Source of the DNA: an uncultured Gammaproteobacteria bacterium
GTDB taxonomy: Bacteria > Pseudomonadota > Gammaproteobacteria > GCA-001735895
Assembly: GCA_964488685.1 (NCBI GenBank)
Contig: CAZAVY010000004.1
Location: forward strand, 158-64,157
Reading direction: 5' to 3'
DNA length: 64,000 nucleotides
Part shown: in pieces, positions 1 through 64,000 of the stretch
How positions within the stretch are numbered: the stretch's first letter is position 1
How the letters are laid out: every line of letters begins with the position of its first letter
Program-made: the position numbers and the translations under genes
The notes under the pieces: generated by a model
The model's database searches: none
The model's input: the letters and a program-made list of their open reading frames with translations, nothing else
What the model was told of the DNA's origin: nothing

Positions 1-1337
1 TTGCTGCGATCGTACTCGGTGCGGCGCTAATCCCGCTCAACTCCACCATGATTGCAGTGGCCTTACCGGAGATCGGACAGACATTTCAGGTCGACCCGGG
101 CAACCTCACCTTGTGGCTGGTCACTTCTTACCTGTTGGTCAACATTATCCTGCTAAGCCCGGCAGGAAAGCTCGGCGACATGCTGGGCCGGCGCCGTGCA
201 TTCGGGATCGGACTGAGCTTGTTTGCCCTCGGAGTTTTGATAGCAACTTTTGCTCCGACAATATCCGCGGTGGCGGCCTCACGCGTCCTTATGGCGGCGG
301 GCGGTGCGATGCTGATGCCAAATGCGATGGCGCTGTTACGAGTTGTCATCGCTGAAGCCCAGCGGGCCCGGGCTTTTGGTTATTTCGGGGCGATGTTGGG
401 AACCTCGGCGGCAATCGGTCCCCTGGTCGGTGGAATTTTGACCCGGCACTTCGGTTGGGAGGCGATTTTTCTGGTAAATTTGCCGATTCTGATTTTGTCC
501 TGGGTGCTGGTTCAAAGCGATACTTCCTATGATCGCGTAAAGCCCCATAGGCCCAGGACGCACCCTGATTTTGATTTCACCGGGATGGGTTTGCTTGCTT
601 TCAGTCTGGGTGTTCTGGTGATCGGATTGAAAGCAGGTGGTCCCTGGTCCCTGGTATCAATTGTCCTAGCCGGTACAGGTACTTTCGCTTTTGTACAATG
701 GGAACGACGAGTGCCGGAACCGCTCATCGACCTTCAATTGTTTCGAAGTGTGCCGTTTGTGATCGGCGGCACCGTGGTTGGACTGCAAAATCTGGGGATG
801 TATGCACTGTTATTCCAGCTCCCATTTCTACTTGGGGGATGGTACCGGGTCGATGTGGGAACGATAGGACAGATATTACTTACCTTAACCCTGTTCATGG
901 TGTTTTTAGCTCCGGTAGGCGGACGATTATCAGAGCGTATCGGTACCCGCCCGACAGTGCTGGGTGGTCTGCTGGTTAGCCTCCTGGGGATGGTTATATT
1001 GTTCGCCACTACCGGCCCGAACTCGATTTTGTGGATGTTGATTTCCCTGGCCCTGGTGGGCGGCGGAATCGGAATAGTATCGGGTCCGGTTCAGTCCGCT
1101 GCTTTGTCCGCGGTTACTGTCGAACAAAGCGGTGTCGCCTCGGGCGTGTTATCGACGATGCGATACCTGGGTGGCATTGGAGGAATCACCATTATCTCAA
1201 CTTTTCTTGGCGACCAATCCCCGGCGAGCCTGCTGTCGCAGAACAGACTCTGCTTCGGAATATATAGCGGCGTTTATCTGTTTGCTTTCCTGATGGTGTT
1301 GGCGTTTCCGGAGCGCAGCAAAGCCGCCGCTTGTTAG
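1..1337 (+). CDS. MFS transporter, DHA2 (EmrB/QacA-like) family; 5' end off the window
   Basis: ORF 48..1337 stays open in the same frame back to base 3 (AAIVLGAALIPLNSTMIAVALPEIG...). Multi-TM hydrophobic profile; MFS loop motif GKLGDMLGRRRAF. Confidence 0.85.
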   Translation, partial: AAIVLGAALIPLNSTMIAVALPEIGQTFQVDPGNLTLWLVTSYLLVNIILLSPAGKLGDMLGRRRAFGIGLSLFALGVLIATFAPTISAVAASRVLMAAGGAMLMPNAMALLRVVIAEAQRARAFGYFGAMLGTSAAIGPLVGGILTRHFGWEAIFLVNLPILILSWVLVQSDTSYDRVKPHRPRTHPDFDFTGMGLLAFSLGVLVIGLKAGGPWSLVSIVLAGTGTFAFVQWERRVPEPLIDLQLFRSVPFVIGGTVVGLQNLGMYALLFQLPFLLGGWYRVDVGTIGQILLTLTLFMVFLAPVGGRLSERIGTRPTVLGGLLVSLLGMVILFATTGPNSILWMLISLALVGGGIGIVSGPVQSAALSAVTVEQSGVASGVLSTMRYLGGIGGITIISTFLGDQSPASLLSQNRLCFGIYSGVYLFAFLMVLAFPERSKAAAC

Positions 1338-1606
1338 CCACCGAGAAATTGTAGTATCTTCAATATACTCTCTTACAGTTAACTGGCTATTGGAATTATG
1401 ATTGTGTAAGTTTCCAGTGCCAATTTGACTTGGCATGAAAAGTCGTTAAATTGAGATCTATAGAATATCAGGCAGGCCAATGCAGCCCCGGGTTTTCAGG
1501 ATTAATAAAAATTTGAATGCTGAATGGGGTGCGGTTCGAGATCTCGCAGCTGTTTGGTGCATGTATAATACAGGACTTGTCAATTTACCATAACCCAAGG
1601 GGAATA

Positions 1607-2176
1607 ATGAATATCAAATCTATTGTAGTGTTACTTATGGGTGGGTTGAGCACCAGTCCGTCAATAGCGGCGGTAGATATTTCGTCCCTGGAGAATGAGC
1701 TCGATGTCAATCCGGTTGAAAGCTGTACCGACGGGCTGGAATTATACAGAGAAGGTGATCTCAAAGGCGCGATTGAATTAATTGGTCTTTGCCGAGACGA
1801 GATGGCGCAGATGGGTGAGCAGTTAGCCGCTGCCGCATTTGCCGATGAGATTCTCGAATTCACCGGAGAACCACTGCGCCAGCAAAATGCGCTTGGCTTC
1901 TCACAAATGGAACGCAAGTATCGAAAAGGCGATCAGGTTATCGATGTGACGCTTAGCGGCGGACAGGGTGCAGCGATGATGCAAACAGTAATTGGTGTCG
2001 CTGGAAAGCAGACCCGCGTCGGCAAACATAAAGGTTTTATAATCGCACAAAACAATGACATTACGATTTACGTTCCCATCGACAATCAGGCGCTATCGTT
2101 TAAAAGCAGGACTGTTGACCAAAAAATGCTCAAGCGATTCGCCAAAGCATTTTTAAAAGGTTTTTCTATTCGATAA
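1607..2176 (+). CDS. secreted hypothetical protein
   Basis: Inside ORF 1517..2176. ATG 1607 is preceded by AAGGGGA and followed by a signal-like MNIKSIVVLLMGGLSTSPSIAAVD. Ends 32 nt before the CsgG-like gene. Confidence 0.5.
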   Translation: MNIKSIVVLLMGGLSTSPSIAAVDISSLENELDVNPVESCTDGLELYREGDLKGAIELIGLCRDEMAQMGEQLAAAAFADEILEFTGEPLRQQNALGFSQMERKYRKGDQVIDVTLSGGQGAAMMQTVIGVAGKQTRVGKHKGFIIAQNNDITIYVPIDNQALSFKSRTVDQKMLKRFAKAFLKGFSIR

Positions 2177-2207
2177 ATTTTAAATACAACGAAATGGGGG
2201 CTCGATC

Positions 2208-3086
2208 ATGAAAATTGTAACCAGAATAGCCGTTGCGCTGATCGCCGGCCTGCTGTTGGGTGTCAATGGGGCGCAGGCAGAGATACGTATTGCAATAATG
2301 GACTTCGAAAACAAGACCTCCCACGGCGGCTGGCGACTGGGCGCCGGCGCATCGGATATGCTGGCTTCGGCATTGGTGAAACGAACCAAATACGCAATTA
2401 TCGAACGTGACAAGCTCGCCAATATCGTCAGCGAGCAAAATCTCAGCAATAATCCTACCCGTTTTGACCAATCCACTGCTGCCGAGATTGGCCGATTGCT
2501 GGGGGCCCAGTTTATCGTCACCGGGGCGGTCACTGAATACGGTCGGAGCAAGTCCGGAGGCAGTGGATTTGGAGTCAGTGTTGGAAAGAAAGGGTATAGT
2601 GCCGCTGTCGATATCCGGGTCATCGACGTCAATACGGGAGAGATCGTGTTTGCCAAAGATGCCAGCGACGACGAGTCGTCGGTCAGTCTCAGTGGGTTTG
2701 GATTTAGCGCAGGTGAGAGTTTCGATGAAAAAAAGGCGACTAAGGCCATGCGCGGAGCGATCAAAAAAATTGCCAAGAGTATGGGTAAGACCAGGTTCAA
2801 GGCGCGCCACATCGCTGCGGAAAAACCGGTTACCCCTGTGTTGGTCGCCGATGTCGATGGTAATATCATCACGCTGAACAAGGGTTTAGGCGCCAGTTAT
2901 AAAGTGGGCCAGCTAATCACGATTTCACGCAAAAAGAAGGAAATCAAGGATCCGGAAACCGGAAAGGTAATCAAGATTAAATACAAAAAGGTCGGAACCA
3001 TCAAGTTGATCGAAGTTGAGGACGGATATTCCGAGGGGGAAGTCGTTAGCGGTAGCGGGTTTGCGGTTAAGGATATCGTGCGTTGA
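2208..3086 (+). CDS. CsgG/HfaB-family protein with extra C-terminal beta-rich domain
   Basis: Signal peptide, then IAIMDFENKT...GAGASDMLASALV...RDKLANIVSEQNLS...IGRLLGAQFIVTGAVTEYG, a pattern typical of CsgG-like proteins. No lipobox Cys. Confidence 0.65.
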   Translation: MKIVTRIAVALIAGLLLGVNGAQAEIRIAIMDFENKTSHGGWRLGAGASDMLASALVKRTKYAIIERDKLANIVSEQNLSNNPTRFDQSTAAEIGRLLGAQFIVTGAVTEYGRSKSGGSGFGVSVGKKGYSAAVDIRVIDVNTGEIVFAKDASDDESSVSLSGFGFSAGESFDEKKATKAMRGAIKKIAKSMGKTRFKARHIAAEKPVTPVLVADVDGNIITLNKGLGASYKVGQLITISRKKKEIKDPETGKVIKIKYKKVGTIKLIEVEDGYSEGEVVSGSGFAVKDIVR

Positions 3087-3242
3087 TCCCGGCAAACAGT
3101 GTCGGTATTGATTTAAATTACCGACGATGCGCAACCTGTTCAGTGCAAAACACTAATCTGCATTTCTCGCCAACTTTAGTAGTGAGAAATGCCGGCTAGT
3201 AGAAATTGTTCGAATGCCTTCCCTGGCATGCCAGGTCGATGA

Positions 3243-3692
3243 TTACTTGATCGGCAATCCTGCTTTACGCCAGCCAAGGAACCCGGCTGAATAATTCTTT
3301 ACGTTGGTATATCCCATGTCCTGTAGCGTTTTTGCCGCCAGTGGGCTACGAAACCCAGCGCCGCAATAAACCACGATGGGGGTGTCTTTATTCTGCGCAA
3401 CCTTTGAGGCGCGAAATTCGAGCCAGCCGCGAGGAATGACCGAGTTTTGAATGGCATCGATAGTGCCGCCCATGTTGCTGACTTCATCCGTTGAGCGGAT
3501 GTCAATCAGTACCATTTCCAGTTCCTCATTGAGCATATTTTTTAACGCCTGGGTACTGATATCCGTGGTTACCGATTCGGCCTGTTTTTGTAGTTGTGGA
3601 CCCGAGGTGATGCCTTCCGGTGCCGACTGCGCTGAAACTGAGACCGCGACAAGCAATACCGCAGTTAACAGGGTTGATTTTCTAATAGTCAT
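3243..3692 (-). CDS. periplasmic single-domain rhodanese (sulfurtransferase)
   Basis: Signal peptide MTIRKSTLLTAVLLVAVSVSAQSA; rhodanese active-site loop VVYCGAGFRS. Confidence 0.85.
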   Translation of the reverse strand: MTIRKSTLLTAVLLVAVSVSAQSAPEGITSGPQLQKQAESVTTDISTQALKNMLNEELEMVLIDIRSTDEVSNMGGTIDAIQNSVIPRGWLEFRASKVAQNKDTPIVVYCGAGFRSPLAAKTLQDMGYTNVKNYSAGFLGWRKAGLPIK

Positions 3693-3885
3693 TAAGTTGT
3701 TCCTTGAAATGAGACCAATTATGAGTGATCTAGAGCCAAAAGGCTTTTAGTATCTGGATTTAGCGTCAATTTCAGCTGCATTAACGATATACAACATTTC
3801 AAACTTGATACCAGGTAGTTAAATAGTTGGATCTTATCTGTCACCTCGTTTTAAAATCGGCTTTCAGAGATAGCTGGTTATATAG

Positions 3886-5985
3886 GTGCTGCAATTGAAA
3901 GAGACTTCGATACGCATGGGCGTCGATATTGGTGGGACCTTTACCGATGTGGTACTTGAAATCGGCTCGCAACAGTTTTCGGCCAAGGTGCTGACGACCT
4001 ACGTCGCGCCTGAAGATGCGATTATCACCGGGATGAAGCAGGTTTGTGCCCAGGCGGCGATTCAGCCTTCCCGGATCGAACAGATTATTCACGGTACAAC
4101 CCTCGCCACCAATGCCCTGATCGAGCGCCGTGGCGCAAAAACTGCGTTAATCACCACCCGGGGATTTCGGGATGTCATTGAAATGCGCAGCGAATCCCGT
4201 TTTGAGCAATATGATCTCAATCTTACCTTGCCCGAGCCCCTGTTACCGAGGCAGCAGCGCTATACGCTGCAGGAACGAATCGGCGCCGAGGGTAATGTGC
4301 TTATTCCTTTGCAGCGTTCTGAGGTGGAAATTTTGGTCGACCAGATCAAAGGCGCAGGTTACCAAAGTATTGCGGTAGGACTCTTGCATTCCTATCTGAA
4401 CGATGCGCATGAAATCATGATTCGCGATGTGCTGCTGGAAAAATTGCCCACAGTGTCGGTATCACTGTCCTCGGAGGTTTCACCGCAAATGCGGGAATAC
4501 GAAAGGTTTAACACTGTTGTCGCCAACGCTTACATCAAACCGATGATGAAAAGCTATCTCGGCAGGTTAGGGGGTCAACTTAAAAATGAAGGTGTCACCT
4601 GTATCATCTTTTTGATGCATTCCGGCGGCGGCATTATTTCTATCGAAAGTGCAGCCGAGTTTCCGGTCAGGCTGGTTGAATCCGGCCCTGCCGGCGGTGC
4701 GGTTTTCGCCGCGCACATCGCCTCGCGTTACGGACTTGATAAAGTGCTGTCTTTCGACATGGGCGGCACCACTGCCAAGATTTGCCTGATCAAAAACCAG
4801 ACACCCAGGACCAGCCGCGTGTTCGAAGTTGCTCGCAGCTATCGCTTCAAGAAGGGTTCGGGGATGCCGATCTCAATTCCGGTTATCGATATGGTCGAGA
4901 TTGGTGCTGGCGGTGGTTCGCTGGCCCGTGTCGATGCGATGCGCCAAATCCGCGTTGGCCCGGAATCCGCTGGTTCCGAGCCGGGACCGGCCTGTTATGG
5001 TCGTGGTGGCGAGCGCCCGGCGGTCACCGATGCCGATCTTGTGCTGGGCAAACTCGATCCGGATAATTTTGCCGGCGGCTCGATAAAACTTGATACCGAA
5101 AGTGCAGCGACCGCATTACACAACTCGCTGGGAAAGATGCTTGAAATGGATTCACAAACTGCGGCCTACGGGCTGTGTGAAGTGGTCGATGAAAATATGG
5201 CCAATGCGGCGCGAGTGCACGCCGTGGAAAATGGCGAAGACCTGGCCGAATACACCATGATTGCCTTTGGTGGTGCCGCACCGTTGCATGCGGGCCGCCT
5301 GTGCGAAAAACTGGGGGTGTCGCGTTTTTTGGTTCCCCCCGGTGCTGGTGTTGGTTCGGCGATCGGCTTTTTGCGTGCCCCATTCAGTTTCGAAGCAAAT
5401 CGCAGCGTTTACATGCGTCTGGCTGACTTCAAACCTGATAGGGTGCGAAACCTGCTGGCGGAACTGGAAACCGAAGCAACCGGTTTTGTTCGTTCCTGTG
5501 ACGCTGACGCCGAGATCAAGGCTGAATACAAAGCCTATATGCGATACACCGGGCAAGGGCAAGAGATACCCATCGAACTTTCTCCCGAGCAGGCGAGAAA
5601 TCCGGATGCGTCAGCCTTCCAGGCATTATTCGAGAAAGACTACATCGCGCTCTTTGGCAGGGCGGTTGAAGGGATGGATATTGAAATTACGGTCTGGTCG
5701 GTAAATTCGGCAACCCTGACGGAAAAAGCCGAACCGGTGCAGACCCTGTCGGGAACCGCCAGGATCTTGACCAATGGACAAAGAAGCATTTTTGACCCTG
5801 CGCTCGGCACTGCAGTCGACGCTTCGATCGTGTTGCGCTCGGGCTTGCAGGCCGGGGACCTGGTGCCCGGCCCGGCGGCGATCACCGAAGATGAAACCAC
5901 CATTATCCTGCCGTCGAGCCGGCAGGCAGTGCGCCAGATTGACGGTTGTATAGACGTTGTCCAGACTGCCGGGAGCGAATCATGA
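3886..5985 (+). CDS. hyuA: hydantoinase/oxoprolinase family A subunit
   Basis: 699 aa; MGVDIGGTFTD N-terminus and SFDMGGTTAK motif of the HyuA/oxoprolinase family. Alternative ATG start at 3916. Confidence 0.9.
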   Translation: MLQLKETSIRMGVDIGGTFTDVVLEIGSQQFSAKVLTTYVAPEDAIITGMKQVCAQAAIQPSRIEQIIHGTTLATNALIERRGAKTALITTRGFRDVIEMRSESRFEQYDLNLTLPEPLLPRQQRYTLQERIGAEGNVLIPLQRSEVEILVDQIKGAGYQSIAVGLLHSYLNDAHEIMIRDVLLEKLPTVSVSLSSEVSPQMREYERFNTVVANAYIKPMMKSYLGRLGGQLKNEGVTCIIFLMHSGGGIISIESAAEFPVRLVESGPAGGAVFAAHIASRYGLDKVLSFDMGGTTAKICLIKNQTPRTSRVFEVARSYRFKKGSGMPISIPVIDMVEIGAGGGSLARVDAMRQIRVGPESAGSEPGPACYGRGGERPAVTDADLVLGKLDPDNFAGGSIKLDTESAATALHNSLGKMLEMDSQTAAYGLCEVVDENMANAARVHAVENGEDLAEYTMIAFGGAAPLHAGRLCEKLGVSRFLVPPGAGVGSAIGFLRAPFSFEANRSVYMRLADFKPDRVRNLLAELETEATGFVRSCDADAEIKAEYKAYMRYTGQGQEIPIELSPEQARNPDASAFQALFEKDYIALFGRAVEGMDIEITVWSVNSATLTEKAEPVQTLSGTARILTNGQRSIFDPALGTAVDASIVLRSGLQAGDLVPGPAAITEDETTIILPSSRQAVRQIDGCIDVVQTAGSES

Positions 5986-7691
5986 CTCACAATTACGCTA
6001 CCGTGTCCAACCAGGTGATGTGGAACCGATTGATATCAGTGGTCGAAGAGCAGGCGCAGGCCCTGATCCGAACCGCTTTTTCAGCGTCGGTGCGCGAAGC
6101 GGGCGACCTGTCAGCCGGAGTCTATGACACCCGTGGACAAATGCTGGCTCAGGCCGTAACCGGGACACCCGGTCACGTCAACGCCATGGCCGACTCGATC
6201 GCACATTTCATTCGCAGAATCGGCGTCGATAACATTTTTGATGAGGATATTTATATTACCAACGATCCCTGGGAAGGCACCGGCCATCTGCACGACATCA
6301 CGGTGGTTACGCCTGCCTTTTACCGGGGCGTTCACGTCGGCTTTTTTGGCTGTACGGCGCATATCGTCGATATTGGCGGGCGTGGATTCGGCGCCGATGC
6401 CAACTCGATTTATGAAGAGGGCCTTTACATTCCGATCATGAAATTCGCCGCAAGAGGTGAAGTCGACAAGACCCTGATCAATATAGTTCGCGGCAACGTG
6501 CGTGAGCCGGATCAGGCGATTGGTGATTTCTATGCGTTGGCGGCCTGCAATGAAATCGGCCATCGGCGCCTGGTCGATATGATGGATGAATTCAAACTGG
6601 GCGATCTGAATGGCATTGCAACTTTCATCCTGGAAAATTCCCGTCGCGCGACGCTGAAACGAATCGCCGCATTGCCCCGGACGCAAGCTGCGGGGTCGAT
6701 GACCATCGACGGATACAGCCATCCGGTCGAGTTGAAGGTCTCGCTCGATATCCAGCAAGATCGAATCATCTGCGATTTTTCGGGCACCTCGGGTCTGGAT
6801 AAAAAAGGCATCAATGTGCCGTTGGTTTACACCAAGGCTTACGCCTGTTTCGCGTTGAAATGTGCAATCGCACCGGAAATTCCCAATAACGCAGCTTCGT
6901 TGGCGCCATTCGAAATAACGGCACCCGAAAATTCTATTCTCAATGCTGTCCATCCGGCGCCGGTTGCCCTGAGGCACGTAATCGGTCACATGATTCCGGA
7001 CGCGGTATATAACGCACTTGACAAGATTCTACCGGGTACCATCCCCGCCGAGGGCGCCGGCACTTTGTGTAATTTCCAGGTCTCGCTGCGACCCAGAACC
7101 GATATCCAGGCACCGGAGAATACAGTCAGAGCGGAGGTGTTGACCTTTAATTCCGGCGGCTCAGGTGCGCGGCCGACATCGGATGGATTGAACGCAACGG
7201 CTTTCCCCTCCGGCGTTATGACAATGCCGGTCGAGGCAACCGAACACACCGGGCCGGTGATTATCTGGCGTAAGGAATTGCGCCCGGACAGTGGTGGTGC
7301 CGGCAAGTACCGCGGCGGCCTGGGACAATACATGGAGGTCGGTGCTAGCGAAGGCCATGAGTTTGATTTTTCCGCCATGTTCGATCGTGTCGACCATCCT
7401 GCTCGCGGCAGGCAGGGCGGTAAAAACGGAGCCACGATGACCATCTCCCGCGATGACGGCGCCGCGATGAAGGGTAAGGGCAAACAGTTTGTTCCAGCCG
7501 GTTGTCGCGTGATGCTGGCGATGCCGGGTGGCGCTGGTTACGGTGAAGCATCTGAACGGGATGCGGCGCTGGTGCGCCGGGATCTGGCGCGCGGGTACAT
7601 TTCGCAAGCCGTTGCCAAAAAGGATTACGGCATGAGCGATGCGGATATTGCAAGCGTCGTCGATGCACTCAACAAGGGAGAATCTGAGTAA
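5982..7691 (+). CDS. hyuB: hydantoinase B/oxoprolinase family subunit
   Basis: ATG 5982 overlaps the hyuA stop (ATGA). MTHNYATVSNQVMWNRLISVVEEQAQALIRTAFS... is typical of the HyuB N-terminus. Confidence 0.9.
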   Translation: MTHNYATVSNQVMWNRLISVVEEQAQALIRTAFSASVREAGDLSAGVYDTRGQMLAQAVTGTPGHVNAMADSIAHFIRRIGVDNIFDEDIYITNDPWEGTGHLHDITVVTPAFYRGVHVGFFGCTAHIVDIGGRGFGADANSIYEEGLYIPIMKFAARGEVDKTLINIVRGNVREPDQAIGDFYALAACNEIGHRRLVDMMDEFKLGDLNGIATFILENSRRATLKRIAALPRTQAAGSMTIDGYSHPVELKVSLDIQQDRIICDFSGTSGLDKKGINVPLVYTKAYACFALKCAIAPEIPNNAASLAPFEITAPENSILNAVHPAPVALRHVIGHMIPDAVYNALDKILPGTIPAEGAGTLCNFQVSLRPRTDIQAPENTVRAEVLTFNSGGSGARPTSDGLNATAFPSGVMTMPVEATEHTGPVIIWRKELRPDSGGAGKYRGGLGQYMEVGASEGHEFDFSAMFDRVDHPARGRQGGKNGATMTISRDDGAAMKGKGKQFVPAGCRVMLAMPGGAGYGEASERDAALVRRDLARGYISQAVAKKDYGMSDADIASVVDALNKGESE

Positions 7692-7747
7692 TAACGCCGC
7701 CATTGCAAGATCCCGGCTCTGGGGCCGGGATGATGAAGTAACCCTGT

Positions 7748-8015
7748 TTAGTTGGGGGAAACGGCGCTGGACGAAACTAGGACCGAATGTGCCTCTTCAC
7801 CATGCAGTATGCCGTGGTATTCGGTGAACAACTCGGTAACCGCATCCATCATCAGACGAACCGCCGGCGATTGGCGCATATAAAGTTTTCAGACGGCGCC
7901 CTACGGTCGGCTGACTAACCTTCAACACTCGTGACGCGGCCGAAAGAGTGCCTGTTTGGCTGATGCTCAAGAAAATACGTAGATCGTCCCAGTCAAGTTT
8001 CATCGACAATACCAT
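7748..8015 (-). pseudogene. LysR-family regulator remnant (HTH fused out of frame to a C-terminal tail; substrate-binding domain deleted)
   Basis: ORF 7797..8015 begins with the LysR HTH MKLDWDDLRIFLSISQTGTLSAASRVLKVSQPTVGRRLKTL, then loses similarity. A shifted frame reads MRQSPAVRLMMDAVTELF, resembling a LysR C-terminus. Confidence 0.55.
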
Positions 8016-8114
8016 TACGAAAATGAATAGCTACTATGCGTCAATGATAATAGCGATACAAAAAAATTAATACTAAACTGCCATATTTCGGATTTACCTG
8101 TAGCGAAAAATTCC

Positions 8115-11100
8115 GTGTATTTCAATCAAAAACTGTGGTCTCTTACCGACGGTGTGCGGGATCGAATCGCAGCATCCGTGGGCATGGGACTCGGTGGCTC
8201 AATCCTTGGCATGTCGCGCTTACTGCTGATGGGATGGCTGATCGGCCAGGTGCTTAACGGCGCGGGATTGCAAGACATCTGGCCTGCCGCTTTCGCCACG
8301 CTGGCAATGATGGCTATCTATGCAGCCTGGGATTATCAGCGCGTGATGCTGGCGCACAATACCGCAGCTATCGTTCAACATAAAATTCGTACCCGGTTAT
8401 TTGATCAGTTCGTCGCGCTTGGGCCATCACATTTTGCCCATCAGCGAAGTGGTGAGGTGAGTTCAGCGGCAGTTGAAGGGGTTGAGCAGCTGGAGATTTA
8501 TTTCGGTCAATTTCTGCCACAGTTACTGGTAGCCCTGTTGACACCTTTCGTGATTTTCGCTGTGGTCGCTATGCTGGATCTACCGGTGGCATTTGTACTG
8601 TTAATTGCTGCTTTCTTCACGCTGTTGGCACCGGGTTTGTTTCACCGCTGGGACACTGAAAATTCAATGCGCCGCGCGCGGGCCTACCGCGTTTTCGCCT
8701 CAGAGTTTCTGGATGCATTGCAGGGGCTTGTCACCTTGAAGGCTTTTGGCCAGAGCAAGGCGCGCGAATCCAGGCTTGCCGAACATGCGCATGAGCTCTT
8801 TCAAAGCACCATGTGGGTGTTGGCGACCAATTCATTGTCTCGCGGCATTACCGACATCGGAATTGCCCTGGGCGCCGCTGCTGCCCTGGCCTTATCGGCG
8901 TATCGAGTTAGTCAGGGACTCATGGAGCTTGAAATTTTAATTATGGTATTGTTGCTAGGTGTCGAGATCTTTCGTCCTTTGCGAGAGCTGCGCGGGCTTT
9001 TGCATGACGGTATGCTGGCCGAGTCGGCGGCAAAGCAAGTATTTTCGGTGTTGGATTCTAAGCCGCAAATTGACGACAGTGGTACATGGTCAGCCGATAA
9101 ACTCGAGGCCAGTCTGTCTTTTGAACAGGTGGAATTCGCTTATGATGATCCGAATACCGATGACAGGCCAGCGCGCGGGGCAGTTCACGATGGTTTGAGT
9201 TTCAACATCGAGATGGGTGAACGCATCGGCATTGTCGGCAGCAGTGGTGGCGGTAAGTCGACCATCGTTCGGTTGCTATTAAGATTTTACGACCCGCAAT
9301 CGGGGGTTGTTCGAATCGGTGGCAAGGACATTCGCGAAATATCTTTAGAACAGCTTCGCCGGCAGTTTGCCGTGGTTAGCCAGGACACGCATCTGTTTCA
9401 TGGCACGGTGCGTGAAAATTTGTTGCTGGGTGACCCCGAGGCCAGTGAAAAGTCACTCATCGAGTCTGCAAAATCGGCCAATGCCGATGAGTTTATCCGC
9501 GCGTTACCTGAAGGATATGACACCGTTATTGGTGAGCGTGGAGTTCGTTTATCGGGCGGGCAGAGGCAGCGCCTGGCCATCGCCAGGGCGATATTACGGG
9601 ATGCGCCAATCCTCATACTTGACGAAGCCTTATCATCGGTGGACGCACAGAACGAGGCGGAAATTCAAGTCGCACTCGATCGGTTAATGCTGGGTCGCAC
9701 GACCTTGATTCTGGCGCATCGGCTATCCAGCATCATTGCCTGCGATCGGATACTGGTATTGGATCGAGGTCAAGTTGTCGAGCAGGGACGACATGATGCG
9801 TTGATACAGCGGCAGGGTGTTTATGCCAGTCTTATGGCGACCCAGGTAGCCGACAGACAGGCCGCGGATGAGAGCCGCAGCATCGTTTCCGAGTTCCCCG
9901 GGGTGACCAACCGTGATGAGATCTGTAGTGAATCGGAATCGGCGCGCGGTTCAGCCGGCCGTTCGGCCGATCTGCAGGCGGATGTGCTGCAATCCAGCTC
10001 TCATTCCTGGGGTCGGGTATTCAAACAGTTACTAGCATTTGCTGCGCCATGGAAGGGTCGATTGGTGTTAACTTTTTCATTGGGTGTCGGACGTGTGCTG
10101 GCTTTTATCGGCGTAAGCTTGTTATCGGCGCTGGCTGCCGTGGCAGTAAAGGCAGGCGCAGACTACCGCATTTTGTTAATTGTCCTGGCGGCAACCGCAA
10201 TTGCCGCGGCCCTGTTGCATTGGCTGGAATCCTGGTTGTCTCACGATATAGCCTTTCGAATGTTATCCGAAATGCGAATCGCGTTGTTCCGCAAACTTGA
10301 CAGCCTGGCCCCGGCCTTTTTACTGAGAAGGCGCAGTGGCGATCTCATCAACCTGGCCACTCATGATGTCGAAATGGTTGAATACTTTTTTGCCCATACC
10401 ATCGCCCCGGTGTTTGTTGCCTTGCTGGTGCCGTTGTTGGTTTTGGTTTTACTGGCGAGCTTCGATTTAACATTGGCGCTGGCGCTGATTCCGTTTCTTG
10501 CCGTGGTCGCCTTGATGCCGATACTGCGCCGGGCACGGATTGATCGTTTAGCGGGCAGGGCGCGAGAGTTGCTGGGCGCCTTGTCGTCGCATACAGTCGA
10601 AAGTTTACAGGGGCTCGGCGAGTTATTGTCATACCAGGCTAGTGGGCAACGGCGCCGGCAATTGGTTGAGTTGATGCGCCGACATCATGCCGAACGCATA
10701 CCGTTTTTTAAAGAAATAACCCGCCAAAGTGTGATCACCGATTTAACCACGGTTGCCGCAGGTTTGGCGATTATATTACTTGCGGTGCCGTTGGTCAGCA
10801 CCGGCGAAGTTGACGCGATCTATATGCCGCTTCTGGCTTTGGCATCTATGGCCGCTTTTTTGCCGGTGATAGAAATCTCCGACGCGGGACGTCAGCTTTC
10901 GGAAACCTTCGCTGCGACCAACCGATTGATCGAGGTGCATGACACACCCGCCGCGGTGAGTGATGATGGATTGCAACAGGTTGATAACCCGGAACCGCTA
11001 AGCTCGGTTGCCGCGTTGGATATCGAATTTCACAATCTGGATTTTTACTACGATGCGCAGAACGCGTTGGCTATCAGGGACTTCAATCTAAATATTTCGG

Positions 11101-11765
11101 CCGGATCAACGGTCGCCATCGTCGGTGCATCGGGCGCGGGCAAGAGTACCCTGGCGCAGTTGCTGTTACGCTTCTGGGATCCGCAAAAGGGTCAGATACA
11201 TGTCGGCGGGTTTGATATTCGACACATGCGACTGGCGCATTTGCGGCAGCATGTAGCCCTGGTTGCTCAAGATACCTATTTGTTTAACGATAGCCTGCGG
11301 GCGAATCTTTTGATGGCCAGGCCCGATGCCGGTGAAGCTGATATCATGACCGCGATTCAACGTGCAGAACTGGGTCAATTCCTGGCCCGGCTTCCGCAAG
11401 GTCTCGAAACGAATGTCGGCGAACGAGGTTATGCGTTGTCAGGCGGACAACGCCAACGGGTGTCGATTGCGCGTGCGTTTCTACGTGACGCTCCCATTCT
11501 TATCCTGGACGAAGCCACCTCGCATCTTGATGCGCTCAGTGAGCATGCAGTGCATAAAGCGCTGAAGGACTTGATGAAAGATCGTACCACCCTGGTAATC
11601 GCACATAGGCTGGCAACGGTGCGAGATGCCGACCAAATTGTTGTCATGAGTGAGGGTCGTTTATTGGAGCAGGGAACGCACCTTGAGTTGTTAACCAATA
11701 AAGCCGCTTACGCCGAGCTTTTGCAGTTCCAGATGCATGGCGGGAGCAGTGCGGTTGGTGACTGA
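8115..11765 (+). CDS. fused ABC exporter, CydD-like plus CydC-like halves (TMD-NBD-TMD-NBD)
   Basis: 1216 aa. Two Walker A motifs (GSSGGGKST, GASGAGKST), two LSGGQRQR signatures, two six-TM blocks, and an acidic/Ser-rich linker around aa 575-640. GTG start. Confidence 0.85.
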   Translation: MYFNQKLWSLTDGVRDRIAASVGMGLGGSILGMSRLLLMGWLIGQVLNGAGLQDIWPAAFATLAMMAIYAAWDYQRVMLAHNTAAIVQHKIRTRLFDQFVALGPSHFAHQRSGEVSSAAVEGVEQLEIYFGQFLPQLLVALLTPFVIFAVVAMLDLPVAFVLLIAAFFTLLAPGLFHRWDTENSMRRARAYRVFASEFLDALQGLVTLKAFGQSKARESRLAEHAHELFQSTMWVLATNSLSRGITDIGIALGAAAALALSAYRVSQGLMELEILIMVLLLGVEIFRPLRELRGLLHDGMLAESAAKQVFSVLDSKPQIDDSGTWSADKLEASLSFEQVEFAYDDPNTDDRPARGAVHDGLSFNIEMGERIGIVGSSGGGKSTIVRLLLRFYDPQSGVVRIGGKDIREISLEQLRRQFAVVSQDTHLFHGTVRENLLLGDPEASEKSLIESAKSANADEFIRALPEGYDTVIGERGVRLSGGQRQRLAIARAILRDAPILILDEALSSVDAQNEAEIQVALDRLMLGRTTLILAHRLSSIIACDRILVLDRGQVVEQGRHDALIQRQGVYASLMATQVADRQAADESRSIVSEFPGVTNRDEICSESESARGSAGRSADLQADVLQSSSHSWGRVFKQLLAFAAPWKGRLVLTFSLGVGRVLAFIGVSLLSALAAVAVKAGADYRILLIVLAATAIAAALLHWLESWLSHDIAFRMLSEMRIALFRKLDSLAPAFLLRRRSGDLINLATHDVEMVEYFFAHTIAPVFVALLVPLLVLVLLASFDLTLALALIPFLAVVALMPILRRARIDRLAGRARELLGALSSHTVESLQGLGELLSYQASGQRRRQLVELMRRHHAERIPFFKEITRQSVITDLTTVAAGLAIILLAVPLVSTGEVDAIYMPLLALASMAAFLPVIEISDAGRQLSETFAATNRLIEVHDTPAAVSDDGLQQVDNPEPLSSVAALDIEFHNLDFYYDAQNALAIRDFNLNISAGSTVAIVGASGAGKSTLAQLLLRFWDPQKGQIHVGGFDIRHMRLAHLRQHVALVAQDTYLFNDSLRANLLMARPDAGEADIMTAIQRAELGQFLARLPQGLETNVGERGYALSGGQRQRVSIARAFLRDAPILILDEATSHLDALSEHAVHKALKDLMKDRTTLVIAHRLATVRDADQIVVMSEGRLLEQGTHLELLTNKAAYAELLQFQMHGGSSAVGD

Positions 11766-11790
11766 TACTGTGACCTGGTAATTTAAAAAG

Positions 11791-12933
11791 CTAAACACCC
11801 GACGGCACTTTCAAATCCACCATTAATCGATTGAATACATTTTCCGATGCCTCCAGAGCACCCTCGATAAATCCTCCAAACCGGGATGCCGTTTCCGTCG
11901 ACGCAAGGTACAGCCCTTTGTCGGCTAGTGGTTCAAGTATAGGGGGCATGCCGTAAACCGGATGCGGTGTTGTTAATTTGTCAGCATCGGTGGCGGTGAA
12001 AATATCATGGGACCAATCCTTGAATATTACATCAACGGGGTTGGCGGCACCGGGGCCAAACAAATTTTCTAACTGCGTGGTTGCATTTTTAATCAGTGTT
12101 GATGGTTCACGTAAAGCATGACCCGCCGGTATGCCGACAAAGCCCATCAGGGACCCGTAGGCTTCATTGTCCGGTGATGCATCGTGAATTTCCACTAGCG
12201 GGCCGCGGCGACTGATGCCATCACCCGACAAACCCAACTCACGCCAGAATGGTCGTTCGTAGATCGCAAACAATTTTGCGTGACCGGCCATCCAGGTCGG
12301 GATCGAGTTTAAGGTATCAATTACCTGGTCAGATAAAATTGGCTCAAACCTGATCGAATTTGAAATAACTCGGGGTGGAATGGATAACACGATGCGTCTG
12401 GACTGGACATCGAATTCATTGTCCGGCGTCGTGATCGCAACCTCGTATCCGAATTCGACTTTCCGAATACCTGTAACAACCTGTGACAGCCGTACCGGAT
12501 TTTGTGACAGGCTCGCAGCGAGCGCAGTTGTCAGGCTCGCAACGCCATCTTGTATGCGTAACGCACCCGCCATTGTCGAATAGTCGTAATCCCTGCGAAC
12601 CCGTGCAAGGTCATCTTCATAAACCAGTCGGCCCTTGCTGTATTGCTCAAATACATTGATCTCGAAATGTTTCAGGAGTTCGGCAATACGCGGTTGTCCC
12701 GGCCAGATCCATGAAGGCCCCATATCGACAAAACCCGCCCCGGTACCTTGCCGGGTTGTTTCAATCGACAGTATACGACCACCAACCCGTTTTCGCGCTT
12801 CAAGCAGCCGGTAGTCAATGCCATTTTTTTGCAGACCCGAGGCCAGATAAAGGCCGCTGAGCCCGGCACCCACAATCAGGACATCGGTTTGCATTAATGC
12901 AATTCCTGCAATGTGTGAATTCCGAACTTGCAT
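11791..12933 (-). CDS. flavin-containing amine oxidase family protein
   Basis: DVLIVGAGLSGLYLASGL...LLEARKRVGGR dinucleotide-binding fold. The likely start is the internal ATG at 12894 (MQTDVLIVG). Confidence 0.8.
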   Translation of the reverse strand: MQVRNSHIAGIALMQTDVLIVGAGLSGLYLASGLQKNGIDYRLLEARKRVGGRILSIETTRQGTGAGFVDMGPSWIWPGQPRIAELLKHFEINVFEQYSKGRLVYEDDLARVRRDYDYSTMAGALRIQDGVASLTTALAASLSQNPVRLSQVVTGIRKVEFGYEVAITTPDNEFDVQSRRIVLSIPPRVISNSIRFEPILSDQVIDTLNSIPTWMAGHAKLFAIYERPFWRELGLSGDGISRRGPLVEIHDASPDNEAYGSLMGFVGIPAGHALREPSTLIKNATTQLENLFGPGAANPVDVIFKDWSHDIFTATDADKLTTPHPVYGMPPILEPLADKGLYLASTETASRFGGFIEGALEASENVFNRLMVDLKVPSGV

Positions 12934-13266
12934 GTCTCAGCCATTTGGTGCCGAGGGTCGGTGGCGCAACAGCTTGCTGAAACACGGCAGGGTGTAATGG
13001 TGTGAGCGCTGGTGAATCGGGGTATAATCATTCCGGGTGGTAACAATTCGAGCATAATTCGGTTCGAAGGAATTTAAATAATATCATCCTCCGCTAAAAG
13101 GTATACCCGCAAACTAAGGTGTTTGAATTCGATCTCGGTCGACCATAGATCGGAAACCTGGCCGGGTTATTCCGGGCGGAAGTGGCAAATAGCGGATCAT
13201 CTTGTATAGTCGGTTACCGGCTCAACAAACAGATACCCTTAACCTAGTCTATTCGCAGGAGGCTCT

Positions 13267-13863
13267 ATGGAAACATCGACTATCGTGGTGCTCGTTTTTA
13301 TTGGCGTCATCGTCATTTATGCGGTTTCGATCTACAACAAACTGGTCGCGTTAAGCAATCGTTTCAAAAATGCTTTCTCCCAGATCGAGGTTCAACTCAA
13401 GCGTCGTTACGACCTGATCCCAAATCTGGTGGAAACCGCGAAAGGATACATGAAGCATGAGCGCGAAACCCTCGACGCGGTAATCAAGGCGCGTAATTCC
13501 GCATCCGACAACCTGTCCGCAGCGCAGCAAAATCCGGGCGATTCGGAAACCATTCAAAGTCTCGGTCAAGCCGAGGGTAATCTCAGCGGCGCGCTGGGAC
13601 GATTCAATCTCCTGGTCGAAGCCTATCCTGATCTCAAGGCCAATCAGAACATGATGCAACTTACCGAGGAGCTTACCAGCACTGAAAACAAGGTGGCGTT
13701 TGCGCGTCAGTCATTTAACGACCAGGTGATGCAGTACAATATTTACAAGCAGTCTTTTCCACAAAAAGTATTTGCCGGTTTTTTCGGCCATAGCGCCGAC
13801 GCGAGCCTGCTCGAGTTTGAAGACAGCGCGGAAATCCAGGCAGCGCCTAAAATTGCCTTTTAG
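13267..13863 (+). CDS. lemA: LemA family protein
   Basis: N-terminal TM segment, then [39 protein letters not shown], the LemA signature. Confidence 0.9.
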
Positions 13864-13869
13864 TTTAAA

Positions 13870-15792
13870 TTGAATTATTTCGAAGCACAGGATAAGGCCC
13901 GAAGAAACACCTTCTGGCTGATTCTGCTTTTCACCCTGGCGGTCACCGGGCTGGTTATTTTAACGAACTTGTTTTTGCTGGGAGTTTTGACCTATGCCAA
14001 AACCAGTCAACTCGCCTTCTCTTATGAAACTTTACAGAATCATTATTCCTGGAGGGAATTTACAGCGGTGTCGGTCGCTGTATGCCTGTTGATTTTCTGT
14101 GGCAGCCTATACAAATCCATGTCCCTGTCGGGAGGAGGGGCTGCGGTTGCGGAAATGCTCGGCGGGCGCCTGGTTTCACAGGGCACCACCGACTTGCACC
14201 ACAGGCGGTTGCTTAACGTGGTCGAAGAGATGGCGATCGCGGCCGGCATGCCAATACCGCAGGTTTATCTGCTGGATGAAACCTCGATCAATGCTTTCGC
14301 TGCGGGGCGGACATCCGCCAATGCGGTAATTGCGGTCACCCGTGGTACCTTGATGCGCTTGAGTCGTGAGGAACTGCAGGGCGTCATTGCGCACGAATTC
14401 AGTCATATCGCCAATGGTGATATGCGACTCAATATCCGTTTAATCGGAGTATTGCACGGTATTCTCCTGATCGGACTGATCGGTTACTTCATATTACGGT
14501 CGTTACGGTTTTCCGCAAGATCGAGAAACAGTAAGGGTGCCGGCGGCATCGCTGCGATTGCGCTACTGGGTCTGGGACTGGTGATTATCGGCTACGCAGG
14601 GTCGTTCTTTGGCCAGTGGATCAAGGCCACAGTCAGTCGCCAGCGCGAGTATCTTGCCGATTCATCCGCGATCCAGTTTACCCGGAACAAGGAGGGAATC
14701 GCCGGCGCGCTGAAGAAGATCGGCGGTGGTTCAAGTGTTGGATCAAGCATCGATTCTCCGGTGGCAATGCAATATAACCATGCCTATTTTGCCAATGGCA
14801 TCAGTAGTTTCTGGTTATCCCTACTGGCAACTCATCCACCGTTGGATCAACGAATCAGGAGAATCGAGCCAGGCTGGGATGGAGAGTTCCTGCGGCCTCA
14901 AATCGATGCTGCAGTTTCGGTTGAATCAAAACAAGCGTCGTCACCCAAAATTTCCAAAATTGCGGTAACGGCGGCGATTCTGACTTCCGCGGAACAGGTT
15001 ATCGCCCAGGTTGGCACGCTTAACGAGGAAAACATTGCCTATGTGCATCAGCTCATCATCGCGATGCCCCTGTCACTCAGGGAAGCCGCGCAGGATGTCT
15101 ATAGCGCGCGGGCTTTGATATATGCCATTTTGCTCAAGCTACAAAAAGAGGATGCAGCGGCGTCGGCAGCATTGCGCCAACATGCAGACCCGGAGATGCA
15201 GGCATTGACGAAAACCTTGTTACCGGAACTGGTCGACCTGGATCCTAAATTCGAACTGCCACTGCTGGAACTCAGCATCAATGCCCTCAGAGAGTTGTCG
15301 CCCAATCAGTTTGTTCAATTCAAGACTCTGGTTGAGAAAATCATAGCCTCGGATAAATCGATCAATCTGAATGAATGGATTGTGCAACGGCTCGTGGTAC
15401 AGCAGCTCGACGAGCATTTTGGATTTCGCAAACCGGCCCGGGCAAAATTTTCCAGTTTGAATAAAGTCGTAAGCGATGTGGAAACGTTATTGTCACTAAT
15501 CGCTTACGTCGAACATAGTGATGCGAAACAAGCCAGGGCCGCTTTTGATTGCGGCGCGACCGAGCTGGGGACAGCTGGGCTGACCATGTTATCCGGGAAT
15601 GCGCTGAAGCTCGAGTCGTTGAATCGTTCGCTGGATGTGCTGGCGCAACTCAAGCCACTGGTAAAGCCGCGCCTTTTGAAAGCCTGTGTTGCAATCATTC
15701 TATACGATGGCAAAACAACCACCAGGGGAATCGAACTGATGCGAACCATTTCGACCTGCCTGGACTGCCCGATGCCACCGATTCAGGTCTAG
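13870..15792 (+). CDS. M48-family (HtpX-like) zinc metallopeptidase with long C-terminal domain
   Basis: HEFSHIANGD (HExxH) between TM segments. Starts 7 nt after lemA (TTG), the common LemA-M48 pairing. Confidence 0.85.
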   Translation: MNYFEAQDKARRNTFWLILLFTLAVTGLVILTNLFLLGVLTYAKTSQLAFSYETLQNHYSWREFTAVSVAVCLLIFCGSLYKSMSLSGGGAAVAEMLGGRLVSQGTTDLHHRRLLNVVEEMAIAAGMPIPQVYLLDETSINAFAAGRTSANAVIAVTRGTLMRLSREELQGVIAHEFSHIANGDMRLNIRLIGVLHGILLIGLIGYFILRSLRFSARSRNSKGAGGIAAIALLGLGLVIIGYAGSFFGQWIKATVSRQREYLADSSAIQFTRNKEGIAGALKKIGGGSSVGSSIDSPVAMQYNHAYFANGISSFWLSLLATHPPLDQRIRRIEPGWDGEFLRPQIDAAVSVESKQASSPKISKIAVTAAILTSAEQVIAQVGTLNEENIAYVHQLIIAMPLSLREAAQDVYSARALIYAILLKLQKEDAAASAALRQHADPEMQALTKTLLPELVDLDPKFELPLLELSINALRELSPNQFVQFKTLVEKIIASDKSINLNEWIVQRLVVQQLDEHFGFRKPARAKFSSLNKVVSDVETLLSLIAYVEHSDAKQARAAFDCGATELGTAGLTMLSGNALKLESLNRSLDVLAQLKPLVKPRLLKACVAIILYDGKTTTRGIELMRTISTCLDCPMPPIQV

Positions 15793-16140
15793 AGTTTAAC
15801 CCTGGGAGCGATTTTTACGGGCTGTGATCGTGGCTCGAGGAAGCAGGCGAGCCGAACTATAGTGCTGATAATATCGATGCCGGCGATTATGACGCCCTTC
15901 ATGCTACCGCTGATTTTGAATTTACCGATACGGCGTTGATAGTGTACCGGGACTTCGCGCCAGACAAGGCCGAGCTGGTTGCCCTGACCTGCATTTCGAC
16001 GTTCTATCCGAATCTTCGGTCGCGCATCTTTAACTGTGACAGAACCCCGTATCTGAGCGCACGAAACGGCCCGAGGTCACTGACTGGTGGCTTCCAGAAC
16101 AACCGGATCATCTGACGCGCAAGCCAGTTACCAAAAATCC
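15789..16140 (-). pseudogene. family-2 glycosyltransferase remnant (N-terminally truncated, nonsense plus frameshift)
   Basis: Minus strand reads IFGNWLARQMIRLFWKPPVSDLGPFRALRYGVLSQLKMRDRRFG-TAG-NVEMQVRA, with the stop where GT2 proteins have FGWNVEM. After a frameshift it continues EVPVHYQRRIGKFKISGSMKG. Confidence 0.6.
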
Positions 16141-17045
16141 GGGGGAGGGACATCGAGCCTGCCGCGCACCCGGGAGACATTGTCGACCTTGATGACGGAG
16201 TTAATGCGCCAGTCGTAGTTGTCGGCATCGATCTCCGATACCGTCTCGAGCGCACGCGCCAGATCCGGCGTGGCGTAACGCTTCAGGTGCGCAATTACAC
16301 CGGCTTCGTCACCACCAAAATCGGTGATGAACCAGTCGTAAATACTGGATACCTGCAGCTTTCCCCCAATCACCGCGGCGCCTCGCGGATGGTTGATGAA
16401 TTCGCGCGCTGCCCGGTCGAGCATGGCTTCGGTAGTATTTGCGGTAAACACCCGGAGTTGCAGATTCGGGCAACCGATCGATGCGCAGTTGACGGCATAG
16501 TGAATTCTGGGATCTTGCCAGATGGGGCGCAGAATGCGATGTTCGATGTCATTCAGGCTAAGTTCTTCTCCTTCCACGCTCACCAGTTCTTTGTTCCAGG
16601 GCCCCGCTGAAAAAAAACCAGTTGAAATATCGCGAATACTATCGATCGGGAAAAAACGCAGTACCTCCTGGATCGTCAGCGCGTTGTACAGGTTGATCCA
16701 GAAAGCGCGTTGAACGTTTCGATTGAAGTCGCTGATATTGGTTTGCGACAACTGGTCGATGTAACGATTCAGCTTGTCTTTATCTGCGTTGCTGACCTTG
16801 CTATAGGCGAAGCGATGTACCCCGTCATCCGCCTGGTAAAGATACCGACGCAGTAGCTCGGCCCAGGGGCGATGATCGATACGTAGACCCGACTCGGCAT
16901 TATTTGCCGTCCATCGGCCCCACAGGTCGGATTTAGGCGCGGCCGCAAGATTTGCAGTTCCGGATAGCAGCACTATCAGGGTCAATGCAACTACTTTGAG
17001 CATGTTTCGATCCCTTTGAATCAACCTACCTAAGACGCGCCGCAA
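16128..17045 (-). CDS. DUF547 domain-containing protein (secreted)
   Basis: FWINLYNALTIQ...NCASIGCPNL... motifs typical of DUF547. Likely start at the internal ATG 17003 (MLKVVALTLIVLLSG signal). Confidence 0.8.
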   Translation of the reverse strand: MRRVLGRLIQRDRNMLKVVALTLIVLLSGTANLAAAPKSDLWGRWTANNAESGLRIDHRPWAELLRRYLYQADDGVHRFAYSKVSNADKDKLNRYIDQLSQTNISDFNRNVQRAFWINLYNALTIQEVLRFFPIDSIRDISTGFFSAGPWNKELVSVEGEELSLNDIEHRILRPIWQDPRIHYAVNCASIGCPNLQLRVFTANTTEAMLDRAAREFINHPRGAAVIGGKLQVSSIYDWFITDFGGDEAGVIAHLKRYATPDLARALETVSEIDADNYDWRINSVIKVDNVSRVRGRLDVPPPDFW

Positions 17046-17322
17046 AGACTTTTGTTCCGTGATTCGAGTTTTGACTCGCTCAACGACCCGGGGCCGGTTG
17101 GTTTACCTGATGAACCCGGATATAGTCATGATGAAACGATCTGGTTGTAAAGTCGTGTTCTTGGCGAGAGTTTCTAATAGCCCGCATTCCTCACCATCGG
17201 TATTTGTCAATTCCCTGTCACTAAAAGGGCCTGGCAATGGGATTGCTTCGTTACAGTTCATATCCCTTGCACCTGTTTTCCAGGTAAGCTTGGTGATTTG
17301 CCAGGCAGAAATTTGAAGACGG

Positions 17323-17469
17323 TTATTTTTCGAGCGCAGTACAGCGTAATAACAGGCGGCGGTACCCGGTGAATTCGTTGATCGGGTAGTGCAATGAGAA
17401 GCGGATATCCCGGAAGACGAGATCGCCCTCGCGCCAGCGATGGCGGAAAGTAAACTCGACTTTCGACAT
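17323..17469 (-). pseudogene. TauD/TfdA-family dioxygenase C-terminal remnant (48 codons)
   Basis: Untracked minus-strand frame: MSKVEFTFRHRWREGDLVFRDIRFSLHYPINEFTGYRRLLLRCTALEK. It parallels the TauD C-terminus (R-W-x-x-GD-hh-WDNR-x-x-H...RR-h-x-R) with WDNR degraded to RDIR. Confidence 0.5.
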
Positions 17470-17481
17470 GTGCTTGTCGAT

Positions 17482-18081
17482 TTATTCAAACGTGATTATT
17501 CGGGATTCTTTTGTCTTTGTATCGTAGGCAACAGCGCCGCCACTTTTAACAAAACTCCCCGTCATTGCTTTAATTATGCCGAAGTGAGTAACCATCAAAA
17601 TTAATTTTTCCTCGTTTCTCAAAGATACTAATATTTTTTTTAGTTTTGGAAGGGATATTTCTTTTTTAAAAATTCCCCTGAAACCCGAGTTTAAAGCGGG
17701 TTCCGGAATTACCTTACCGAGATTGAGGAGTTGTGCAGTCTCTAGACAGCGGCACCACTGGCTCGAGTAAATTTTTTTAAAGCCTATTCCCAGAGCAACA
17801 AATTGCTTACCTATATCCATCGCTTGTGTCCTTCCGGTAGAATCCAAATTTCGTTGAGTCGAGCAACTATCAATCTCGAACTTGTCGGGTTTCCCATTGG
17901 CATCAAATCCTGGCGCGTAAGCATGCCGAAGAAATAGTACATTTCCAAACGGGGTTTTAGCATATTCTTCAAGCGTAATTTCAGTAGAACTTTCGGATGC
18001 ATCCAAAGCTGTTGCATAGATGAGAAAGAGATAAATGGCACATTTGGCTAAAGAACTGTTTTTGACAGGAATCAATTTCAT
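17482..18081 (-). CDS. histidine phosphatase (phosphoglycerate-mutase-like) family protein, secreted
   Basis: Signal peptide; LFLRHAYAPG (RHG-type motif). Visibly AT-richer than the neighbouring genes. Confidence 0.65.
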   Translation of the reverse strand: MKLIPVKNSSLAKCAIYLFLIYATALDASESSTEITLEEYAKTPFGNVLFLRHAYAPGFDANGKPDKFEIDSCSTQRNLDSTGRTQAMDIGKQFVALGIGFKKIYSSQWCRCLETAQLLNLGKVIPEPALNSGFRGIFKKEISLPKLKKILVSLRNEEKLILMVTHFGIIKAMTGSFVKSGGAVAYDTKTKESRIITFE

Positions 18082-18355
18082 AATATTCGACTGACTTTAT
18101 TGTTTTCATCCCTTTGGATGATGAATACTCTGTTGATTGTTTCCGCATCCAGAGCAAATCTAGTGAGGGGCGATAAAATCGCGCAATCCTGCGGACTCAA
18201 GAATATTTACGCAGATTTCGCCGGATTAGCAGGAGGCTACTGGGCAGTAGAATGGTTGTCAAGGGCTGTCGGGCTGGACCCAAAATTACCCGCGAGAGGG
18301 ATTTATTGGGCAAAGGGGCATGAGGAGTTTTACTCCTTTCGGGTTTCTTTAACAT

Positions 18356-18518
18356 AGCCCGGAGATTTCATGAACTGCCGCGATGATTGCGCAAGACTTT
18401 GTTTTCTCAGGAGATTTTCCGAAGAAGTGTCGGACCAATGGATCCGGCCGACTGAGGAAAATCTCCTGAGAAAACAAAGGTCAAGCAAGGGCGCGAGCAC
18501 GTTTATGAAATGTTCGGG
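18356..18518. mobile_element. MITE-like nested-palindrome element, copy A
   Basis: Termini CCCGGAGATTTCATGAAC / GTTTATGAAATGTTCGGG are inverted repeats. A perfect 24-bp internal stem (ctttgttttctcaggagattttcc / ggaaaatctcctgagaaaacaaag) is present. About 80% identical to the reverse complement of 47318..47490. Confidence 0.6.
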
Positions 18519-18522
18519 ATAG

Positions 18523-18918
18523 GTGACAGCGATGGGATTTTTGGTAAATACCTACCGAATGTGCATTCTCAACAACAGTGTATTCGGGTTGGAAGCTATT
18601 GGAGAATTGTTCTACCTACCAGAATTGTTGGCGCAGGGAGGTTGCTTGTCCAATGATCCTGCTATGGTGTATGCTTTCGAAACTGCGACCCAATCGAGCA
18701 TTAAACAAACAACTAAGGATGAACTTTACAGTGTCTTTTTCCCCGAGGTCGAACTGGTGAATCACATCGATGCAGACGCCGATGGCTGGCGACGGGCAGC
18801 GCTGTTTCATCTCGATGCACTTTATGGATTTGCGATGACAGTCACCCGCAATACGCACGATGTGGAAGACCTTGTGCAGGAAACCTACCTTATTACAAGC
18901 CGACGAATCATAATATAG
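18523..18918 (+). pseudogene. ECF sigma factor remnant (only region 2.1 retained)
   Basis: C-terminal part FHLDALYGFAMTVTRNTHDVEDLVQETYL matches the start of ECF sigma region 2 (compare DSLYRTALRMCGDHMNAQDIVQETCLKAY at 47555). It then stops, and regions 2.2-4 are absent. Confidence 0.5.
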
Positions 18919-19798
18919 ATGTCTGACTGCAACAAATTTTGTATCCAGCTAATCCTCTACCTGGACAATGAACTCAAGCAGAGAGAAAAGGCTTTAGTCG
19001 AGGTTCACCTTAAGGAATGTGCCGTCTGTCGCGAAGTATTGGCGCGAGAACGCGGGTTTCAAGAGGGTGTTGCGCATGACTCGCCACTATACACTGCGCC
19101 TGAAAGTCTGCGTACCCGGGTCGCATCGATAATCGCTGCAACGCCGGTAACCCCTCCGGTAAATCCTTTGAGAGCAGCGCGGCGTATTTTGTTTGGCCAC
19201 GATAACCATTACTTCAAATTTATTGCGCAAAATGGTACTGGTAACTGTAACGACTGTTTTGATGCTGGCGATAATATGGGCGGCAATGATTAAACTGAAC
19301 CCCGCACAATCGACAACATTTGCAGCCGTCGCTGTAGATACCCACCAGCGCAACACGCAGGGACGACTGCCACTTGAGTTGCGCTCGGACAGTCCTGAGC
19401 TAATTTCAAGCTGGTTTGAAGGAAAGGTTTCGTTTGATCTTGGACTCCCCGACTACCCCGAGGAACAGGGTCGGAATAAGTTATATCAATTGGAAGGTGC
19501 GAGGTTGATTGTATTCAATAACGACTACTCGGCTTACCTGTCGTACAAGACGGGGGTACGCGATATCAGTCTAATGGTGGCCCCCAGTTCTGTTGCAAAA
19601 CCTAGCGGTGGAGAAAAAATTCCATCGCAGGATCTAATCATTCATTACGACACGATTGATGAACTAAAAGCCATCACCTGGAGCCACCGCGATTTAACCT
19701 ATGCGCTGCTGTCAAATCTGGAAGAACGAGGCCAGCAATCCCGCCTGGTGTGTCACCGGGACAGCAATATTAACCTGGGTGCTAATTTTGATTCCTGA
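18919..19798 (+). pseudogene. zf-HC2 anti-sigma factor, frameshifted
   Basis: The zf-HC2 N-terminus (HLKECAVCREVL) is in frame 18919..19293. The TM segment and periplasmic domain continue in frame 19193..19798, which is paralogous to the intact anti-sigma at 48223. Confidence 0.6.
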
Positions 19799-21764
19799 AA
19801 TTGGCAACTTTGCACTGGTGTTGGCGTTGTGCATCGCGATGCTGCAGGTTGGGTTCCCGCTGATGGGCGCGTATCGGGGTCGTACCGAATGGATGGCAAT
19901 TGCGCGGCCGGCTGCTGTTGCCCAATTGGTATTTATAAGTATCGCATTCGGCTGTCTCACCTACTCCTTTATAATGCATGATTTTTCGGTCGCTTATGTG
20001 GCCAGTAATTCCAACACCGCGTTACCGCTGATTTACCGGATCTCGGGTGTCTGGGGTGCGCACGAAGGTTCATTGTTGCTATGGATTTTAATTTTGGCGA
20101 TATGGACGGTCGCAGTTGCGAGATTTAGCCGTAGCGTGCCCCTGGCGATGGTAGCCAGAGTGTTGTCGGTGATGGGATTCATCAGCGTTGGTTTTTTGTT
20201 ATTTATATTGCTCACCTCCAATCCCTTCAGGCGCCTGTTTCCTACTCCTGTCGAAGGCATAGATCTCAATCCCCTGTTACAAGATATCGGCCTGGCTATC
20301 CACCCGCCGATGCTGTATCTCGGCTATGTCGGTTTTTCGGTCGCATTTGCGTTTGCCGTCGCGGCACTTTTGAGTGGTCGGCTGGATACTGCCTGGGCAC
20401 GTTGGTCGCGACCCTGGACCAATGTGGCCTGGATGTTTCTTACCATCGGTATTGCGATCGGCAGCTGGTGGGCTTATTACGAGCTAGGTTGGGGTGGTTG
20501 GTGGTTTTGGGACCCGGTCGAAAACGCCTCATTTATGCCCTGGTTGGTGGGAACGGCGTTGATACACTCCCTCGCGGTGACAGAAAAGCGAGGTATGTTC
20601 AAAGCCTGGACGGTGTTGCTGGCTGTATTGGCATTTTCGCTGTCGCTGTTAGGCACATTTTTGGTGCGCTCCGGCGTGTTAACATCGGTACACGCCTTCG
20701 CTATCGATCCATCTCGCGGAATCTTTATCCTCGGGTTTCTGGTCGTGGTAATTGGTGGTTCGCTAGGCTTGTATGCTTTTCGTGCCTCGAGAATTCGGAG
20801 CTATGTGCAGGTCGAATGGGTTTCCAGGGAGGCCGCGTTACTGCTGAACAACTTGTTTTTGGTGGTGGCAGCGGCCAGCGTGCTGCTCGGTACCCTGTAT
20901 CCCCTGGTGCTGGAAGCGCTGGGCATCGGGAAGATTTCGGTCGGACCTCCGTATTTTAACAGTGTATTCGTACCTTTGACTTTGCCGTTGGTTGTATTGG
21001 CGGGCGTGGGTGCATTGCTGCACTGGAAGCGAGATTCCTTACGTCGAATAGGCCCGGGCTTACTCATTCCACTGTTGCTGAGTGTCACCCTTGGTTTGCT
21101 ATTGCCATGGTTGTTATTCGATCGATACGTATGGAGTTCCAGCTTTGGTCTGATGTTTGGTATATGGGCAATTCTATTGGCGACTCTCGGAGTATTCGAA
21201 CGCGCCGGCACGCGTGGACTTCGAGGTCTGATAACGACACCTTTAGGGTTCTACGGCATGACTATGGCCCATATCGGTATCGGTGTTTTCGTCATAGGCG
21301 TGACCCTGACAACCACTTACAGTGAGGATAAAAACGTTCGCATGGTGCCAGGAGATGTATACGAATTGGCAGGGTATCGATTTTTATTCGAAGGCGTACA
21401 ACCGGCCACGGGACCTAACTACCTGGCTTACCGCGGGCATATAAAATTGAGTTATGACGGGCAGCCTGTAACTACGCTGACACCGGAAAAACGCCGATAT
21501 CCAGTCAGCCAAATTTTAATGACCGAGGCCGGTATCGATGCCGGCTTCAGTCGAGACATCTTCGTTTCGTTGGGCGAGCAGCTTGACGATAATAACGCCT
21601 GGAGTTTGCGTATTTACTATAAACCGTTTATCCGATGGATTTGGGGTGGCGCCTTGTTGATGGCATTTGGCGGTTTACTGGGTGCTTGCGACCGACGTTA
21701 CCGGGTGGGCATGCGACACCGTCAAACGCAGTCTGTGATGCCGAAATCAGCCGCCACTATATGA
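19788..21764 (+). CDS. ccmF: cytochrome c-type biogenesis heme lyase CcmF (NrfE-like)
   Basis: LIPEIGNFALVLALCIAM... N-terminus with TTG at 19788; WGGWWFWDPVENASFMPWL (WWD motif); about 15 TM segments. Confidence 0.9.
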   Translation: MIPEIGNFALVLALCIAMLQVGFPLMGAYRGRTEWMAIARPAAVAQLVFISIAFGCLTYSFIMHDFSVAYVASNSNTALPLIYRISGVWGAHEGSLLLWILILAIWTVAVARFSRSVPLAMVARVLSVMGFISVGFLLFILLTSNPFRRLFPTPVEGIDLNPLLQDIGLAIHPPMLYLGYVGFSVAFAFAVAALLSGRLDTAWARWSRPWTNVAWMFLTIGIAIGSWWAYYELGWGGWWFWDPVENASFMPWLVGTALIHSLAVTEKRGMFKAWTVLLAVLAFSLSLLGTFLVRSGVLTSVHAFAIDPSRGIFILGFLVVVIGGSLGLYAFRASRIRSYVQVEWVSREAALLLNNLFLVVAAASVLLGTLYPLVLEALGIGKISVGPPYFNSVFVPLTLPLVVLAGVGALLHWKRDSLRRIGPGLLIPLLLSVTLGLLLPWLLFDRYVWSSSFGLMFGIWAILLATLGVFERAGTRGLRGLITTPLGFYGMTMAHIGIGVFVIGVTLTTTYSEDKNVRMVPGDVYELAGYRFLFEGVQPATGPNYLAYRGHIKLSYDGQPVTTLTPEKRRYPVSQILMTEAGIDAGFSRDIFVSLGEQLDDNNAWSLRIYYKPFIRWIWGGALLMAFGGLLGACDRRYRVGMRHRQTQSVMPKSAATI

Positions 21765-21862
21765 AATTTTGCTTATTTAAACGGCCAGTTGTCCCTAGCC
21801 CGCATTTCTCATCCCTCTTCTACCGCGACCTTTCGCCGTTTTGCTACCAACGGTGGTGAGAA

Positions 21863-22351
21863 ATGCGGGCTCGCGAATTCTCGTTCAAAATTTACATCCG
21901 GCAACTCCTGTTGCTGTTTCTGCTTACTTTCACGGGTGTCGCTTTTGCGCAAAAGGAGTTGTATGAATTTAACGATCCCGCTCAAGAAGCGCTCTATCTG
22001 TCTTTGATCGCCGAATTGCGCTGCCTGGTTTGTCAAAATCAGAATCTGGCGGAATCGAATGCGGATCTGGCGAAGGATCTTCGCCAGAAGACCTGGGAGC
22101 TGGTGGTAAATGGGGAGACTGAGCAGCAAGTGATCGATTTCATGGTTAGCCGCTATGGTGAGTTCGTATTATACCGCCCCCCGGTTAATGCGCGTACCCT
22201 GTTTTTGTGGCTAGGGCCGTTCATACTGCTGGGCTGTGGAGTTGTTGCAATAGTGTTGTTGATTCGACGTCGCGACAAGGTGCTGCCGGAGTTCAATGCA
22301 ACCGATCGAGAGCGAGTGCGAGCACTGCTTGACGCGGAGGACGATCGCTGA
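21863..22351 (+). CDS. ccmH: cytochrome c-type biogenesis protein CcmH (NrfF-like)
   Basis: Signal peptide, the LRCLVCQNQNLAESNADLA motif (LRCxxC), and a C-terminal TM segment. Confidence 0.85.
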   Translation: MRAREFSFKIYIRQLLLLFLLTFTGVAFAQKELYEFNDPAQEALYLSLIAELRCLVCQNQNLAESNADLAKDLRQKTWELVVNGETEQQVIDFMVSRYGEFVLYRPPVNARTLFLWLGPFILLGCGVVAIVLLIRRRDKVLPEFNATDRERVRALLDAEDDR

Positions 22352-23577
22352 TGATCGGGTTCTGGATCGTCTGCTTTTTAATGTTGGGACTGGCGCTGGT
22401 GTTTTTACTGCCGGCATTTTATCGAACCGGAAATCATGCCGATGTAGACCGTAATTCGCTCAATATCAATATTGCCCGCCAACGCTTGCGAGAGCTTCAG
22501 GCCGACGCCGATGCCGGTTTCATTGCTCAATCAGACCTTGCCATTGCCCGTGAAGAGCTTGAGCGCAACCTGCTTGACGATCTGGACCAGAGTGTTCGTC
22601 CGGGGACTACCCGGTTCAATCCGCTGTGGCCAATTTCAGTGGCTGTTGGACTACCCCTGATAGTCAGCGGTTTATATTTACAGGTTGGTACGCCGCAGGC
22701 GCTGCTTGAACCCGCAACGGCCGTGGTTGAAACCTCGACAGCGACAGCGGTCAATTCCGATAGTCAGCTGGAACCGCTAAAAGCGCGTGTAAATAGGGAT
22801 GACAAAGACGTCGAAGCCTGGCTGTTGCTGGCACAGGCTTATATGGCGATGAAACAATACGGTGATGCTGCCGATACGCTCGAAACCTTGCGAGCCAAAA
22901 ACGGTGACAATCCATTGCGGCTGGCGCGCAATGCCAATGCGCTGGCAATGGCTAACCGTGGTCAGATTCAGGCTAAGTCTCTGGGTCTCGTCGAAGCTGC
23001 ACTGGCATTGGATCCAAATCAGCCTCAGGGGCTATGGCTGGCAGGCATGGCGGCATTCCAGCGAAGCGACTATCAAGCAGCCCTGGATTATTGGCGCCGG
23101 TTGGAACCATTGATGCCGCATCAAGATGAGGATGCGATGGCCGGATTAAAAGAGGTGATCCAGAGAGCGGAATCCGAGCTTGCGAAACCTTCTTCAGGCG
23201 TAGCGGGGCAACCCGCTATTGACGGATCCATGCCGTTGTTAAGAGTGAGTGTTACCCTGGATGAGCGATTTATCGACCAGGCATCTCCAGACGATACCTT
23301 GTTTGTGTATGCGCGCGCAATGCAGGACCCTCAAATCCCCCTCGCTGTGGTACGTAAACGCGTCGAAGATTTACCGCTGACCGTGATTCTGGATGACTCC
23401 ATGGCGATGTTGCCGGAAATGCGATTATCCAATTTTAAAGAGGTCAGGGTCAGTGCGCGGATTTCGAAGTCGGGTGATGCAATACCCCAAAGCGGTGACT
23501 TTTTAGGCGAGGTTGCCCCGGTTCACCCGGCGGATGCGCAGCTTATTCGAGTAATCATTTCAACATTGGTGCCGTAA
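22351..23577 (+). CDS. ccmI: cytochrome c-type biogenesis TPR protein CcmI/CycH (NrfG-like)
   Basis: ATGA overlap with ccmH. Two N-terminal TM segments, then TPR-like repeats (AWLLLAQAYMAMKQYGDAADTLE...). Confidence 0.8.
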   Translation: MIGFWIVCFLMLGLALVFLLPAFYRTGNHADVDRNSLNINIARQRLRELQADADAGFIAQSDLAIAREELERNLLDDLDQSVRPGTTRFNPLWPISVAVGLPLIVSGLYLQVGTPQALLEPATAVVETSTATAVNSDSQLEPLKARVNRDDKDVEAWLLLAQAYMAMKQYGDAADTLETLRAKNGDNPLRLARNANALAMANRGQIQAKSLGLVEAALALDPNQPQGLWLAGMAAFQRSDYQAALDYWRRLEPLMPHQDEDAMAGLKEVIQRAESELAKPSSGVAGQPAIDGSMPLLRVSVTLDERFIDQASPDDTLFVYARAMQDPQIPLAVVRKRVEDLPLTVILDDSMAMLPEMRLSNFKEVRVSARISKSGDAIPQSGDFLGEVAPVHPADAQLIRVIISTLVP

Positions 23578-23619
23578 CGCGAGTGTGAATTCTCGGGTTG
23601 ATACTTGTTTCAATAGTTC

Positions 23620-23680
23620 CGAAAGCATCAGACATCATGTTTTAACTTCCCTGTCGAAAACATGATGTCTGATGCTTTCG
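23620..23680. terminator. perfect 22-bp stem / 17-nt loop hairpin downstream of ccmI (no U-tract)
   Basis: cgaaagcatcagacatcatgtt (23620-23641) pairs perfectly with aacatgatgtctgatgctttcg (23659-23680). Confidence 0.4.
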
Positions 23681-24071
23681 ACAAGAATGGTTCCAGAAAA
23701 AAGCGTTCTATAACAATTCGTTGCAAGTTAAAACATATCAGCCCGTATTTCTCAGTGCGCTCTTCATTACTGCGACGGCACTAAGCCGCACCCTGCCTGC
23801 ATGTCTCCCGGTCAGAGCGCTTAACATAGTGTCAACTATGTCTGCGCACTCTTCGCTCGCCCGCGTTTCACACCACCTTCGCAACGAGTGGGTGTCCGGG
23901 GTAGTGAAAATTTATGGAATAAATTCGGCTGCCATGTATAATGCAGAAATTCCCCGCCTTTAGTGGCGCGGAGGTTTGCAAACGTAGAAATAGGTCGATG
24001 CCTGGCCCTGCGCTAAGCGTAAGCGCGTAAGAATTATAAGCACCAATAACCAAAGATTTTAGAGGTTAAAG

Positions 24072-24782
24072 ATGAAAACTGCGTACTTAACGGTTTGTTC
24101 GCTGGCGGTGTTATTGCTGTCAAGTCCTGTAATGGCGGCTAAATATAAGGAATCCGGTGTCACCGATGGCGGCTCTCTAACGGGCATAATCAGTTACAAA
24201 GGTCGAGTCAAAACAAAAACAGTCTTACCCACCAAGGATAAAAGTGTCTGCGGTGGTCCGCGTAAGCAAAAATTAATTCAAGTCAATGCCGATGGGGCGG
24301 TGAAGAATTCCATCGTCTTCCTCAAAAAAGTTGCTGCCGGCAAGTCCTGGCCAAAATTAACAGAAAAACCCAGTATCACTAATATCGATTGTATATTTGA
24401 ACCGCGTGTACAGGTCGTGCGGCGGGGCAAAATTGATATTTACAATAAGGATCCCGTATTACACAACACCCATGGCTACTACGGAAAGCGCACTGCTTTC
24501 AATGTAGCAATGCCATTGCAGGATTCGAAGGTTAGCAAGTTGTTACGATCTGCTGGTGAAGTGCGCGTCGATTGCGATGCACATGGTTGGATGTTGGGGT
24601 GGATTTATGTGGTAGACAACCCATACTACACCATGACCGGAGATGATGGGAGGTTCTCCATTGCAGATGTACCACCGGGCGACTACACAATGGTAGTTTG
24701 GCAGGAGCAGCTCGGCATCACCGAAGTATCAGTAAATGTGAAGGCGAATGGGTCAACCAGCACAGATATTGAGTTGAAATAA
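24072..24782 (+). CDS. secreted amicyanin-like cupredoxin embedded in a carboxypeptidase-regulatory-like beta sandwich
   Basis: Signal peptide. Putative type-1 Cu ligands LHNTH ... CDAHGWM (H, C-x2-H-x2-M spacing as in amicyanin). Flanked by GSLTGIISYKG and DGRFSIADVPPGDYTMVVW segments. Paralog at 53289. Confidence 0.7.
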   Translation: MKTAYLTVCSLAVLLLSSPVMAAKYKESGVTDGGSLTGIISYKGRVKTKTVLPTKDKSVCGGPRKQKLIQVNADGAVKNSIVFLKKVAAGKSWPKLTEKPSITNIDCIFEPRVQVVRRGKIDIYNKDPVLHNTHGYYGKRTAFNVAMPLQDSKVSKLLRSAGEVRVDCDAHGWMLGWIYVVDNPYYTMTGDDGRFSIADVPPGDYTMVVWQEQLGITEVSVNVKANGSTSTDIELK

Positions 24783-24852
24783 CAATTAGCACATACAGGT
24801 CCAGGCGCCAAATCCGGCGTTAAGATCCAAAATTGACGGAGGATGATTCAAA

Positions 24853-25953
24853 ATGAAAAAAAATGATAAAGAAGAAGATTTGAAAGAAGGTAGGCTAGAT
24901 TTATCACGTCGCACCTTTCTGCATAAATCGATAGTTGCGGGGGCTGCTGTTGCATCAGCGAGCTTATTCGAAACCATAAGTACCATGAATGTAGCAAATG
25001 CGGCCGGGGAGGCATTCAGCTTCGCATGGGTATCTGATACGCATTTATATCCGAAGAAACTGAATACCCGTTTTGTCGAAAAGGCGGCACGTGCGTTTGC
25101 TGAAGTTGAGGCACAAAGTAAAAATCTGGATTTCATGATATTCGGCGGTGATTTGGCGCAGAAGGGTGATCCGGTGGAATTGCGCGAAGGGGCAGAAATG
25201 CTTAATGAGTTAAAGATCAAGCAATATTTTATTCCCGGAGAGCATGACTGGTATCTCGATTTGGGTGAAACCTGGAATAGAAGATTTGGTGAATCGCCCT
25301 GGACATTTGATCACAAGGGCGTGCGTTTTATTGGCCTTAACACCGTCGGCCAGGCGCCTGATTACTGGTCTGCCAAGGGGATGACGGCAAAAGAACGCAT
25401 GGGCCATATGGAGGCACTCGATGGCTCTCAAGCGGGGCCATGGGCCGGATTAGGCAAAAAACAATTAGAGTGGTTGTCTAGTACGATGGCTGGGGTATCA
25501 AAAAAGGCTCCGATTATCATTTTAAGTCACAACCCGTTGTATGAGTACTTCGCGCCCTGGAATTTCTGGGTTCGCGACTGGCGTGAAGTGCATGAAATAA
25601 TTGCTCCCTATTCCAACGTTACCAATATTCATGGACATACCCACCAGGTGTTGTATCACGAAGAGGGCACTACGCGTTTCATCGGTCAGCTTGCAACCTC
25701 ATGGCCATGGCCTTATGCGCCCGAAGGCGTGCCGGCACTTACCAGGCCCATGATTCGAGTCGACCCGGGCGACCCCTTTGATGGCGTTGGCTGGAGCAAG
25801 TTGAGTTCGTCATCGTCCGGGGTTGAACAAGAGTACAAGATGTGGCGAGAGGAAGTGTTCGCGAGCGCAGATGTAGATTCTGGTACGGGTGATAACCGAA
25901 ATCAGAAACTGTCTCCGCGCATAGTTGATCGTGACTGGAACTACCAAAAATAG
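24853..25953 (+). CDS. Tat-exported calcineurin-like metallophosphoesterase
   Basis: Twin-arginine signal SRRTFLHKSIVAGAAVASA. Motifs WVSDTHL, GGDLAQKGD, GEHDW, SHNPL, HGHTHQ. Confidence 0.8.
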   Translation: MKKNDKEEDLKEGRLDLSRRTFLHKSIVAGAAVASASLFETISTMNVANAAGEAFSFAWVSDTHLYPKKLNTRFVEKAARAFAEVEAQSKNLDFMIFGGDLAQKGDPVELREGAEMLNELKIKQYFIPGEHDWYLDLGETWNRRFGESPWTFDHKGVRFIGLNTVGQAPDYWSAKGMTAKERMGHMEALDGSQAGPWAGLGKKQLEWLSSTMAGVSKKAPIIILSHNPLYEYFAPWNFWVRDWREVHEIIAPYSNVTNIHGHTHQVLYHEEGTTRFIGQLATSWPWPYAPEGVPALTRPMIRVDPGDPFDGVGWSKLSSSSSGVEQEYKMWREEVFASADVDSGTGDNRNQKLSPRIVDRDWNYQK

Positions 25954-25959
25954 GAGGAT

Positions 25960-26433
25960 ATGAAAATGAAAAAATTAAATATAAAGCTACACCTGCTAAG
26001 TGGTGCCACCTGCCTGCTATCGCTTCCTTTAATTATCATGCTGGCGACTCAACCCGCGGTAGCACATAAGGAAGCGCATGATTTGGCGACGCTAAAGGCG
26101 TTCGATGATGCCTTTATGGATCAAGTGAAACTGGGAGACAGTCTGTTTCACGGCGACCCTGTTGCGCAAAAGGAAACGGGAGTGAACCTGTCAGATACGG
26201 GAATGGCCTGTGCCATGTGTCATCCTTTCGCTTCGGATATTCATCCACATGAATTTCCAAAATTCCAGGAACAGATGAGCGAATTTGCGACACTTCGTGA
26301 CATGGTAAACTGGTGTATCGAAAAACCTAACGAAGGCCAGGTGATCGATGTCAACAGTGATGCAATGAAGGCTTTAGAGGCCTACATGGTATGGTCGAAT
26401 CGGGGTTCTAAGTTAGATCCGGGTAGACACTAG
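25960..26433 (+). CDS. periplasmic monoheme c-type cytochrome
   Basis: AGGAGG RBS, signal peptide, single CAMCH heme motif. Confidence 0.75.
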   Translation: MKMKKLNIKLHLLSGATCLLSLPLIIMLATQPAVAHKEAHDLATLKAFDDAFMDQVKLGDSLFHGDPVAQKETGVNLSDTGMACAMCHPFASDIHPHEFPKFQEQMSEFATLRDMVNWCIEKPNEGQVIDVNSDAMKALEAYMVWSNRGSKLDPGRH

Positions 26434-26603
26434 TAAAATGCGCAAGTAAGTGTAAATTGCGTGTCCATAGTTGTTTAGTGGCACGTACAGAGTAAGTCGC
26501 AGGTATTGAGTCATCGGGTGGGCGCACGGATTGATAACTGATCCGCGCGTGCCACCCGAACCTTTGTGGAGGCCGGCAGTTAAGCAATCAATTCAGGTAT
26601 TTG

Positions 26604-26628
26604 GGAACTGAATATGCAAAATTTCGTG
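26604..26628 (+). promoter_or_regulatory. candidate ECF-type promoter (GGAAC-N16-CGT)
   Basis: GGAAC at 26604-26608, a 16-nt AT-rich spacer, CGTG at 26625-26628. Lies in the 210-bp gap before the diheme cytochrome gene. The leader to the TTG start would be very short. Confidence 0.25.
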
Positions 26629-26643
26629 TAGGGTTCGATTGTA

Positions 26644-27606
26644 TTGAAAAAACTGATCACTAGAGTTTCACTGGTCGTAATCGCAGGTTTGATCGTAACG
26701 ACGGCCAGTGTCGCGTTGTTGGAAGGAGAAGAATCAACAACCGAGACCAGCTACAAGTCTTTTTTCGATTATCCTGCCAATGTTGAAAATATAGCACCCG
26801 TGGGTCATTCGCCACCGGTTACGCCTCGGTTTATCGAGCACGGGCGGTGGGTATATCGCGGCCTGTGCATCGGCTGCCACGGTGTCAATGGCGATGGTAA
26901 TGGTGCCGTTTGGGAGTTAGCCGATCAATATTCGCCCAAGCACAAATTGCCCCGAAAGCCAAGGGATTTTACCCAGGCTGTGTTCAAGTTGCGCTCAACA
27001 CCGAGCGGTTCGTTTCCAACAGATGCTGATCTATTCAAGTCTTTATCGCGTGGTTTGATAGCAGATTCGGATATGCCGGCTTTCAAATTTCTACCCGAGC
27101 GAGACCGATGGGCCGTAATCGCCTATATCAAAACCTTGTCGGAACGCTGGGTAGAAGAAGAAGAGTATCAGGAAGAGCCGATATTTATTGGTGATCCACC
27201 CGTTCCTGATCTGAATATGATTGCGGAAGGGAAGAAAGTATACGCCTTGATGAAATGCGAGGAATGCCATGGATTACTCGGCAAGGGCGATGGACCCTCG
27301 GCATCGGACTTGGAAGACGATGATGGCCTTGCGATACTGCCGCGTGATTTTGGCGATGCCAGTCAGTTTGTCGGAGCAAGTGACCCGCGCGGCGTCTTCC
27401 AGACATTTAACACCGGGCTGGATGGCACGCCAATGCCCTCCTTTTCAGATTTTCTCGATGCAGAGCAAAGCTGGCAGCTGGTATGGTATGTAACCTCGCT
27501 AAGATCTGAATGGAGCCTGGAAGCAACCCGCGAAGCAATGCTGCAACAGCGAGATCAACCCACCAATAGCGGTGTAGATGTTAATTCATCTGCTACAACC
27601 GATTAG
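26644..27606 (+). CDS. periplasmic diheme c-type cytochrome
   Basis: Two heme motifs, CIGCHGVNGDGNG and CEECHGLLGKGDG. FKLRSTPSGSFPTDADLF segment. Paralog at 52393. TTG start. Confidence 0.8.
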   Translation: MKKLITRVSLVVIAGLIVTTASVALLEGEESTTETSYKSFFDYPANVENIAPVGHSPPVTPRFIEHGRWVYRGLCIGCHGVNGDGNGAVWELADQYSPKHKLPRKPRDFTQAVFKLRSTPSGSFPTDADLFKSLSRGLIADSDMPAFKFLPERDRWAVIAYIKTLSERWVEEEEYQEEPIFIGDPPVPDLNMIAEGKKVYALMKCEECHGLLGKGDGPSASDLEDDDGLAILPRDFGDASQFVGASDPRGVFQTFNTGLDGTPMPSFSDFLDAEQSWQLVWYVTSLRSEWSLEATREAMLQQRDQPTNSGVDVNSSATTD

Positions 27607-27607
27607 T

Positions 27608-28078
27608 ATGCTTGCGAGGCAGTCCCGTATGACAATGGCCATTGTTTTATCCGGTATAGCATTCGCGGGTATGTGTGCCTGGATGGTGAACAAGCTCCTG
27701 CCGGTGCGTGACACGACCGTGGCTGCGATGGATATCGCCTCACCGATTAACTATCAAAAGCTTGGACAGGGCTCTAACCTAGCCAATCTTGAAAGAGGGC
27801 GTAGTTACTATGCTCAGCTTTGCATGTCCTGCCACGGCGGCAGCGGAGATGGGAATGGTGAATGGGCCTATCGAGTGACACCCCGACCTGCAGACCTGAG
27901 AAGCCCGCGTGCCAGGGGTCGTAGCGATGAACAGTTGTTCAGCATAATTAGCGAGGGACTGCCCGGTACTTCTATGGTGGGAATGAAAGCTAAGCTTTCT
28001 ACAACCCAGCGCTGGCAAATTGTAGAATATTTACGTCATCTGATGTTTGGTGAGGAGCAACTCACAGCCAATGACTAG
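27608..28078 (+). CDS. membrane-anchored monoheme c-type cytochrome
   Basis: TM anchor MTMAIVLSGIAFAGMCAWMV; CMSCHGGSGDGNG; Met-ligand region LPGTSMVGM. Start uncertain (27578, 27608 or 27629). Confidence 0.75.
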   Translation: MLARQSRMTMAIVLSGIAFAGMCAWMVNKLLPVRDTTVAAMDIASPINYQKLGQGSNLANLERGRSYYAQLCMSCHGGSGDGNGEWAYRVTPRPADLRSPRARGRSDEQLFSIISEGLPGTSMVGMKAKLSTTQRWQIVEYLRHLMFGEEQLTAND

Positions 28079-28655
28079 TGTCAGCAAAATAGCTCAACTT
28101 CCCAATGCGGTTTCTGAAACACGCCAGAAAATTGTAGCAAGTCAACCACGCGTGATAGTTTACCTGCTGTTAATGTCGGTCATTAATTTTCTTATCGGCA
28201 CCATTCAAGGTGTTCTGCAAACCTTTCCCGGGATAGCCCAGTGGATACGGGAAGCCGGACCGGCGGGGCACTTGATCGACCCGCTGGCACACGCGCACAT
28301 TAATCTCGTCGGTGGCGTGACTATGGGTATGATGGGGTTGTTTTATTTCGTATTACCTCAGCTGGTTCAACGGCCAATGTATAGCCCGCTTTTAGCAAGC
28401 GTCTCATTCTGGTTTTCCGCCATTGGTGTGATCAGTTTTTTCAGTTCGCTGGTTATACTAGGCATCATCGAAGGCCGTTTAGTTCATGGTGGGATGACCT
28501 ACGCTCAGGCGCTTGAAACTGTCGGTCCGATACATCATATCCTGATAGTGACTGCGGCCTTCATTATGGGATTCGGATACTGGGCATTTATCAGCAATAT
28601 ATTGCTGACTATTTTCAAGAAACGAACGGGAGAAGAACATGCATCGCCTGCTTAA
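28071..28655 (+). CDS. stand-alone homolog of the C-terminal five TM helices of CcoN (heme-copper oxidase subunit I)
   Basis: Aligns by eye to aa 310-465 of the 471-aa CcoN-like protein: IQGVLQTFPGIAQWI/IQGAFQQTRALNWYI, LAHAHINLVGG/VAHAHLALLGF, FYFVLPQLVQRPMYS/IYYGLPKLLKRELYS. ATG 28071 overlaps the upstream stop. Confidence 0.7.
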   Translation: MTSVSKIAQLPNAVSETRQKIVASQPRVIVYLLLMSVINFLIGTIQGVLQTFPGIAQWIREAGPAGHLIDPLAHAHINLVGGVTMGMMGLFYFVLPQLVQRPMYSPLLASVSFWFSAIGVISFFSSLVILGIIEGRLVHGGMTYAQALETVGPIHHILIVTAAFIMGFGYWAFISNILLTIFKKRTGEEHASPA

Positions 28656-28857
28656 TTTTCTTTACAGCGGTTTTATGGTTGGAATCGGGCTTGGAACCGT
28701 ATTTCAGTTGGCATTGTTACCGCTTTTTGGCATGCGTAGCCATGACGAGTGGACTGGATTGCTGGTTTGGGGTTTTGCAATCAGCATCGGCACCGGTGTT
28801 GTCTCGGCGATAAGTTTCTGGGTGATGAATACAATTATGGTTCGCCAGGGTAAGTAG
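28639..28857 (+). CDS. small two-TM membrane protein
   Basis: 72 aa with two hydrophobic helices. Overlaps the upstream gene by 17 nt and is co-directional with the oxidase cluster. Confidence 0.45.
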   Translation: MHRLLNFLYSGFMVGIGLGTVFQLALLPLFGMRSHDEWTGLLVWGFAISIGTGVVSAISFWVMNTIMVRQGK

Positions 28858-28897
28858 GCCCAGTCTGACCTAAGCAAAAAACGGGTAATATAATATA

Positions 28898-30313
28898 GTG
28901 AAATTCTTTAAGCAAAATGACTATTCCGAAGGAACAGCAGCCAAGCATTTCTTCTTTTCGTCTATTGTCATGCTGAATATAGGAGTGTTCCTGGCACTGG
29001 GAACCTCGTTGCGTCTAGCCTGGCCGGATATCATGCCCAACGATATCCCCTGGCTGCACTTCGGTCGAATTCGGCCGGTACATGTACATTTTGTAATATT
29101 CGGCTGGATTTCGATGGCCTTTGCCGGGGCCATGTGTTACATGACCCCGGCCTTGTGCAAATCAAAGCTATGGAGCGAAAAATTAGGCGTCTGGAATTGC
29201 TGGGCCTGGAATCTGGGAATGGTGGCCATTTTTTTCACGCTGATAAATGGATTGACTACCGGACGTGAATATCAGGATTTGATTTGGCCCGTCGATGTCT
29301 ATGTTCTAATGTTTATTTTTATCCCGTTGGCGGTCAACATCTGGATGACGATGTTAACCCGCCGGGTAAAAGGATTGTATGTCACTCTGTGGTTTTTCGG
29401 TGCTGCACTACTGTTTATAATTCTGAGTTACTTCATTGGTGCAATACCCGATTTTTTCCCGGTTACCGGGTTGAGTGAAGCCTATATGACCTGGTGGCAT
29501 GCGCACAATATTCTGGGACTCTGGATCACACCTGTGTCTGCGGCTATTGCCTATTACATCATTCCAAAAGTGTCGGGTAATACGCTTTATAGCCACAAGA
29601 TTGGACATTTACATTTTTGGTCGATCGCGGCTTTCTACTCCACTCCCGGCGCTCATCACCTGATGGGTGCTCCTATTCCCGAATGGCTGAAATCATTTGC
29701 ATCTGTTTCGGGCGTGCTGATTATGATTCCGGCACTGGCTTTTGTGGTCAACATGCTAATGACGATGAAGGACAAGTGGTGGATGTATACCAAGAGTATA
29801 CCGCTACAGTGGGCGCTAACCGGGGTCTTGTTTGCCATTCCACTCAATATTCAGGGTGCTTTCCAGCAGACTAGAGCCCTCAACTGGTATATTCATGGAA
29901 CACACTGGATAGTGGCGCACGCCCATTTGGCCTTGTTGGGATTCTCTACATTTATAGAAATCGGGGCTATTTATTATGGATTGCCAAAATTGCTGAAACG
30001 CGAACTCTACAGCATCAAACTGGCGCAAATCCACTTCTGGATGATGGCAATCGGGTTCCTTGGATTTTGGGCGGTATTAACGGCGGCCGGCCTGGTTCAG
30101 GGTGCGGCAAAGGTATACGAAATTCCTTACCTACAATCGGTTATCGCCATGCATCCATACATGGTTGGACGTGTCCTTTTTGGTTCGATGATCATCGTTG
30201 CCCAGCCAATATTTCTTTACAATATGATAATGACCGCTAAATACGGCAAAAAGTTAACGCCTGATACACCCAGCGATCAAGAGCCCGTTATGGCGGCCTC
30301 GGCAACAACCTGA
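28898..30313 (+). CDS. ccoN: C-family heme-copper oxidase subunit I (CcoN-like)
   Basis: FGRIRPVHVHFVIFGW (heme b His), TWWHAHNILG (CuB His), FYSTPGAHH (Tyr-x5-HH, the C-type cross-link spacing), HWIVAHAHLALLGF (heme b3 and heme b His). GTG start. Confidence 0.9.
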   Translation: MKFFKQNDYSEGTAAKHFFFSSIVMLNIGVFLALGTSLRLAWPDIMPNDIPWLHFGRIRPVHVHFVIFGWISMAFAGAMCYMTPALCKSKLWSEKLGVWNCWAWNLGMVAIFFTLINGLTTGREYQDLIWPVDVYVLMFIFIPLAVNIWMTMLTRRVKGLYVTLWFFGAALLFIILSYFIGAIPDFFPVTGLSEAYMTWWHAHNILGLWITPVSAAIAYYIIPKVSGNTLYSHKIGHLHFWSIAAFYSTPGAHHLMGAPIPEWLKSFASVSGVLIMIPALAFVVNMLMTMKDKWWMYTKSIPLQWALTGVLFAIPLNIQGAFQQTRALNWYIHGTHWIVAHAHLALLGFSTFIEIGAIYYGLPKLLKRELYSIKLAQIHFWMMAIGFLGFWAVLTAAGLVQGAAKVYEIPYLQSVIAMHPYMVGRVLFGSMIIVAQPIFLYNMIMTAKYGKKLTPDTPSDQEPVMAASATT

Positions 30314-30339
30314 TTTATTAACACACGGGGATAGCAGCA

Positions 30340-30861
30340 ATGCCGAAATATGTAATTGGAACCATTCTCGTCGTATTGACAATTTTCACCTCGATAGCGA
30401 TTACTATTGTGGCGGGATCCACCTATATGGCCCAAATTCCGCCGACCGAACTTGCCAAGGAAAAAGAGAAGATCTGGGGGCATACGGGATGGTCTATCAA
30501 GGACCCCTGGATGACAGGTGATCTCGCACCGACGTTGGCGGGGAAAGGTAAAACAATATTTATCCGTGAAGGTTGTTGGTGGTGTCACACCTTGCTTCCC
30601 GAACAGACTCAGGATTGGGCATATTTCGGCGAACCGCCATTAGCGGGCGATGTACAGCTCGAATCACCAAGCCTGTTCGGGTCGGATCGTAAGGCGCCGG
30701 ATTTGCTACACATTGCGAGCCGTAATCGAGTCAAGGCATGGCATTACGTGCATCATCGTAACCCACGTGCGGTAACGCCTGGATCGATCATGCCGGCCTT
30801 TGTGTATTTAAGCGATGAAGACCTCGATGCTATCGTTGCATTTCTGGAAAGTCTTGAATAA
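30340..30861 (+). CDS. ccoO: monoheme cytochrome c subunit (CcoO-like)
   Basis: N-terminal TM anchor, EGCWWCHT heme motif, GSDRKAPDL and PGSIMPAF segments as in FixO/CcoO. Confidence 0.85.
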   Translation: MPKYVIGTILVVLTIFTSIAITIVAGSTYMAQIPPTELAKEKEKIWGHTGWSIKDPWMTGDLAPTLAGKGKTIFIREGCWWCHTLLPEQTQDWAYFGEPPLAGDVQLESPSLFGSDRKAPDLLHIASRNRVKAWHYVHHRNPRAVTPGSIMPAFVYLSDEDLDAIVAFLESLE

Positions 30862-30897
30862 AATTTTGATTGCGCGTTACCGGGAGTACTATCCAAT

Positions 30898-31299
30898 ATG
30901 AATGATGACAACAATATGGACGAACTTGAAGACAAAGGCACTTGTTTCGGGCGGTATTCAGAAGACGACTACGACGGAATAATCGAGGGGAATGGAAAGA
31001 TTCCATGGTGGTTGATACTAATTGTGGCGGTGACGGTATTTGAGGCTTTTTTATTTACCATGCCATGGCCGGGTTTCGGGCAGCGTTATGACAGCGTAAC
31101 CACAACATTCGTCAGTGCAAACGGAAAACAGCCGTGGTGGGACTACGGTTATTATATTATATCGGGGCAAATTATTGTTGTCCTGTCAGGAATAGCTGCG
31201 GTGGTCTGGACTATCAACGTGCAAGAATGGAAAAAAAAGGAGCTGGCCGAAAAGCAGGGTACAGGCGGAGATACTACCAAATCTAGTGATGCTGAATAG
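30898..31299 (+). CDS. CcoP/FixP N-terminal-anchor-like membrane protein without heme domain
   Basis: DYDGIIEGNGKIPWWLILIVAVTVFEAFLF resembles the FixP_N signature (DGI-x-E-x-N-x-x-P-x-WW plus TM). No CxxCH in its 133 aa. Confidence 0.6.
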   Translation: MNDDNNMDELEDKGTCFGRYSEDDYDGIIEGNGKIPWWLILIVAVTVFEAFLFTMPWPGFGQRYDSVTTTFVSANGKQPWWDYGYYIISGQIIVVLSGIAAVVWTINVQEWKKKELAEKQGTGGDTTKSSDAE

Positions 31300-31304
31300 T
31301 TTAG

Positions 31305-31511
31305 GTGGAATTTACCGACAAGATTTCGGTACTAATATTTGCGTTAGTCCTGATGTCAGCGGTAATTTACGTAATAATGTCCGGTTACGTAATTGGTCCG
31401 CTAAAGAATTTAAAATCAGTTGAGCGGGTAATACTGATTGTCAGCGTGATAGGAATAGTGATGGTGGTGGTATATGCCGCTGCAGAGCTCTTGTTTTTCG
31501 TTGTATTTTAG
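31305..31511 (+). CDS. small two-TM membrane protein
   Basis: 68 aa, two hydrophobic helices, GTG start 6 nt after the previous stop. Confidence 0.4.
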   Translation: MEFTDKISVLIFALVLMSAVIYVIMSGYVIGPLKNLKSVERVILIVSVIGIVMVVVYAAAELLFFVVF

Positions 31512-31548
31512 TTGATTCTGTCGACAATCGATGATTTGGGTGCGCTGA

Positions 31549-31977
31549 TTGAAACTCGGTGAAAAGCTTATGTTCGGTTTCTCTATATTGTTGGTCGTAG
31601 TGGCGGTCGGTAGAGGTGTAAAACAAATGAACGAGGAACCCCGAAAGGCAAGAGACTTCTATGAATGGACCGAACTTGCTTTAAAGGGGCACACGCTATA
31701 TCGCAGCATGGGTTGCAATAGCTGTCATCGAGCGATGGGGGTAGGCGAAGTTGGTGTCGGCCCGGTATTGGATGGTGAAGGAACAAAAAGATCAAAGCGT
31801 TGGATTAACGACTATCTGCTCGATCCCTCAAGTCAGGTGCCAGGCACTGCACATGATGGCAGTCTGGGACCGGATTTTCGAACGTTGGCGCAGGATCAGC
31901 GGCAGTTGCTGGGCGCTTTTTTATCGGCCTTAAAATCTAACCCCGGATCGCCTAATTATCCACGCCCGCCTTCATAA
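31549..31977 (+). CDS. membrane-anchored monoheme c-type cytochrome
   Basis: TM anchor MFGFSILLVVVAVG; single GCNSCH motif. TTG 31549 or ATG 31570 start. Confidence 0.75.
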   Translation: MKLGEKLMFGFSILLVVVAVGRGVKQMNEEPRKARDFYEWTELALKGHTLYRSMGCNSCHRAMGVGEVGVGPVLDGEGTKRSKRWINDYLLDPSSQVPGTAHDGSLGPDFRTLAQDQRQLLGAFLSALKSNPGSPNYPRPPS

Positions 31978-32010
31978 AATCGGGATACAATTTTTAACTT
32001 TAGGAGCAAT

Positions 32011-32175
32011 ATGATGTCAGGCGATGTGCTCATTCCCTATATTTGGGCTGCCACTGGTTTGGTGAGTTTGATAGCGATAGTGCTGATGATTTTCTGGGCC
32101 AGTAAACATGGTCAGTTCGATGAAGATATCAAGGATCAAATGTTTACCGCTGGAGACGATGACCGATTTGAGTGA
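32011..32175 (+). CDS. ccoS: cbb3-type oxidase maturation protein CcoS/FixS (54 aa, below the ORF-track cutoff)
   Basis: Hand translation: MMSGDVLIPYIWAATGLVSLIAIVLMIFWASKHGQFDEDIKDQMFTAGDDDRFE. It has the CcoS pattern: one TM segment, W-A-x-K-x-GQFDD/E, and a C-terminal DDD. Confidence 0.7.
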   Translation: MMSGDVLIPYIWAATGLVSLIAIVLMIFWASKHGQFDEDIKDQMFTAGDDDRFE

Positions 32176-32620
32176 CGACCCTGATTCCAAGTCATCGATT
32201 CGTGTTGGAGAATGGATTGTAATAATTGGTTCTGTACTGGTGGTGACATTGGCCGTGGTTATGGGCACAATTATCTATCAAAAACCGCCACCCGTGGTTC
32301 GTACTTATATTGAGTCAGCAGCAAGTATTGAAGGTGAATTAATTTTTCGAAGAGAAAACTGTTTTTCGTGCCACGAAGTATTCAGTAATGGAGCCAGTTA
32401 CGGTCCGAGCCTGGATGGCGTGGGAAGCAAACGTACCGGTGACTGGCTGCAAGCCTATATGCGAAATCCAAGACCGGGTGTTAGTGTTAAACCGTATCGA
32501 TTACGAATGCCATCTTACCAATATCTGGGAGAGGAAAAGATTGATGTATTGGTCAGTTATCTGCAGGGACTACGAACCCTGGACGAAAACGGTAATCTGG
32601 TCAGCCCTGCAGAAGAATAA
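32159..32620 (+). CDS. membrane-anchored monoheme c-type cytochrome
   Basis: Internal ATG 32159 of ORF 32108..32620 overlaps the end of ccoS. TM anchor WIVIIGSVLVVTLAVVMGTII; single NCFSCH motif; RMPSY Met-ligand region. Confidence 0.75.
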   Translation: MTDLSDDPDSKSSIRVGEWIVIIGSVLVVTLAVVMGTIIYQKPPPVVRTYIESAASIEGELIFRRENCFSCHEVFSNGASYGPSLDGVGSKRTGDWLQAYMRNPRPGVSVKPYRLRMPSYQYLGEEKIDVLVSYLQGLRTLDENGNLVSPAEE

Positions 32621-32655
32621 ATAGCCTGTGATTCTTAATGCTGTTACTGTGACAT

Positions 32656-32802
32656 TTACCCCTTTTTAATATAGGATTCGTACTCTTGATCTTTGAACAA
32701 ACCCGTACCAATGCAAGCCCAAGGAACGATAGCCAGTGCGACGCAGGCACCCAGTCCAAATATACCTAATGCAATCTTAACGCCAAGTGAGAGTTCTTCC
32801 AC
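32656..32802 (-). CDS. possible 48-aa one/two-TM peptide
   Basis: Hand translation of the minus strand from GTG 32802: VEELSLGVKIALGIFGLGACVALAIVPWACIGTGLFKDQEYESYIKKG. It fills an otherwise empty 226-bp gap. Weak support. Confidence 0.25.
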   Translation of the reverse strand: MEELSLGVKIALGIFGLGACVALAIVPWACIGTGLFKDQEYESYIKKG

Positions 32803-32846
32803 CGTATTTCCCCAGTTGTTTAATTACGAATTATGAGGTGTAAAAA

Positions 32847-33386
32847 ATGAGTTTAACGGTTTCCAAGTTTATGTCAATACAACGGCTAAAGGCTCCAGTA
32901 ATCTTATTATTCGCTACTTTTTTATTAGTTTCATGTAGCGATACAACTGGCAGTTTTAAGCCCAAACTCGGCGTCGGTGATGTCGCGCCAAAAAGCAATA
33001 ACCGTGTCGTGGCGGATGCGGACCAATGGTATCAGGTATCCACCATGGACAGTAAAGTGCCATTGTATCGTTGGAGAATTGCCGATTTGATTGAACAAAA
33101 TAAACCATTTTTGGTAGTTTTCGGTACGCCGCAACACTGTACCATGTGCGTCGATCAAATTGTGCGAGTGGCGGTAATGGAAGAACAATACGGCGAGCAG
33201 TTCGCCTTTGTCCATATCGACGGTTACAAGGACAATGAGGTCTGGGTAGAATGGGGCGTCAAGGGCGAGCCCTGGACTTTTATCGTCAATGCCAGGGGAA
33301 TAATACAAAACGTTTTCCCGGGTCAAACCGAGTTGGCTCTACTGAAAAACGAAATGCAACAGCTAGTTGAATTGTCGGATTCATAA
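32847..33386 (+). CDS. thioredoxin-fold lipoprotein (TlpA/redoxin-like)
   Basis: Lipobox LLVSC; FLVVFGTPQHCTMCVDQIVRV with a CxxC. Confidence 0.6.
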   Translation: MSLTVSKFMSIQRLKAPVILLFATFLLVSCSDTTGSFKPKLGVGDVAPKSNNRVVADADQWYQVSTMDSKVPLYRWRIADLIEQNKPFLVVFGTPQHCTMCVDQIVRVAVMEEQYGEQFAFVHIDGYKDNEVWVEWGVKGEPWTFIVNARGIIQNVFPGQTELALLKNEMQQLVELSDS

Positions 33387-33613
33387 TGTCTCGCTGCGTC
33401 ATCAAATTCCTGTTTCCGTGCCTGGTCATGATGATTAGCACTGTTGTGTGGGCCGGAGGCAATCCCTACACTTATGTAAAGATGTCTCTGCTGGTTCCCT
33501 GGACCTTATATTTCGTATTTCTTGCAGCCATACTAATTCCATTTGTCATCCTGATTGTGCTCTCCTGGCAGCGTCAGCCGGGTGATGATAATTCGAGTGA
33601 TAAGAACCACTAG
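33386..33613 (+). CDS. small membrane protein
   Basis: 75 aa, two hydrophobic segments, TAATG overlap with the upstream gene. Confidence 0.4.
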   Translation: MSRCVIKFLFPCLVMMISTVVWAGGNPYTYVKMSLLVPWTLYFVFLAAILIPFVILIVLSWQRQPGDDNSSDKNH

Positions 33614-33615
33614 CA

Positions 33616-33759
33616 ATGGATCGTTTTTTACGCATTGGTTTGCCGATTGTACTGATCCTGGTTTTGGGGGTGGTCGCTGTTTTTGTTTATAATGCCCTCG
33701 AGGCGACCGATTTGATGGAAACGGAACGGCGCGCCGGACCGACATTGTTAAGTCATTAA
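33616..33759 (+). CDS. possible 47-aa single-TM peptide
   Basis: Hand translation: MDRFLRIGLPIVLILVLGVVAVFVYNALEATDLMETERRAGPTLLSH. Starts 2 nt after the previous stop. Confidence 0.3.
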   Translation: MDRFLRIGLPIVLILVLGVVAVFVYNALEATDLMETERRAGPTLLSH

Positions 33760-34230
33760 TGCATCCCGAGATGTCTCATTGAAGGAGTACTGAGGACGGA
33801 AGTTAGTTTAATGCCTGCCGGGGTTACAACGAAAAGGTTGCGGCTGCGTCCAGTTGAATTCTATGGCCCTTTTCACCTTCCCCAGCCCGCCAAATGTGGA
33901 TCGAATAACGGCCCGGGGGAAGATTGTCGAAGTGTACCGTACCCGGTTCCCACAATAATTCATAGTGATGATTGGCCGGAGAATATATCTATGCCTGCAT
34001 CGATGGATGGAGTTCGCAGCGCACGCTGAAAATACCGCTGCGATTTAATTTATTGCGAATTGATTTACCCGAATCAGGTGCTGTAATCGTTGATATAGGA
34101 GTTCGATAAGCATGGTATACAAACTTCATTGTAAGCCTTACCCGTCGCGCCTGTCACCCGGTAAAGTGACCTATCAATTATGGCTGACGTAAATCGAGTA
34201 GAATTGATTTTTTAAGCAAGAGATTCTGGT

Positions 34231-35442
34231 GTGATACTGCGACAGCAACTGGTCGGCATAATTTTATCGGTATGCATTTCAAGCGCAGTTTATCTACCCG
34301 TTGCTTTTGCTAGTGCGAAACCAGGGCCTTTAATGCTCGTTGGTGCCGTATTACGGCACAATCAATCAGATATATGGAAGCGCATATATCAGTTAGCGGG
34401 TGGTAATCTCGCTGATTTCGTTGTAGTCGCGAGCGCTAGTCCCCGGCCCAGGTTGTATGGTGGGTTTGCAGTTCGAGGTTTACAGCGTTACGGAGGTTTT
34501 GTCGATCTGTTGCCATTGGCGACACAGCTGGACCAATTTGATATCGATTATCGAGAGGCCGTCGTTGACGCAGAAATCATCGATAAAACCCGTCGATCAA
34601 ATGCGGTGTTTTTTGTCGGCGGTGCCCCGCAGCGCCTTGCAAGCGTACTTTTTAATGCGGATGGCTCCAACACCCCTCTGGCATCGGCAATTCAGGAGAT
34701 GCATGCCAGGGGTGGAGTGATCATCGGTGGCATTCCGGCTATGGCAGGTGTTGCCACCAACACCAACCCGATGACAGCACTGGAGCAGGGACGTATCGCA
34801 GAAAAGGATTTATTTCCCGGCCTTAATTTGCTGGCAAATGACTGGTATCTGGATCAACATTTTTTTAGCGGAGGGCGTTTCGCACAAAGTATAATTGCAA
34901 TGCGCCAGCTTAATAAAACTTTCGGTCTCGGAATAGGAGTAAACACGGCCGCTGCTATCGATGCGGAACAACTCGAAGTTATCGGCGAACAAGGGGTCGT
35001 GCTAATTGATCTGTCCCTCGCAACATCGGCCACCGGCATCAATGGATTTACCCTCAAAGGTGCTCGCTTAAGTTATCTTGACCATGGTGATAGACTTGAT
35101 ATGGTTTCAAGGCAGATTACTCCCCACACTTACAAACTGGAAGAGTTCGTAATCGAACCGGGCGCTAATGGCTTTCGCCAGCCGGACGAAGAACAATACA
35201 CTGTCGGAAATATGTTCTCCCCTGGCAGCTTGTTAGACTTAATGATTACTTCGATAGAAGGAAAGCATAAACAGGTTGCAGGTTTGGCGATGAAAGAAAG
35301 CAGGGGCAATCAGGAAAGTGGCGGCTATTTGTTTAAATTTTATACCGGGCCGGACAGCATTGGATGGTTGACCACGCTATTTGGAGGTCAGCGTTGGACA
35401 ATTCTGAACATATACCTCGACATCGTCCCGCTTGAAAAATAA
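34231..35442 (+). CDS. secreted cyanophycinase-like (peptidase S51 / class I GATase-like) protein, catalytic Ser apparently missing
   Basis: Signal peptide. VFFVGGAPQRLASVLF and GGVIIGGIPAMAGV parallel the S51 motifs GGNQxRL and G-T-S-A-G-A, but with Pro at the Ser position. GTG start. Confidence 0.45.
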   Translation: MILRQQLVGIILSVCISSAVYLPVAFASAKPGPLMLVGAVLRHNQSDIWKRIYQLAGGNLADFVVVASASPRPRLYGGFAVRGLQRYGGFVDLLPLATQLDQFDIDYREAVVDAEIIDKTRRSNAVFFVGGAPQRLASVLFNADGSNTPLASAIQEMHARGGVIIGGIPAMAGVATNTNPMTALEQGRIAEKDLFPGLNLLANDWYLDQHFFSGGRFAQSIIAMRQLNKTFGLGIGVNTAAAIDAEQLEVIGEQGVVLIDLSLATSATGINGFTLKGARLSYLDHGDRLDMVSRQITPHTYKLEEFVIEPGANGFRQPDEEQYTVGNMFSPGSLLDLMITSIEGKHKQVAGLAMKESRGNQESGGYLFKFYTGPDSIGWLTTLFGGQRWTILNIYLDIVPLEK

Positions 35443-35651
35443 GGCTGGATCCTTGGCGAAAAATGACCCGAGCCTTCGTATATTACAGGTAGACAAGGAT
35501 TGCCACTACGGCCTATATTGCAACAGGAAAGCTGGAATCGAGCTCTATTTCATTTTCATCGGGATAACCAAAGCGATGAAGATTGATGTTTACCATGCTG
35601 AACCAGCATAAAACAAATTTAACCCCCGGGTTGACCAAATAGTATCCAGAT

Positions 35652-36134
35652 ATGCAAGCACCAGAACTGAAAGCCTCCCACTGGATTGATTTGAATGGCG
35701 AACCTTGCTCATTCAGCCTGGCGGAGAATCGAGGCAAATGGGTTATTATCTATTGCTTCCAGCACTGGTGCGAGGGCTGCCATATTTACGGGTTTCCTGC
35801 CCTGCAATCCCTGGTGGCTGCTTTTGCTGACAATCCTATGGTCGAAGTACTTTGTATCCAGACCGTTTTTGAGGGCTTCGAGGAAAACACGCTGGATAAA
35901 ATTCGGCAAACGCAGTTACGTTATAGGCTGCCTATTACCATGGGGCATGACGCAGGCGATCCAGACACCGATCCCAAGCCGGCGACGATGCGAAATTTCG
36001 GCACTGGCGGTACCCCGTGGACAATTTTGATTCAACCCGACGGTGATGTGGTCTTCAGTGACTTTCATATCAATGCCGACAACCTGATTGAATTTCTTAA
36101 CCAGGATACTGTATCGTTAAAAACGCGGAGTTGA
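35652..36134 (+). CDS. thioredoxin-fold protein (TlpA/AhpC-TSA-like)
   Basis: NRGKWVIIYCFQHWCEGCHIYGFPALQSLV with a WCxxC motif; ...GGTPWTILIQPDG. Confidence 0.7.
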   Translation: MQAPELKASHWIDLNGEPCSFSLAENRGKWVIIYCFQHWCEGCHIYGFPALQSLVAAFADNPMVEVLCIQTVFEGFEENTLDKIRQTQLRYRLPITMGHDAGDPDTDPKPATMRNFGTGGTPWTILIQPDGDVVFSDFHINADNLIEFLNQDTVSLKTRS

Positions 36135-36611
36135 TTTTGTCATAGCAGCCAGGATCTCCAGCATTGGTTTGTCTTTTGTTCTCGCAGTTTTGGTCTTTAC
36201 GTCAATCAAGGTATTTAAATTGAGTATCTTGATGTCGGTTTTATCATTAATGGAAATAGTTTCAATATTAGATTTGAGCACCTCGTAGTCGTCACCGACG
36301 CCAATCGAGCCGAGCACGTCGAGAGGACCATATCGGGTGAGAAGCAAATGGTGACCCGTGCTATCAAGGTTTGCGATTGTTGGTTTAAGATGTTCAGGCA
36401 GATGTTCGCGATAGTGAGCATTTAGTGAATCCAGTGCATTCACCAGGCAGCCGAGATTTTTGTTACTGCGCGAATGCACGATATCGAGATCAAAGGTTGC
36501 TACCGGGGCGCCAAGAAGTACTGCGCAAACTCCGCCGACAACAATAAAATCAACGTCATGCTGTGCAAGAATATCTAAAATTAGCGCAAAATCAGGCGCC
36601 TCTTCTTGCAT
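36117..36611 (-). CDS. nucleotidyltransferase-fold protein (AbiEii/DUF2204-like)
   Basis: DFIVVGGVCAVLLGAPVATFDLDIVH resembles the hh-GG-x-A-x-x-x-G-x-x-R-x-T-x-DLD motif of minimal NTases. Confidence 0.5.
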   Translation of the reverse strand: MQEEAPDFALILDILAQHDVDFIVVGGVCAVLLGAPVATFDLDIVHSRSNKNLGCLVNALDSLNAHYREHLPEHLKPTIANLDSTGHHLLLTRYGPLDVLGSIGVGDDYEVLKSNIETISINDKTDIKILNLNTLIDVKTKTARTKDKPMLEILAAMTKSTPRF

Positions 36612-36774
36612 TCCTGAGCCTGATTATTGATGAGACGTTGTTTTGAAGAATTTTAAGACGTTCGGCCGGAGCCTTTTTTGCAAACCAGCGAATAAGGGTC
36701 AAATCTACCCCGGATTCAGAAAAAATCAGGTGATTATGATTTTTCAAATTAGAGATGTTTTGCTTATCTGGCAT
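36592..36774 (-). CDS. small partner protein of the NTase (putative antitoxin-like)
   Basis: 60 aa; overlaps the NTase start by 20 nt. DLTLIRWFAKKAPAERLKILQ resembles the small proteins usually paired with such NTases. Confidence 0.35.
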   Translation of the reverse strand: MPDKQNISNLKNHNHLIFSESGVDLTLIRWFAKKAPAERLKILQNNVSSIIRLRNARRGA

Positions 36775-36890
36775 GGTGAAAATATATTCTGTCCGGAAAT
36801 GCCGATTATAACCAAATGCAGCGAAGGCGCGACGAATTTCCCGACTGCCGAATTTTTACCTGGTCGCCGGCTTCAAGCGATGAAGATGTC

Positions 36891-37916
36891 TCAGCTATCT
36901 CCCTGCAGGTTAAAAATGTTCGGGTAGGCGAACAGTGCCACGCTGCCCCCGGTATGTAGAAAGACAACATTTTCTGCTTGTTTGAAATGACCCTTGCGGA
37001 TTAAATCGATCAGGCCTGCGAAACCCTTACCCGAGTAAACCGGATCCAGCAGGATGCCTTCTAAACTCGCCAGCATCTTGACGGCTTCGACCATCGAATC
37101 GGTAGGCAGGCCGTAGCCCTCGCCGACGTAATCGCTATTGGCGACTACCTTCTCACGCGCTACCAGATCCGGGTTCAGGCCCATGAAATCGAGCGTGCGT
37201 TGCGCCAGCGCATAGACGTTATCTTCCTGTTGCTGTTTTGGAGCGCGTACGCTGACGCCATAAACAGGGATATTGCTATTCATCGATTCCATACCCACAA
37301 CCAGGCCGGCCTGGGTGCCGGTACTGCCGGTCGCATGAACCAGGTGGTCAATGCGTAGGGAACGCTCGTTTGCCTGGTGGGTCAGCTCGAACGCCGCGTT
37401 GACATAACCCAGCGCACCGGTTTGGTTTGAGCCGCCACCGGGAATAACGTAAGGCTTTTTACCGTCGTCGCGCAATTGCTGGGCAAGCTGCTCCATCTCG
37501 GCATTCATGTCGCTGTCCGCAGGACGAAGCGAAAGCATCGCGCCGTGCAACTGATCGAGCAGCACATTGCCGTTATGGGCATAGGCCTCGTCGTGGTATC
37601 CGGTTCGATCTTCGAGCAGAATATGACATTCAAAATCGAGTTTGGCAGCGATTGCGCAGGTCTGGCGCGCATGATTCGACTGGGTTGCGCCCTGGGTGAT
37701 AATCGTGTCGGCACCACGCTCTATCGCTTCGGCCATCAAAAACTCCAGCTTGCGGGTCTTGTTACCCCCCGATGCCAGGCCGGTACAGTCATCGCGCTTG
37801 ATCCAGAGGTTGGGACCACCGAGTTCTTTGGAAATTCGTTCCAACGGCTCGAGCGGGGTGGGCAGGTGCGCGAAGTGCAGGCGTGGAAAGCGTGAAAGAT
37901 GCATGATATTCTCCAA
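36891..37916 (-). CDS. PLP-dependent D-cysteine desulfhydrase / ACC deaminase family protein
   Basis: [44 protein letters not shown] (PLP-Lys motif). Likely start at ATG 37904 (MHLSRF). Confidence 0.85.
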
Positions 37917-38007
37917 AATCAGAAAACTGCATGATTACATATTTGGAAGCGGGTTTATAATGCAAATTATTTTAGTAAAATGGGCCTACGCGGATACATG
38001 CATCTAA

Positions 38008-38127
38008 CTTAAATGGATTGAAGATCTAGTCGTGCTACTCGAAGAAAAGTCGATCTCACGAGCAGCGCAACGTCGTCGTGTAGCTCAGCCGGCCGAACCG
38101 GGTAGACGCTTTATCTTCGCAACATAA
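38008..38127 (+). pseudogene. LysR-family HTH remnant divergent from the dcyD-like gene
   Basis: Frame reads LKWIEDLVVLLEEKSISRAAQRRRVAQPAEPGRRFIFAT-stop. This is a LysR HTH pattern (L-x-x-F-x-x-V-x-E-x-x-S-x-x-x-AA-x-x-L-x-V-S-QPA) with no start codon and no effector domain. Confidence 0.45.
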
Positions 38128-38320
38128 ACATTGCCGTGAGCTTGTGATGCGGCTACCACAAAAGGTACGCCCCCACCTTTTAATGCCTATTCGGTCAACG
38201 GCATGCGGATACATTCAAGAATTGTTGACGCTCTTTGGTGTGACGCGCGGTATCTTGTGATCGATATTGACAGGGGAATTTGCGAGTATTAGATTCAAGC
38301 TGAATAGCAGGGGAGAGAAA

Positions 38321-39991
38321 ATGGATACGCAGGTTGTTGGCATAGTCGGGGGAGGTGTTTCCGGGCTTGGTGCTGCCTACGAGCTTCGCCGAAATGCGCT
38401 GAAGACGGGCAAAAAAACGATCATCCATATTTTTGAAAAGCAAGCACTATTGGGCGGTAATGCCGATACTGCAGTTGTCGATCTGGGGAATTGGCGGAGT
38501 GGAGAGCTCACCGGCCCTTACCAGCGTTGGGTCGATCTTGGGGTCAACGATATCAATTTCAGCGCCTATAAACTGATCGCCGGCATTATGAAAGAAATAG
38601 ATTATTTTGATCATGATGATCCCGCCAAATTTCCAAACATGTTGCCCCTGGAAAATACAGAAACTTATTTTACCTGGGACTCAAGCGTTTTATTAACCGA
38701 CGACAACGACCTGGTATACGGGGTCAGTAATCCTGAATTCGAAATTGCAAACAAGAACCAGGGTGCATTTAAATTCTGGACCGATGTGGTGCATAGAGCC
38801 GCTGATGACAAAGTTGGGCATGGACGTTCGAGAGATATTGATATCACCGTAGGGGAATATTTTGATCAGGTTGTCAGCGATCCCAAAAAGATGCTGAAAA
38901 AACATGTCGATTGTAAGGGTATTGACTGGAACGATCCGGCGCTGAAGATGATGTTAGAAGAAATACGCGATTATATATACTTTCCGCGAATCTCGGCGAT
39001 GTACTTTGCCAACGACTATGGCCCCGAAAATATGCTGTTGGCTGCGCCGATGTGTTATTACCGCACCCAGGAGAGTAAAGGGAAGGATAAGTCCCCTGAT
39101 CGGCGTTATTTCGTGGGTGGGTCGAATCGCTGGTTGCGAGCCTTGCTGGACAACCTGCTTGACGAGACAACCTGGGGAGATTGCGTCGAGATTCATTTTC
39201 ATAGCGATTTCGCTGCAAAGGTCACGGTGATGACCGACAATATTTCGATTGAAAAACAAGCTGTTGTCGATGCCGGTAATAGCTATCCAGTCGGCTATTG
39301 CATTGTCACGGTTCACGCCGATGACGCAGCAGGATTATTGCATTTTGATAACGCCTGTGACCCTGAATCAACTGTCAGGGAACAGATTCCGCAAACTGAA
39401 ATACTCAAAATTCTGCAGTCAATTACCTACACCCGCAGCGTCGGCGTAGCGCATACCTTTGCAGGACTTTTGCCCGCCAATCGCAACCAGTGGCGTTCAT
39501 ACAATGTACTAATTCGACAGGGTAGTTCATTGAAACCATATAGCATGACCTACGTATGCAACCGGCACCAAAATGATGCAGGCGGCAGTCGATCCAGCGA
39601 ATATAATCAGGTCGGAATGCCGCAGTTTTTTGTTACCTTGAATCCTTTGCGGGAAGTACCCGAAAGCCATATCCTGAAATTGGTGGCCAAAGCGGAGGTA
39701 TCACCCGCACTCAGGGCGGAGTTGCCCCAACTTGGAACGGGTGGAGAAAATTCAACCGGCTACAGCCGCAAACAGGCAGGTGAACCCGCCGTCGCATATT
39801 TCAAACACAATTTGATCGATAAAAAGTGCTTTGTCGCTCAGGATGATTTAGTCGCCTATCACAAAAGCGCAACACGGTTATTTTTTGGCGGCGGTTGGAG
39901 CAGGGGATCGGGTTTGCACGAAGAGTGCTGGGAACAGGTCCTGACTATCGCCGAGTTAATAATTCCGACAAGACCAAGGCATCTTGGCTAG
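38321..39991 (+). CDS. NAD(P)/FAD-dependent oxidoreductase (amine-oxidase-like)
   Basis: ATG 38321 follows a GGGGAGAG RBS. VVGIVGGGVSGLGAAYEL Rossmann motif. Confidence 0.75.
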   Translation: MDTQVVGIVGGGVSGLGAAYELRRNALKTGKKTIIHIFEKQALLGGNADTAVVDLGNWRSGELTGPYQRWVDLGVNDINFSAYKLIAGIMKEIDYFDHDDPAKFPNMLPLENTETYFTWDSSVLLTDDNDLVYGVSNPEFEIANKNQGAFKFWTDVVHRAADDKVGHGRSRDIDITVGEYFDQVVSDPKKMLKKHVDCKGIDWNDPALKMMLEEIRDYIYFPRISAMYFANDYGPENMLLAAPMCYYRTQESKGKDKSPDRRYFVGGSNRWLRALLDNLLDETTWGDCVEIHFHSDFAAKVTVMTDNISIEKQAVVDAGNSYPVGYCIVTVHADDAAGLLHFDNACDPESTVREQIPQTEILKILQSITYTRSVGVAHTFAGLLPANRNQWRSYNVLIRQGSSLKPYSMTYVCNRHQNDAGGSRSSEYNQVGMPQFFVTLNPLREVPESHILKLVAKAEVSPALRAELPQLGTGGENSTGYSRKQAGEPAVAYFKHNLIDKKCFVAQDDLVAYHKSATRLFFGGGWSRGSGLHEECWEQVLTIAELIIPTRPRHLG

Positions 39992-40012
39992 CCGAATGAT
40001 TGACTGACCGAA

Positions 40013-43000
40013 TTACTGATTTTGCTGCAACTCGGAGATGGCAGTTTGAATTAGTTTCAAAGAATGCAGTAAACAGGCTTGTTTTCCTTTGCCTTCCAGT
40101 GCCCGCAACTGATTGAGTGTGTCGCTTGCAGGTTGCGTCGAGCAAGCATCGGATAACAGTCCGGCACGTTTTAGATAGTATTCCGCCCAGGGGTTTGGTT
40201 CGTCCGCCATATAAGATTTCAGGTCATCCATGTACTGCAGCAATTCATCTTTCTCCTGGCGCAGCAAGGCACTTTCCATCGCATTCACATAAAACCGGTA
40301 ATAATTATGTCCGATACAGTTTTGCTGCAACATGGCTCTACCCTCGTCAAGCAGTGCCCTGACCCGCTTGTCGCCTCCCAGCATCAGCGCGTAACTACTG
40401 GCAACCCAGGGACCGATAAACTCTTCAATTCCTTGCTGATGAACCTCGTGATGGGCATCGGAAAGGAGTGTGATTGCGGCGTTAATGTCCCCCTGATAAT
40501 GCCTTAGGCGTGCCAACGCTTCCCCCAGAAAAGGTTCGAAGCGGCGCGCGCCGATGTCTTTCGCCAGAGTCAGCCCGCTTTCAATATGTGCCGCTGCAAA
40601 ATCCAGCTGCTGCATGTCTAACAAGATCCAGCTCGCCGTGAGCCGCGATACGATCTCGGCGCGTTTATGGCCGACCGCAATGGCTAATTCCATTGATTCC
40701 CTGGCGTCGTTTAATGCCTGTTCAGTGCTATTTTGATAGATGCGAGTTGTGGCTAGCATGAATCGATTGGCTGCTTCTACCTGTGAGAATTCCTGCGCCG
40801 CACACAGTGCCAGGCATTGTTCAAAATAATTTAACGCGGTCATCATTTTGCCCTGCGCGTAAGCGGCGTCACCCAGTCCACCCAGGGCTTTTGCCTCGGC
40901 TTCCAGATCACTTGCCTGCTGGGCAAAGCCTAGTGCCTTGGCGTGTTCTTGCCGACAGTTGTCTACCTCGCCTCTGGGGAAATAGTAGTTGCCCCTGAGG
41001 TAGTGAATTTGAGATAACTCTCGATTCAAATGCTGTTTCGACACGCATTTTTCAGCCTGGTCAAGCGCGTCGAGCGCTTCGTCAACTCGTTCGAGTGTGT
41101 CCAGACCATTTGCCAGGCCAATCAGGGGCGCAAATTTATGTTGCTGCGTTGTTGCCTTTTCGATCGCCTGTTGATAGCAGTGAATTGCGCGTTCGGTATT
41201 ACCTTTTGCCAGCTCTGCCTCGCCCTTGTGTAACCATAGTGTGGACGCATCGACTGTGGTGTATTCGATTTCCAGCGCTTCCCCGATCAGCAGGATGACT
41301 TCGTCAAAATCGTGCACCCGCAATTTTGCCTCGATTGCCCTGACAAATACTTCCGGGGCGGTATCGTCTTTGGCGCGGTGCAAATGCCTTGCCTGTAGGG
41401 CAATATCAAATGATTCGAACCATTGCGCGCAACGTTGGTGTAATTCGATGCGCGCTTGCTCGGTCAGGGTTTGATAGACTCCCTGATGAACCAGGGCATG
41501 AACGAACTGGAGGCGATCAGCCGATCGCTTCACCAGGTAATTTTCCACCAATGATCCGATTTCCTGTTGTTCCGATCCAAGCACGTGATTCAGCGCGTCT
41601 TCAGTAAACCATTGGCCCAAAACCGAGGCGGCGCGGGCCGCAGCCTGGCTTTTTGGGGTCAGGCTATCGAGCCTTGATAACACCAGTGTCTGGACATTGT
41701 GCGGCAGGCTTTCCTGCTGCTGGTTGGTCGCTTGCAACAACTGCTCCAGGAAAAGAGGATTGCCCTCCGCTCGTTCTATACACTGGCATTTGTAATCGTT
41801 GGGAACATCCACAAAGTAATCGGCAAAATCAGATGCCTCGGATTCGCGCAATGGTGAAAGATTCATGACCAGCATCGGTAGTTCGGTCCAGGTCGAAGCC
41901 CACCTGTTCTGTAATGGATCGTTCTCCTGACGTGAGGTCAACAATAAAATCACCTGACTATCCTTCAATGCCTCGGCTAATTGCAGGATGCTGTCGAGCA
42001 GGTCATCACCGGCCCAATGCAAGTCTTCGATACACAGCAATAGCGGAGATTGGCTGGTTCTATTGTGTATCAGGTTTTCTAAGACACGTTGTAAACCGGC
42101 GGCACGGGTATCATGGTTCATCGCGTTGAAAAGCGATAAATCCCTCCCGGCCAGCGGCCAGTTCAGCCAGCTATATAAAAACATCAGATCGGGCGCCGCA
42201 CACACTGCCTGGCCGAAACGATTACTCAAGGCGTCCAGACTCAGGTTTGTTTCGTCCCGCTCCAGCCCGAGGATGGAACGAATCAGTTTTGGAATAGCCA
42301 TTTGATTTCGCTCTGTGCCGAAATCGAGCACCTGTGCCGTATGAACCTCGATGCCCAGGCTGCTACAGTGATCGCAAAACTCTTCCATCAGGCGAGTCTT
42401 ACCGATTCCGGCCATGCCGCGAACGTAAACCACCTGCATTTCATGGTAGGCGTATGCCGATTCAACCGCCGCTCTGTATTGTTGAACCTGCAGGTCACGA
42501 CCAATAAACCTTTTTACTTCCGAGCCGGGTTTTTGACTCTCGTTCACCAGCCAGAATTGCGGCTCGCCGTTTTGTTGGGTAGCTTCGAAAGCTGTCAGTC
42601 GAAACCGCGACTCCAGGCCTTGTTTTACTGACTCATCGGTCAGAATCATGTTGCTCCCGGCGGTAGCTTGACCCACTTGATCGATACCTCTCCGGTTCAG
42701 TATTTCCAGCAACTCAGTATCATCGACCCCGGGCCTGTCGACTTGAGGCTGCAGATCCTGATAGATAATGTGGCTGGTCAGAATTTGATCGTTGCCAAAA
42801 AGTGAGTGCATCTGACCCTGCAACCAGCGCACGCAGCCAAGCGCCTGAAAGTGTTCGTAACCCATCAGCGATAGGCTGCCGAATAAAAACGCGCTGGTGG
42901 TTTGATTCAGTTTACGGAATTCGGCGTCGTAGCGGCCGGCAGCCAGTTTACAGGCGGAACTCCAGTACTGGTCAGTCTCTTTGGAATTGACCCCTCCCGG

Positions 43001-43387
43001 TGATTCCAGGTTTACAAACAGAACCACAATCTGGCGGGTTGCCGAAACCGAGAAATCAACCTGATTTTCATCGGCGCGGGCCTTTTTCGCTGATTCGGAC
43101 CTCCCGTTGGTGACAATGGCGGAAAGCTCGACATTAAAAAATTTCGAAATGTCCCGGGCAGTACGATAGATGATGTTTTTGCCGGTTTCGGCACGTTTGA
43201 TCGAGGCGATTGAAACGCAAAGGCGTTGCTCCGCGCACATCAAGGCGAACAGTTCCTGACTCAGGCCCTGCTCCCTGCGCAGGTCGATTAAAACCTGGCG
43301 ATCCAGTGATACACGGCCACCTGCGGCTGGTTTGTAATCGATATTACCTAATTGCATAACCCACAACTGATACCAAACTGATACCAC
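40013..43387 (-). CDS. STAND-type regulator: XRE-like HTH, cyclase-like domain, P-loop NTPase, TPR array
   Basis: N-terminus LIDLRREQGLSQELFA...SIKRAETG (HTH); VVLFVNLES... block (class III cyclase-like, degenerate); Walker A VRGMAGIGKTRL; long TPR-like C-terminus. Alternative start at 43357. Confidence 0.75.
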   Translation of the reverse strand: MVSVWYQLWVMQLGNIDYKPAAGGRVSLDRQVLIDLRREQGLSQELFALMCAEQRLCVSIASIKRAETGKNIIYRTARDISKFFNVELSAIVTNGRSESAKKARADENQVDFSVSATRQIVVLFVNLESPGGVNSKETDQYWSSACKLAAGRYDAEFRKLNQTTSAFLFGSLSLMGYEHFQALGCVRWLQGQMHSLFGNDQILTSHIIYQDLQPQVDRPGVDDTELLEILNRRGIDQVGQATAGSNMILTDESVKQGLESRFRLTAFEATQQNGEPQFWLVNESQKPGSEVKRFIGRDLQVQQYRAAVESAYAYHEMQVVYVRGMAGIGKTRLMEEFCDHCSSLGIEVHTAQVLDFGTERNQMAIPKLIRSILGLERDETNLSLDALSNRFGQAVCAAPDLMFLYSWLNWPLAGRDLSLFNAMNHDTRAAGLQRVLENLIHNRTSQSPLLLCIEDLHWAGDDLLDSILQLAEALKDSQVILLLTSRQENDPLQNRWASTWTELPMLVMNLSPLRESEASDFADYFVDVPNDYKCQCIERAEGNPLFLEQLLQATNQQQESLPHNVQTLVLSRLDSLTPKSQAAARAASVLGQWFTEDALNHVLGSEQQEIGSLVENYLVKRSADRLQFVHALVHQGVYQTLTEQARIELHQRCAQWFESFDIALQARHLHRAKDDTAPEVFVRAIEAKLRVHDFDEVILLIGEALEIEYTTVDASTLWLHKGEAELAKGNTERAIHCYQQAIEKATTQQHKFAPLIGLANGLDTLERVDEALDALDQAEKCVSKQHLNRELSQIHYLRGNYYFPRGEVDNCRQEHAKALGFAQQASDLEAEAKALGGLGDAAYAQGKMMTALNYFEQCLALCAAQEFSQVEAANRFMLATTRIYQNSTEQALNDARESMELAIAVGHKRAEIVSRLTASWILLDMQQLDFAAAHIESGLTLAKDIGARRFEPFLGEALARLRHYQGDINAAITLLSDAHHEVHQQGIEEFIGPWVASSYALMLGGDKRVRALLDEGRAMLQQNCIGHNYYRFYVNAMESALLRQEKDELLQYMDDLKSYMADEPNPWAEYYLKRAGLLSDACSTQPASDTLNQLRALEGKGKQACLLHSLKLIQTAISELQQNQ

Positions 43388-43506
43388 AATGATTCTAATC
43401 TGATTTTGATGCTTTGACTAATAAGCACGATAGTTTGCTTACCGATTCGGTCGTCAACCAGAGTTTGGTTTGATCGAACAATGTCCACAATTTTAACGAG
43501 GATCAG

Positions 43507-45894
43507 ATGATGAAAATTCTAACAGCGATGGTAATTCTGAGTATCTCCGTGCTCTCCGCATGTGGCGGGGGCGGGGGCAGTGGTGGTGGAGGCGATAATG
43601 GTCTCAATACTGCTCCGGAAATTTCGGGTAAACCGAATGACGTGATACGAGCGAATGAGAATTTTAGCTTCACGCCACAAGTGACCGACCGGGATGGTGA
43701 TCTGCTCACTTTCAGTGTTGAAAATCTGCCGCACTGGGCTTTTTTCGACGCTGGTAGCGGTAGCGTCAGTGGATTCCCTGATAAAACCCACTACGGCGCA
43801 TACGACGATATCGTTATCAAGGTTTCGGATGGCGTTGTTTCGACCCGGCTCAGCTTCTCGATCGACGTTCTGCCACCGCTATTAGATCGTGATAACTTCA
43901 GCACCGTTGGGACCATAAATCCAAACGCAAACGCGGATGGTTATCAATCAACTGGCACCCTGGTGATGAATATCGACGGCGAGGAAAAGCGTTTCGAAGA
44001 TTCGGATTTGCAGTTGAAATTCGATGCCGAGGGCAATCTCCTCGAAATGGTCGGTGAAACCATTATCCCGAAAAAAGTATCAGAACACATGTCGCTAGAC
44101 GCCCAGGTTAAAACAACGGTTGGATATTTCAGTGGTGTGGATATCAACGCCGACCCGGATATCGATATTCTACTCAAGGAAGAACAGTATTACTTTGTCT
44201 ATTACTACGGGCAGAATCTGGATATTACGCTGAAGGATCGCGATGGTTCCGGCGCGGAAAGTTCGTTGACGATTTCGACTCCGGCGAGTGGTAAAATTCT
44301 GTTCATTACCGATCCCAGCGATATTTTTTACTACTACTACGGTGAAATCCCTTTCGTCGGTACCGCTGGCAAGGGAGAGTCGGACAATGGTTTCATTCCG
44401 TTTGAGCCATCGCTGGACTACGAGGAGCTGGACAGCTTTGACGGTCATATTATTGAAACCGCATCGATGGGGATCGGGGTCAAAATATTCGACTTTTTCA
44501 ATATTGCCGGCACCCGTGTCATGCGCCAACCTGATTTTGCCGAGATCTTTCTGGACGATCCTTTTTTCGAAGATGTGGCTAATAGCGCCAACAAAATCGA
44601 GTATAAGATGGGCATCAACGGCGACGCCGACTTCGCCTTCAGTATTCTCGGCTTCGGCCTGTTCGAGTTCGACCTGACTGAAGTCAGTACCACCTTCGAC
44701 GTCGGCTTTGATCGCCAGCATATGGCGATGCGCACCCGCACCGCACCTGATGTATCCTGGGTTCCGAGTACTTTCGCGTTTGTACCCAAAAGCGAAACCA
44801 TCGGCGACTGGTTCATCGATGGCAGCGGCGACTTCGAAATCAAACTGAGTTCGACTTTTGAAACCACGACCCCGGCGGCCAAGGTCGGCGGTAGTATGGC
44901 CATCACCCAGGATGAAGTTGTGTTGACCGGCACGATTGGCAATGGTGGCAAACCACTCGGCGTCACCGCAACCTTCTTTGACACGGGTGTCGATGTGGTA
45001 GTCGATGTTTATGCCGATTTCGATATGGGCATTTCACAGACCGTAACCGCGGCCATGGACGACAAGATCGATGAATGGCACCAGGCCTTCGAAGATTTGC
45101 AGCAGGCGACCGCCGACTTCGAGCTTGAATTGAGCCTGAATGGGTTTCGTACCGCGATACCTGCGATCGTCAACGCGGTTATTCCGATTCTGGACGCCGT
45201 TCCGGGAACGGTTCGCACTGAAGTGGATAACGCAATCGTGAGCTATGTTGACAACTACGAAGTCTGTGTCCCCGTATTCGGCTGTTCTAATCCACTGGAT
45301 CCCTTAATTGATCAGAATGCTCTCGGTAATTCAAAAGGTGAGACAGCCAGAAGAGCAGCGGCGAATGCGATTGTGCCCTACAAGACCGCGTTGATCAATC
45401 TGAAAAATGCGGTCAACGCCTCTGACGACGTATTTCGCGCGGCAATCAAAGCGACCTTACAGGAGGTTTACAATCGTCGTACCTTCAGTACAACGATCAA
45501 GATCACCCATAGCTTTCCGCTCGGAATCGGCACCAAGACCCTGTACAACAAGACCACTACGAGGAACATAATCACTGGCCAAAACCTGACCAGGCTGAAG
45601 TTCGCGCTCGATAATGTCGACAATATCGAAACCTCCAGCTCAATCATGATCAGCGCCGGACAATTCTATGATGCCCTTCCGGTAGAAGAGGCGATCAATA
45701 CCGCGAAACAGGAAGTGGCCGATGGTCTGGCGCAAATCCCGACCCTCGACGGGGTTGGCTATACCGTCGATAACGGAGTCTATAACGCCTACGCGATTCT
45801 TAACGGCAAACCCTTCAACGTTCAGTTTAACGTGCTCAGTCCCTCAGAGCTTGCGGCCGGTATCGGCAGGTTGATCGCTGATGGTCTGATCTGA
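43507..45894 (+). CDS. large lipoprotein with N-terminal Ig-like (putative-Ig/cadherin-like) domain
   Basis: Lipobox LSAC followed by a Gly-rich linker; APEISGKPNDVIRANENFSFTPQVTDRDGDLLTFSVENLPHWAFFDAGSGSVSG. The rest has no recognisable motif. Confidence 0.7.
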   Translation: MMKILTAMVILSISVLSACGGGGGSGGGGDNGLNTAPEISGKPNDVIRANENFSFTPQVTDRDGDLLTFSVENLPHWAFFDAGSGSVSGFPDKTHYGAYDDIVIKVSDGVVSTRLSFSIDVLPPLLDRDNFSTVGTINPNANADGYQSTGTLVMNIDGEEKRFEDSDLQLKFDAEGNLLEMVGETIIPKKVSEHMSLDAQVKTTVGYFSGVDINADPDIDILLKEEQYYFVYYYGQNLDITLKDRDGSGAESSLTISTPASGKILFITDPSDIFYYYYGEIPFVGTAGKGESDNGFIPFEPSLDYEELDSFDGHIIETASMGIGVKIFDFFNIAGTRVMRQPDFAEIFLDDPFFEDVANSANKIEYKMGINGDADFAFSILGFGLFEFDLTEVSTTFDVGFDRQHMAMRTRTAPDVSWVPSTFAFVPKSETIGDWFIDGSGDFEIKLSSTFETTTPAAKVGGSMAITQDEVVLTGTIGNGGKPLGVTATFFDTGVDVVVDVYADFDMGISQTVTAAMDDKIDEWHQAFEDLQQATADFELELSLNGFRTAIPAIVNAVIPILDAVPGTVRTEVDNAIVSYVDNYEVCVPVFGCSNPLDPLIDQNALGNSKGETARRAAANAIVPYKTALINLKNAVNASDDVFRAAIKATLQEVYNRRTFSTTIKITHSFPLGIGTKTLYNKTTTRNIITGQNLTRLKFALDNVDNIETSSSIMISAGQFYDALPVEEAINTAKQEVADGLAQIPTLDGVGYTVDNGVYNAYAILNGKPFNVQFNVLSPSELAAGIGRLIADGLI

Positions 45895-45912
45895 TCTAAC
45901 GGCAGCATTGTT

Positions 45913-45954
45913 CCCCGCCCGGTAACTGTCTCTCAAACCGGGCGGGGTTTTTTT
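45913..45954 (+). terminator. rho-independent terminator
   Basis: ccccgcccggt / accgggcgggg stem followed by TTTTTTT, 19 nt after the lipoprotein stop. Confidence 0.85.
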
Positions 45955-46052
45955 GTTCGCACTACCCCCCAGGATTTTTAACTTGGTCATCACCCAACAC
46001 GAATGCAATAATGACGCCAGGAATGGCGTTGCCTTTTTAAGCTCAGAACCAT

Positions 46053-46146
46053 CGTCATCCCGGGCCTGACCCGGGATCCAGCGAGGCGGGAATGACCAAT
46101 TTACCGGATCCCGGCGGTCCGAGGTATCGGTCAAGCCCGGGATGAC
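46053..46146. repeat. cluster of REP-like palindromic units (GTCATCCCGG-N-CCGGGATCC type)
   Basis: gtcatcccgggcctgacccgggatcca (46053-46080), ggcgggaatgac, and ggatcccggcgg...caagcccgggatgac (46106-46146). Another unit lies at 62803-62828. Confidence 0.55.
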
Positions 46147-46222
46147 GATTGTTATCGGCATAAGGCCGTGCCAATCGTGTCACTGGTACCAATCGACACC
46201 GACAATTAATATACGAAAACCA

Positions 46223-46945
46223 ATGAAGTTATCCGATTTCAAGATGCTGAGCTTCGATACCTACGGTACCCTGATCGACTGGGAGTCAGGGATATACAAC
46301 GCGCTCGAACCATTACTCGATAAACTTCCGCTTAAACTGAGTCGCGATGAAGTACTCGAATTGTTCGGCGAGTTTGAACTGCAGCAGGAATCAGATACTC
46401 CGAGGCAAATTTACAGTGCATTGCTGGCAGACGTCGCCCGGTCGATTGCAAAAAAATGGCAAATCAAGGTTAGCGATGAAGAGGCCGCTACTTTCGGGCG
46501 CTCGGTCAAGCATTGGCCCGCGTTTACGGACTCGGCGGCCAGCCTAAAGTATCTACGCCAACATTACCTGATGGCGACCCTAACCAATTGCGATCGCATC
46601 AGCTACCTGGGCAGTAACGCACGGCTCGAGATCGAGTGGGACGGAATTTATACCGCCCAGGATATCGGTTGCTATAAACCACAGCTGCGTAATTTCGAAT
46701 ACATGTTCGAACGGGCCCGGCGGGATCTCGGTATTCTGCCTCACGAAATTCTGCATGTGGCACAGTCCCTGACCCATGACATGGTACCCGCTACCCGCAT
46801 GGGGATGACCAAAGTCTGGATCAATCGCCGACACCATGGCGAGGGGCTGGGCGCGACCGCCCCGCCCCAGGGGGATTACAGCATCGAGTGGGAATTCAAC
46901 AGCATGTCCGATTTTGTCTCTGCCCACCAAAGCGAGGTTGGTTAG
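46223..46945 (+). CDS. HAD-superfamily hydrolase, haloacid dehalogenase type II-like
   Basis: Internal ATG 46223 of ORF 46142..46945. LSFDTYGTLIDWESG nucleophile motif. Confidence 0.8.
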   Translation: MKLSDFKMLSFDTYGTLIDWESGIYNALEPLLDKLPLKLSRDEVLELFGEFELQQESDTPRQIYSALLADVARSIAKKWQIKVSDEEAATFGRSVKHWPAFTDSAASLKYLRQHYLMATLTNCDRISYLGSNARLEIEWDGIYTAQDIGCYKPQLRNFEYMFERARRDLGILPHEILHVAQSLTHDMVPATRMGMTKVWINRRHHGEGLGATAPPQGDYSIEWEFNSMSDFVSAHQSEVG

Positions 46946-47255
46946 GGTAGGTCAGCATCGTTTCCCCAGCCCAAATCGCGCATTTTCGCGACACCTGCAC
47001 AGTAACGGCCACAAGGTCAATTAAATCCGTAATTTTTTGATATTGGGGTAAACCACTCGCCGGCAGATCAGATGGATTCTGATTTGCCCGATTTTGTGTT
47101 CGAAGGTAGTGATCAAGACCTAATTCTTATGTACCGCAGAACAGCGGATACTTCAAAATCCCCTAATTACTCCCGGAAAATCGAACGGCATTTTTTGTAA
47201 ATTCCCTCTGTTTTGGGAATTTTATAAATCTTTTTCAAGTTTTTTTCATATAGAC

Positions 47256-47280
47256 GGAACAATTTTCGCTGTTCGACGTT
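47256..47280 (+). promoter_or_regulatory. candidate ECF-type promoter (GGAAC-N16-CGTT) upstream of the ECF sigma gene
   Basis: GGAAC at 47256-47260, a 16-nt spacer, CGTT at 47277-47280. The MITE-like copy B lies between it and the sigma gene. Confidence 0.3.
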
Positions 47281-47317
47281 CTAGTAAGTATGAGAAAAAA
47301 TGCGGATCTATTCTAAA

Positions 47318-47490
47318 CCCGAACATTCGAACATTATCATATACGTGCTCGCGCCCTTGCTTGATCTTTAGTTTCCTCAGGTAAATTTCCGCAGTCGGCC
47401 GGATTCATCGGTCCGACACTTGTTCGGAAAACCTCCCGAGAAAACTAAGCCCTGTGAAATCATCGCGGTGGTTCATGAAATGTCCGGGCT
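47318..47490. mobile_element. MITE-like nested-palindrome element, copy B (inverted relative to copy A)
   Basis: Its reverse complement aligns end to end with 18356..18518 (agcccggacatttcatgaaccaccgcgatgat...caagcaagggcgcgagcacgtatatga...tgttcggg), with an extra gaacattc duplication. Confidence 0.6.
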
Positions 47491-47554
47491 AAGCAGTGAA
47501 TACGAAATTAATGGCCTTCATGATACGGCATGCTGAATGAAATTGTTTTAATCA

Positions 47555-48196
47555 ATGAACGGTAAGCTGCGAACCAACAGCTGTATCGATGCGAGACAGA
47601 CACGTAGCGCGTTCGAAGCGATGCTACGCCCATGTTTTGACTCATTATATCGAACTGCCCTGCGGATGTGTGGTGATCACATGAATGCTCAGGATATTGT
47701 TCAGGAAACCTGCCTAAAGGCATATAAGGGGTTTAGTAGCTATCAATATGACACAAATTTTAAAGCCTGGATTTTTCGAATTTTGAAGAATCACTGTATT
47801 GACAGCCACCGCAAAAGTATGCGTTCCCCAAAGGTTGAACTGAACGAAGACTTTCCGGACATGGCCGGGCATACGGATAAGCAGTATTCGCAGTATGAAT
47901 TACAGGGAGCTGAATTGCATTTGTTAAACAAATCATTCCGAGCTGAAGCGTTACACGCTATGCGCGAGCTTTCGCCGGATATCCGCATCGTCGTAATCCT
48001 CGCCTTACTGGAAGAAATATCCTATCAGGAAATTGCCGAAGTTGTGGGTTGCCCGATCGGTACCGTGCGTTCACGCGTTAGCCGTGGCAGGGGATATTTA
48101 AAGGAGTCGCTCAAGGATTACAATCCCGAAAGCGCAAAAACCGACCATAAAGTCACCGAGGCGGTGGCTTCGAAGGGTCAAAAGGTTGCCGGGTAA
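47555..48196 (+). CDS. ECF-type RNA polymerase sigma factor
   Basis: Region 2 AQDIVQETCLKAYKGF...FKAWIFRILKNHCIDSHRK; region 4 ISYQEIAEVVGCPIGTVRSRVSRGR. Confidence 0.85.
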   Translation: MNGKLRTNSCIDARQTRSAFEAMLRPCFDSLYRTALRMCGDHMNAQDIVQETCLKAYKGFSSYQYDTNFKAWIFRILKNHCIDSHRKSMRSPKVELNEDFPDMAGHTDKQYSQYELQGAELHLLNKSFRAEALHAMRELSPDIRIVVILALLEEISYQEIAEVVGCPIGTVRSRVSRGRGYLKESLKDYNPESAKTDHKVTEAVASKGQKVAG

Positions 48197-48222
48197 CTGT
48201 AGATATAGCGTAAATAAAAGTC

Positions 48223-49092
48223 ATGAAGAATCATCAAAAAGACAGTGTAAATAATTGCCGGGAAGCCCGGGAAGCCATCTCGGCACGACTGGATTGCGAG
48301 TTGGACAAAGAACAAACGTCACGACTTGAAAGTCACATTCAAGAATGTGAAGCATGTAGACGTCACCTCCAGTGTTTGGAAGCGTTAAATCAAACATTAA
48401 AAACGGAGTTATCCGAACCACAGGATACCACCGCCTTATGGGCGCGAGTTAGTCGTGCTATCGATGTCGACTATGACCAGACCCACAATGAACAGCCTAT
48501 ATTGCCACCGACTGTTCAGCTGCCGACCAATCTGCCGCGGCGTAACATCCTGTCGATGGCGGTTGCAGCTGGAGTGGTGTTGTCGACTGGAGGCCTGGTG
48601 TTGCATTACGCCACAACCGATCAGTCGGGAGAAGTGAATCTGGAAATCGTAAACGATTTTCTAACCTATCGCATCAGTGGCAAAAAACAGGATATTTTGG
48701 GTGAAAACGTCGACCTGGTGACGGGTTGGCTGGCAACACGCGTTGATTTTGAAATACCGGTCAAATCAGCCGAATCTGCCGGTTTCGTGCTCACTGGCGG
48801 TCGCCTTTGTTCCTTTTTAAACCGACGTCTGGTTGCATTGCAATACCGTCAGGGAGATCACGCATTGTCGTTTTATATCATGATCGCAACCGATCTCGAC
48901 CTTCCTGAAAGCGGAACTCACAAGATTGGAAATCGTTGGGTATCTGCGGCGTCGTTGAAGGGATTGACGAACGTAATCTGGCAATCGGAAGGACTGGTTT
49001 TTGCCGCGGTATCTGACCTGGATAAGCCGCAAGTGTTTGATTTTATTGCACAACAGATCGGCAATGGGCATTCCGGTCCGGACACGGTTTAG
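48223..49092 (+). CDS. zf-HC2 anti-sigma factor with TM segment and periplasmic domain
   Basis: HIQECEACRRHLQCLEAL (zf-HC2); TM segment ILSMAVAAGVVLSTGGLVL. Directly follows the ECF sigma gene. Confidence 0.75.
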   Translation: MKNHQKDSVNNCREAREAISARLDCELDKEQTSRLESHIQECEACRRHLQCLEALNQTLKTELSEPQDTTALWARVSRAIDVDYDQTHNEQPILPPTVQLPTNLPRRNILSMAVAAGVVLSTGGLVLHYATTDQSGEVNLEIVNDFLTYRISGKKQDILGENVDLVTGWLATRVDFEIPVKSAESAGFVLTGGRLCSFLNRRLVALQYRQGDHALSFYIMIATDLDLPESGTHKIGNRWVSAASLKGLTNVIWQSEGLVFAAVSDLDKPQVFDFIAQQIGNGHSGPDTV

Positions 49093-49132
49093 AAAGACTT
49101 GTAAACAATAACACCACCGGAGGATCGAAAAT

Positions 49133-49702
49133 ATGACCGATGAAAACAATCAGGAAAATCCCAAGGGCTTGCCTTCGTGCATGCAACGTCGCGACCTGCT
49201 AAAGGCCAGCGCTGTCGGCGCGACAGTAGCTGTGGTTGGTCCGAATCTGGCATTCGGGGCTACGCCTGGCGATGTCAAGGGCGCTTATCCGCGCCTGCCG
49301 GTGATTGATATTGGCAAGCTGAAAGAAGGTGAACCGGTTGCATTCAATTTTCCGCTGGAAGAGCAACCAAATATGATCGTCAAATTAGGTGAACCGGCAC
49401 AAGGTGGAGTCGGACCGGACAATGATATTGTCGCCTTTAGCGTACTTTGTACGCATATGGGCGGTAGCTTGCGCGGGCGTTATCAACACGACTCCAAAGC
49501 CATGGGGCCTTGTCCATTTCATTTTTCCACGTTTGATTTGACCAAAGGCGGCACGCCGGTTCACGCCAGTGCTACGCAGAATCTTCCCCAAGTCCAACTG
49601 GTCGCCGAAGATAGTCAAATTTTCGCGGTCGGCATGCAAGGTCTAATTTATGGTTACCGGGACAATTTGCTGGATGGCAATCCGGTAGTTCGCAGGGCGT
49701 AG
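49133..49702 (+). CDS. Tat-exported Rieske [2Fe-2S] subunit, arsenite oxidase small-subunit (AioB)-like
   Basis: Twin-arginine signal MQRRDLLKASAVGATVAVVG. Rieske ligands CTHMG ... CPFHFSTFDLTKGG. Confidence 0.85.
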   Translation: MTDENNQENPKGLPSCMQRRDLLKASAVGATVAVVGPNLAFGATPGDVKGAYPRLPVIDIGKLKEGEPVAFNFPLEEQPNMIVKLGEPAQGGVGPDNDIVAFSVLCTHMGGSLRGRYQHDSKAMGPCPFHFSTFDLTKGGTPVHASATQNLPQVQLVAEDSQIFAVGMQGLIYGYRDNLLDGNPVVRRA

Positions 49703-49752
49703 CACCGGATCTTGATCCGATAAGATAACTTTAAGAGGAGAAAAAATAAATC

Positions 49753-52377
49753 ATGTCTAACAAAAAACATTTGAACCGTCGCGAATTTCTGATGGCTGCG
49801 CGTAGTCCTTCCATCGACTACGGCGTCTACGAGCCTTCCTCGGAAACAGTTCCCATACCTCCGGCACATGCCGAAGTTCACACTACCGCCTGTGACTACT
49901 GTATTGTTGGCTGCGGTTACAAAGCCTATACCTGGCCGGTGGTAGGTATGGATGGTGGTTCGAAGGCAGGTCAAAATGCCTTCCACCAGGACTTCCCGAT
50001 CAAGGCAGCGGAAGGTAACTGGGTGAGCCCGAACATGCACAATGTGGTGCGTAAAGATGGCAAACTCCACCATGTGGTGGTGGTGCCGGACGGTGAGTCC
50101 GCGGTTAATCGCAAAGGTAATCATTCGGTACGTGGCGGCAAAATAGCCCAGAAAGCCTACAGCCCGAGCAAACCTACTGCGGATCGCCTGCAAGCCCCTT
50201 TGCTCAGGGTCAACGATAGCTTACAGCCAATCTCCTGGGATGATGCGACCACGATTGTCGCCGAACTCTCGCGTTATGCCATCGATAAGGATGGTCCGAA
50301 TGCGTTTGGCATGCGTTACTATTCTTATCAATTCTGGGAAAATACCTATGCATTCTCGAAGCTGATTTACAAGGATATCGGTACCGCAATCGGTGCCGAA
50401 CATGACAAACCCACCGGCAAAAACGATGCCGTTGGACTCGACGATAGTGGCGTCGACGGATTTTCAACTTCTTATTCTGATTTTAAACTAGCCGATGTGA
50501 TCTTCATGTCGGGTTTCGACCCTTACGAAAACCAAACGATTCTATTCACCGAGTGGATAGCACCCGGAGGCGCCAAAATCATCTTCGTCAACCCTCGAAA
50601 GAGTCCGACGGCTGTTTACGCCGAACGTAATGGTGGCCTGCATTTACAGGTACAACCGAATACGGACACAGTGCTTAACAATGCGATCCAGCGTTACATT
50701 CTGGAACAAGGCTGGGAAGACCGGGAATGGATCGAACGCAGCACCGCGAGTCGTGAAGAAATCATGATGGAAAAGAAAGGCGGTGGCTGGCGTCGGAGAA
50801 CCTTCGGTCAGACTTTCGAAGAGCATAAAGCCTGGTTATTGTCCGACGATACCTACACGCTTGATAATGCGGAAAAGATCACCTGGGTACCGAAAGCGAA
50901 AATTATAAGAGCCGCCCGGATGATGGCAAGGCCACGCGGTAAGCTGCTTCCAAAAACTACTGTGATGCTGGAGAAAGGTAACTATTGGTCATTCAACTAT
51001 CCGGCAAGCGCCTCTTTATCATCGCTCGGTTTATTGTGTGGCGCGGGTAGTCGTCCCGGTCATAATATGTGCCGGGCAGGTGGCCACCAACGCGGTGGTA
51101 TGAAACTTAAGGGTTATCCATTGAGTAAATCCTGGGTTGAATCGAAACATGGTCGCAAAGGCGAACCCGCCCCGATACCGGTCAATTTCGACAAATACGC
51201 CATGTCGGGCAAGCTCAAGGTGTGCTATATCCTCGGCACCACCTGGCTAGATTCGATAAATGCAGGTCAGTCGATCCGACTCAAGCTCGGCGAACTAACC
51301 CGCAAGCATCCGGTGCAACCCGATAGCCTGCACACCGAAATATTTATCAAAGCACTTAAGAAACGTATGGATCAGGGAGGCATGTTCCTGATTCAACAGG
51401 ACATCTACCCGAATACGTTAACCGACTTTGCGGATATCGTGCTACCGGCTGCGACCTGGGGCGAAGTGGACTTTACCCGTGCGCAAGGCGAGCGTCGTTT
51501 AAGAATGTATTCCCGGTTTTACGATCCACCGGGGGAAGCCAAACCGGACTGGTGGATTCTTGCCCAGATAGCCAAAAAAATGGGTTACGAAGGATGGGAT
51601 TACCAGGAATCAAACGATATCTTTGAAGAAGCCGCGAAGAAATCTAAAGGCGGTAAATACGATTTCTTTCATGTTGTCGAGGAAGCCAGAAAAGCGGGCA
51701 AGAAAGGCCACGAATTTTTACGCGAAATGAGTACCACCGGCATTCAGCTACCCGCGCGAATCGTCGACGGCAAGCTAGTTGGCACCAAACGTTTGCACGA
51801 CGAAACCTTTCCCGAATCCGAGAAGAGTACCGCATCGAAAGTGGTTTATAAATTTAAAACCAAGAGCGGCAAAGCCATCTTCATGAAGGGTGACTGGGAT
51901 CTGGTCAAAGATACTTTTGAGTTGTTCCGACCCAAAGGCGAAGAACTTTGGGTGTCAAACGGGCGCATTAATCACCTCTGGCAATCGATGTTCGACGATA
52001 CGCGACAAAGCTTTGTCAAACAGCGCTACCCATCGAATTTCCTCATGATCAACCCGGTTGATGCCAAAAAACGCGGTATCGAAAGCGGCGATCTGGTGGC
52101 CGTCGAGAACGACCAGGTACTCAATCAGCTCGGCGAAGTAACCCGCGGGGTGATTTCACTGGTTGCCTATGTGACCGACGAAGTTGGATTAGGAGTTACC
52201 TATACTTATGCATTCTATCCAGGACAGTCCGCCGATTCGATTGTACCGGCAGTAACCGATCCGGTTACAGGTGTTTACAATTACAAAATCGGCAAGGGTA
52301 TGGTACGTAAAACTGGCGAAACCCCACTCAAGAAATTAGAGGGCAGTATGTCGTTTATTCCAAGAACCGTCGGTTAA
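49753..52377 (+). CDS. molybdopterin (bis-PGD) oxidoreductase catalytic subunit, arsenite oxidase large-subunit (AioA)-like
   Basis: N-terminal C-x2-C-x3-C [3Fe-4S]-type motif TACDYCIVGCGYKAYTWP, characteristic of the Aio clade. 874 aa; follows the Rieske gene as in aioBA. Confidence 0.85.
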   Translation: MSNKKHLNRREFLMAARSPSIDYGVYEPSSETVPIPPAHAEVHTTACDYCIVGCGYKAYTWPVVGMDGGSKAGQNAFHQDFPIKAAEGNWVSPNMHNVVRKDGKLHHVVVVPDGESAVNRKGNHSVRGGKIAQKAYSPSKPTADRLQAPLLRVNDSLQPISWDDATTIVAELSRYAIDKDGPNAFGMRYYSYQFWENTYAFSKLIYKDIGTAIGAEHDKPTGKNDAVGLDDSGVDGFSTSYSDFKLADVIFMSGFDPYENQTILFTEWIAPGGAKIIFVNPRKSPTAVYAERNGGLHLQVQPNTDTVLNNAIQRYILEQGWEDREWIERSTASREEIMMEKKGGGWRRRTFGQTFEEHKAWLLSDDTYTLDNAEKITWVPKAKIIRAARMMARPRGKLLPKTTVMLEKGNYWSFNYPASASLSSLGLLCGAGSRPGHNMCRAGGHQRGGMKLKGYPLSKSWVESKHGRKGEPAPIPVNFDKYAMSGKLKVCYILGTTWLDSINAGQSIRLKLGELTRKHPVQPDSLHTEIFIKALKKRMDQGGMFLIQQDIYPNTLTDFADIVLPAATWGEVDFTRAQGERRLRMYSRFYDPPGEAKPDWWILAQIAKKMGYEGWDYQESNDIFEEAAKKSKGGKYDFFHVVEEARKAGKKGHEFLREMSTTGIQLPARIVDGKLVGTKRLHDETFPESEKSTASKVVYKFKTKSGKAIFMKGDWDLVKDTFELFRPKGEELWVSNGRINHLWQSMFDDTRQSFVKQRYPSNFLMINPVDAKKRGIESGDLVAVENDQVLNQLGEVTRGVISLVAYVTDEVGLGVTYTYAFYPGQSADSIVPAVTDPVTGVYNYKIGKGMVRKTGETPLKKLEGSMSFIPRTVG

Positions 52378-52392
52378 GGCAGGAGGAGACCC

Positions 52393-53139
52393 ATGAAAAA
52401 TATTATCAACAAAATTTTCCTGTCGGCAGCATTTGTCGCTTTGGCTGGTTTCACCGTCAGTCCAGTCGGTGCCGCCTCGACACCAGAGGCAACCGAGTCA
52501 CTGCTCATGTTGGGCCAGACCACCTACATGCGTGAATGCGCCTCGTGCCACGGGGCAGAAGGCGATGGAAAAGGATCCGGCGCTTACATTTTGAATCCGA
52601 AGCCGAGAAATTTTCAGCTCGGTGTGTATAAACTGCGTACTACACCCAATGGTGAAGTACCGACACCGGGGGATCTGTTTAAAACGATTAGCAAAGGCAT
52701 ACCCAACTCGATGATGCCGTCGTTCAATTCCCTGTCGGAACAGGAGCGTTGGGGTCTGGTTCACCATATTTTGGCTCTCGGTGAACTCGAAGATGAGGAA
52801 TCGATGGCCGTTGATATACCGGCCGAACCGGATCGAACGCAGGCCGGCATTTCAAACGGTAAGAAAATATACGTTGAGCTCAAATGCAATTCATGCCACG
52901 GCGACGACGGATGGGGCGACGGATCTTCATCCCTGACGCTCGAAAACGATGCCAAGGAACGTGTATTCCCGCCCAATTTAACAACCGGCGTATTCAAAGG
53001 AGGCTCCAGTTCTGTTGATCTCTATACCCGTATAGCGACCGGTATGGATGGTTCGCCCATGCCGTCTTACGCCGACGAAGCCAAGCCTGCGGAAATCTGG
53101 GATCTGGTGCATTATTTGCAGACACTGAGTGAAAAATAG
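52393..53139 (+). CDS. periplasmic diheme c-type cytochrome (paralog of 26644)
   Basis: CASCHGAEGDGKG and CNSCHGDDGWGDG. YKLRTTPNGEVPTPGDLFKTISKG parallels FKLRSTPSGSFPTDADLFKSLSRG. Confidence 0.8.
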   Translation: MKNIINKIFLSAAFVALAGFTVSPVGAASTPEATESLLMLGQTTYMRECASCHGAEGDGKGSGAYILNPKPRNFQLGVYKLRTTPNGEVPTPGDLFKTISKGIPNSMMPSFNSLSEQERWGLVHHILALGELEDEESMAVDIPAEPDRTQAGISNGKKIYVELKCNSCHGDDGWGDGSSSLTLENDAKERVFPPNLTTGVFKGGSSSVDLYTRIATGMDGSPMPSYADEAKPAEIWDLVHYLQTLSEK

Positions 53140-53288
53140 ATCTGCGAGCATATAACGAGGTTGCTGTAGCAATCCCAAGGGTATTCCGTTAGTGCCATCG
53201 AACTGACTGGATATTCTTGCGTTTCAGGATGTTATTCCGGTCAATCCCGAGCCGTTTTATCTATATCTAATTACAGGAGTCTATTGAC

Positions 53289-54026
53289 ATGAAACTCACG
53301 AAACCAATGCTTGCACTGGTCGCTATTGGCAGCATGCTGGGCAGCGAAGCCAACGCCAAATATAAGGTGAAGGCCGTAGAAAACGGTGGCACGATCCAGG
53401 GTATGGTCAGGTTTAGTGGTGCCGTGCCAATGCTTGAGGCCACCTTAATTGGTAAGGACAATGCTGTCTGCGGAGATGGCAGCATCATCTCTAATCCGGT
53501 TACCGTGGGCAGTGCTGGCGGGCTTGAAAATACCGTGGTATATCTCGAAAAAGTTAAGACGGGTAAGGCCTGGCCGAAGCAGGAATATACTTTGGATCAG
53601 AAGCAATGTACCTTCGAGCCATATCTACAAGTGGTGCCGAAAGGCGCCAAATTGACGATCAGAAATTGGGATTCGGTACTGCACAATATACATCCGTACG
53701 AAATTATTGGGGATTCGCGTCGTACCTTGTTCAATATGGCGCAACCTATACAGTATCAGGAAACCGTCAAAAAAATAAAGACCCGAAAAGGTATAGTGGT
53801 CGAGCTCGCCTGCGACGTGCATTCGTGGATGGCGGGTTGGTTGTATGTTCTCGAACACCCCTATTTCGCCGTGATTGGCGCCGATGGGGCCTTCCAGATT
53901 AGTGATATACCACCCGGCGACTATAAACTGGTGGCGTGGCACCCGGTCCTCGGCACGCAGGACCAGGCGATCACGGTCGGTGCCAGCACTGAACTCGATG
54001 CCAATTTTCAATTCAAAGGCGGATAA
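53289..54026 (+). CDS. secreted amicyanin-like cupredoxin (paralog of 24072)
   Basis: LHNIH ... CDVHSWMAGWLYVL ligand pattern; GTIQGMVRFSG and DGAFQISDIPPGDYKLVAW flanks. Confidence 0.7.
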   Translation: MKLTKPMLALVAIGSMLGSEANAKYKVKAVENGGTIQGMVRFSGAVPMLEATLIGKDNAVCGDGSIISNPVTVGSAGGLENTVVYLEKVKTGKAWPKQEYTLDQKQCTFEPYLQVVPKGAKLTIRNWDSVLHNIHPYEIIGDSRRTLFNMAQPIQYQETVKKIKTRKGIVVELACDVHSWMAGWLYVLEHPYFAVIGADGAFQISDIPPGDYKLVAWHPVLGTQDQAITVGASTELDANFQFKGG

Positions 54027-54385
54027 AGTCGGTGCGACGATTTGCGGCTCGTAGATCAAAGAGTTGTCCAGCATTTATGGATGCCTTCCCGCTTCGAGTC
54101 AAGGTTTTCGGCTCGCGTGCTCAGGTTACAATCGACGTCAAATTGCCGAGCGCAAATGATGCCGTCATCGATAACTCGGTGTCTTCCAGCGTATTTTGTC
54201 CAGCGTTGCCGGTGGATTGATGCTGTTAGCAGCGTTGCATTTATTTGGGTTGGTTCGGCATTCACGACAATCCTGGTTTGATCTCGGTGGTGATTTTTTT
54301 GCTTCGCCGATCCGCTCGGTGATGGTCTCAGGTGCTCCAGCAGCGCCATTGACTCTACGGAGTTTTCAACGGTTTTTTACCTTGC

Positions 54386-54505
54386 CCGCTGGCACTGGCA
54401 GGGCAATTGCAGCAGGTAATTGCGGCGGCTTTAATGGCTGGATCAAGCTTTGTGGTAATTGTCAATTCATTGCGGAAACCACGAGATGAACTATCGAAAC
54501 CCTAG
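54386..54505 (+). pseudogene. P-type (heavy-metal) ATPase C-terminal remnant
   Basis: Frame reads PLALAGQLQQVIAAALMAGSSFVVIVNSLRKPRDELSKP-stop, resembling the last TM helix and tail of P1B ATPases (IPLAA-G-x-L-x-P-x-IAA-x-AM-x-x-SS-x-x-V-x-x-NSLRL). The upstream 54040-54385 is multi-frame debris. Confidence 0.4.
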
Positions 54506-54657
54506 TCTTGTGTCTAAAACTGACCTTCCCTCCGAGAGTGGTGTTAGCAACCACGCACTAGCCCGTATTTCTCGTCAGGGTTCGTTGTGAGATCTAGCGC
54601 CGGTCGCCGACAAGAGCTGCGCACTTTAATCCGTTTATCCGGGCGCGTTTGAGGTCT

Positions 54658-55446
54658 ATGCGATATCGAGTGATACATTTATCTCGGTTATTGCGAGCGA
54701 TCACGAGCTTTGCGTTGGTGCTCTCGTCGTTCCAGGCGCAAGCCGAATCCATCCGTGTCGCCGCTGCCGCCAGTCTGTCGCACGCTTTGCCTGAAATTGT
54801 TACCGAGTTCCATCGCGATAGCAATCACAACGTAAAACTGAGCTTTGGTTCGTCCGGGAACCTCAGCCGCCAAATCCGCCAAGGAGCACCTTTTGCAGTG
54901 TTCCTTGGTGCCGATGAAAGCTATGCCCAGTCGCTGGCAAATGATGGCTATGGCGAAAGCGCGGTCTATGCCGTCGGGTACCTTTCGTTATATGTGCCAT
55001 CTGGTTCGCTCCTCGATGCGAGTGCCGACCTGATTTCGATGGGACGAACGCTCGATCGAGACCGAATGATTCGTTTCGCAATCGCCAACCCCGACCACGC
55101 GCCTTATGGTCGTATGGCGAAACAGGCTTTGCAGCGTGCCGAATTATGGCAACGTATTCAAGCGAGGTTAGTGACAGGTGAGAATGCAGCGCAAACGGCA
55201 CAATTTGCAATCACCGGTTCGATAGACGCCGCGCTGATTCCGCGGTCGCTGGCCGTACTTCCTGCTCTGGCACGATATGGAATTTCAACCGATGTGCCTG
55301 AATCGCTGGCACCTCCATTGCGTCAACGGATGTTATTGATAAACGGTGGCGGGGATGCAGCTCGGGAGTTTTTTAACTTTTTGCGAAGCGAGGCTGCACG
55401 CGCGATATTGGCACGGCACGGGTTTGGGGCGCCACAAATAAATTGA
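54658..55446 (+). CDS. modA: molybdate ABC transporter substrate-binding protein
   Basis: Signal peptide; RVAAAASLSHALPEIVTEF...LSFGSSGNLSRQIRQGAPFAVFLGADESY. ATG 54658 lies within ORF 54649. Confidence 0.85.
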   Translation: MRYRVIHLSRLLRAITSFALVLSSFQAQAESIRVAAAASLSHALPEIVTEFHRDSNHNVKLSFGSSGNLSRQIRQGAPFAVFLGADESYAQSLANDGYGESAVYAVGYLSLYVPSGSLLDASADLISMGRTLDRDRMIRFAIANPDHAPYGRMAKQALQRAELWQRIQARLVTGENAAQTAQFAITGSIDAALIPRSLAVLPALARYGISTDVPESLAPPLRQRMLLINGGGDAAREFFNFLRSEAARAILARHGFGAPQIN

Positions 55447-55459
55447 ATGGTTAATCGTT

Positions 55460-56146
55460 ATGTATGACTGGGCTGGAATCGAGTGGGGATCTTTTGCATT
55501 GTCATTACGCCTGTCTGCCTGGTGTGTATTGATTCTTTTTGCAATCGGGATTTTAATTGCAAGGTTTCTGGCATGGCGGCGCTTCCCAGGGCGCAGCATG
55601 TTGATCGCTTTGGTGGCGCTGCCATTAGTACTGCCTCCAACCGTGCTGGGATACTATCTACTGGTGGGTCTTGGTCACAACACCTGGCTCGGACAAACAG
55701 TAGCGGCGCTTACCGGCCAGACGCTGGTGTTTTCGTTTAGTGGGTTGCTACTTGCTTCGGTTATTTCCAGTTTACCGTTTGCGGTGCAGCCGACGTTGCG
55801 CGCGTTCGAAATGATTCCACAGACTCTACGCGAGGCGGCCTGGTGTAGTGGCCTGTCGCGCTGGCAGACCTTTTTACGCGTTGAGTTTCCGTTGGCCTGG
55901 CCTGGAATACTTACCGGACTGGTTTTGACTTTTGCCCACACGATGGGCGAATTCGGGGTGGTGTTGATGGTTGGTGGCAATATTCCCGACGAGACCCGCA
56001 CGGTATCGATTGCTATTTTCGATCGAGCACAGGCCTTCGATGATGCTACCGCCGGAGCCATGTCGCTAATGTTGTTGAGCTTTGCTTTCATCACCGTGAC
56101 GGCGGTATATACACTCGAACAACAACGCAATTTCGGACATCAGTGA
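55460..56146 (+). CDS. modB: molybdate ABC transporter permease
   Basis: Five or six TM segments; EAA-like loop LREAAWCSGLSRWQTFLRVEFPLAWPG. Confidence 0.85.
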   Translation: MYDWAGIEWGSFALSLRLSAWCVLILFAIGILIARFLAWRRFPGRSMLIALVALPLVLPPTVLGYYLLVGLGHNTWLGQTVAALTGQTLVFSFSGLLLASVISSLPFAVQPTLRAFEMIPQTLREAAWCSGLSRWQTFLRVEFPLAWPGILTGLVLTFAHTMGEFGVVLMVGGNIPDETRTVSIAIFDRAQAFDDATAGAMSLMLLSFAFITVTAVYTLEQQRNFGHQ

Positions 56147-57246
56147 ACGGCCTGGAGGTTACATTGTTCCAGCACTCGCCAATACCGTTGAATGTAACGC
56201 TGCATTGCGAACCCGGAGAAGTGTTGGCGTTGGTCGGGCCGTCGGGCAGCGGTAAATCAACAGTGCTCCGGTGTATCGCCGGGTTGTATCGCCCAAAAAT
56301 TGGTTCGATTCGTTGTCGCGGCAAAACCTGGTATTGCAGCGAGCGCAAAGTGAATTTAACCCCGCAACTTCGTCGCGTAGGTTTTGTATTCCAGCACTTT
56401 GAATTGATGCCGCACCTTAGCGTGTTGGGAAATCTGTGCCTGGCGCTTGGTGAGTTACCACGCAATCAACGCAAAGCGAAGGCCCGCAAATTACTCGCCC
56501 GTGTCCACCTTGAGGGATTTGATGAGCGAATGCCGGCCCAGCTTTCAGGCGGTCAGCAGCAACGTGTTGCATTGGCGCGTGCGCTGGCTCGTGATCCTGA
56601 ATTGCTGTTGTTGGATGAGCCTTTCTCCGCGGTAGATCAGGTAACACGCCGTAAGTTGCGCCGTGAAATGATTGCTTTAACGCGTAGTATACAAATCCCC
56701 ATCGTATTGGTGACGCATGACCTCGACGAGGCCAGCATGCTGGGTGATCAAATCAGTGTGTTACAGAATGGCAATTCTCTACAACAGGGCTTATCGGCTG
56801 ACGTGCTGGGGCGTCCTGCGAGCGCTACTATCGCGCGTTTAATTGATCTTCGGAATCTATTCGAGGCACGCGTAGTCAGTCACCAAATAGACAAAGCTAC
56901 GACCAAAATTGACTGGGGCGATATGCAATTACAAACATCGCTGGCAGAGCAATTCAACCCGGGCGAGTCAGTTTGTTTCTGTATCGCGCCGGACAAAGTG
57001 CTGCTTCACCAACGAGTACGTCCCTCCGGTGGAAGGGTCGAAAACCCCGTTGCTTTGAAAATTCGAGACATAATCACAGTTGGCAGTATCGCGAGCCTGA
57101 TACTGGACACTCGGTGTGGAAAATCGCTGGAAATGGATTTGCCGCCCCACGTGGTCGAGCGTAATCACCTAACAATCGGTGATGAGGTGAGCGTGTCGCT
57201 ACTTGGTGAATCGATTCATCTGATGCCGTGGCAGACACTGCGCTGA
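56143..57246 (+). CDS. modC: molybdate ABC transporter ATP-binding protein
   Basis: Walker A GPSGSGKST, LSGGQQQRVALARAL, and a C-terminal TOBE-like domain. GTGA overlap with modB. Confidence 0.85.
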   Translation: MNGLEVTLFQHSPIPLNVTLHCEPGEVLALVGPSGSGKSTVLRCIAGLYRPKIGSIRCRGKTWYCSERKVNLTPQLRRVGFVFQHFELMPHLSVLGNLCLALGELPRNQRKAKARKLLARVHLEGFDERMPAQLSGGQQQRVALARALARDPELLLLDEPFSAVDQVTRRKLRREMIALTRSIQIPIVLVTHDLDEASMLGDQISVLQNGNSLQQGLSADVLGRPASATIARLIDLRNLFEARVVSHQIDKATTKIDWGDMQLQTSLAEQFNPGESVCFCIAPDKVLLHQRVRPSGGRVENPVALKIRDIITVGSIASLILDTRCGKSLEMDLPPHVVERNHLTIGDEVSVSLLGESIHLMPWQTLR

Positions 57247-57282
57247 TTTTCGGTGAAACTTACTTGAACACATTCAGGACTA

Positions 57283-58308
57283 TTGCTTGCTATGAAACCG
57301 ACTCTAAAAGACCAGCTTAATCGCCCGTTACATGACTTGCGTATTTCGGTGACCGACCGTTGTAACTTCCGTTGCGTTTACTGCATGCCCAAACGGAAGT
57401 TTGGCAAAGACCACATATTTTTGCCGCGTAACGAGTTGTTGAACTTTGAAGAGATCGAGCGTATAGCACGGGTATTTGTTGACCACGGTGTGCGTAAATT
57501 ACGCATTACCGGGGGCGAGCCTTTGATTCGCCAGCATCTGGAAAAGCTGATCGAACGGCTGGCCGAAATTTCGGGTGTTGAAGATTTGAGCATGACCACC
57601 AATGCCTCATTGCTTACCGCTAAACGCGCGCAATCTTTGCGCGATGCAGGCATGCAACGATTAAACGTTAGTCTCGACGCGCTTGACAATGAAACGTTTA
57701 AAGCGGTCAATGATGTGGATTTTCCGGTTGAGCGCGTACTGGATGGTGTAGCCGCCGCCCAATCAATCGGCTTTGAATCGATCAAAATAAATATGGTTGT
57801 GAAAAAGGGCATGAATGATCACAGCATATTGCCGATGGCGCGTTACTTTCATGGTTCTGGCCAAATCCTGCGATTTATTGAATTCATGGACGTCGGCACG
57901 ACAAATCAATGGGATTATGGCGCCGTGATTTCATCACGGAAAATAGCCGCTATTATTCATGCCGAATTGCCGATTGAACCGGTTCAGCCGAATTACAGAG
58001 GCGAGGTAGCCAGGCGTTGGCGTTACCTCGATGGTGGTGGCGAGATCGGCATTGTCTCTTCAGTCACTCAACCTTTTTGTGGCGATTGCTCGCGTGCGCG
58101 GTTGTCGGCAATCGGCAAAATCTACACCTGTCTGTTCGCTGGACAAGGCTACGATTTGCGCGATGTATTGCGTGCTTGCGATGACAATCGACTATTGAGT
58201 GAGCGTATCAGATCGATTTGGTTGCAGCGACGTGATCACTATTCGGAAACTCGCTCGTCGGTGTCAGTGTCCTTACCGCGAATTGAAATGTCTCACATCG
58301 GCGGATAA
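57283..58308 (+). CDS. moaA: GTP 3',8-cyclase (radical SAM, Moco biosynthesis)
   Basis: LRISVTDRCNFRCVYCMP radical-SAM motif; C-terminal CGDCSRARLSAIGKIYTCLF cluster. ATG 57292 is an alternative start. Confidence 0.9.
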   Translation: MLAMKPTLKDQLNRPLHDLRISVTDRCNFRCVYCMPKRKFGKDHIFLPRNELLNFEEIERIARVFVDHGVRKLRITGGEPLIRQHLEKLIERLAEISGVEDLSMTTNASLLTAKRAQSLRDAGMQRLNVSLDALDNETFKAVNDVDFPVERVLDGVAAAQSIGFESIKINMVVKKGMNDHSILPMARYFHGSGQILRFIEFMDVGTTNQWDYGAVISSRKIAAIIHAELPIEPVQPNYRGEVARRWRYLDGGGEIGIVSSVTQPFCGDCSRARLSAIGKIYTCLFAGQGYDLRDVLRACDDNRLLSERIRSIWLQRRDHYSETRSSVSVSLPRIEMSHIGG

Positions 58309-58369
58309 ACCGCATCAAGGTTAACCATTCGATGAGGCTGTAAAGCATGGCACTGGCCTGTTTGACATA

Positions 58370-58836
58370 CCCAAATCCGCGTATCTGTTGCGACAGGCGA
58401 GCGACCTCGTTGACGCTTCTGGAGACATTCCGGAAATCGCTGTCGTCGGTTCGATCGACACTGCCTGCGACATCGCCGGTCAGGCTGCTGTTGGTGAGGA
58501 GAAAGCCATCGTAGTTATAGGTCAGGGTACCATTGTCCGGCGCGGTAATACCGGTCAGTTGCGCACTGGTCGCATCGTAGGTGTAGCTATAGTTACCGGT
58601 GGGGACCACCATATTGTCCAGCAGAGTCGTGGTTGCGCCATAGTTCAGCGTGCTCAACTCACCGTCCGGGCGCGTCACGCCGGTGTCAGGCTCGCGAGAT
58701 TGCCGTTGGCATCGTAGTCGTACAGGATTTCGCGCAAGTCCGGCAGAATTTGCCGGGTGACGCGCCCGAGCCCATCGTACTCGAAGCGGGTCACCTGGTT
58801 TTCGGCATCGGTGATCGATTCGAGGAATCCTGCCAT
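58370..58836 (-). pseudogene. RHS/YD-repeat protein internal fragment, frameshifted
   Basis: Minus strand reads ...ENQVTRFEYDGLGRVTRQILPD..YDYDANGNLASLT, then a frameshift, then ...YSYTYDATSAQLTGITAPDNGTLTYNYDGFLL. Only about 155 codons of a normally >1000-aa protein remain. Confidence 0.6.
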
Positions 58837-58855
58837 GTTCGTTGTTCAATATCAT

Positions 58856-58905
58856 GGAGTCTGACCCCTTGATTTTTCTTGGAGTCTGACCCCTTGATTT
58901 TTCTT
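58856..58905. repeat. perfect 25-bp tandem duplication (x2)
   Basis: ggagtctgaccccttgatttttctt occurs twice back to back, between the RHS remnant and the vapC stop. Confidence 0.9.
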
Positions 58906-58910
58906 GCATA

Positions 58911-59333
58911 TTAAGCAAATGGGTTGCAAATAGTCAGTGTTTCTATCTTCTGCCCATGTTGCAAATCTTCGCTGTAAAGCACATCGCAATCAGATTCCAG
59001 TGCGGCACTAATAATTAACGAGTCATACCAGCTAAATCGCCAACGATTCTGAATATCCAGACTGCGATTGTAAAAATCATCAGTAGGATAGAAATCGCAA
59101 ATGATCAACAATACTTCCCGCAAATAATTCTGAGCTTGCTCGTGAGTCATGACAGGCTGAAATTTTCTTAACGCCAAATTAATAAACTCCTGAACGACTT
59201 GATAACTAATGATCCCCTTTTTATCCAATGCTGACTCAAGTAAATCTTGTGCAAGGTTTTGTTTTTGAGACGCTGAATTGTCAAAGGTGTAGACAATTAT
59301 ATTAGTGTCCAGAAAGAACTTGCTAGCGTTCAT
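58911..59333 (-). CDS. vapC: PIN-domain toxin VapC
   Basis: MNASKFFLDTNIIVYTFD... with acidic PIN residues. 140 aa; overlaps the upstream antitoxin gene. Confidence 0.85.
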   Translation of the reverse strand: MNASKFFLDTNIIVYTFDNSASQKQNLAQDLLESALDKKGIISYQVVQEFINLALRKFQPVMTHEQAQNYLREVLLIICDFYPTDDFYNRSLDIQNRWRFSWYDSLIISAALESDCDVLYSEDLQHGQKIETLTICNPFA

Positions 59334-59556
59334 TCATTTCATCTCGGCTAAACGATTGTCCACCTGTTGAGATGCCAGAAAACTCAGACATAAGCGCACG
59401 ATAGGTATTTATTCTTCGTTTTTTGCTCGCATTGTCATGCGTATAGACTGAAAGCCATTTCCGAAACTCAGCATTCAAGGTGGTTTTTTTCTGGTGTGCC
59501 TTCATACGCGCCTCTTCAATTAAATGCTCATCAGCGCTTAAAGTTATATTTCTCAT
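59323..59556 (-). CDS. vapB: VapB-type antitoxin
   Basis: 77 aa from the internal ATG (MRNITLSADEHLIEEARMKA...). 11-nt overlap with vapC. Confidence 0.6.
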   Translation of the reverse strand: MRNITLSADEHLIEEARMKAHQKKTTLNAEFRKWLSVYTHDNASKKRRINTYRALMSEFSGISTGGQSFSRDEMNER

Positions 59557-59859
59557 AAGTTGTGGGAAAAGCATGTTGGCACTGTTTTAGTGTACACTAT
59601 AACACTAAATGTTACAAAAAATGATGTAAGTGAGCACTGATTGGTAATAAAAACGCACAGAAACTGGGGTCGCCCATTCCGTAAAATGGTTCTGCCTTGT
59701 TGAATTGCATTCGAATTTACCCCACTTTTGCCGAGATTAGCATTGAATAACGAACCCGCCGAAAATCAAAAATCACATTGATTATCAGTCGAATATCCAG
59801 GAATGGGTGGTCTAAATTCAAATACAATTGATGGTTCAATATTCAGCGCAATTCAACCG

Positions 59860-61450
59860 TCATGCAACAAGGGGTAGTATTAATTGTATCGGTGAAGATT
59901 GGTTCACGCCAGGCGGCCCACCCGTGCTTTTTACCTGGTTTAAATATTCGCTTATCCTGGGTTTTGCAGGCCAGTCTTCGTTGATAGCGTTGCGTTGCTG
60001 TCGGTGCCAGCGTCTGCTGTTACCGTCAAGCGACACTACCGCGATTTCGGCAACCTTAGGCGTAGCCGCGAGTGCACGCTCAAAGTTACCATCGCTATAG
60101 AGTCTCGCGATTTCATACTCGTCCTTGTAGGCCATCAGGCTGAAATAACTGCGCGCCACCGCTTCGGTCAGTGGCAGTGTCTCAAATGCCTGCTGTCGTT
60201 GCTGGTCCTGCTCGAACTTGCGTACCCGGGTAACCAGGTGCAGATAACGGTCCGCATATTCTTGATCCTGGTAGGCGACAGGTAGCTGTTGATGACGGCA
60301 TGCGAATGATCCCGATTCAGATTCGCCAGCGCATCGTCGGCAGCCGAAAACACGAGGTCGGCCCCGAGCAGCAGGTGAGCTTCGCCGGCCGGTATCCGTA
60401 CCGAGTGTATCTGTTGCTGGAATTCAGCAATTCGAATATGCCCGGTTACCGCGCCGAATTTTTGTGCCAACCCGGTCTGGTTGAGTACCGATACACCCTT
60501 GTGTTCGATATTGGCGGCCATGCCGAGGATGGAACCAACCGTCAAGATGCCAGTACCGCCAATCCCGGTAATCAGGATATTGAACGGTCCGTCGATTGAA
60601 ATGCGTTGTGGCTCATCGAGCACGGGCCAGTCCGCGTTTTCAGTAACGGTCTGGCGTTTGCGTATCTGCCTGCCATGCACTGTGACAAAACTCGGACAAA
60701 AGCCCTTCACGCACGAAAAATCCTAGTTGCAGGCGCCTTGATCGATGGCTCGTTTACGACCCAGAGGGGTTTCAGTCGGGATAATCGACAGGCAATTGGA
60801 CTGTACCCCGCAATCACCGCAACCTTCGCACACCGCGTCGTTGTAAAGTATCTTGTAGGTGATGTTGACGCCGGCGGCAACCGCGGCGCGGATGGCCAAT
60901 AACCCCGAATGGAAGTAGGTGCCATCGCCGAGGTTTTGAAAAACATGCCGGGTTTCGGTGAATGGCGCCTGACCTAACCAGATCGCGCCTTCGCCGCCCA
61001 TCTGGGTGAAGGTATCAGTGTCGCGATCCATACAGGTCGCCATGTAGTGACAGCCGATGCCACCGAAGGCATTGGCATGCTTGAGTACATCCATGCTGCG
61101 GTCGAGTCCGGGCCTTTGCCGTACCACAGGTCAAAAACGCCGTCATATTTTGCGCCGGGGAACAATCCTACCTGTTGGCTACCCCAGACCGACGTCATCG
61201 CCAGGTCTTCGTTGACGCCGGGTAAAAAATGAATGTTATGCGCTTCGGTAAACTTGCTGGCTTGTCACAGCGCCTGGTCGAGTCCGCCGATGGGGGAGCC
61301 GCGATAACCGGAAATGAAGCAGGCCGTGTTGAGCCCGCGTTCGAGATCGCGTTGATGTTGCAGAATCGGCAATCTGACCAGCGCTTCGGTGCCGGTCATG
61401 AATGCCTTGCCATTGTCGAGAGAATTTTTATCGCCGAGAGAGACTTTCAT
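59860..61450 (-). pseudogene. indolepyruvate:ferredoxin oxidoreductase-family gene, collapsed by internal deletions and frameshifts
   Basis: Fragments lie in several frames: N-terminus FMTGTEALVRLPILQHQRDLERGLNTACFISGYRGSPIGGLD, then DGVFDLWYGKGPG, GIGCHYMATCMDRDTDTFTQMGGEG...NITYKILYNDAV, CEGCGDCGVQSNC...KGFCPSFVTVHG, ILITGIGGTGILTVGSILG and YKDEYEIARLY. About 1.6 kb remains, versus roughly 3.5 kb for intact homologs. Confidence 0.7.
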
Positions 61451-61590
61451 AACCGACCATGCCGAAGCGAATAACCTTGTAATTTTAATGTTATGAAGAA
61501 GAAGATTTGTTGTTTTTTTGTTGTTATTAGTCGAATTAATGGAAAACTATTCTATTTATAGATATGTTAATGAAATAAAGTACCAATCCT

Positions 61591-62061
61591 ATGAAGCTTT
61601 CATCAACCGATATAAAAATCCTTGGAATACTGCAACAGAATGCATCGCTAACCGCTGCCGAGATTGCCGAGCGGGTGAATTTGTCGACCTCTCCCTGCTG
61701 GCGCCGTATCAATCGATTGGAGAAGGAAGGGGTCATTCAAAAGAAGGTTGCACTGCTCGACTCCGAGAAACTGGGGATGGGGCTGGTCGTCTTTTCCCGA
61801 ATCAGCCTGTCAAAGAACGACGAGTCTTCCCTGTATCAATTCGAGGAGCGGGTGCGCCGGTTTCCGGAAGTGGTCGAGTGCTACACCGTCACCGGTTCGG
61901 CGGACTATTTCCTCAAGATAGTGACCCGAGATATCAAGCATTACGATCGGTTTCTGCGGCGTCACCTGTTACAGATGCCGTCGGTCAGGGACGTCAATTC
62001 AAACGTTGCGGTAACCCAGGTCAAGTACACCACCGGCTTGCCTCTGGAAACGCAACTATAA
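61591..62061 (+). CDS. Lrp/AsnC-family transcriptional regulator
   Basis: LSSTDIKILGILQQNASLTAAEIAERVNLSTSPCWRRINRLEKEGVI. Divergent from the Ior pseudogene, the usual pairing. Confidence 0.9.
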   Translation: MKLSSTDIKILGILQQNASLTAAEIAERVNLSTSPCWRRINRLEKEGVIQKKVALLDSEKLGMGLVVFSRISLSKNDESSLYQFEERVRRFPEVVECYTVTGSADYFLKIVTRDIKHYDRFLRRHLLQMPSVRDVNSNVAVTQVKYTTGLPLETQL

Positions 62062-62153
62062 AACCGGGTGTCCCCTTCTTTACAAATGCTTGCAGAATGA
62101 ACGACTAATAGGCTTAATACGCACTCTCAGGACTGAAGTAGTGCCATCCACGC

Positions 62154-62597
62154 ATGATAAACAAGATTCTGGTTGCAACCGACGCGTCCGCGGCGTCGAG
62201 TCGCGCGGTCAGCTATGCAGCAAATATGTCGGTTCTGCACGAGGCGGAACTACTGATTTTAAATGTGATTCGTGACATGCAGCTACCCGCAGAATTAAAG
62301 GACGCGCCCGAGTTCGAAACCTTTTACAACGCGCGTGATGACCTGATGCGCCAGGCAGCCGACAAGATTTTGAGCGCGGCGAAAAAGGCGGCCAGGAAGG
62401 AAGGGGCAAAAAAAATTCAGATCGCAATTGGTAGCGGCGACCCGGCCAACAGCGTTGCTGGATTTGCCAGGCGTCGCAAAGTGGATTTGATCGTTGTCGG
62501 TACCCGCGGTCTGAGCAAGATAAAAGTGGCCTCGATGGGCAGTGTATCGCGAAAATTACTCGATCTGACCGACGTCAACTGCCTGGTTATCAGGTAG
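62154..62597 (+). CDS. universal stress protein (UspA family)
   Basis: ILVATDASAAS...DLIVVGTRGLSKIKVASMGSVSRKLL. Confidence 0.85.
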   Translation: MINKILVATDASAASSRAVSYAANMSVLHEAELLILNVIRDMQLPAELKDAPEFETFYNARDDLMRQAADKILSAAKKAARKEGAKKIQIAIGSGDPANSVAGFARRRKVDLIVVGTRGLSKIKVASMGSVSRKLLDLTDVNCLVIR

Positions 62598-62802
62598 TTG
62601 CCCTGTTAGTGTACCGTCGCCAAGGGTACTTGCCTAACATCGTCATTGCGGCCCCCGAGCCGCAATCCAGTGAGCCCGAAATAGCAATAGTTTTTTAACC
62701 TGAATGACCCATCCAAAAGCGATATTTGCATGTAATACCTTTTGCTTTCGACATTACAGGTATGAATGGAAATCCAGTAAATAAAGGTTTTCAACTACCC
62801 CT

Positions 62803-62828
62803 GGATCCCGGCTCAAGGCCGGGATGAC
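62803..62828. repeat. REP-like palindromic unit (GGATCCCGGC-tcaag-GCCGGGATGAC)
   Basis: Same family as the units at 46053-46146. Sits between convergent genes. Confidence 0.55.
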
Positions 62829-62858
62829 AGCATAAATAAGTGCCGTTGGATCCCTGTC

Positions 62859-64000
62859 CTATTCTCCACGCACCCTGGACTTGCTCGGGTCGTAGAACGG
62901 GAAGCCGACCACTTTCGCCGGCAGGCGTTTTTGTTTTCCATCGAGTTTGCCGACTTCGACCCCGGTGCCGGGCTCGCTGTGTTCCACCTGGATCCGGCAT
63001 AGCGCAAGGTTTTTACGCAGGATCGGCGAGCGCCCCGCGCTGGTGATTTCGCCGACCTGGTTGCGCCCGATACCGACGCAGTCTCCGTTCGCCGCGAGCT
63101 CATCACCGGTCAACTCGAGTCCTACCAGCACCCGCTGTGGATTTTCTTTGCGTTTAATCAGTGCGGATTTACCGATGAAATCATCCGCCTTGGTTTTTAA
63201 CGGCACGGTAAACGGAATGCCCGCTTCAAAGGGGTCGGTTTGATCGCTGAATTCATACCCAGCGAAGATCAGGCCTGCCTCGACGCGCAACATGTCGAGT
63301 GCTTCGAGCCCCAGCGGGGTCAAATCGAATTCCTCGCCCGCTTGCCATATCGCATCCCAGACCGCCGGCGCATCCTGCGGATGGCAAAACACTTCGTAGC
63401 CTAGCTCGCCGGTGTATCCGGTGCGGGACACGACCAGCGGAATCCCGTTTTCGTCACCGATGCGTGCGATTGAAAAGCGAAACCATCCGAGCTCTTTGAG
63501 CGTGGCCTGATCCGGACGGGCCCAGATAATTTTTTTCAGAATATCGCGGCTCCGGGGGCCTTGTACCTGCAGGTTGTGCAATTGATCCGTGGAGTTGCGT
63601 ACCCAGGCCCGCAAACCGAGTTGTTGCGACTGCTCGCGCAACCAGATGCCGCTTTCGTCATTGCCGCCGATCCAGCGAAAATTATCCTGGCCGAGACGGT
63701 ACACGGTGCCGTCATCGATCATGCCGCCATTTTCATAACACATCGCGGTGTAAACCACCTGGCCGACCGCGAGACGCCGGATGTCACGCGTAACACAGGT
63801 TTGCATCAAATGCTCGGCGTCGGGGCCGGTCACCTCGTATTTACGCAACGGTGACAGATCGATTACAACCGCGCCTTCGCGACAGGCCCAGTATTCGTCG
63901 AGCGCACCGTACCGGGTGTAGCTGTTGGCTAGCCAGTAACCCGCGTACTCGATAAAGTTACGGGTATGTTCGGAAGTCCGGCTGTGGAAACCGGTTTCCC
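62859..64000 (-). CDS. GcvT-family aminomethyltransferase-like protein; 5' end off the window
   Basis: ORF 62859..63848 remains open in frame to the window end (GFHSRTSEHTRNFIEYAGYWLANSYTRYGALDEYWACREGAVVIDLSPLRKYEVTGPDA). Contains the GYTGELGYEVF motif. Confidence 0.8.
   Translation of the reverse strand, partial: ETGFHSRTSEHTRNFIEYAGYWLANSYTRYGALDEYWACREGAVVIDLSPLRKYEVTGPDAEHLMQTCVTRDIRRLAVGQVVYTAMCYENGGMIDDGTVYRLGQDNFRWIGGNDESGIWLREQSQQLGLRAWVRNSTDQLHNLQVQGPRSRDILKKIIWARPDQATLKELGWFRFSIARIGDENGIPLVVSRTGYTGELGYEVFCHPQDAPAVWDAIWQAGEEFDLTPLGLEALDMLRVEAGLIFAGYEFSDQTDPFEAGIPFTVPLKTKADDFIGKSALIKRKENPQRVLVGLELTGDELAANGDCVGIGRNQVGEITSAGRSPILRKNLALCRIQVEHSEPGTGVEVGKLDGKQKRLPAKVVGFPFYDPSKSRVRGE

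Follow-up and report, generated by a model that had tools for sequence, protein, structure and literature searches.

A short hairpin-forming repeat family with IS1380-type ends and target site in an uncultured vent gammaproteobacterium

The stretch of gammaproteobacterial DNA analysed here (the window, 64 kb) carries two copies, designated A and B, of a short palindromic repeat that is very probably a MITE, a non-coding, non-autonomous DNA transposon of ~160 bp with the ends and target site of the IS1380 family. Members of the family are 160-171 bp long and lack a transposase, end in terminal inverted repeats (TIRs), are flanked by target-site duplications (TSDs) of fixed length, and are dispersed as copies with unrelated flanks. 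The unusual feature of this otherwise ordinary element is the well-conserved shape of its hairpin.

A first-pass annotation had reported two inverted copies and had read them as fitting a non-autonomous mobile element, or else a structured RNA gene or regulatory module. Both copies lie where it placed them, A on the plus strand and B on the minus strand (Table 1), except that its intervals took in 2 nt of target duplication. Their end-to-end alignment also stands, at an identity slightly above the ~80% originally estimated (85% by MAFFT, 86.5% by BLAST), and the analysis recovered the TIRs, the 24-bp inner stem that is perfect in A, the asymmetric arms and the GTCGG..CCGAC hairpin at the centre. 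The absence of coding capacity holds as well: a 50-aa open reading frame spans copy A, but a stop closes this frame after 32 codons in the family consensus (160 bp), and its ATG is missing from the sequences of related subfamilies. The annotation had looked to a genome-wide BLAST search for copy number and insertion-site duplications, and had named a solitary pair within homologous flanks as the pattern that would speak against it; we found dozens of copies, a 4-bp TSD, non-homologous flanks, and ends in common with full-length IS1380-family elements, all of which support the mobile-element reading.

Similarity between A and B stops abruptly at both element ends, and the flanks beyond are unrelated. 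Copy B is the most diverged of the 45 full-length copies and reads as the oldest full copy of the family. It carries a tandem duplication of 8-9 nt beside its right TIR (window 47320-47330), which is missing from Logan contigs of the source metagenome (runs X1 and X2) and is therefore either polymorphic or an assembly difference. The window pair is simply two family members that happened to land in opposite orientation.

Table 1. Coordinates of the repeat copies, their parts and related elements. Unprefixed positions refer to the window; C numbers denote contigs of the genome, and L numbers other sequences.
Feature	Position	Strand	Remarks
Copy A, family-1 MITE	18358-18518	+	161 bp, 95.7% identity to family consensus
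Copy A, left target-site duplication ATAG	18354-18357	+	tetranucleotide recurs at 18519-18522
Copy A, right target-site duplication ATAG	18519-18522	+	
Copy A, left terminal inverted repeat CCCGGAGATTTCATGAAC	18358-18375	+	
Copy A, right terminal inverted repeat GTTTATGAAATGTTCGGG	18501-18518	+	18/20 terminus match to right end of IS1380-family elements in L034 and L018
Copy A, 24-bp inner stem, 5′ arm	18397-18420	+	perfect complement of 18456-18479; helix 6 of consensus structure
Copy A, 24-bp inner stem, 3′ arm	18456-18479	+	
Copy A, central hairpin GTCGGACC..CCGGCCGAC	18429-18452	+	bordered by conserved unpaired motifs CCGAAGAAG and TGAGG
Copy B, family-1 MITE	47318-47488	-	171 bp, 84.6% identity to consensus
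Copy B, target-site duplication, left end, TTAG (minus strand)	47489-47492	-	
Copy B, second duplication copy, TTTA (minus strand)	47314-47317	-	decayed, one mismatch
179-bp sister family, copies	C5:42741-42919; C18:25618-25796; C20:37729-37907; C36:5857-6035; C64:13578-13756		
IS1380-family elements	L034 214-1935; L036 317-2046; L018 ending at 1419		

Copy number, target site and genomic setting

A census of the family covered the draft genome from which the window comes (G000; 3.03 Mb in 159 contigs, 51.8% G+C). BLAST and nhmmer profile searches returned 45 full-length copies, 20 truncated where a contig ends, and 16 loci that are internal fragments or derivatives with deletions; these 81 loci are spread over about 60 contigs with unrelated flanks. 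Alignment of the copies together with their flanks placed the element boundaries at CCCGGAGATTTCATGAAC ... GTTTATGAAATGTTCGGG, a pair of 18-bp inverted repeats conserved in all full copies; the two helices that they form (helices 1-2) are 97.5% paired across subfamilies. Immediately outside them lies a 4-bp YTAR duplication, whose two sides are identical in 31 of the 45 full copies (CTAG 10, TTAG 8, CTAA 6, TTAA 5). In 14 cases the duplicated tetranucleotide is non-palindromic (CTAA or TTAG) and directly repeated on both sides, which identifies it as a TSD rather than an extension of the inverted repeats and rules out a TA duplication with longer TIRs in the style of IS630 or Correia elements. 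CTAG is overused about threefold, accounting for 32% of TSDs vs 10% of intergenic YTAR sites.

The copies are closely similar, with a median identity to the consensus of 96.2% and 11 copies at 97% or above, a distribution indicating a recent burst of transposition. In the source sample the element reaches a summed contig depth ~100-170 times that of its flanks, and at least 20 contig ends stop inside a family copy. The runs that hold most of the 64-kb stretch are hydrothermal-vent metagenomes.

All 45 full copies are intergenic between crude gene calls, and removal of any one of them restores no convincing long open reading frame. They show no preferred orientation relative to adjacent genes (16:14 for 3′ ends and 14:12 for 5′ ends), and no sigma-70-like promoter or intrinsic terminator was found within the element. 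Copies in this genome behave as selfish, nearly neutral intergenic passengers. Ten copies (C15:19976-20135, C7:7874-8033 and eight others) sit on the stop codon of a gene, with TAG or TAA contained in the YTAR, so that the duplication regenerates the stop; at the C15 copy, each of two convergent reading frames terminates within the duplications. The proportion of copies that abut a stop codon lying in the TSD (10 of 45) does not differ significantly from the 16% expected (p = 0.31). Judged by local GC skew, the G-rich strand of the element lies on the C-rich (lagging) strand in 31 of the 44 full G000 copies that have at least 6 kb of flank (p about 0.01); the corresponding counts in sister genomes were 12/21 (G014) and 12/22 (G005), and since the effect is not reproduced there, we treat a link between orientation and replication as unconfirmed.

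Within the genus, related elements occur in 8 of 37 genomes, two of which have large numbers of TIR hits (115 and 46), and the family is absent from all 24 of the genomes examined from other families of the class; its distribution is patchy within one genus. Near-identical copies are also found on contigs of other assemblies, in flanks unrelated to those of G000. One of these copies (L005; 161 bp, flanked by a CTAG duplication) interrupts a Y1-transposase-like gene; the homologue in G000 is intact. The contig concerned (CAZADB010000054.1, L005 1314-2384) is binned as Candidatus Saccharibacteria, an assignment that is doubtful because the nearest protein match lies in the present gammaproteobacterial genome (42% identity); by eye, the split gene is of the IS200/RAYT type. 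Searches for empty alleles returned only self hits when the joined flanks of copy B were compared with 60 genomes of the genus, and no joints for either window site among contigs of the source metagenome. Many metagenomes from marine sediments, cold seeps, the subsurface and vents contain exact family 31-mers (runs X5-X20 and X25-X32).

Relationship to IS1380-family elements

No intact IS1380 transposase of the matching type was found in this assembly, which holds two fragments only: one at the edge of contig C10, about 45% identical to the matching type, and one on C3 that contains a stop. The partner enzyme may therefore have been lost, or be unassembled or unbinned. A search for autonomous copies, as TIR pairs within 4 kb of each other across the genome, gave only MITEs and chance pairs; a 1742-bp "pair" around ffh on C6 proved to be two separate MITE remnants.

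The link to IS1380 comes from the rest of the genus. A PF13701 search located a transposase gene in the sister species G005, followed by GGTTTATGAAACATTCGGG and CTAG, and the element concerned is an IS1380 remnant with ends and a CTAG flank like those of the MITE. Two metagenome homologues of its product (91% and 88% identical to the G005 protein; 465 aa) sit in complete elements of 1722 and 1730 bp, which have the ends CCCGAATTATGCATAAAA... and ...GTTTATGAAACATTCGGG, start with CCCGAAT and carry CTAG on both sides. The 465-aa transposase matches PF13701 and also the NF033539 model, "IS1380 family transposase", for which its score of 402 bits exceeds the cut-off of 180. At the right terminus, MITE and IS agree at 18 of 20 positions, with an alignment score of 30 vs a maximum of 22 among shuffles. 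Further IS1380-family elements of the genus likewise begin with CCC and sit in YTAR, one of them, in G010, between TTAA and TTAG. Similarity between the MITE and the IS is confined to the terminal ~20 bp and the interiors are unrelated, so that only common ends and a common target are supported; an origin by internal deletion of the IS is not supported, as the MITE interior has no significant similarity to the IS ends. IS701/DDE_5 parentage was likewise set aside, there being no such gene in G000, G005 or G014. Comparison of termini and target, which are the same in both, suggests that the MITE family derives them from IS1380-type elements. The literature searched yielded no paper describing IS1380-derived MITEs.

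How such an element might move can be outlined from these comparisons. An IS1380-family DDE transposase supplied in trans would recognise the 18-bp TIRs (CCCGRA-N-ATTTCATRAAC) and would insert the element into YTAR tetranucleotides, with a preference for CTAG; staggered cleavage of the target followed by repair would then duplicate the 4 bp. The chemistry may be of the cut-and-paste kind, by analogy with piggyBac, a superfamily of DNA transposons that are the eukaryotic relatives of IS1380.

Members of the IS1380 family (IS1380, IS1247, ISEcp1, ISPme1; NF033539, PF13701) resemble the MITE in their CCC ends, 18-bp imperfect inverted repeats and 4-bp CTAG/YTAR duplication, and differ from it in that the MITE is 160 bp long, has no transposase and has an interior unrelated to the IS. 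IS1247 is tabulated with a 5-bp duplication (PMC3281130), vs the 4 bp found here for the MITE. IS1380 transposases have served as the prokaryotic outgroup of piggyBac (PMC10813416). A phmmer search of PDB with the IS1380-family transposase found nothing, and the structure model of the transposase (mean pLDDT 48.9) was too poor for a fold search. PiggyBac elements duplicate a 4-bp target, TTAA, and have CCC...GGG ends. The MITE resembles them in duplicating a 4-bp YTAR target that includes TTAA and in its CCC...GGG ends, whereas its host is prokaryotic and CTAG is preferred over TTAA.

Among bacterial repeats, Correia elements of Neisseria, ERIC and RUP are small, non-coding, high-copy and mostly intergenic, with TIRs and a target duplication, and can form a long hairpin when transcribed. 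The MITE is like them in each of these respects: it is small, non-coding, high-copy and intergenic, has TIRs and a target duplication, and forms a long hairpin. In contrast, it has no sequence similarity to them, belongs with another parent family (in Correia elements the TIRs measure 26 bp and the duplicated target is TA), and its hairpin extends over the whole length and is kept by compensatory changes. Palindromic intergenic repeats of Gammaproteobacteria also include REPs and REPINs. REPINs, which are mobilised by RAYT/Y1 enzymes, are not known to have a target duplication or DDE-type TIRs; the MITE has a 4-bp duplication and TIRs of the DDE type and is not one of them, and its sole link to a Y1-transposase-like gene is the one copy that disrupts such a gene.

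Other repeats came to light in the same searches. A 179-bp sister family with the same architecture and YTAR duplications (Table 1) corresponds to the subfamily of the G014 type with an 18-bp insertion. A third MITE family of IS1380 type, with the TIR CCCGCATTTCTCACCA, gives 50 TIR hits genome-wide; its copies range from about 37 to 175 bp and lie in CTAG/YTAR, and within the window they are found at 21799-21869 (71 bp, flanked by CTAG/CTCG), about 3155-3195, 17181 and 23860. Four copies of the third family (C125:~6042, C19:~6185 region 18185, C25:~22978 and C41:~403) are followed by an identical CTGATATGTTTTAACTTGCAACGAA, which places them inside another, larger repeat. An IS5-like transposase gene (DDE_Tnp_1_2; C37:29294-30174, L001 1363-2379) runs off a contig end.

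Conservation of the hairpin across subfamilies

At least five subfamilies can be distinguished in the genus: family 1 of G000, a G005 variant, the type found in G014 and G005, its 179-bp form in G000, and the G016 element. A consensus foldback built from 18 sequences of five subfamilies comprises 58 pairs, with 95.5% of cells paired. Both sides have changed in 28 of the 58 pairs; shuffled controls gave 15.5 +/- 1.5 such pairs, and sliding of the partners gave 4-8. The central hairpin differs in sequence almost wholly between subfamilies, yet its pairing is kept, and helix 7 shows double changes in 6 of 7 pairs. Since compensatory changes extend over the whole hairpin, we conclude that the foldback is under constraint, and the strong covariation of the internal stems is beyond what a simple MITE model requires.

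While the surrounding stems co-vary, unpaired motifs in an asymmetric internal loop (CCGAAGA... and ...TGAGG) are conserved; by eye, this loop, CCGAAGA.../...UGAGG, resembles a kink-turn. On the plus strand copy A folds at -95.5 kcal/mol (z = -12.5 vs shuffles), and on the minus strand at -76.4 kcal/mol. A hand tally of top-strand cells from the pair tables gave ~97 G-U and ~12 A-C. In the G016 element (L013), a homologous core, about 60-65% identical, lies between quite different TIRs, CCCGCATTTCTCACCA; the other IS1380-like fragment of G000 (contig 10) has an end that matches these TIRs.

We favour the explanation that the hairpin is retained because it serves the transposition of so short an element. 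Our best guess is that it helps the two ends to meet, the length of the element being close to the persistence length of DNA.

Alternative readings and significance

The covariation raises the question of whether the foldback is more than part of a selfish element. The internal ~120-nt hairpin could be a selected structured module, acting as RNA or as a DNA-strand hairpin, for which the IS1380-type ends are only a vehicle. The covariance analysis that the first-pass annotation had proposed speaks for constraint on structure, with compensatory changes in 28 of 58 pairs preserving the whole-length hairpin and 95.5% of cells paired over the 18 sequences; conserved loop motifs amid co-varying stems, the better folding of the top strand and the homologous core set between TIRs of a different IS1380 lineage in G016 are also consistent with such a module. 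The strand asymmetry, with G-U common and A-C rare on the top strand, is a further point in its favour, but the G-U excess depends on a few ancestral positions. Family words are likewise found in three RNA-Seq metatranscriptomes; these contigs are strandless and may include DNA, however, and one is a read-through into flanks. Orientation is random relative to neighbouring genes, the element has no internal promoter- or terminator-like site, an Rfam search of the 64-kb window gave no match (a permissive scan yielded only generic hairpin matches to models of miRNA precursors, which scored far under the threshold), copies within the genome decay freely, and constraints on transposition can likewise keep palindromes. 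We therefore consider it unlikely that the foldback makes the element more than a selfish MITE, and a structured RNA gene or regulatory module, the other natures suggested in the first-pass annotation, finds no favour as its primary identity given the lack of an Rfam match, promoter or terminator and the random orientation. Somewhat less improbable, with a small chance of being right, is the broader proposal that the foldback is a structurally selected module (RNA or single-strand DNA hairpin) that rides on IS1380-type ends, has passed between those of two or more lineages and has spread through marine sediment and vent bacteria; it would then either be required when very short piggyBac-like elements transpose or serve the host as a portable RNA structure.

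Parentage and genomic neighbourhood suggest two further readings. A 4-bp YTAR duplication is the classic signature of IS5, and the IS5/DDE_Tnp_1_2 transposase on C37 of G000 belongs to an element whose end is followed by CTAG; that end, however, is TTTTTGAGGAAACT and unrelated to the MITE termini, which match IS1380-family elements instead, and no IS5 N-terminal domain of the DUF4096 type was found in the genome, so that an IS5-family MITE is very improbable. The result is thus mainly a correction to how such a repeat would be annotated: the YTAR duplication points to IS5, but the ends point to IS1380, the bacterial relative of piggyBac. Least credible of all, to the point of near-exclusion, is the reading of the repeat as a segmental duplication or as a regulatory module of the host that is linked to ECF sigma/anti-sigma operons. 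Both window copies do lie just upstream of ECF sigma-type genes, A 4 bp from a decayed sigma/anti-sigma pair and B 66 bp from an intact sigma gene, but the flanks of A and B are non-homologous, the two copies present opposite ends to the sigma genes (A its right end and B its left), only these 2 of the 45 copies have such a neighbour, the other sigma homologues found lack an adjoining copy, and dozens of copies lie elsewhere beside unrelated genes. This reading is already refuted by the census, and we read the sigma neighbourhood of both copies as coincidence. As to the genes themselves, window 18523-19293, downstream of A, holds a decayed ECF sigma gene in which a stop interrupts region 2 after only ~35 codons; the start of a zf-HC2-type anti-sigma factor comes next, in frame with it. 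The intact paralogue beside B occupies 47555-48196. Intergenic placement, random orientation and patchy distribution together argue for a MITE and against both a segmental duplication and a host regulatory module.

The repeat is, then, a genuine MITE family of the ordinary kind, with IS1380-type ends and target. It fragments the assembly and marks a recent burst of transposition in an uncultured vent gammaproteobacterium. Of greater interest are the compensatory changes, which preserve the hairpin over its full length, and the occurrence of one core between two kinds of IS1380 ends. If transposition requires the hairpin, the family would reveal how a piggyBac-like enzyme copes with elements that are too short for bending; if the hairpin functions as RNA, the element would be a mobile structured RNA.

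Follow-up and report, generated by a model that had tools for sequence, protein, structure and literature searches.

The locus raises the question of whether a CcoN-like and a CcoO-like gene, set among cytochrome, copper-protein and small membrane-protein genes, encode an ordinary cbb3 oxidase, and which of the neighbouring products belong to the enzyme. In the window, the whole 64-kb (64,000-nucleotide) stretch that was analysed, the 17 plus-strand open reading frames of a first-pass annotation are all present between positions 24072 and 33759 and form, with one minus-strand small gene (32656-32802), an 18-gene block. This run had been described as co-directional, which holds for the 17 genes but not for the small gene, sp48, located on the opposite strand between g14 and g15. 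The annotated count of seven CxxCH motifs in six genes is exact, and most products are membrane-anchored. The reported absence of ccoGHI was reproduced by profile searches, which detected no CcoG, CcoH or CcoI domain in any window ORF tested.

Compared with canonical cbb3 oxidases, the block adds a stand-alone CcoN piece, a blue-copper protein and two genes of sulfur-enzyme-like type, while the third subunit, CcoP, is replaced by separate small cytochromes. The reading towards which we lean, with modest confidence, is that of a CcoP-less C-family oxygen reductase encoded alongside dedicated genes for electron delivery and maturation, the first three genes (g01-g03) acting as a sulfur-compound donor module.

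The catalytic subunit and its clade

The g08 protein (28898..30313, plus strand like all coordinates below except those of sp48; 471 aa) contains a full COX1 domain (271.9 bits, Pfam/NCBIfam), scores 234.6 bits against TIGR00780, for which the cut-off is 583, and matches 3mk7_A with an E-value of 5.9e-63. Alignment with P. stutzeri CcoN places H62, H203, H253, H254, H341, H343 and Y247 on the ligand positions of that enzyme, confirming the six metal-ligand histidines and the Tyr-x5-HH spacing read in the first-pass annotation. The active-site Tyr and the three CuB histidines are invariant across the g08 clade. Residues E323 and Y317 of P. stutzeri correspond to Q319 and A313 in g08. The roles given here to E49, E323 and Y317 are those presumed for the P. 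stutzeri structure, Y317 being taken as a proton-channel residue. The whole clade features an Ala at Y317 and a Gly at S240, and given these substitutions proton pumping may be different or absent.

The clade is monophyletic in 60/60 bootstraps, shares at most 40% identity with its nearest outsiders, and includes the oxidases of Zetaproteobacteria, Gallionellaceae and Leptospirillia, iron oxidisers being dominant. The identity of g08 with canonical CcoN is 22-29%. Together with the TIGR00780 score, these values place subunit I outside the ordinary cbb3 oxidases, as had been suspected; judged by its sequence, g08 is classed as the catalytic subunit I of a non-canonical C-family (cbb3-like) clade.

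We know of no enzyme of this divergent kind that has been purified or characterised, in line with the original statement that no characterised oxidase has such an inventory. The architecture itself, however, was already known from Ca. Tenderia and freshwater iron oxidisers (FeOB), where the cluster, described as a putative 'alternative complex IV', reads monohaem c - truncated CcoN - thioredoxin ... CcoN - CcoO - monohaem c (10.1101/2022.05.06.490989). Mariprofundus, a gamma MAG and the Tenderia region all retain the truncated CcoN, the monohaem c and the thioredoxin. Two cbb3 forms differing in subunit composition have been distinguished in FeOB (PMC8788666, PMC7029218); Sideroxydans ES-1 expresses both at a high level and raises the 'distal' form on thiosulfate (PMC8788666), and either of them may be the counterpart of the g08 clade.

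Putative core subunits, cytochromes and maturation-type genes

The CcoO-like subunit annotated after g08 is g09 (30340..30861; 173 aa), a short anchored monohaem subunit II with a FixO match of 75.5 bits (cut-off 29.6). Against CcoO in solved cbb3 structures it aligns over residues 52-150, a stretch that takes in the CxxCH and the IMP Met region; it lacks the canonical C-terminal ~50 residues. The g10 protein (30898..31299; 133 aa), a haem-less two-TM protein annotated as a CcoP anchor, scores 24.7 bits with FixP_N, just below the 24.9 cut-off. Its DGIxE...PxWW motif, invariant in 46 orthologues, aligns weakly (E 0.48) with P. stutzeri CcoP 43-81, E30 falling at the position of CcoP E49. The reported absence of a dihaem CcoP is correct for the fused protein only: the membrane-anchor motif persists in g10, and other non-canonical oxidases have a member of the g04 family fused to their CcoO.

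Two small two-TM peptides accompany these subunits. The first, g07 (28639..28857; 72 aa), has no family match in profile searches, lies directly 5′ of CcoN in all loci and shows a median identity of 81% (37 species), equal to that of CcoO and exceeded by CcoN only; it is probably a core structural subunit. The second, g11 (31305..31511; 68 aa), also without a family match, holds its place in the loci and is conserved in sequence (median 62%). From conservation and homology, the core enzyme would comprise g08, g09, g07, g10 and probably g11. The catalytic subunit would bind haem b, haem b3-CuB and carry the cross-linked Tyr, and g10 would be the CcoP membrane anchor alone, including the Glu that presumably opens the proton-input channel.

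Four further cytochromes could supply electrons to this core. The g04 protein (26644..27606; 320 aa), N-terminally anchored or secreted, has two Cytochrom_C / Cytochrome_CBB3 domains (Pfam); its best PDB match is the dihaem protein 6h5l_B (7e-46). It shares 40-50% identity with the dihaem proteins fused to CcoO in L123-type oxidases and is probably an electron-entry subunit. The anchored monohaem g05 (27578..28078; CMSCH, one TM helix), encoded upstream of the mini-CcoN, is related to the g04 domains (E 1e-11) and is the least conserved block member (median identity 43%). The two other separately anchored monohaem cytochromes recognised earlier proved to be CcoO paralogues of g09. Of these, g12 (31549..31977; 142 aa; CNSCH; FixO 29.5 bits) is related to g14 (E 2.5e-16) and to g09, and has homologues in iron-oxidiser-type loci; g14 (32108..32620; 170 aa; CFSCH; Cytochrom_C 45.1 bits, FixO 30.9 bits) is related to g09 (E 2e-10) and probably starts downstream, near 32159. 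Functionally, g12, g14, g05 and the dihaem g04 would replace the CcoP haem domains, electrons passing from the anchored cytochromes to the CcoO haem c, then to haem b and to b3-CuB. There, we infer, O2 is reduced.

The stand-alone C-terminal CcoN paralogue, g06 (28047..28655; 202-aa ORF, four TM helices), matches COX1 at profile positions 306-420 only; the start is probably at 28071, for a protein of 194 aa. It aligns with P. stutzeri CcoN 307-446, equivalent to helices IX-XII, and keeps the H-A-H corresponding to H345/H347. Members of the family are stand-alone proteins of 185-200 aa in which H67, H74, H76 and H155 are invariant. The AF2 model shows four long helices at moderate confidence (pLDDT 72), and the best Foldseek matches are CcoN chains, albeit weak (E 0.04-0.08). 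In the g08 clade this mini-CcoN is always paired with an anchored cytochrome, and it could serve as an additional membrane subunit that binds metal or haem, or as a scaffold on which cofactors are inserted.

The embedded ccoS corresponds to g13 (32011..32175; 54 aa, single TM), whose FixS match is sub-threshold (20.6 bits; cut-off 23.1) and whose QFDE...GDDDR tail is kept in 44 orthologues; Mariprofundus and Gallionella loci also have it. The single-TM sp48 (32656..32802, minus strand; 48 aa), has homologues in 40+ loci; nearly all 17-gene loci have it on the minus strand, and the Cyc2-type variants on the plus strand. The thioredoxin lipoprotein of the first-pass annotation, g15 (32847..33386; 179 aa), gives weak Thioredoxin_2, Thioredoxin and DsbE matches, carries the lipobox LVSC and has an HCTMCVDQ motif that is invariant among homologues. 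It is probably a periplasmic thiol-disulfide or copper-handling maturation factor, and the Tenderia/FeOB cluster likewise includes a thioredoxin. It is followed by a two-TM peptide without a family match (g16; 33386..33613; 75 aa; conserved in 31 loci) and by the single-TM g17 (33616..33759; 47 aa; conserved in 30 loci), the last conserved gene, beyond which flanking gene content and orientation vary. Maturation would involve the CcoS-like g13 and a separately transcribed g15-g17 set.

The front-end trio and its exchange between loci

The amicyanin-like cupredoxin, g01 (24072..24782), is secreted and invisible to Pfam, which recognises only its C-terminal CarboxypepD_reg/Ig-like domain. It is supported by an AF2 model (pLDDT 89.7) whose best PDB fold match is amicyanin (Foldseek E 5.8e-6, TM 0.69) and by the ligand set H131/C168-x2-H171-x2-M174, invariant in 74/74 homologues. 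It is probably a periplasmic electron carrier; this role gains support from a paralogue also encoded in the window, behind a bona fide aioBA arsenite oxidase and a dihaem c. The g02 protein (24853..25953; 366 aa), with a dinuclear metallohydrolase fold, is the expected Tat-exported metallophosphoesterase (Metallophos 52.7 bits; twin-arginine motif SRRTFL). Its DTH, GGD, GEHD (in place of GNHD/E) and HGHTH motifs are conserved in 39 orthologues, it resembles class-III phosphodiesterases (CpdA/GpdQ-like) rather than SoxB, and profile searches gave no match to a sulfur-enzyme family. It is invariably flanked by g01 and g03 (37 genome loci, about 74 metagenome loci). The secreted g03 (25960..26433; 157 aa), previously noted as a monohaem cytochrome, can be refined to the SoxA/TsdA type. 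It scores 34.6 bits with SoxA-TsdA_cyt-c (cut-off 27) but 31 bits with the SoxA equivalog, far under its cut-off of 110. It aligns with TsdA haem-1, its NWC Cys falling on Cys96, a haem ligand in TsdA; the Cys and CxxCH are present in 73/73 homologues.

The trio is intact and in order wherever found and precedes two unrelated non-canonical CcoN clades. On the evidence of gene order and homology, it is a portable module, new here relative to the earlier-described sister architecture. In six sister loci without g02/g03, a Cyc2-like porin-cytochrome and a dihaem c are encoded immediately 5′ of g01, which would make Fe(II) the donor in those loci; the trio takes this place in 37 loci, none of which carries both. 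The trio is proposed to oxidise a reduced sulfur compound by chemistry of the Sox/TsdA type: g03 would be the oxidising haem, g02 would play the part of a SoxB-like hydrolase, and g01 would accept the electrons and feed them to the oxidase. Against this proposal count the phosphodiesterase likeness of g02, the low SoxA equivalog score of g03 and the lack of a SoxYZ-like carrier in the window, the 17-gene loci and about half of the other trio loci.

Dedicated periplasmic copper and thiol factors are needed for cbb3 biogenesis, and the trio could instead mature or protect the oxidase, by copper or haem handling or by removing inhibitory sulfide or persulfide. Its linkage to oxidase genes in two clades, not to a lithotrophy gene set, would fit, as would the lack of a carrier protein in the window-type loci. 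We nevertheless find this doubtful: g01 carries a full type-1 copper site of the electron-transfer kind rather than a chaperone motif, its paralogue behind arsenite oxidase is a likely acceptor, and exchange with a Cyc2-like outer-membrane cytochrome favours a donor role. In addition, a SoxY-SoxZ fusion-like gene (GGC arm motif) follows the trio in about 34/80 metagenome loci and a Sulf_transp gene lies near it in L123, suggesting substrate-level sulfur chemistry.

Extent of the enzyme and its role

Accessory-gene synteny, proposed as a check on the locus, extends well into relatives. Among 44 species-representative loci with a CcoN of at least 80% identity, 29 have all 17 genes collinear, mostly in Arenicellales MAGs and with changing flanks, an arrangement far beyond chance because the order recurs in 29 species-level genomes. 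This strict collinearity and the anchors on most products could suggest that all 17-18 products form one membrane super-enzyme that would combine seven c-haems and a blue copper with a second module derived from CcoN. The inventory of the first-pass annotation implies such an assembly, and the Tenderiales authors proposed one for the sister region (10.1101/2022.05.06.490989). Such an assembly is unlikely, because the trio is portable, pairing with an unrelated oxidase clade, and because sp48 sets g15-g17 apart. Moreover, g01, g02 and g03 are soluble and periplasmic, the Cyc2-like and dihaem proteins substitute for g02 and g03, and median identity drops steeply from CcoN (88%), CcoO and g07 (81% each) to g10 (68%) and the cytochromes (43-66%, the peripheral ones 43-58%).

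It is quite improbable that the locus serves Fe(II) oxidation here too, through an outer-membrane oxidase encoded elsewhere. Iron oxidisers dominate the CcoN clade and the closest variant loci have the Cyc2-like gene directly upstream, but the 64-kb window contains no Cyc2-like ORF, none of the 37 trio loci also has the Cyc2/dihaem genes, and the window arsenite oxidase with the same cupredoxin carrier type suggests a broader lithotrophic use. That the enzyme reduces nitric oxide (or another N-oxide), or O2 and NO alike, rather than being a respiratory oxygen reductase is very improbable. In favour of this, cNOR and qNOR have their closest relatives among the C-family enzymes, which can reduce NO in vitro (PMC11214002), a multicopper NirK-like gene adjoins the Mariprofundus homologue, and Glu323 is replaced by Gln with one proton-channel Tyr lost. 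Against it, the Tyr and CuB histidines invariant in the clade define oxygen reductases, the NorB match of g08 is far weaker than the CcoN match (2e-15 vs 6e-63), Gln is the majority state at position 323 among non-canonical C-family representatives, and the iron-oxidising relatives are obligate microaerophiles relying on these oxidases (PMC3770913, PMC7029218).

The locus is best read as encoding an oxygen reductase that serves lithotrophy specifically and whose periplasmic donor modules can be exchanged.

The oxidase block and its subunit I

The block at positions 24072-33759 of the window contains 17 plus-strand open reading frames (g01-g17) with short gaps or overlaps. Family scans agreed with the co-directional run described in the first-pass annotation, whose count of seven CxxCH motifs in six genes proved exact. 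The first three genes, the trio, encode a 236-aa cupredoxin (g01), for which Pfam matched CarboxypepD_reg/fn3_3 at the C-terminus only, a 366-aa Metallophos protein with an SRRTFL twin-arginine motif (g02), and a 157-aa protein with a SoxA/TsdA-type cytochrome domain (g03; 34.6 bits, cut-off 27). They are followed by a 320-aa dihaem cytochrome c (g04), a 166-aa anchored monohaem cytochrome c (g05), a stand-alone mini-CcoN of 202 aa matching COX1 profile positions 306-420 only (g06), and a 72-aa peptide with two TM helices and no family (g07). The CcoN-like subunit I (g08, 471 aa) matches the full COX1 profile at 271.9 bits and precedes a 173-aa CcoO-like protein (g09; FixO/CcoO, 75.5 bits, cut-off 29.6). 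Downstream lie a 133-aa FixP_N protein (g10; 24.7 bits, cut-off 24.9), a 68-aa peptide with two TM helices (g11), FixO-like monohaem proteins of 142 aa (g12) and 170 aa (g14) on either side of a 54-aa FixS-like peptide (g13; 20.6 bits, cut-off 23.1), a 179-aa thioredoxin-fold lipoprotein with a CTMC motif (g15), and membrane peptides of 75 aa (g16) and 47 aa (g17).

Subunit I aligned end to end with CcoN of P. stutzeri (3mk7_A, E 5.9e-63). Its residues H62, H203, H253, H254, H341 and H343 correspond to H60, H207, H257, H258, H345 and H347 of the P. stutzeri protein, and the Y247-STPGA-H253-H254 stretch of helix VII (Tyr-x5-His-His) aligns Y247 with Y251. The ligand histidines, the cross-link tyrosine and the Ca-site glutamate are invariant in 14 clade members. 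The six His ligands, the helix-VII tyrosine and the adjacent anchored monohaem CcoO (g09) place the locus in the C family. NO reduction by this enzyme is the weakest of the alternatives: NorB matches to g08 exist but are far weaker (2e-15 and 6e-8 versus 6e-63 for CcoN), and cNOR and qNOR have no active-site Tyr and an FeB with an extra Glu ligand, whereas Tyr247 is present and invariant here. Other positions of P. stutzeri CcoN have changed. Glu323, which we take to hydrogen-bond the proximal His of haem b3, is Gln319 in g08, Gln being the majority residue among non-canonical C-family representatives. Tyr317 and Ser240 (P. stutzeri numbering), which presumably line the single proton-input channel, are replaced by Ala and Gly across the whole g08 clade, and K293 and E354 are invariants specific to it.

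Against the ccoN equivalog model TIGR00780, g08 scored 234.6 bits, below half of the cut-off of 583. A search covering 1.84 billion 50%-identity representatives returned only two full-length clusters near g08 (one at 91% identity, the other at 57% and 594 bits), the next standing at 340 bits and 41%. Canonical representatives, labelled with P. stutzeri CcoN rebuilt from the printed alignment, are 26-33% identical to g08. When 87 full-length sequences were placed in a neighbour-joining tree, the group containing g08 had a long stem and was well removed from the canonical clade; its other members are homologues from Zetaproteobacteria/Gammaproteobacteria and from one Nitrospirae and one alphaproteobacterial MAG. 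The g08 clade was monophyletic in 60/60 bootstraps. On the trimmed alignment, identities within it were 56-83%; they did not exceed 40% with the nearest outsiders and were 22-29% with the canonical core. Genome matches add Gallionellaceae, Sideroxydans, Mariprofundus, Nitrospirota, Leptospirillia and one Bacillota MAG to the clade, the homologues from Mariprofundus, Gallionellaceae, Nitrospirota and Leptospirillia being 55-64% identical to g08. Both the equivalog score and the tree therefore put subunit I outside the ordinary cbb3 oxidases, in line with the first-pass annotation.

Many CcoN-related 50%-identity representatives lack at least one metal-ligand His or the active-site Tyr, each ligand being kept, for example, in only 36-41 of 60 'other' sequences. 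Read from the sequences, this suggests that degenerate or repurposed CcoN paralogues are numerous.

Conserved gene order and accessory proteins

Contigs taken from one genome per species included 435 stretches encoding a relative, from which 80 loci were kept and compared by tblastn with all 17 proteins. CcoN identity reached at least 80% in 44 loci, 37 of which also contain g02 and g03. In 29 species-level loci all 17 genes are collinear on one strand, the others being cut by contig ends; the gene order is thus conserved in relatives, as the first-pass annotation needed it to be. The carriers are labelled Arenicellales (most), Granulosicoccaceae, Gammaproteobacteria, or Burkholderiales/Comamonadaceae/betaproteobacterial MAGs. 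One 90%-identity cluster of subunit I holds 798 member sequences, and the architecture occurs in marine Arenicellales and other Gamma/Burkholderiales MAGs. The block is also present on the complete MAG chromosomes OZ241870, OY282353 and OZ244045. Because its neighbours, a cyanophycinase-like gene and ccmF/H/I, switch side and orientation among loci, we take g01-g17 as the conserved unit.

Between g14 and g15, on the minus strand (32656-32802), a conserved gene encodes a 48-aa peptide, sp48, with a single TM helix and a VPWxCIGTGL motif. Nearly all 17-gene loci have its homologue on the minus strand; in one further locus (L021) and in variant loci with a Cyc2-like protein, described below, the plus strand carries it. 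Since the strand differs between locus classes, sp48 appears as a small gene inverted within an otherwise fixed order, and its place on the minus strand inside the block means that the block comprises at least two transcription units.

Median identities were 88% for CcoN, 81% for CcoO and g07, 68% for g10 and g02, 67% for g03, 66% for g04, 62% for g11, 59% for g06 and g01, 58% for g12, 54% for g14 and 43% for g05. That an unannotatable 72-aa peptide should be as constrained as CcoO argues, at the level of sequence, for g07 as a probable core subunit.

The CcoN proteins of Arenicellales/Gammaproteobacteria-labelled and Burkholderiales/Comamonadaceae-labelled MAGs (L008-L050) are 87-91% identical over the best aligned segment. 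The locus has a G+C content of 0.46-0.50, slightly lower than much of the rest of the window, where many 2-kb bins lie at about 0.50-0.55. Lateral transfer of the whole block would be consistent with both observations.

Turning to the accessory proteins, g09 aligned to CcoO of five solved cbb3 structures. The g12 and g14 proteins are related to each other at E 2.5e-16, and g14 to g09 at 2e-10; the locus therefore encodes three CcoO-type anchored monohaem proteins. The g10 protein, with two TM helices and neither haem nor CxxCH, aligned weakly (E 0.48) to residues 43-81 of P. stutzeri CcoP (DGIxE...PxWW); its E30 falls on CcoP E49, and the motif is invariant in 46 orthologues. The mini-CcoN belongs to a family of stand-alone proteins of 185-200 aa (256 matches), in which H67, H155 and the H74-A-H76 motif (corresponding to H345/H347) do not vary. 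It was modelled as four long helices (pLDDT 72), and the best fold matches, although weak, are CcoN chains. The FixS-like g13 retains the acidic tail of the CcoS type.

The best solved relative of g04 is 6h5l_B, an unrelated and uncharacterised dihaem protein (7e-46), and not CcoP; the PDB thus gave no support to the idea that g04 represents split CcoP haem domains, and what stands is the fusion of this dihaem family to CcoO in another oxidase. Three mini-CcoN homologues (P0392, P0457 and P0481) carry a precomputed Pfam PF04143 (Sulf_transp, YeeE/YedE) match besides COX1, which may be spurious.

Upstream of the block lie ccmF, ccmH and ccmI. At 23620-23680, 43 nt past the ccmI stop codon, two perfect 24-nt inverted arms enclose a loop of 13 nt; the structure is not followed by a T-run and may be a transcript-end or REP-like hairpin dividing the ccm genes from the oxidase block. 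A promoter/terminator scan of 23400-34400 gave counts equal to the shuffled expectation, so that operon boundaries are not readable from it, and an Rfam scan of 23000-35000 returned nothing at E <=0.1. On the other side, the plus strand at 34231-35442 encodes a cyanophycinase-like S51 peptidase (TIGR02069, 92 bits, cut-off 127), a gene that in many species borders the oxidase block, with neither its side nor its orientation fixed.

The trio and a proposed exchangeable donor end

A sequence-only PDB search with g01 found the C-terminal Ig-like domain only, the cupredoxin domain being visible solely through a structure model. The AF2 model (pLDDT 89.7) combines a cupredoxin with an Ig-like domain, and its best Foldseek match in the PDB is amicyanin (E 5.8e-6, TM 0.69). 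The ligands H131 and C168-x2-H171-x2-M174 are invariant, the H-C-H-M set being kept in 74/74 homologues. On this model, g01 is a predicted amicyanin-like type-1 (blue) copper cupredoxin.

The g03 protein aligned with the catalytic haem-1 domain of thiosulfate dehydrogenase TsdA (4wq7). A conserved Cys falls on TsdA Cys96 (numbered by counting along the printed alignment), which in TsdA is the sixth ligand of the haem, and both CxxCH and this Cys are kept in 73/73 g03 homologues. Unlike the Sox and TsdA proteins, g03 is a single domain without SoxX or a second haem. The g02 protein retains the metal motifs of metallophosphoesterases, except that GNHD/E reads GEHD. Like SoxB, it is a Tat-exported hydrolase of the dinuclear metallophosphoesterase fold, but it lacks the 5'-nucleotidase C-terminal domain.

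A metagenome scan seeded with g02 found at least 394 relatives, of which 80 loci (L088-L167) were kept. In these, g01, g02 and g03 occur together and in the same order wherever the contig allows, and the trio is widespread in soil and sediment metagenomes. Only 4 of the 80 loci are of the window type. In most (for example L123:6799-15904), the trio immediately precedes another non-canonical CcoN with a CcoO-dihaem fusion, the dihaem part of which, in L123, belongs to the g04 family. The L123 CcoN shares 31% identity with that of the window, 26% with that of P. stutzeri and 52% with a representative protein, P0147. About 34 of the 80 loci hold a SoxY-SoxZ fusion-like gene between g03 and ccoN, whose product matches Pfam SoxY (56.6 bits), SoxZ (55.9 bits) and TIGR04557 (103 bits, cut-off 140) and has a GAGGC motif in its linker. 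L123 also has a Sulf_transp gene nearby, downstream.

These features suggest that the trio may oxidise a reduced sulfur compound in a Sox/TsdA-like manner, because g03 has the TsdA-ligand Cys, g02 shares the fold class and export of SoxB, and a SoxYZ-like gene is a frequent neighbour. Against this, the window contains no SoxYZ carrier gene, g02 resembles CpdA/GpdQ-type esterases, and all Sox/TsdA scores of g02 and g03 lie far below the equivalog cut-offs: g03 reached 31.3 bits against SoxA TIGR04484 (cut-off 110) and g02 gave no SoxB match. A Sox system, with SoxA and SoxB equivalogs and SoxYZ all present, is thus not encoded in the window. A role of the trio in maturation or detoxification is the most probable of the alternatives, though still unlikely: the missing carrier gene would suit it, and the SoxYZ-like and Sulf_transp neighbours speak for sulfur oxidation.

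When residues 1-75 of the L123 SoxYZ-like ORF were searched by tblastn, the matches in window-type loci were out-of-frame artefacts over g03.

The proposed donor end also varies among close relatives of the block. Six close loci without g02 and g03 encode a 511-aa protein and a 276-aa dihaem cytochrome c immediately upstream of g01 (L001:3051-5429; also L045, L046 and L047). Features of the 511-aa protein are a signal peptide, only one CNVCH (near residue 47), an extended body rich in beta structure and a terminal Phe; it is called a Cyc2-like fused cytochrome-porin by architecture alone, NCBIfam and Pfam having no Cyc2 model.

A second lithotrophy module occupies 47555-58308 on the plus strand of the window. 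It starts with an ECF sigma factor and a zf-HC2 anti-sigma factor, followed by the small (49133-49702) and large (49753-52377) subunits of arsenite oxidase, both above the NCBIfam cut-offs; the enzyme scores 473 bits on TIGR02693 (cut-off 359) and 130 bits on TIGR02694 (cut-off 96). A dihaem cytochrome c (52393-53139) and a paralogue of the g01 cupredoxin (53289-54026; 38% identity, copper ligands kept) come next, all on the plus strand, and modABC-like transporter genes and then MoaA, also on the plus strand, end the module. A short sigma-70 region-2 ORF and a zf-HC2 anti-sigma ORF likewise lie just upstream of ccmF (18523-19293, plus strand). With anti-sigma genes also upstream of the aio cluster and of the trio in L123, these neighbours hint at ECF-sigma control of the respiratory modules.

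Known relatives and proposed function

Comparison with canonical cbb3 oxidases (CcoNOQP with ccoGHIS; P. stutzeri 3mk7/5djq, R. capsulatus 6xkw) revealed a common twelve-helix subunit I with six His, Tyr-x5-HH and the Ca-site Glu, as well as a CcoO monohaem partner, a CcoP N-terminal anchor motif and a CcoS-like peptide. Unlike these enzymes, the locus has no fused dihaem CcoP, the anchor motif being present only in g10; its best match to TIGR00782 (CcoP) is g04, with 35.9 bits against a cut-off of 180. Its CcoO is about 50 residues shorter than the canonical one. It adds the mini-CcoN, three extra anchored monohaem proteins, one dihaem protein, five to six small membrane peptides, the cupredoxin and the g02/g03 pair. 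Among the window ORFs tested, no CcoG (Fer4_5/CcoG), FixH or P-type ATPase domain was found, and only the CcoS-like peptide, below the Pfam cut-off, represents the assembly genes; within these ORFs, the results agree with the absence of a dihaem ccoP and of ccoGHI noted in the first pass.

The claim that no characterised oxidase has this inventory holds in that the clade is uncharacterised, but systems of this kind have been glimpsed in iron oxidisers and in Ca. Tenderia electrophaga. The 'cbb3-1/cbb3-2' region of the latter is listed with a 'truncated CcoN' and a 'thioredoxin', is conserved in freshwater iron oxidisers, and was termed 'a sort of alternative complex IV' (10.1101/2022.05.06.490989). 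The layout so listed is that of Mariprofundus ferrooxydans (L004) and a gamma MAG (L006), whose CcoN identity is 55-60%: a monohaem cytochrome c, a COX1 fragment (170 aa) and a thioredoxin precede CcoN, which is followed by a long CcoO, small proteins, a monohaem cytochrome c and FGE-sulfatase-like, spermine-synthase-like and CcoG-like genes. This type of the iron-oxidising bacteria (FeOB) falls in the same CcoN clade as the window type (60/60 bootstraps). Both have a truncated CcoN after an anchored monohaem cytochrome c, a thioredoxin, CcoO-type monohaem proteins and a CcoS-like peptide. They differ in several respects. First, the gene order is not the same, the thioredoxin of the window locus not being adjacent to the mini-CcoN (g05, g06, g15). 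Secondly, the FeOB-type CcoO is long (296-316 aa), whereas that of the window has 173 aa. Thirdly, the FGE-sulfatase-like, spermine-synthase-like and CcoG-like genes belong to the FeOB type only and are absent from the window and all 17-gene loci. Finally, the FeOB type has no g01-g05, g07, g10, g11, g16 or g17 at detectable similarity, and the trio and a CcoP anchor that can be recognised as such are additions of the window type. Papers on iron oxidisers divide cbb3 into 'proximal' and 'distal' forms after Ducluzeau 2008, both reported as highly expressed in Sideroxydans ES-1, where thiosulfate raises expression of the distal one (PMC8788666, PMC7029218, PMC10734462). The g08 clade may correspond to this 'distal' cbb3.

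The rus operon of A. ferrooxidans (cyc2-cyc1-orf-coxBACD-rus; PMC10654088) follows the same logic, a single operon holding a donor oxidase, a dihaem cytochrome c, a blue-copper carrier and a terminal haem-copper oxidase. The Cyc2-type sister loci (L001, L045-47) match its front end gene for gene. However, the rus oxidase is an A-family aa3 enzyme and the one here is C-family, and in place of rusticyanin the block has an amicyanin-like cupredoxin with an extra Ig-like domain. A role of the locus in Fe(II) oxidation would suit these sister loci and the iron oxidisers of the clade; it is improbable for the window version, which, unlike the rus operon, has no Cyc2.

In the arrangement we propose, g07-g11, perhaps with g06, g12 and g14, would form the core of a CcoP-less C-family oxygen reductase. 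Electrons would reach it through a periplasmic and membrane wire of g04, g05, g12 and g14, while g13 and g15-g17 may serve maturation. The donor end would be exchangeable, consisting of g01 alone or together with g02 and g03. An assembly of all 17 products into one giant complex would fit their fixed order, but is hard to reconcile with a trio that occurs mostly beside another oxidase and of which g02 and g03 are replaced in close relatives. The finding of the first-pass annotation is real and largely right, except that part of what it listed as subunits is a portable module instead.

A literature search found no description of the 17-gene architecture or of its first three genes (papers on a SAR11 nirK-cbb3 and on a UBA868 isolate do not bear on the locus), and the coupling of the trio to an oxidase appears to be undescribed. 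A broader reading joins two propositions and, taken as a whole, is tentative and in our judgement has perhaps a one-in-several chance of being right. The trio would be a 'mini-Sox-like' module for oxidation in the periplasm, widespread and so far undescribed, that is firmly wired to C-family oxidases of non-canonical type as a direct substrate-to-oxygen unit bypassing the quinone pool and bc1; and the oxidase would be a structurally new complex IV with a remodelled proton pathway, CcoP/CcoQ having given way to a stand-alone CcoN fragment of four helices that conserves His residues, to three cytochromes of the CcoO type and to a CcoP anchor lacking haem.

How little oxygen aerobic life can manage with is set by C-family oxidases, and to our knowledge every solved or purified enzyme of the family comes from one canonical clade. 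The locus represents a second, abundant C-family architecture, sister to the oxidases on which iron oxidisers depend, in a clade that is uncharacterised and ecologically placed in lithotrophs. It offers testable handles on the electron supply to CcoP-less C-family enzymes, on the role of truncated CcoN genes, and on how a terminal oxidase is connected to lithotrophic donor enzymes (the sulfur-type trio, Cyc2, or arsenite oxidase with the same cupredoxin). The portable trio could, in addition, mark an unrecognised oxidation pathway in soils and sediments.

Follow-up and report, generated by a model that had tools for sequence, protein, structure and literature searches.

In the window, by which is meant the whole stretch of 64,000 nucleotides analysed here from an uncultured gammaproteobacterium, an intact gene (mini-CcoN, or mini) was found to encode a single four-helix unit of the catalytic subunit of heme-copper oxidases (HCO). 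Its product is best read as a homotrimeric oxidase-like heme protein that works with two membrane-anchored c-type cytochromes, and we hold this reading with slightly better than even confidence.

Aerobic respiration and NO reduction are carried out by heme-copper oxidases, whose catalytic subunit contains 12 helices arranged as three pseudo-symmetric four-helix units; this core is thought to have originated when a four-helix protein was triplicated. The mini family is a natural, strongly conserved four-helix version, near enough to CcoN to pass a Pfam threshold. Fused descendants with three units also exist, and in these one of three symmetric sites appears to have decayed; the triplication hypothesis is therefore directly testable.

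Gene structure

The gene starts with the ATG at 28071 and encodes 194 aa. Use of a TTG at 28047 would give a product of 202 aa, but the orthologs all align from the ATG instead. The preliminary description had reported an intact ORF of 195–202 aa; the frame is indeed intact. The motif GGTGAGGAG, located at 28049–28057 (13 nt 5' of the ATG), is a likely Shine-Dalgarno motif for this start. Mini and the cytochrome c gene before it share 8 nt at the start–stop junction (ATGACTAG), in agreement with the translational coupling that had been suggested, and the 3' end of mini overlaps the gene of a 72-aa transmembrane (TM) protein by 17 nt. The features of the region are listed in Table 1. The H-x-H motifs of the 471-aa CcoN-like protein are HVH in helix 2, HAH in helix 6 and HAH in helix 10.

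Table 1. Coordinates of the mini-CcoN gene and of neighbouring features in the window
Feature	Position	Strand	Description
Diheme cytochrome c	26644..27606	+	320 aa, hydrophobic N-terminus; overlaps start of 166-aa cytochrome gene
Membrane-anchored monoheme cytochrome c	27578..28078	+	166 aa; stop overlaps mini-CcoN start
Alternative TTG start with 8 extra codons	28047..28070	+	Probably unused; contains likely Shine-Dalgarno motif
Mini-CcoN gene	28071..28655	+	ATG, 194 aa, four TM helices, single HCO evolutionary unit (~helices 9–12)
72-aa two-TM protein	28639..28857	+	Start overlaps mini-CcoN 3' end
Full-length divergent C-family HCO subunit I	28898..30313	+	471 aa, CcoN-like
FixO/CcoO-like monoheme cytochrome c subunit	30340..30861	+	173 aa
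FixP_N-like membrane protein	30898..31299	+	133 aa, without heme-binding motif
FixS/CcoS-like ORF	32011..32175	+	54 aa; weak match (E 3.6e-4), below Pfam cut-off
Membrane-anchored monoheme cytochrome c	32108..32620	+	170 aa
Thioredoxin-like protein	32847..33386	+	179 aa, H-C-x-x-C motif

Homology and predicted fold

The mini protein was matched by the Pfam COX1 profile (PF00115) with an E value of 2e-15 and 57 bits, above the gathering threshold of 34.8. The match covered profile positions 306–420 of 436, which is just the final quarter to third of the profile. Nothing besides COX1 was found in the Pfam scan at E<=1, and NnrS was thus not matched. The NCBIfam ccoN model (TIGR00780) was matched at positions 306–463 of 474, scoring 40.4 bits where the cut-off is 583.15. 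Using BLASTP, mini residues 52–161 were paired with residues 317–420 of the neighbouring 471-aa CcoN-like protein (33% identity over 110 aa, E 4e-13), and the AHAH of mini was aligned with the helix-10 AHAH of the neighbour. These comparisons confirmed HCO homology, and with it the earlier statements that mini corresponds to the last third of oxidase subunit I and that the H-x-H is kept.

Profile matches of PDB CcoN to the mini family covered CcoN residues 305–450. CcoN of the P. stutzeri type was matched by the mini-family profile at all three of its units, with 33–34 bits for helices 9–12, 23 bits for the helix-6 unit and 4–7 bits for the helix-2 unit.

The AF2 model of the mini monomer was of moderate confidence (pLDDT 74.5) and contained four long helices (residues 26–51, 71–99, 106–139 and 144–182) and a short loop helix (53–62). 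The five-helix protein described at first is ruled out by this model. The four helices correspond to helices 9–12 and so to exactly one of the three pseudo-symmetric units of which subunit I is built. Foldseek matches of the monomer model to CcoN were weak (E 3e-3, TMq 0.45–0.55) and were mixed with unrelated helical bundles, so that this model is uninformative when taken alone. Among the features of subunit I that the mini protein lacks are the His of helices 2 and 6, the HH of helix 7 and the cross-linked Tyr of the CuB site; given the lack of the last two, catalysis by it is doubtful.

Conservation and distribution

Homologs of ~185–200 aa numbered 256, and 438 stretches matching the family were found in a one-genome-per-species collection. 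The family is present in four phyla, its carriers being environmental Gammaproteobacteria (Arenicellales, Granulosicoccaceae, Chromatiales), Burkholderiales, Nitrospirota, Zetaproteobacteria and Chloroflexi. Many of the carriers are chemolithotrophs. At the single-unit loci the mini homolog is always encoded as a free-standing gene.

An alignment of 29 mini sequences contained ~60 invariant columns, including the motif G-H-L-I-D-P-L-A-H-A-H-x-N-L-V-G-G. The invariant His are H67 in the loop, H74-A-H76 in TM2 and H155 at the start of TM4; H74 and H76, kept in 29/29 sequences, are aligned with the helix-10 H-x-H. The median dN/dS of the mini gene was 0.07 (69 pairs), and the gene is under strong purifying selection.

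The order diheme cytochrome c, monoheme cytochrome c, mini, 72-aa TM protein, CcoN and FixO was kept in 51 proteobacterial loci. A homolog of the 166-aa monoheme cytochrome c was always directly 5' of mini in these loci, and the 320-aa diheme cytochrome c was conserved within the diheme–monoheme–mini block. Identity across the loci was 61–85% for the 72-aa protein and 54–72% for mini, versus 83–91% for CcoN. A mini-family gene always occurred together with a full-length C-family oxidase in Proteobacteria and Chloroflexi; at six Nitrospirota and twelve Zetaproteobacteria loci, full-length CcoN was absent within 10 kb of the mini gene. The question raised at the outset, whether orthologs always accompany this oxidase, is thus answered in the affirmative for the former two groups and, within 10 kb of the gene, in the negative for the latter two, whose loci rule out that mini always lies beside a complete subunit.

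The anchored monoheme cytochrome c directly 5' of mini in Nitrospirota is a homolog of the 170-aa protein (32108..32620). Homologs of the 54-aa FixS-like ORF adjoin the cytochrome c upstream of mini in Nitrospirota, and are found in the cluster of a triple-repeat gene in Chloroflexi. A homolog of the 179-aa thioredoxin-like protein is located downstream of the Nitrospirota mini/mini2 pair. Maturation-type neighbours in Nitrospirota comprise a FixS-like ORF, an FGE-sulfatase, a thioredoxin-like protein and a FixG-like protein; those in Zetaproteobacteria are FixG-like and DUF420 proteins, with FGE- and FixS-like ORFs 7–9 kb off.

Triple-repeat fusion proteins in Chloroflexi

Approximately 110 Chloroflexi proteins of 625–1119 aa contain three tandem mini units each (for example L057:9365-11350 and P0121–P0231) and are annotated "cbb3-type cytochrome c oxidase subunit I". 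A reading of the tblastn matches as three separate tandem mini genes was rejected when ORF inspection revealed one fused ORF.

The AF2 model of a fusion protein of ~656 aa had a pLDDT of 85.5 and a pTM of 0.81. Over the whole of subunit I it was matched by Foldseek to CcoN (3mk7_A and 9g6b_A, TM 0.72), and NorB was matched as well (3o0r_B, TM 0.74; 4xyd_A, TM 0.75). All matches with E<1e-3 (49/49) were HCO subunit I. As judged from this model, three mini-type units in one chain are shown to fold like a whole 12-helix subunit I.

The three repeats differed in their His, consistently in 30/30 fusion proteins. The second His (H80) was kept in repeat 1, the first position being H, Q or L; both His (H252, H254) were kept in repeat 2; and only the first (H418) was kept in repeat 3, the second position being an invariant Gln. 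This pattern would be expected if position 2 of one unit pairs with position 1 of the next and one of the three sites has been lost, and it fits cofactor sites between adjacent units, as in real oxidases. Real HCO show a matching distribution, with position 1 used in helix 2, position 2 in helix 6 and both positions in helix 10.

The fusion repeats nested within the mini clade of the unit tree (97/86 support) and consequently arose by secondary triplication of a mini gene. For P0210 and P0223, with only two motif matches, the units in the tree are repeats 2 and 3. The tree resolved the unit-1, unit-2 and mini clades, and left the relation among unit 3, mini2 and the mini clade as a polytomy; it is therefore silent on whether the minis split off from C-family CcoN or are older.

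Proposed arrangement

Three copies of the mini protein would form a 12-helix ring resembling subunit I, as the model of the fused relative suggests. Putative cofactor sites, most likely occupied by b-type hemes, would lie between neighbouring protomers. By extension from the fusion proteins, the axial pair may consist of His76 from one protomer and His74 from the one that follows; the analogy is with real oxidases, in which the low-spin heme is held by the helix-10 His and the helix-2 His. H67 and H155, also conserved, are possible contacts of heme propionates or of a metal. Mini would be co-produced with the diheme and monoheme anchored c-type cytochromes, considered analogous to CcoP and CcoO, and with the 72-aa TM protein, and together these may constitute a second cbb3-like membrane cytochrome module, devoid of a CuB motif, beside the CcoN/FixO oxidase. 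Such a module would probably relay electrons from periplasmic donors to the oxidase, or carry out a reaction of its own with a small molecule. The modelled 12-helix fold of three fused units favours self-assembly as a trimer over a role as helper of the neighbour.

It is rather unlikely that mini is a free-standing homotrimeric heme (or heme-copper) oxidoreductase with its own redox or catalytic activity, the living counterpart of the HCO ancestor before triplication. Were this so, the activity would be a reaction with O2 or NO or a dedicated relay of electrons, maturation would depend on FixS-, CcoG- and thioredoxin-type factors of its own, and the Chloroflexi fusions would represent a repeat of the triplication, fusion and site specialisation behind modern oxidases.

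Alternative explanations

Because mini covers only the last third of subunit I and adjoins a complete copy, it could be taken for a functionless pseudogene or duplication remnant of ccoN. The probability of this is negligible: a median dN/dS of 0.07, ~60 invariant columns that include H67, H74, H76 and H155, the number of homologs and a spread over four phyla rule it out, and the frame was intact at every locus examined, with no disrupted fragments among the relatives. The preliminary view that the gene is not a recent duplication scar was therefore upheld. The roles put forward with it (heme handling, assembly factor or extra subunit) retain some probability, yet are not the best supported in view of the loci lacking a nearby full-length CcoN and of the Chloroflexi fusion fold. 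An assembly or cofactor-delivery factor would mimic CcoN helices 9–12, hold heme b and/or copper transiently and pass it to a nascent C-family oxidase, working alongside FixS/CcoS-, CcoG- and thioredoxin-like factors. This is possible, if on the whole unlikely. Mini keeps the exact heme-ligand pair of CcoN, maturation-type neighbours (FixS-, FixG/CcoG-, thioredoxin- and FGE-like, DUF420) recur across phyla, and the window itself has the FixS-like ORF (32011–32175) and the thioredoxin-like gene (32847–33386); however, these genes could equally serve a mini complex itself. Moreover, mini is translationally coupled to structural c-type cytochromes and has no homology to known cbb3 assembly factors, the Pfam and NCBIfam scans having returned COX1/ccoN-type models only and none for CcoS/FixS, CcoG/FixG, CcoH or CcoI. 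Triplication and fusion to yield a complete 12-helix body, modelled with confidence and bearing site-specific His, would also be surprising for a chaperone.

An extra structural subunit, docked as a monomer on the divergent CcoN/FixO 12-helix core in the manner of CcoH or CcoQ and possibly bringing an additional electron-entry heme, is distinctly unlikely. It would account for the position of mini two genes 5' of CcoN in 51/51 proteobacterial loci, within a co-directional and tightly packed cluster, and for the cluster that the fused Chloroflexi version shares with CcoN-FixO. The Nitrospirota and Zetaproteobacteria loci without full-length CcoN within 10 kb argue against it, as does the conservation of mini, far below that of CcoN and not what is usual in a core subunit with intimate packing; furthermore, a four-helix unit by itself holds just half of each His pair. 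We consider it very improbable that mini is a heme protein for the detoxification or sensing of a small molecule (NO or O2), unrelated to the neighbouring oxidase. Such a function was reportedly suggested by Pei et al. in 2014 for many HCO-homology proteins, and among the carriers of the family are nitrite and iron oxidisers, which encounter NO. Nevertheless, no denitrification genes were found in the immediate cluster of the window (ORF list, Pfam, NCBIfam), and the conserved TM2 His all appear to be paired, bis-His sites having no open coordination position.

Comparison with known systems

HCO-homology (HCOH) proteins of a single evolutionary unit were reportedly predicted by computation by Pei, Li, Kinch & Grishin in 2014 (Protein Sci 23:1220), and are said to be encoded by independent genes, to have four TMH closest to TMH 9–12 of HCO/NOR subunit I and conserved His, and to be predicted as homo- or heterotrimers rebuilding the 12-TMH fold. 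Mini agrees with this description in its similarity to TMH 9–12, its four TM helices, its independent gene and its His at ligand positions. It differs in being close enough to C-family CcoN to pass the Pfam COX1 threshold, and in having c-type cytochromes of its own within a conserved respiratory cluster. To our knowledge, HCOH-type proteins have never been studied experimentally. The idea of single-unit HCO homologs is already published (Pei et al. 2014) and so is not new; what the present analysis adds is a concrete candidate with good support and a His pattern with discriminating power, and the family marks a widespread, uncharacterised respiratory module. The work of Pei et al. on four-helix HCO homologs is cited in PMC4602095. 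MAPEG and YgdD/DUF423 proteins likewise have protomers of four TMH and form homotrimers similar to the HCO core (PMC4602095); mini has no detectable sequence similarity to them, and they have no H-x-H and a different chemistry.

A "truncated CcoN cytochrome c oxidase" has been described in Ca. Tenderia electrophaga (ALP51724.1, ALP51744.1), within a conserved region of ~26 genes with CcoN, CcoO, thioredoxin and CcoG that was called "a sort of alternative complex IV" by the authors (bioRxiv 10.1101/2022.05.06.490989). The local order of di-heme cytochrome, monoheme cytochrome and truncated CcoN is the same as in the window, orthology being judged from gene order alone. The Ca. Tenderia region, unlike the window, has two truncated-CcoN genes, and the paper gives no structural or mechanistic reading of them. 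Literature searches on iron-oxidiser clusters, on HCOH and on cbb3 with neighbouring genes yielded nothing specific.

Mini is homologous to CcoN (TIGR00780; 3mk7_A, 9g6b_A) over helices 9–12, with the same predicted topology and the His pair near the periplasmic side, and retains H345-x-H347 together with the loop His found in P. stutzeri at position H337. Unlike CcoN, it has 4 of the 12 helices, the H-x-H pair is all that is retained of the six metal-ligand His and the helix-7 Tyr, and its TIGR00780 score falls far short of the equivalog cut-off. The three-unit HCO homologs of the NnrS type have 12 TM helices, in contrast to the four helices and 194 aa of mini. The Chloroflexi fusions share with the window protein the same four-helix unit and the motif G-H-x-I-D-P-x-A-H-A-H-x-N, and their repeat 2 is ~50% identical to it; they differ in having three units in one chain with a C-terminal TM tail, and these units have diverged, with only two of the three inter-unit His pairs left.

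Gene structure and conservation

The mini-CcoN gene (mini) is an intact ORF encoding 194 aa from its ATG. An in-frame TTG at 28047 is a possible start that would add eight codons; orthologs start at the ATG position in 28 of 28 aligned cases. A GGTGAGGAG motif lies 13 nt 5' of the ATG, which sits within ATGACTAG together with the stop codon of the upstream cytochrome c gene. The start overlap reported in the preliminary description was confirmed, and mini is translationally coupled to this cytochrome c gene.

A word-indexed search returned 256 homologs, annotated at source as "cbb3-type cytochrome c oxidase subunit I"; the best 120 of these were 154–211 aa long (nearly all 185–200) and 58–77% identical. 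A pattern scan with one genome per species gave 438 matching stretches, and an HMM scan run in full over 1.8 billion representatives yielded 50 clusters at E ≤ 1e-30, rising to 163 at E ≤ 1e-10. The alignment contained about 60 invariant columns, including G66-H67-L-I-D-P-L-A-H74-A-H76, N78-L-V-G-G, E134-G135 and H155. Median pairwise dN/dS was 0.07 (69 pairs with unsaturated dS), and mini is under purifying selection. A recent duplication scar, already discounted in the preliminary description, is excluded by the family size, the invariant columns and the dN/dS.

Features of the mini-CcoN locus and of related loci
Feature	Sequence	Position	Remarks
Cupredoxin-type secreted protein	window	24072-24782	236 aa
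Tat-signal metallophosphoesterase, then SoxA/TsdA-like cytochrome c	window	24853-26433	366 aa; 157 aa
Upstream cytochrome c	window	27578-28078	overlaps mini start by 8 nt
mini	window	28071-28655	194 aa
tm72	window	28639-28857	72 aa, two TM; start overlaps mini 3' end by 17 nt
CcoN-like protein	window	28898-30313	471 aa
FixS/CcoS-like ORF	window	32011-32175	54 aa; Pfam FixS E 3.6e-4, under cut-off
Next cytochrome c, longest reading	window	32108-32620	overlapped by FixS/CcoS-like ORF
Next large ORF	window	34231-35442	only a weak Peptidase_S51 match
A-family subunit I	window genome (G000), contig 29	29115-30443	530-aa open frame, 540 bits
CbbQ/NorQ-type AAA+ and VWA (NorD-like) genes	L003; L004	14823-16567; 14565-16600	3' of cluster
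FixS-like homolog, Chloroflexi	L057	7209-7634	FixS E 3e-6
Triple-repeat protein, Chloroflexi	L057	9365-11350	also L058-L064, L069; P0121-P0231
Second mini paralog, Nitrospirota	L067	11636-12139	also L065, L066, L070-L072
Bact_hydrolase (PF20603)	L080	10549-11070	173 aa, cytoplasmic; 4-nt overlap with mini

Homology and fold

Pfam COX1 matched mini with an E-value of 2e-15 and 57 bits (cut-off 34.8), only over profile positions 306–420 of 436, and NCBIfam ccoN matched over positions 306–463 of 474 with 40 bits, far under its equivalog cut-off of 583. The reading as a free-standing gene for the last third of subunit I stood. BLASTP against the CcoN-like neighbour gave an E-value of 4e-13 and 33% identity over 110 residues, with AHAH on AHAH, as had been seen by eye at low overall identity; further, weaker alignments fell on the helix-6 (E 0.011) and helix-2 (E 0.06) His regions. 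Solved cbb3 CcoN chains were matched by the mini-family profile at all three internal units. The AF2 model (pLDDT 74.5) contained long helices at 26–51, 71–99, 106–139 and 144–182 and a short loop helix, so that the five helices first described were corrected to four. Subunit I is built of three pseudo-symmetric four-helix units, unit 3 comprising helices 9–12, and mini amounts to exactly one such unit.

Genomic context

The proteobacterial set comprised 51 loci from Gammaproteobacteria (Arenicellales, Granulosicoccaceae, Chromatiales, Thiohalobacter) and Burkholderiales. All 51 had the order diheme cytochrome c, monoheme cytochrome c, mini, tm72, CcoN, FixO, FixP_N-like, tm68, cytochrome c, (FixS-like), cytochrome c, thioredoxin-like and small TM protein, often with a cupredoxin-like protein, a Tat metallophosphoesterase and a SoxA/TsdA-like cytochrome located 5'. 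Identity to the window's proteins was 83–91% for CcoN and only 54–72% for mini. The window genome (3.03 Mb, 99% complete) had only three COX1-type matches, namely the A-family subunit I on another contig, the CcoN-like gene and mini, and contained no canonical ccoNOQP.

In the cupredoxin-type protein of the window, the ligand pattern reads HNTH ... C-D-A-H-G-W-M, and matches to CarboxypepD_reg and fn3_3 cover the C-terminal part. Several relatives have a copy of that domain joined to their diheme cytochrome c in proteins of 585–590 aa. Most relatives kept the metallophosphoesterase and SoxA/TsdA-like pair 5' of the cytochrome/mini block; the Chromatiales/Thiohalobacter-type loci (L007, L010, L011, L014) lack it, which suggests an accessory donor module. 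Small ORFs homologous to the window's FixS-like ORF were found 5' of the anchored cytochrome c in Nitrospirota and in the Chloroflexi cluster. No counterpart of the CbbQ/NorQ-type and VWA genes was seen directly downstream in the window.

Six Nitrospirota/Leptospirillia loci shared the order FixS-like, anchored cytochrome c, mini, FGE-sulfatase, second mini paralog, thioredoxin-like, ..., FixG-like, the FGE-sulfatase-domain gene thus separating the two mini genes. The second paralog is divergent and four-helix, with the motif AHGH (Pfam COX1 E 1e-14), and a heterotrimer is possible. Six of 12 Zetaproteobacteria loci had the full order DUF420 (divergent), mini, Bact_hydrolase, cytochrome c genes and FixG-like, with FGE-, cytochrome c- and FixS-like genes 7–9 kb away; the remaining six had only mini and Bact_hydrolase, some with DUF420. 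This pairing, kept in 12/12 loci and without counterpart in the window, is translationally coupled in Zetaproteobacteria. Constant co-occurrence with a complete oxidase was not borne out: no full-length CcoN lay within 10 kb of mini in these 6 Nitrospirota and 12 Zetaproteobacteria loci, and the family exists also without a complete subunit nearby.

Fused triple repeats in Chloroflexi

Three tandem mini genes in Chloroflexi were ruled out, the region being a single ORF of about 656 aa. The protein, annotated as cbb3 subunit I, consists of three mini units and a C-terminal TM tail, and its gene lies a few kb 3' of a CcoN-FixO pair and a FixS-like gene. About 110 such proteins were found (625–1119 aa), of which L073 (Anaerolineales) and some others had about 1060–1120 aa. 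The unit tree placed the repeats of the fusion proteins inside the mini clade (support 97/86); the mini clade as a whole (96/93) was distinct from the unit-1 and unit-2 clades of real oxidases, both well supported, and joined an unresolved group with unit 3. The fusions hence stem from a mini-type gene that was triplicated a second time, independently.

For the L057 protein, AF2 gave a confident model with a pLDDT of 85.5 and a pTM of 0.81. Foldseek aligned it with CcoN (3mk7_A and 9g6b_A, TM 0.72) and NorB (3o0r_B, TM 0.74; 4xyd_A, TM 0.75) across entire subunit I chains (513–545 columns), and all 49 matches at E < 1e-3 were HCO subunit I. In this model, which superposes on entire subunit I, three mini units build an HCO-like 12-helix body.

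Histidine pattern

The first and second His of each H-x-H were named positions 1 and 2, and those of real oxidases were checked. Real oxidases hold the low-spin heme by helix-2 position 1 and helix-10 position 2; helix-10 position 1 binds the high-spin heme and helix-6 position 2 binds CuB. With ligands so placed in helices 2, 6 and 10, every site combines position 2 from one unit with position 1 from the unit that follows. The fusion proteins were uniform (30 of 30): repeat 1 kept position 2 only (H80; position 1 was H, Q or L), repeat 2 kept both (H252 and H254) and repeat 3 kept position 1 only (H418; position 2 was an invariant Gln). This supports inter-unit sites of which one of three would have been lost; a cofactor of its own in each unit would instead predict joint loss of both His in one repeat. 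Further conserved His were H71 (28/30) and H159 (25/30) in repeat 1 and H333 (29/30) in repeat 2, with none in repeat 3. The resulting totals for repeats 1–3 (3, 3, 1) are reminiscent of the 3, 2, 1 of real-oxidase units 2, 3 and 1.

The CcoN-like neighbour has H-x-H in every unit (helix 2 RPVHVH, helix 6 WWHAHN, helix 10 AHAHL), as do 49/49 orthologs. In the remaining C-family sequences of the comparison, helix 2 (HTN/HLN) and helix 6 (YGHN/FAHN/YAHN) each carry one His. By inter-unit geometry, the two additional His of the CcoN-like neighbour (position 2 in helix 2 and position 1 in helix 6) would face the third, normally empty pseudo-symmetric site, and a third cofactor site there is conceivable.

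Proposed role

The window protein would form a homotrimer binding heme b between protomers, by extension at three equivalent sites, each made of His76(i) and His74(i+1), with H67 and H155 towards the periplasm. It may be part of a cbb3-like membrane cytochrome module adjoining the divergent CcoN/FixO oxidase; the module would also comprise tm72 and the two membrane-anchored cytochromes c encoded upstream (diheme and monoheme), the analogues of CcoP and CcoO. The helix-7 HH and the cross-link Tyr are absent from mini; because these are missing and all TM2 His appear paired, electron relay or storage is more likely than O2 reduction. A copper-containing centre is possible, because FixS-, FixG-, thioredoxin- and FGE-like neighbours recur. 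These neighbours also provide the chief argument for mini being an assembly factor, which we consider improbable. The preliminary interpretation was partly upheld: mini is a real, conserved gene, and the assembly role suggested there is retained as a rival to the cytochrome module.

Comparison with known systems

Pei et al. (2014) reportedly described independent four-TMH "HCOH" proteins, closest to TMH 9–12, for which homo- or heterotrimers were proposed, and also 12-TMH three-unit HCOH proteins such as NnrS. The homotrimers of YgdD and MAPEG resemble the HCO core (PMC4602095). For Ca. Tenderia, a bioRxiv paper (10.1101/2022.05.06.490989) lists "truncated CcoN cytochrome c oxidase" genes that follow a di-heme and a monoheme cytochrome. 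These genes, likened to the window gene by gene order, belong to a conserved region that also holds CcoN, CcoO, thioredoxin and CcoG and that the authors described as "a sort of alternative complex IV". The four-helix HCO-homolog kind is therefore already known computationally and the gene had been noticed; no experimental work was found. For specialists aware of the 2014 analysis, mini is no conceptual surprise. New here are the context across phyla, the secondary triplication seen in Chloroflexi, a whole-subunit fold match of high confidence and the asymmetric His pattern supporting inter-unit sites, and the family offers a good experimental handle on HCO evolution.
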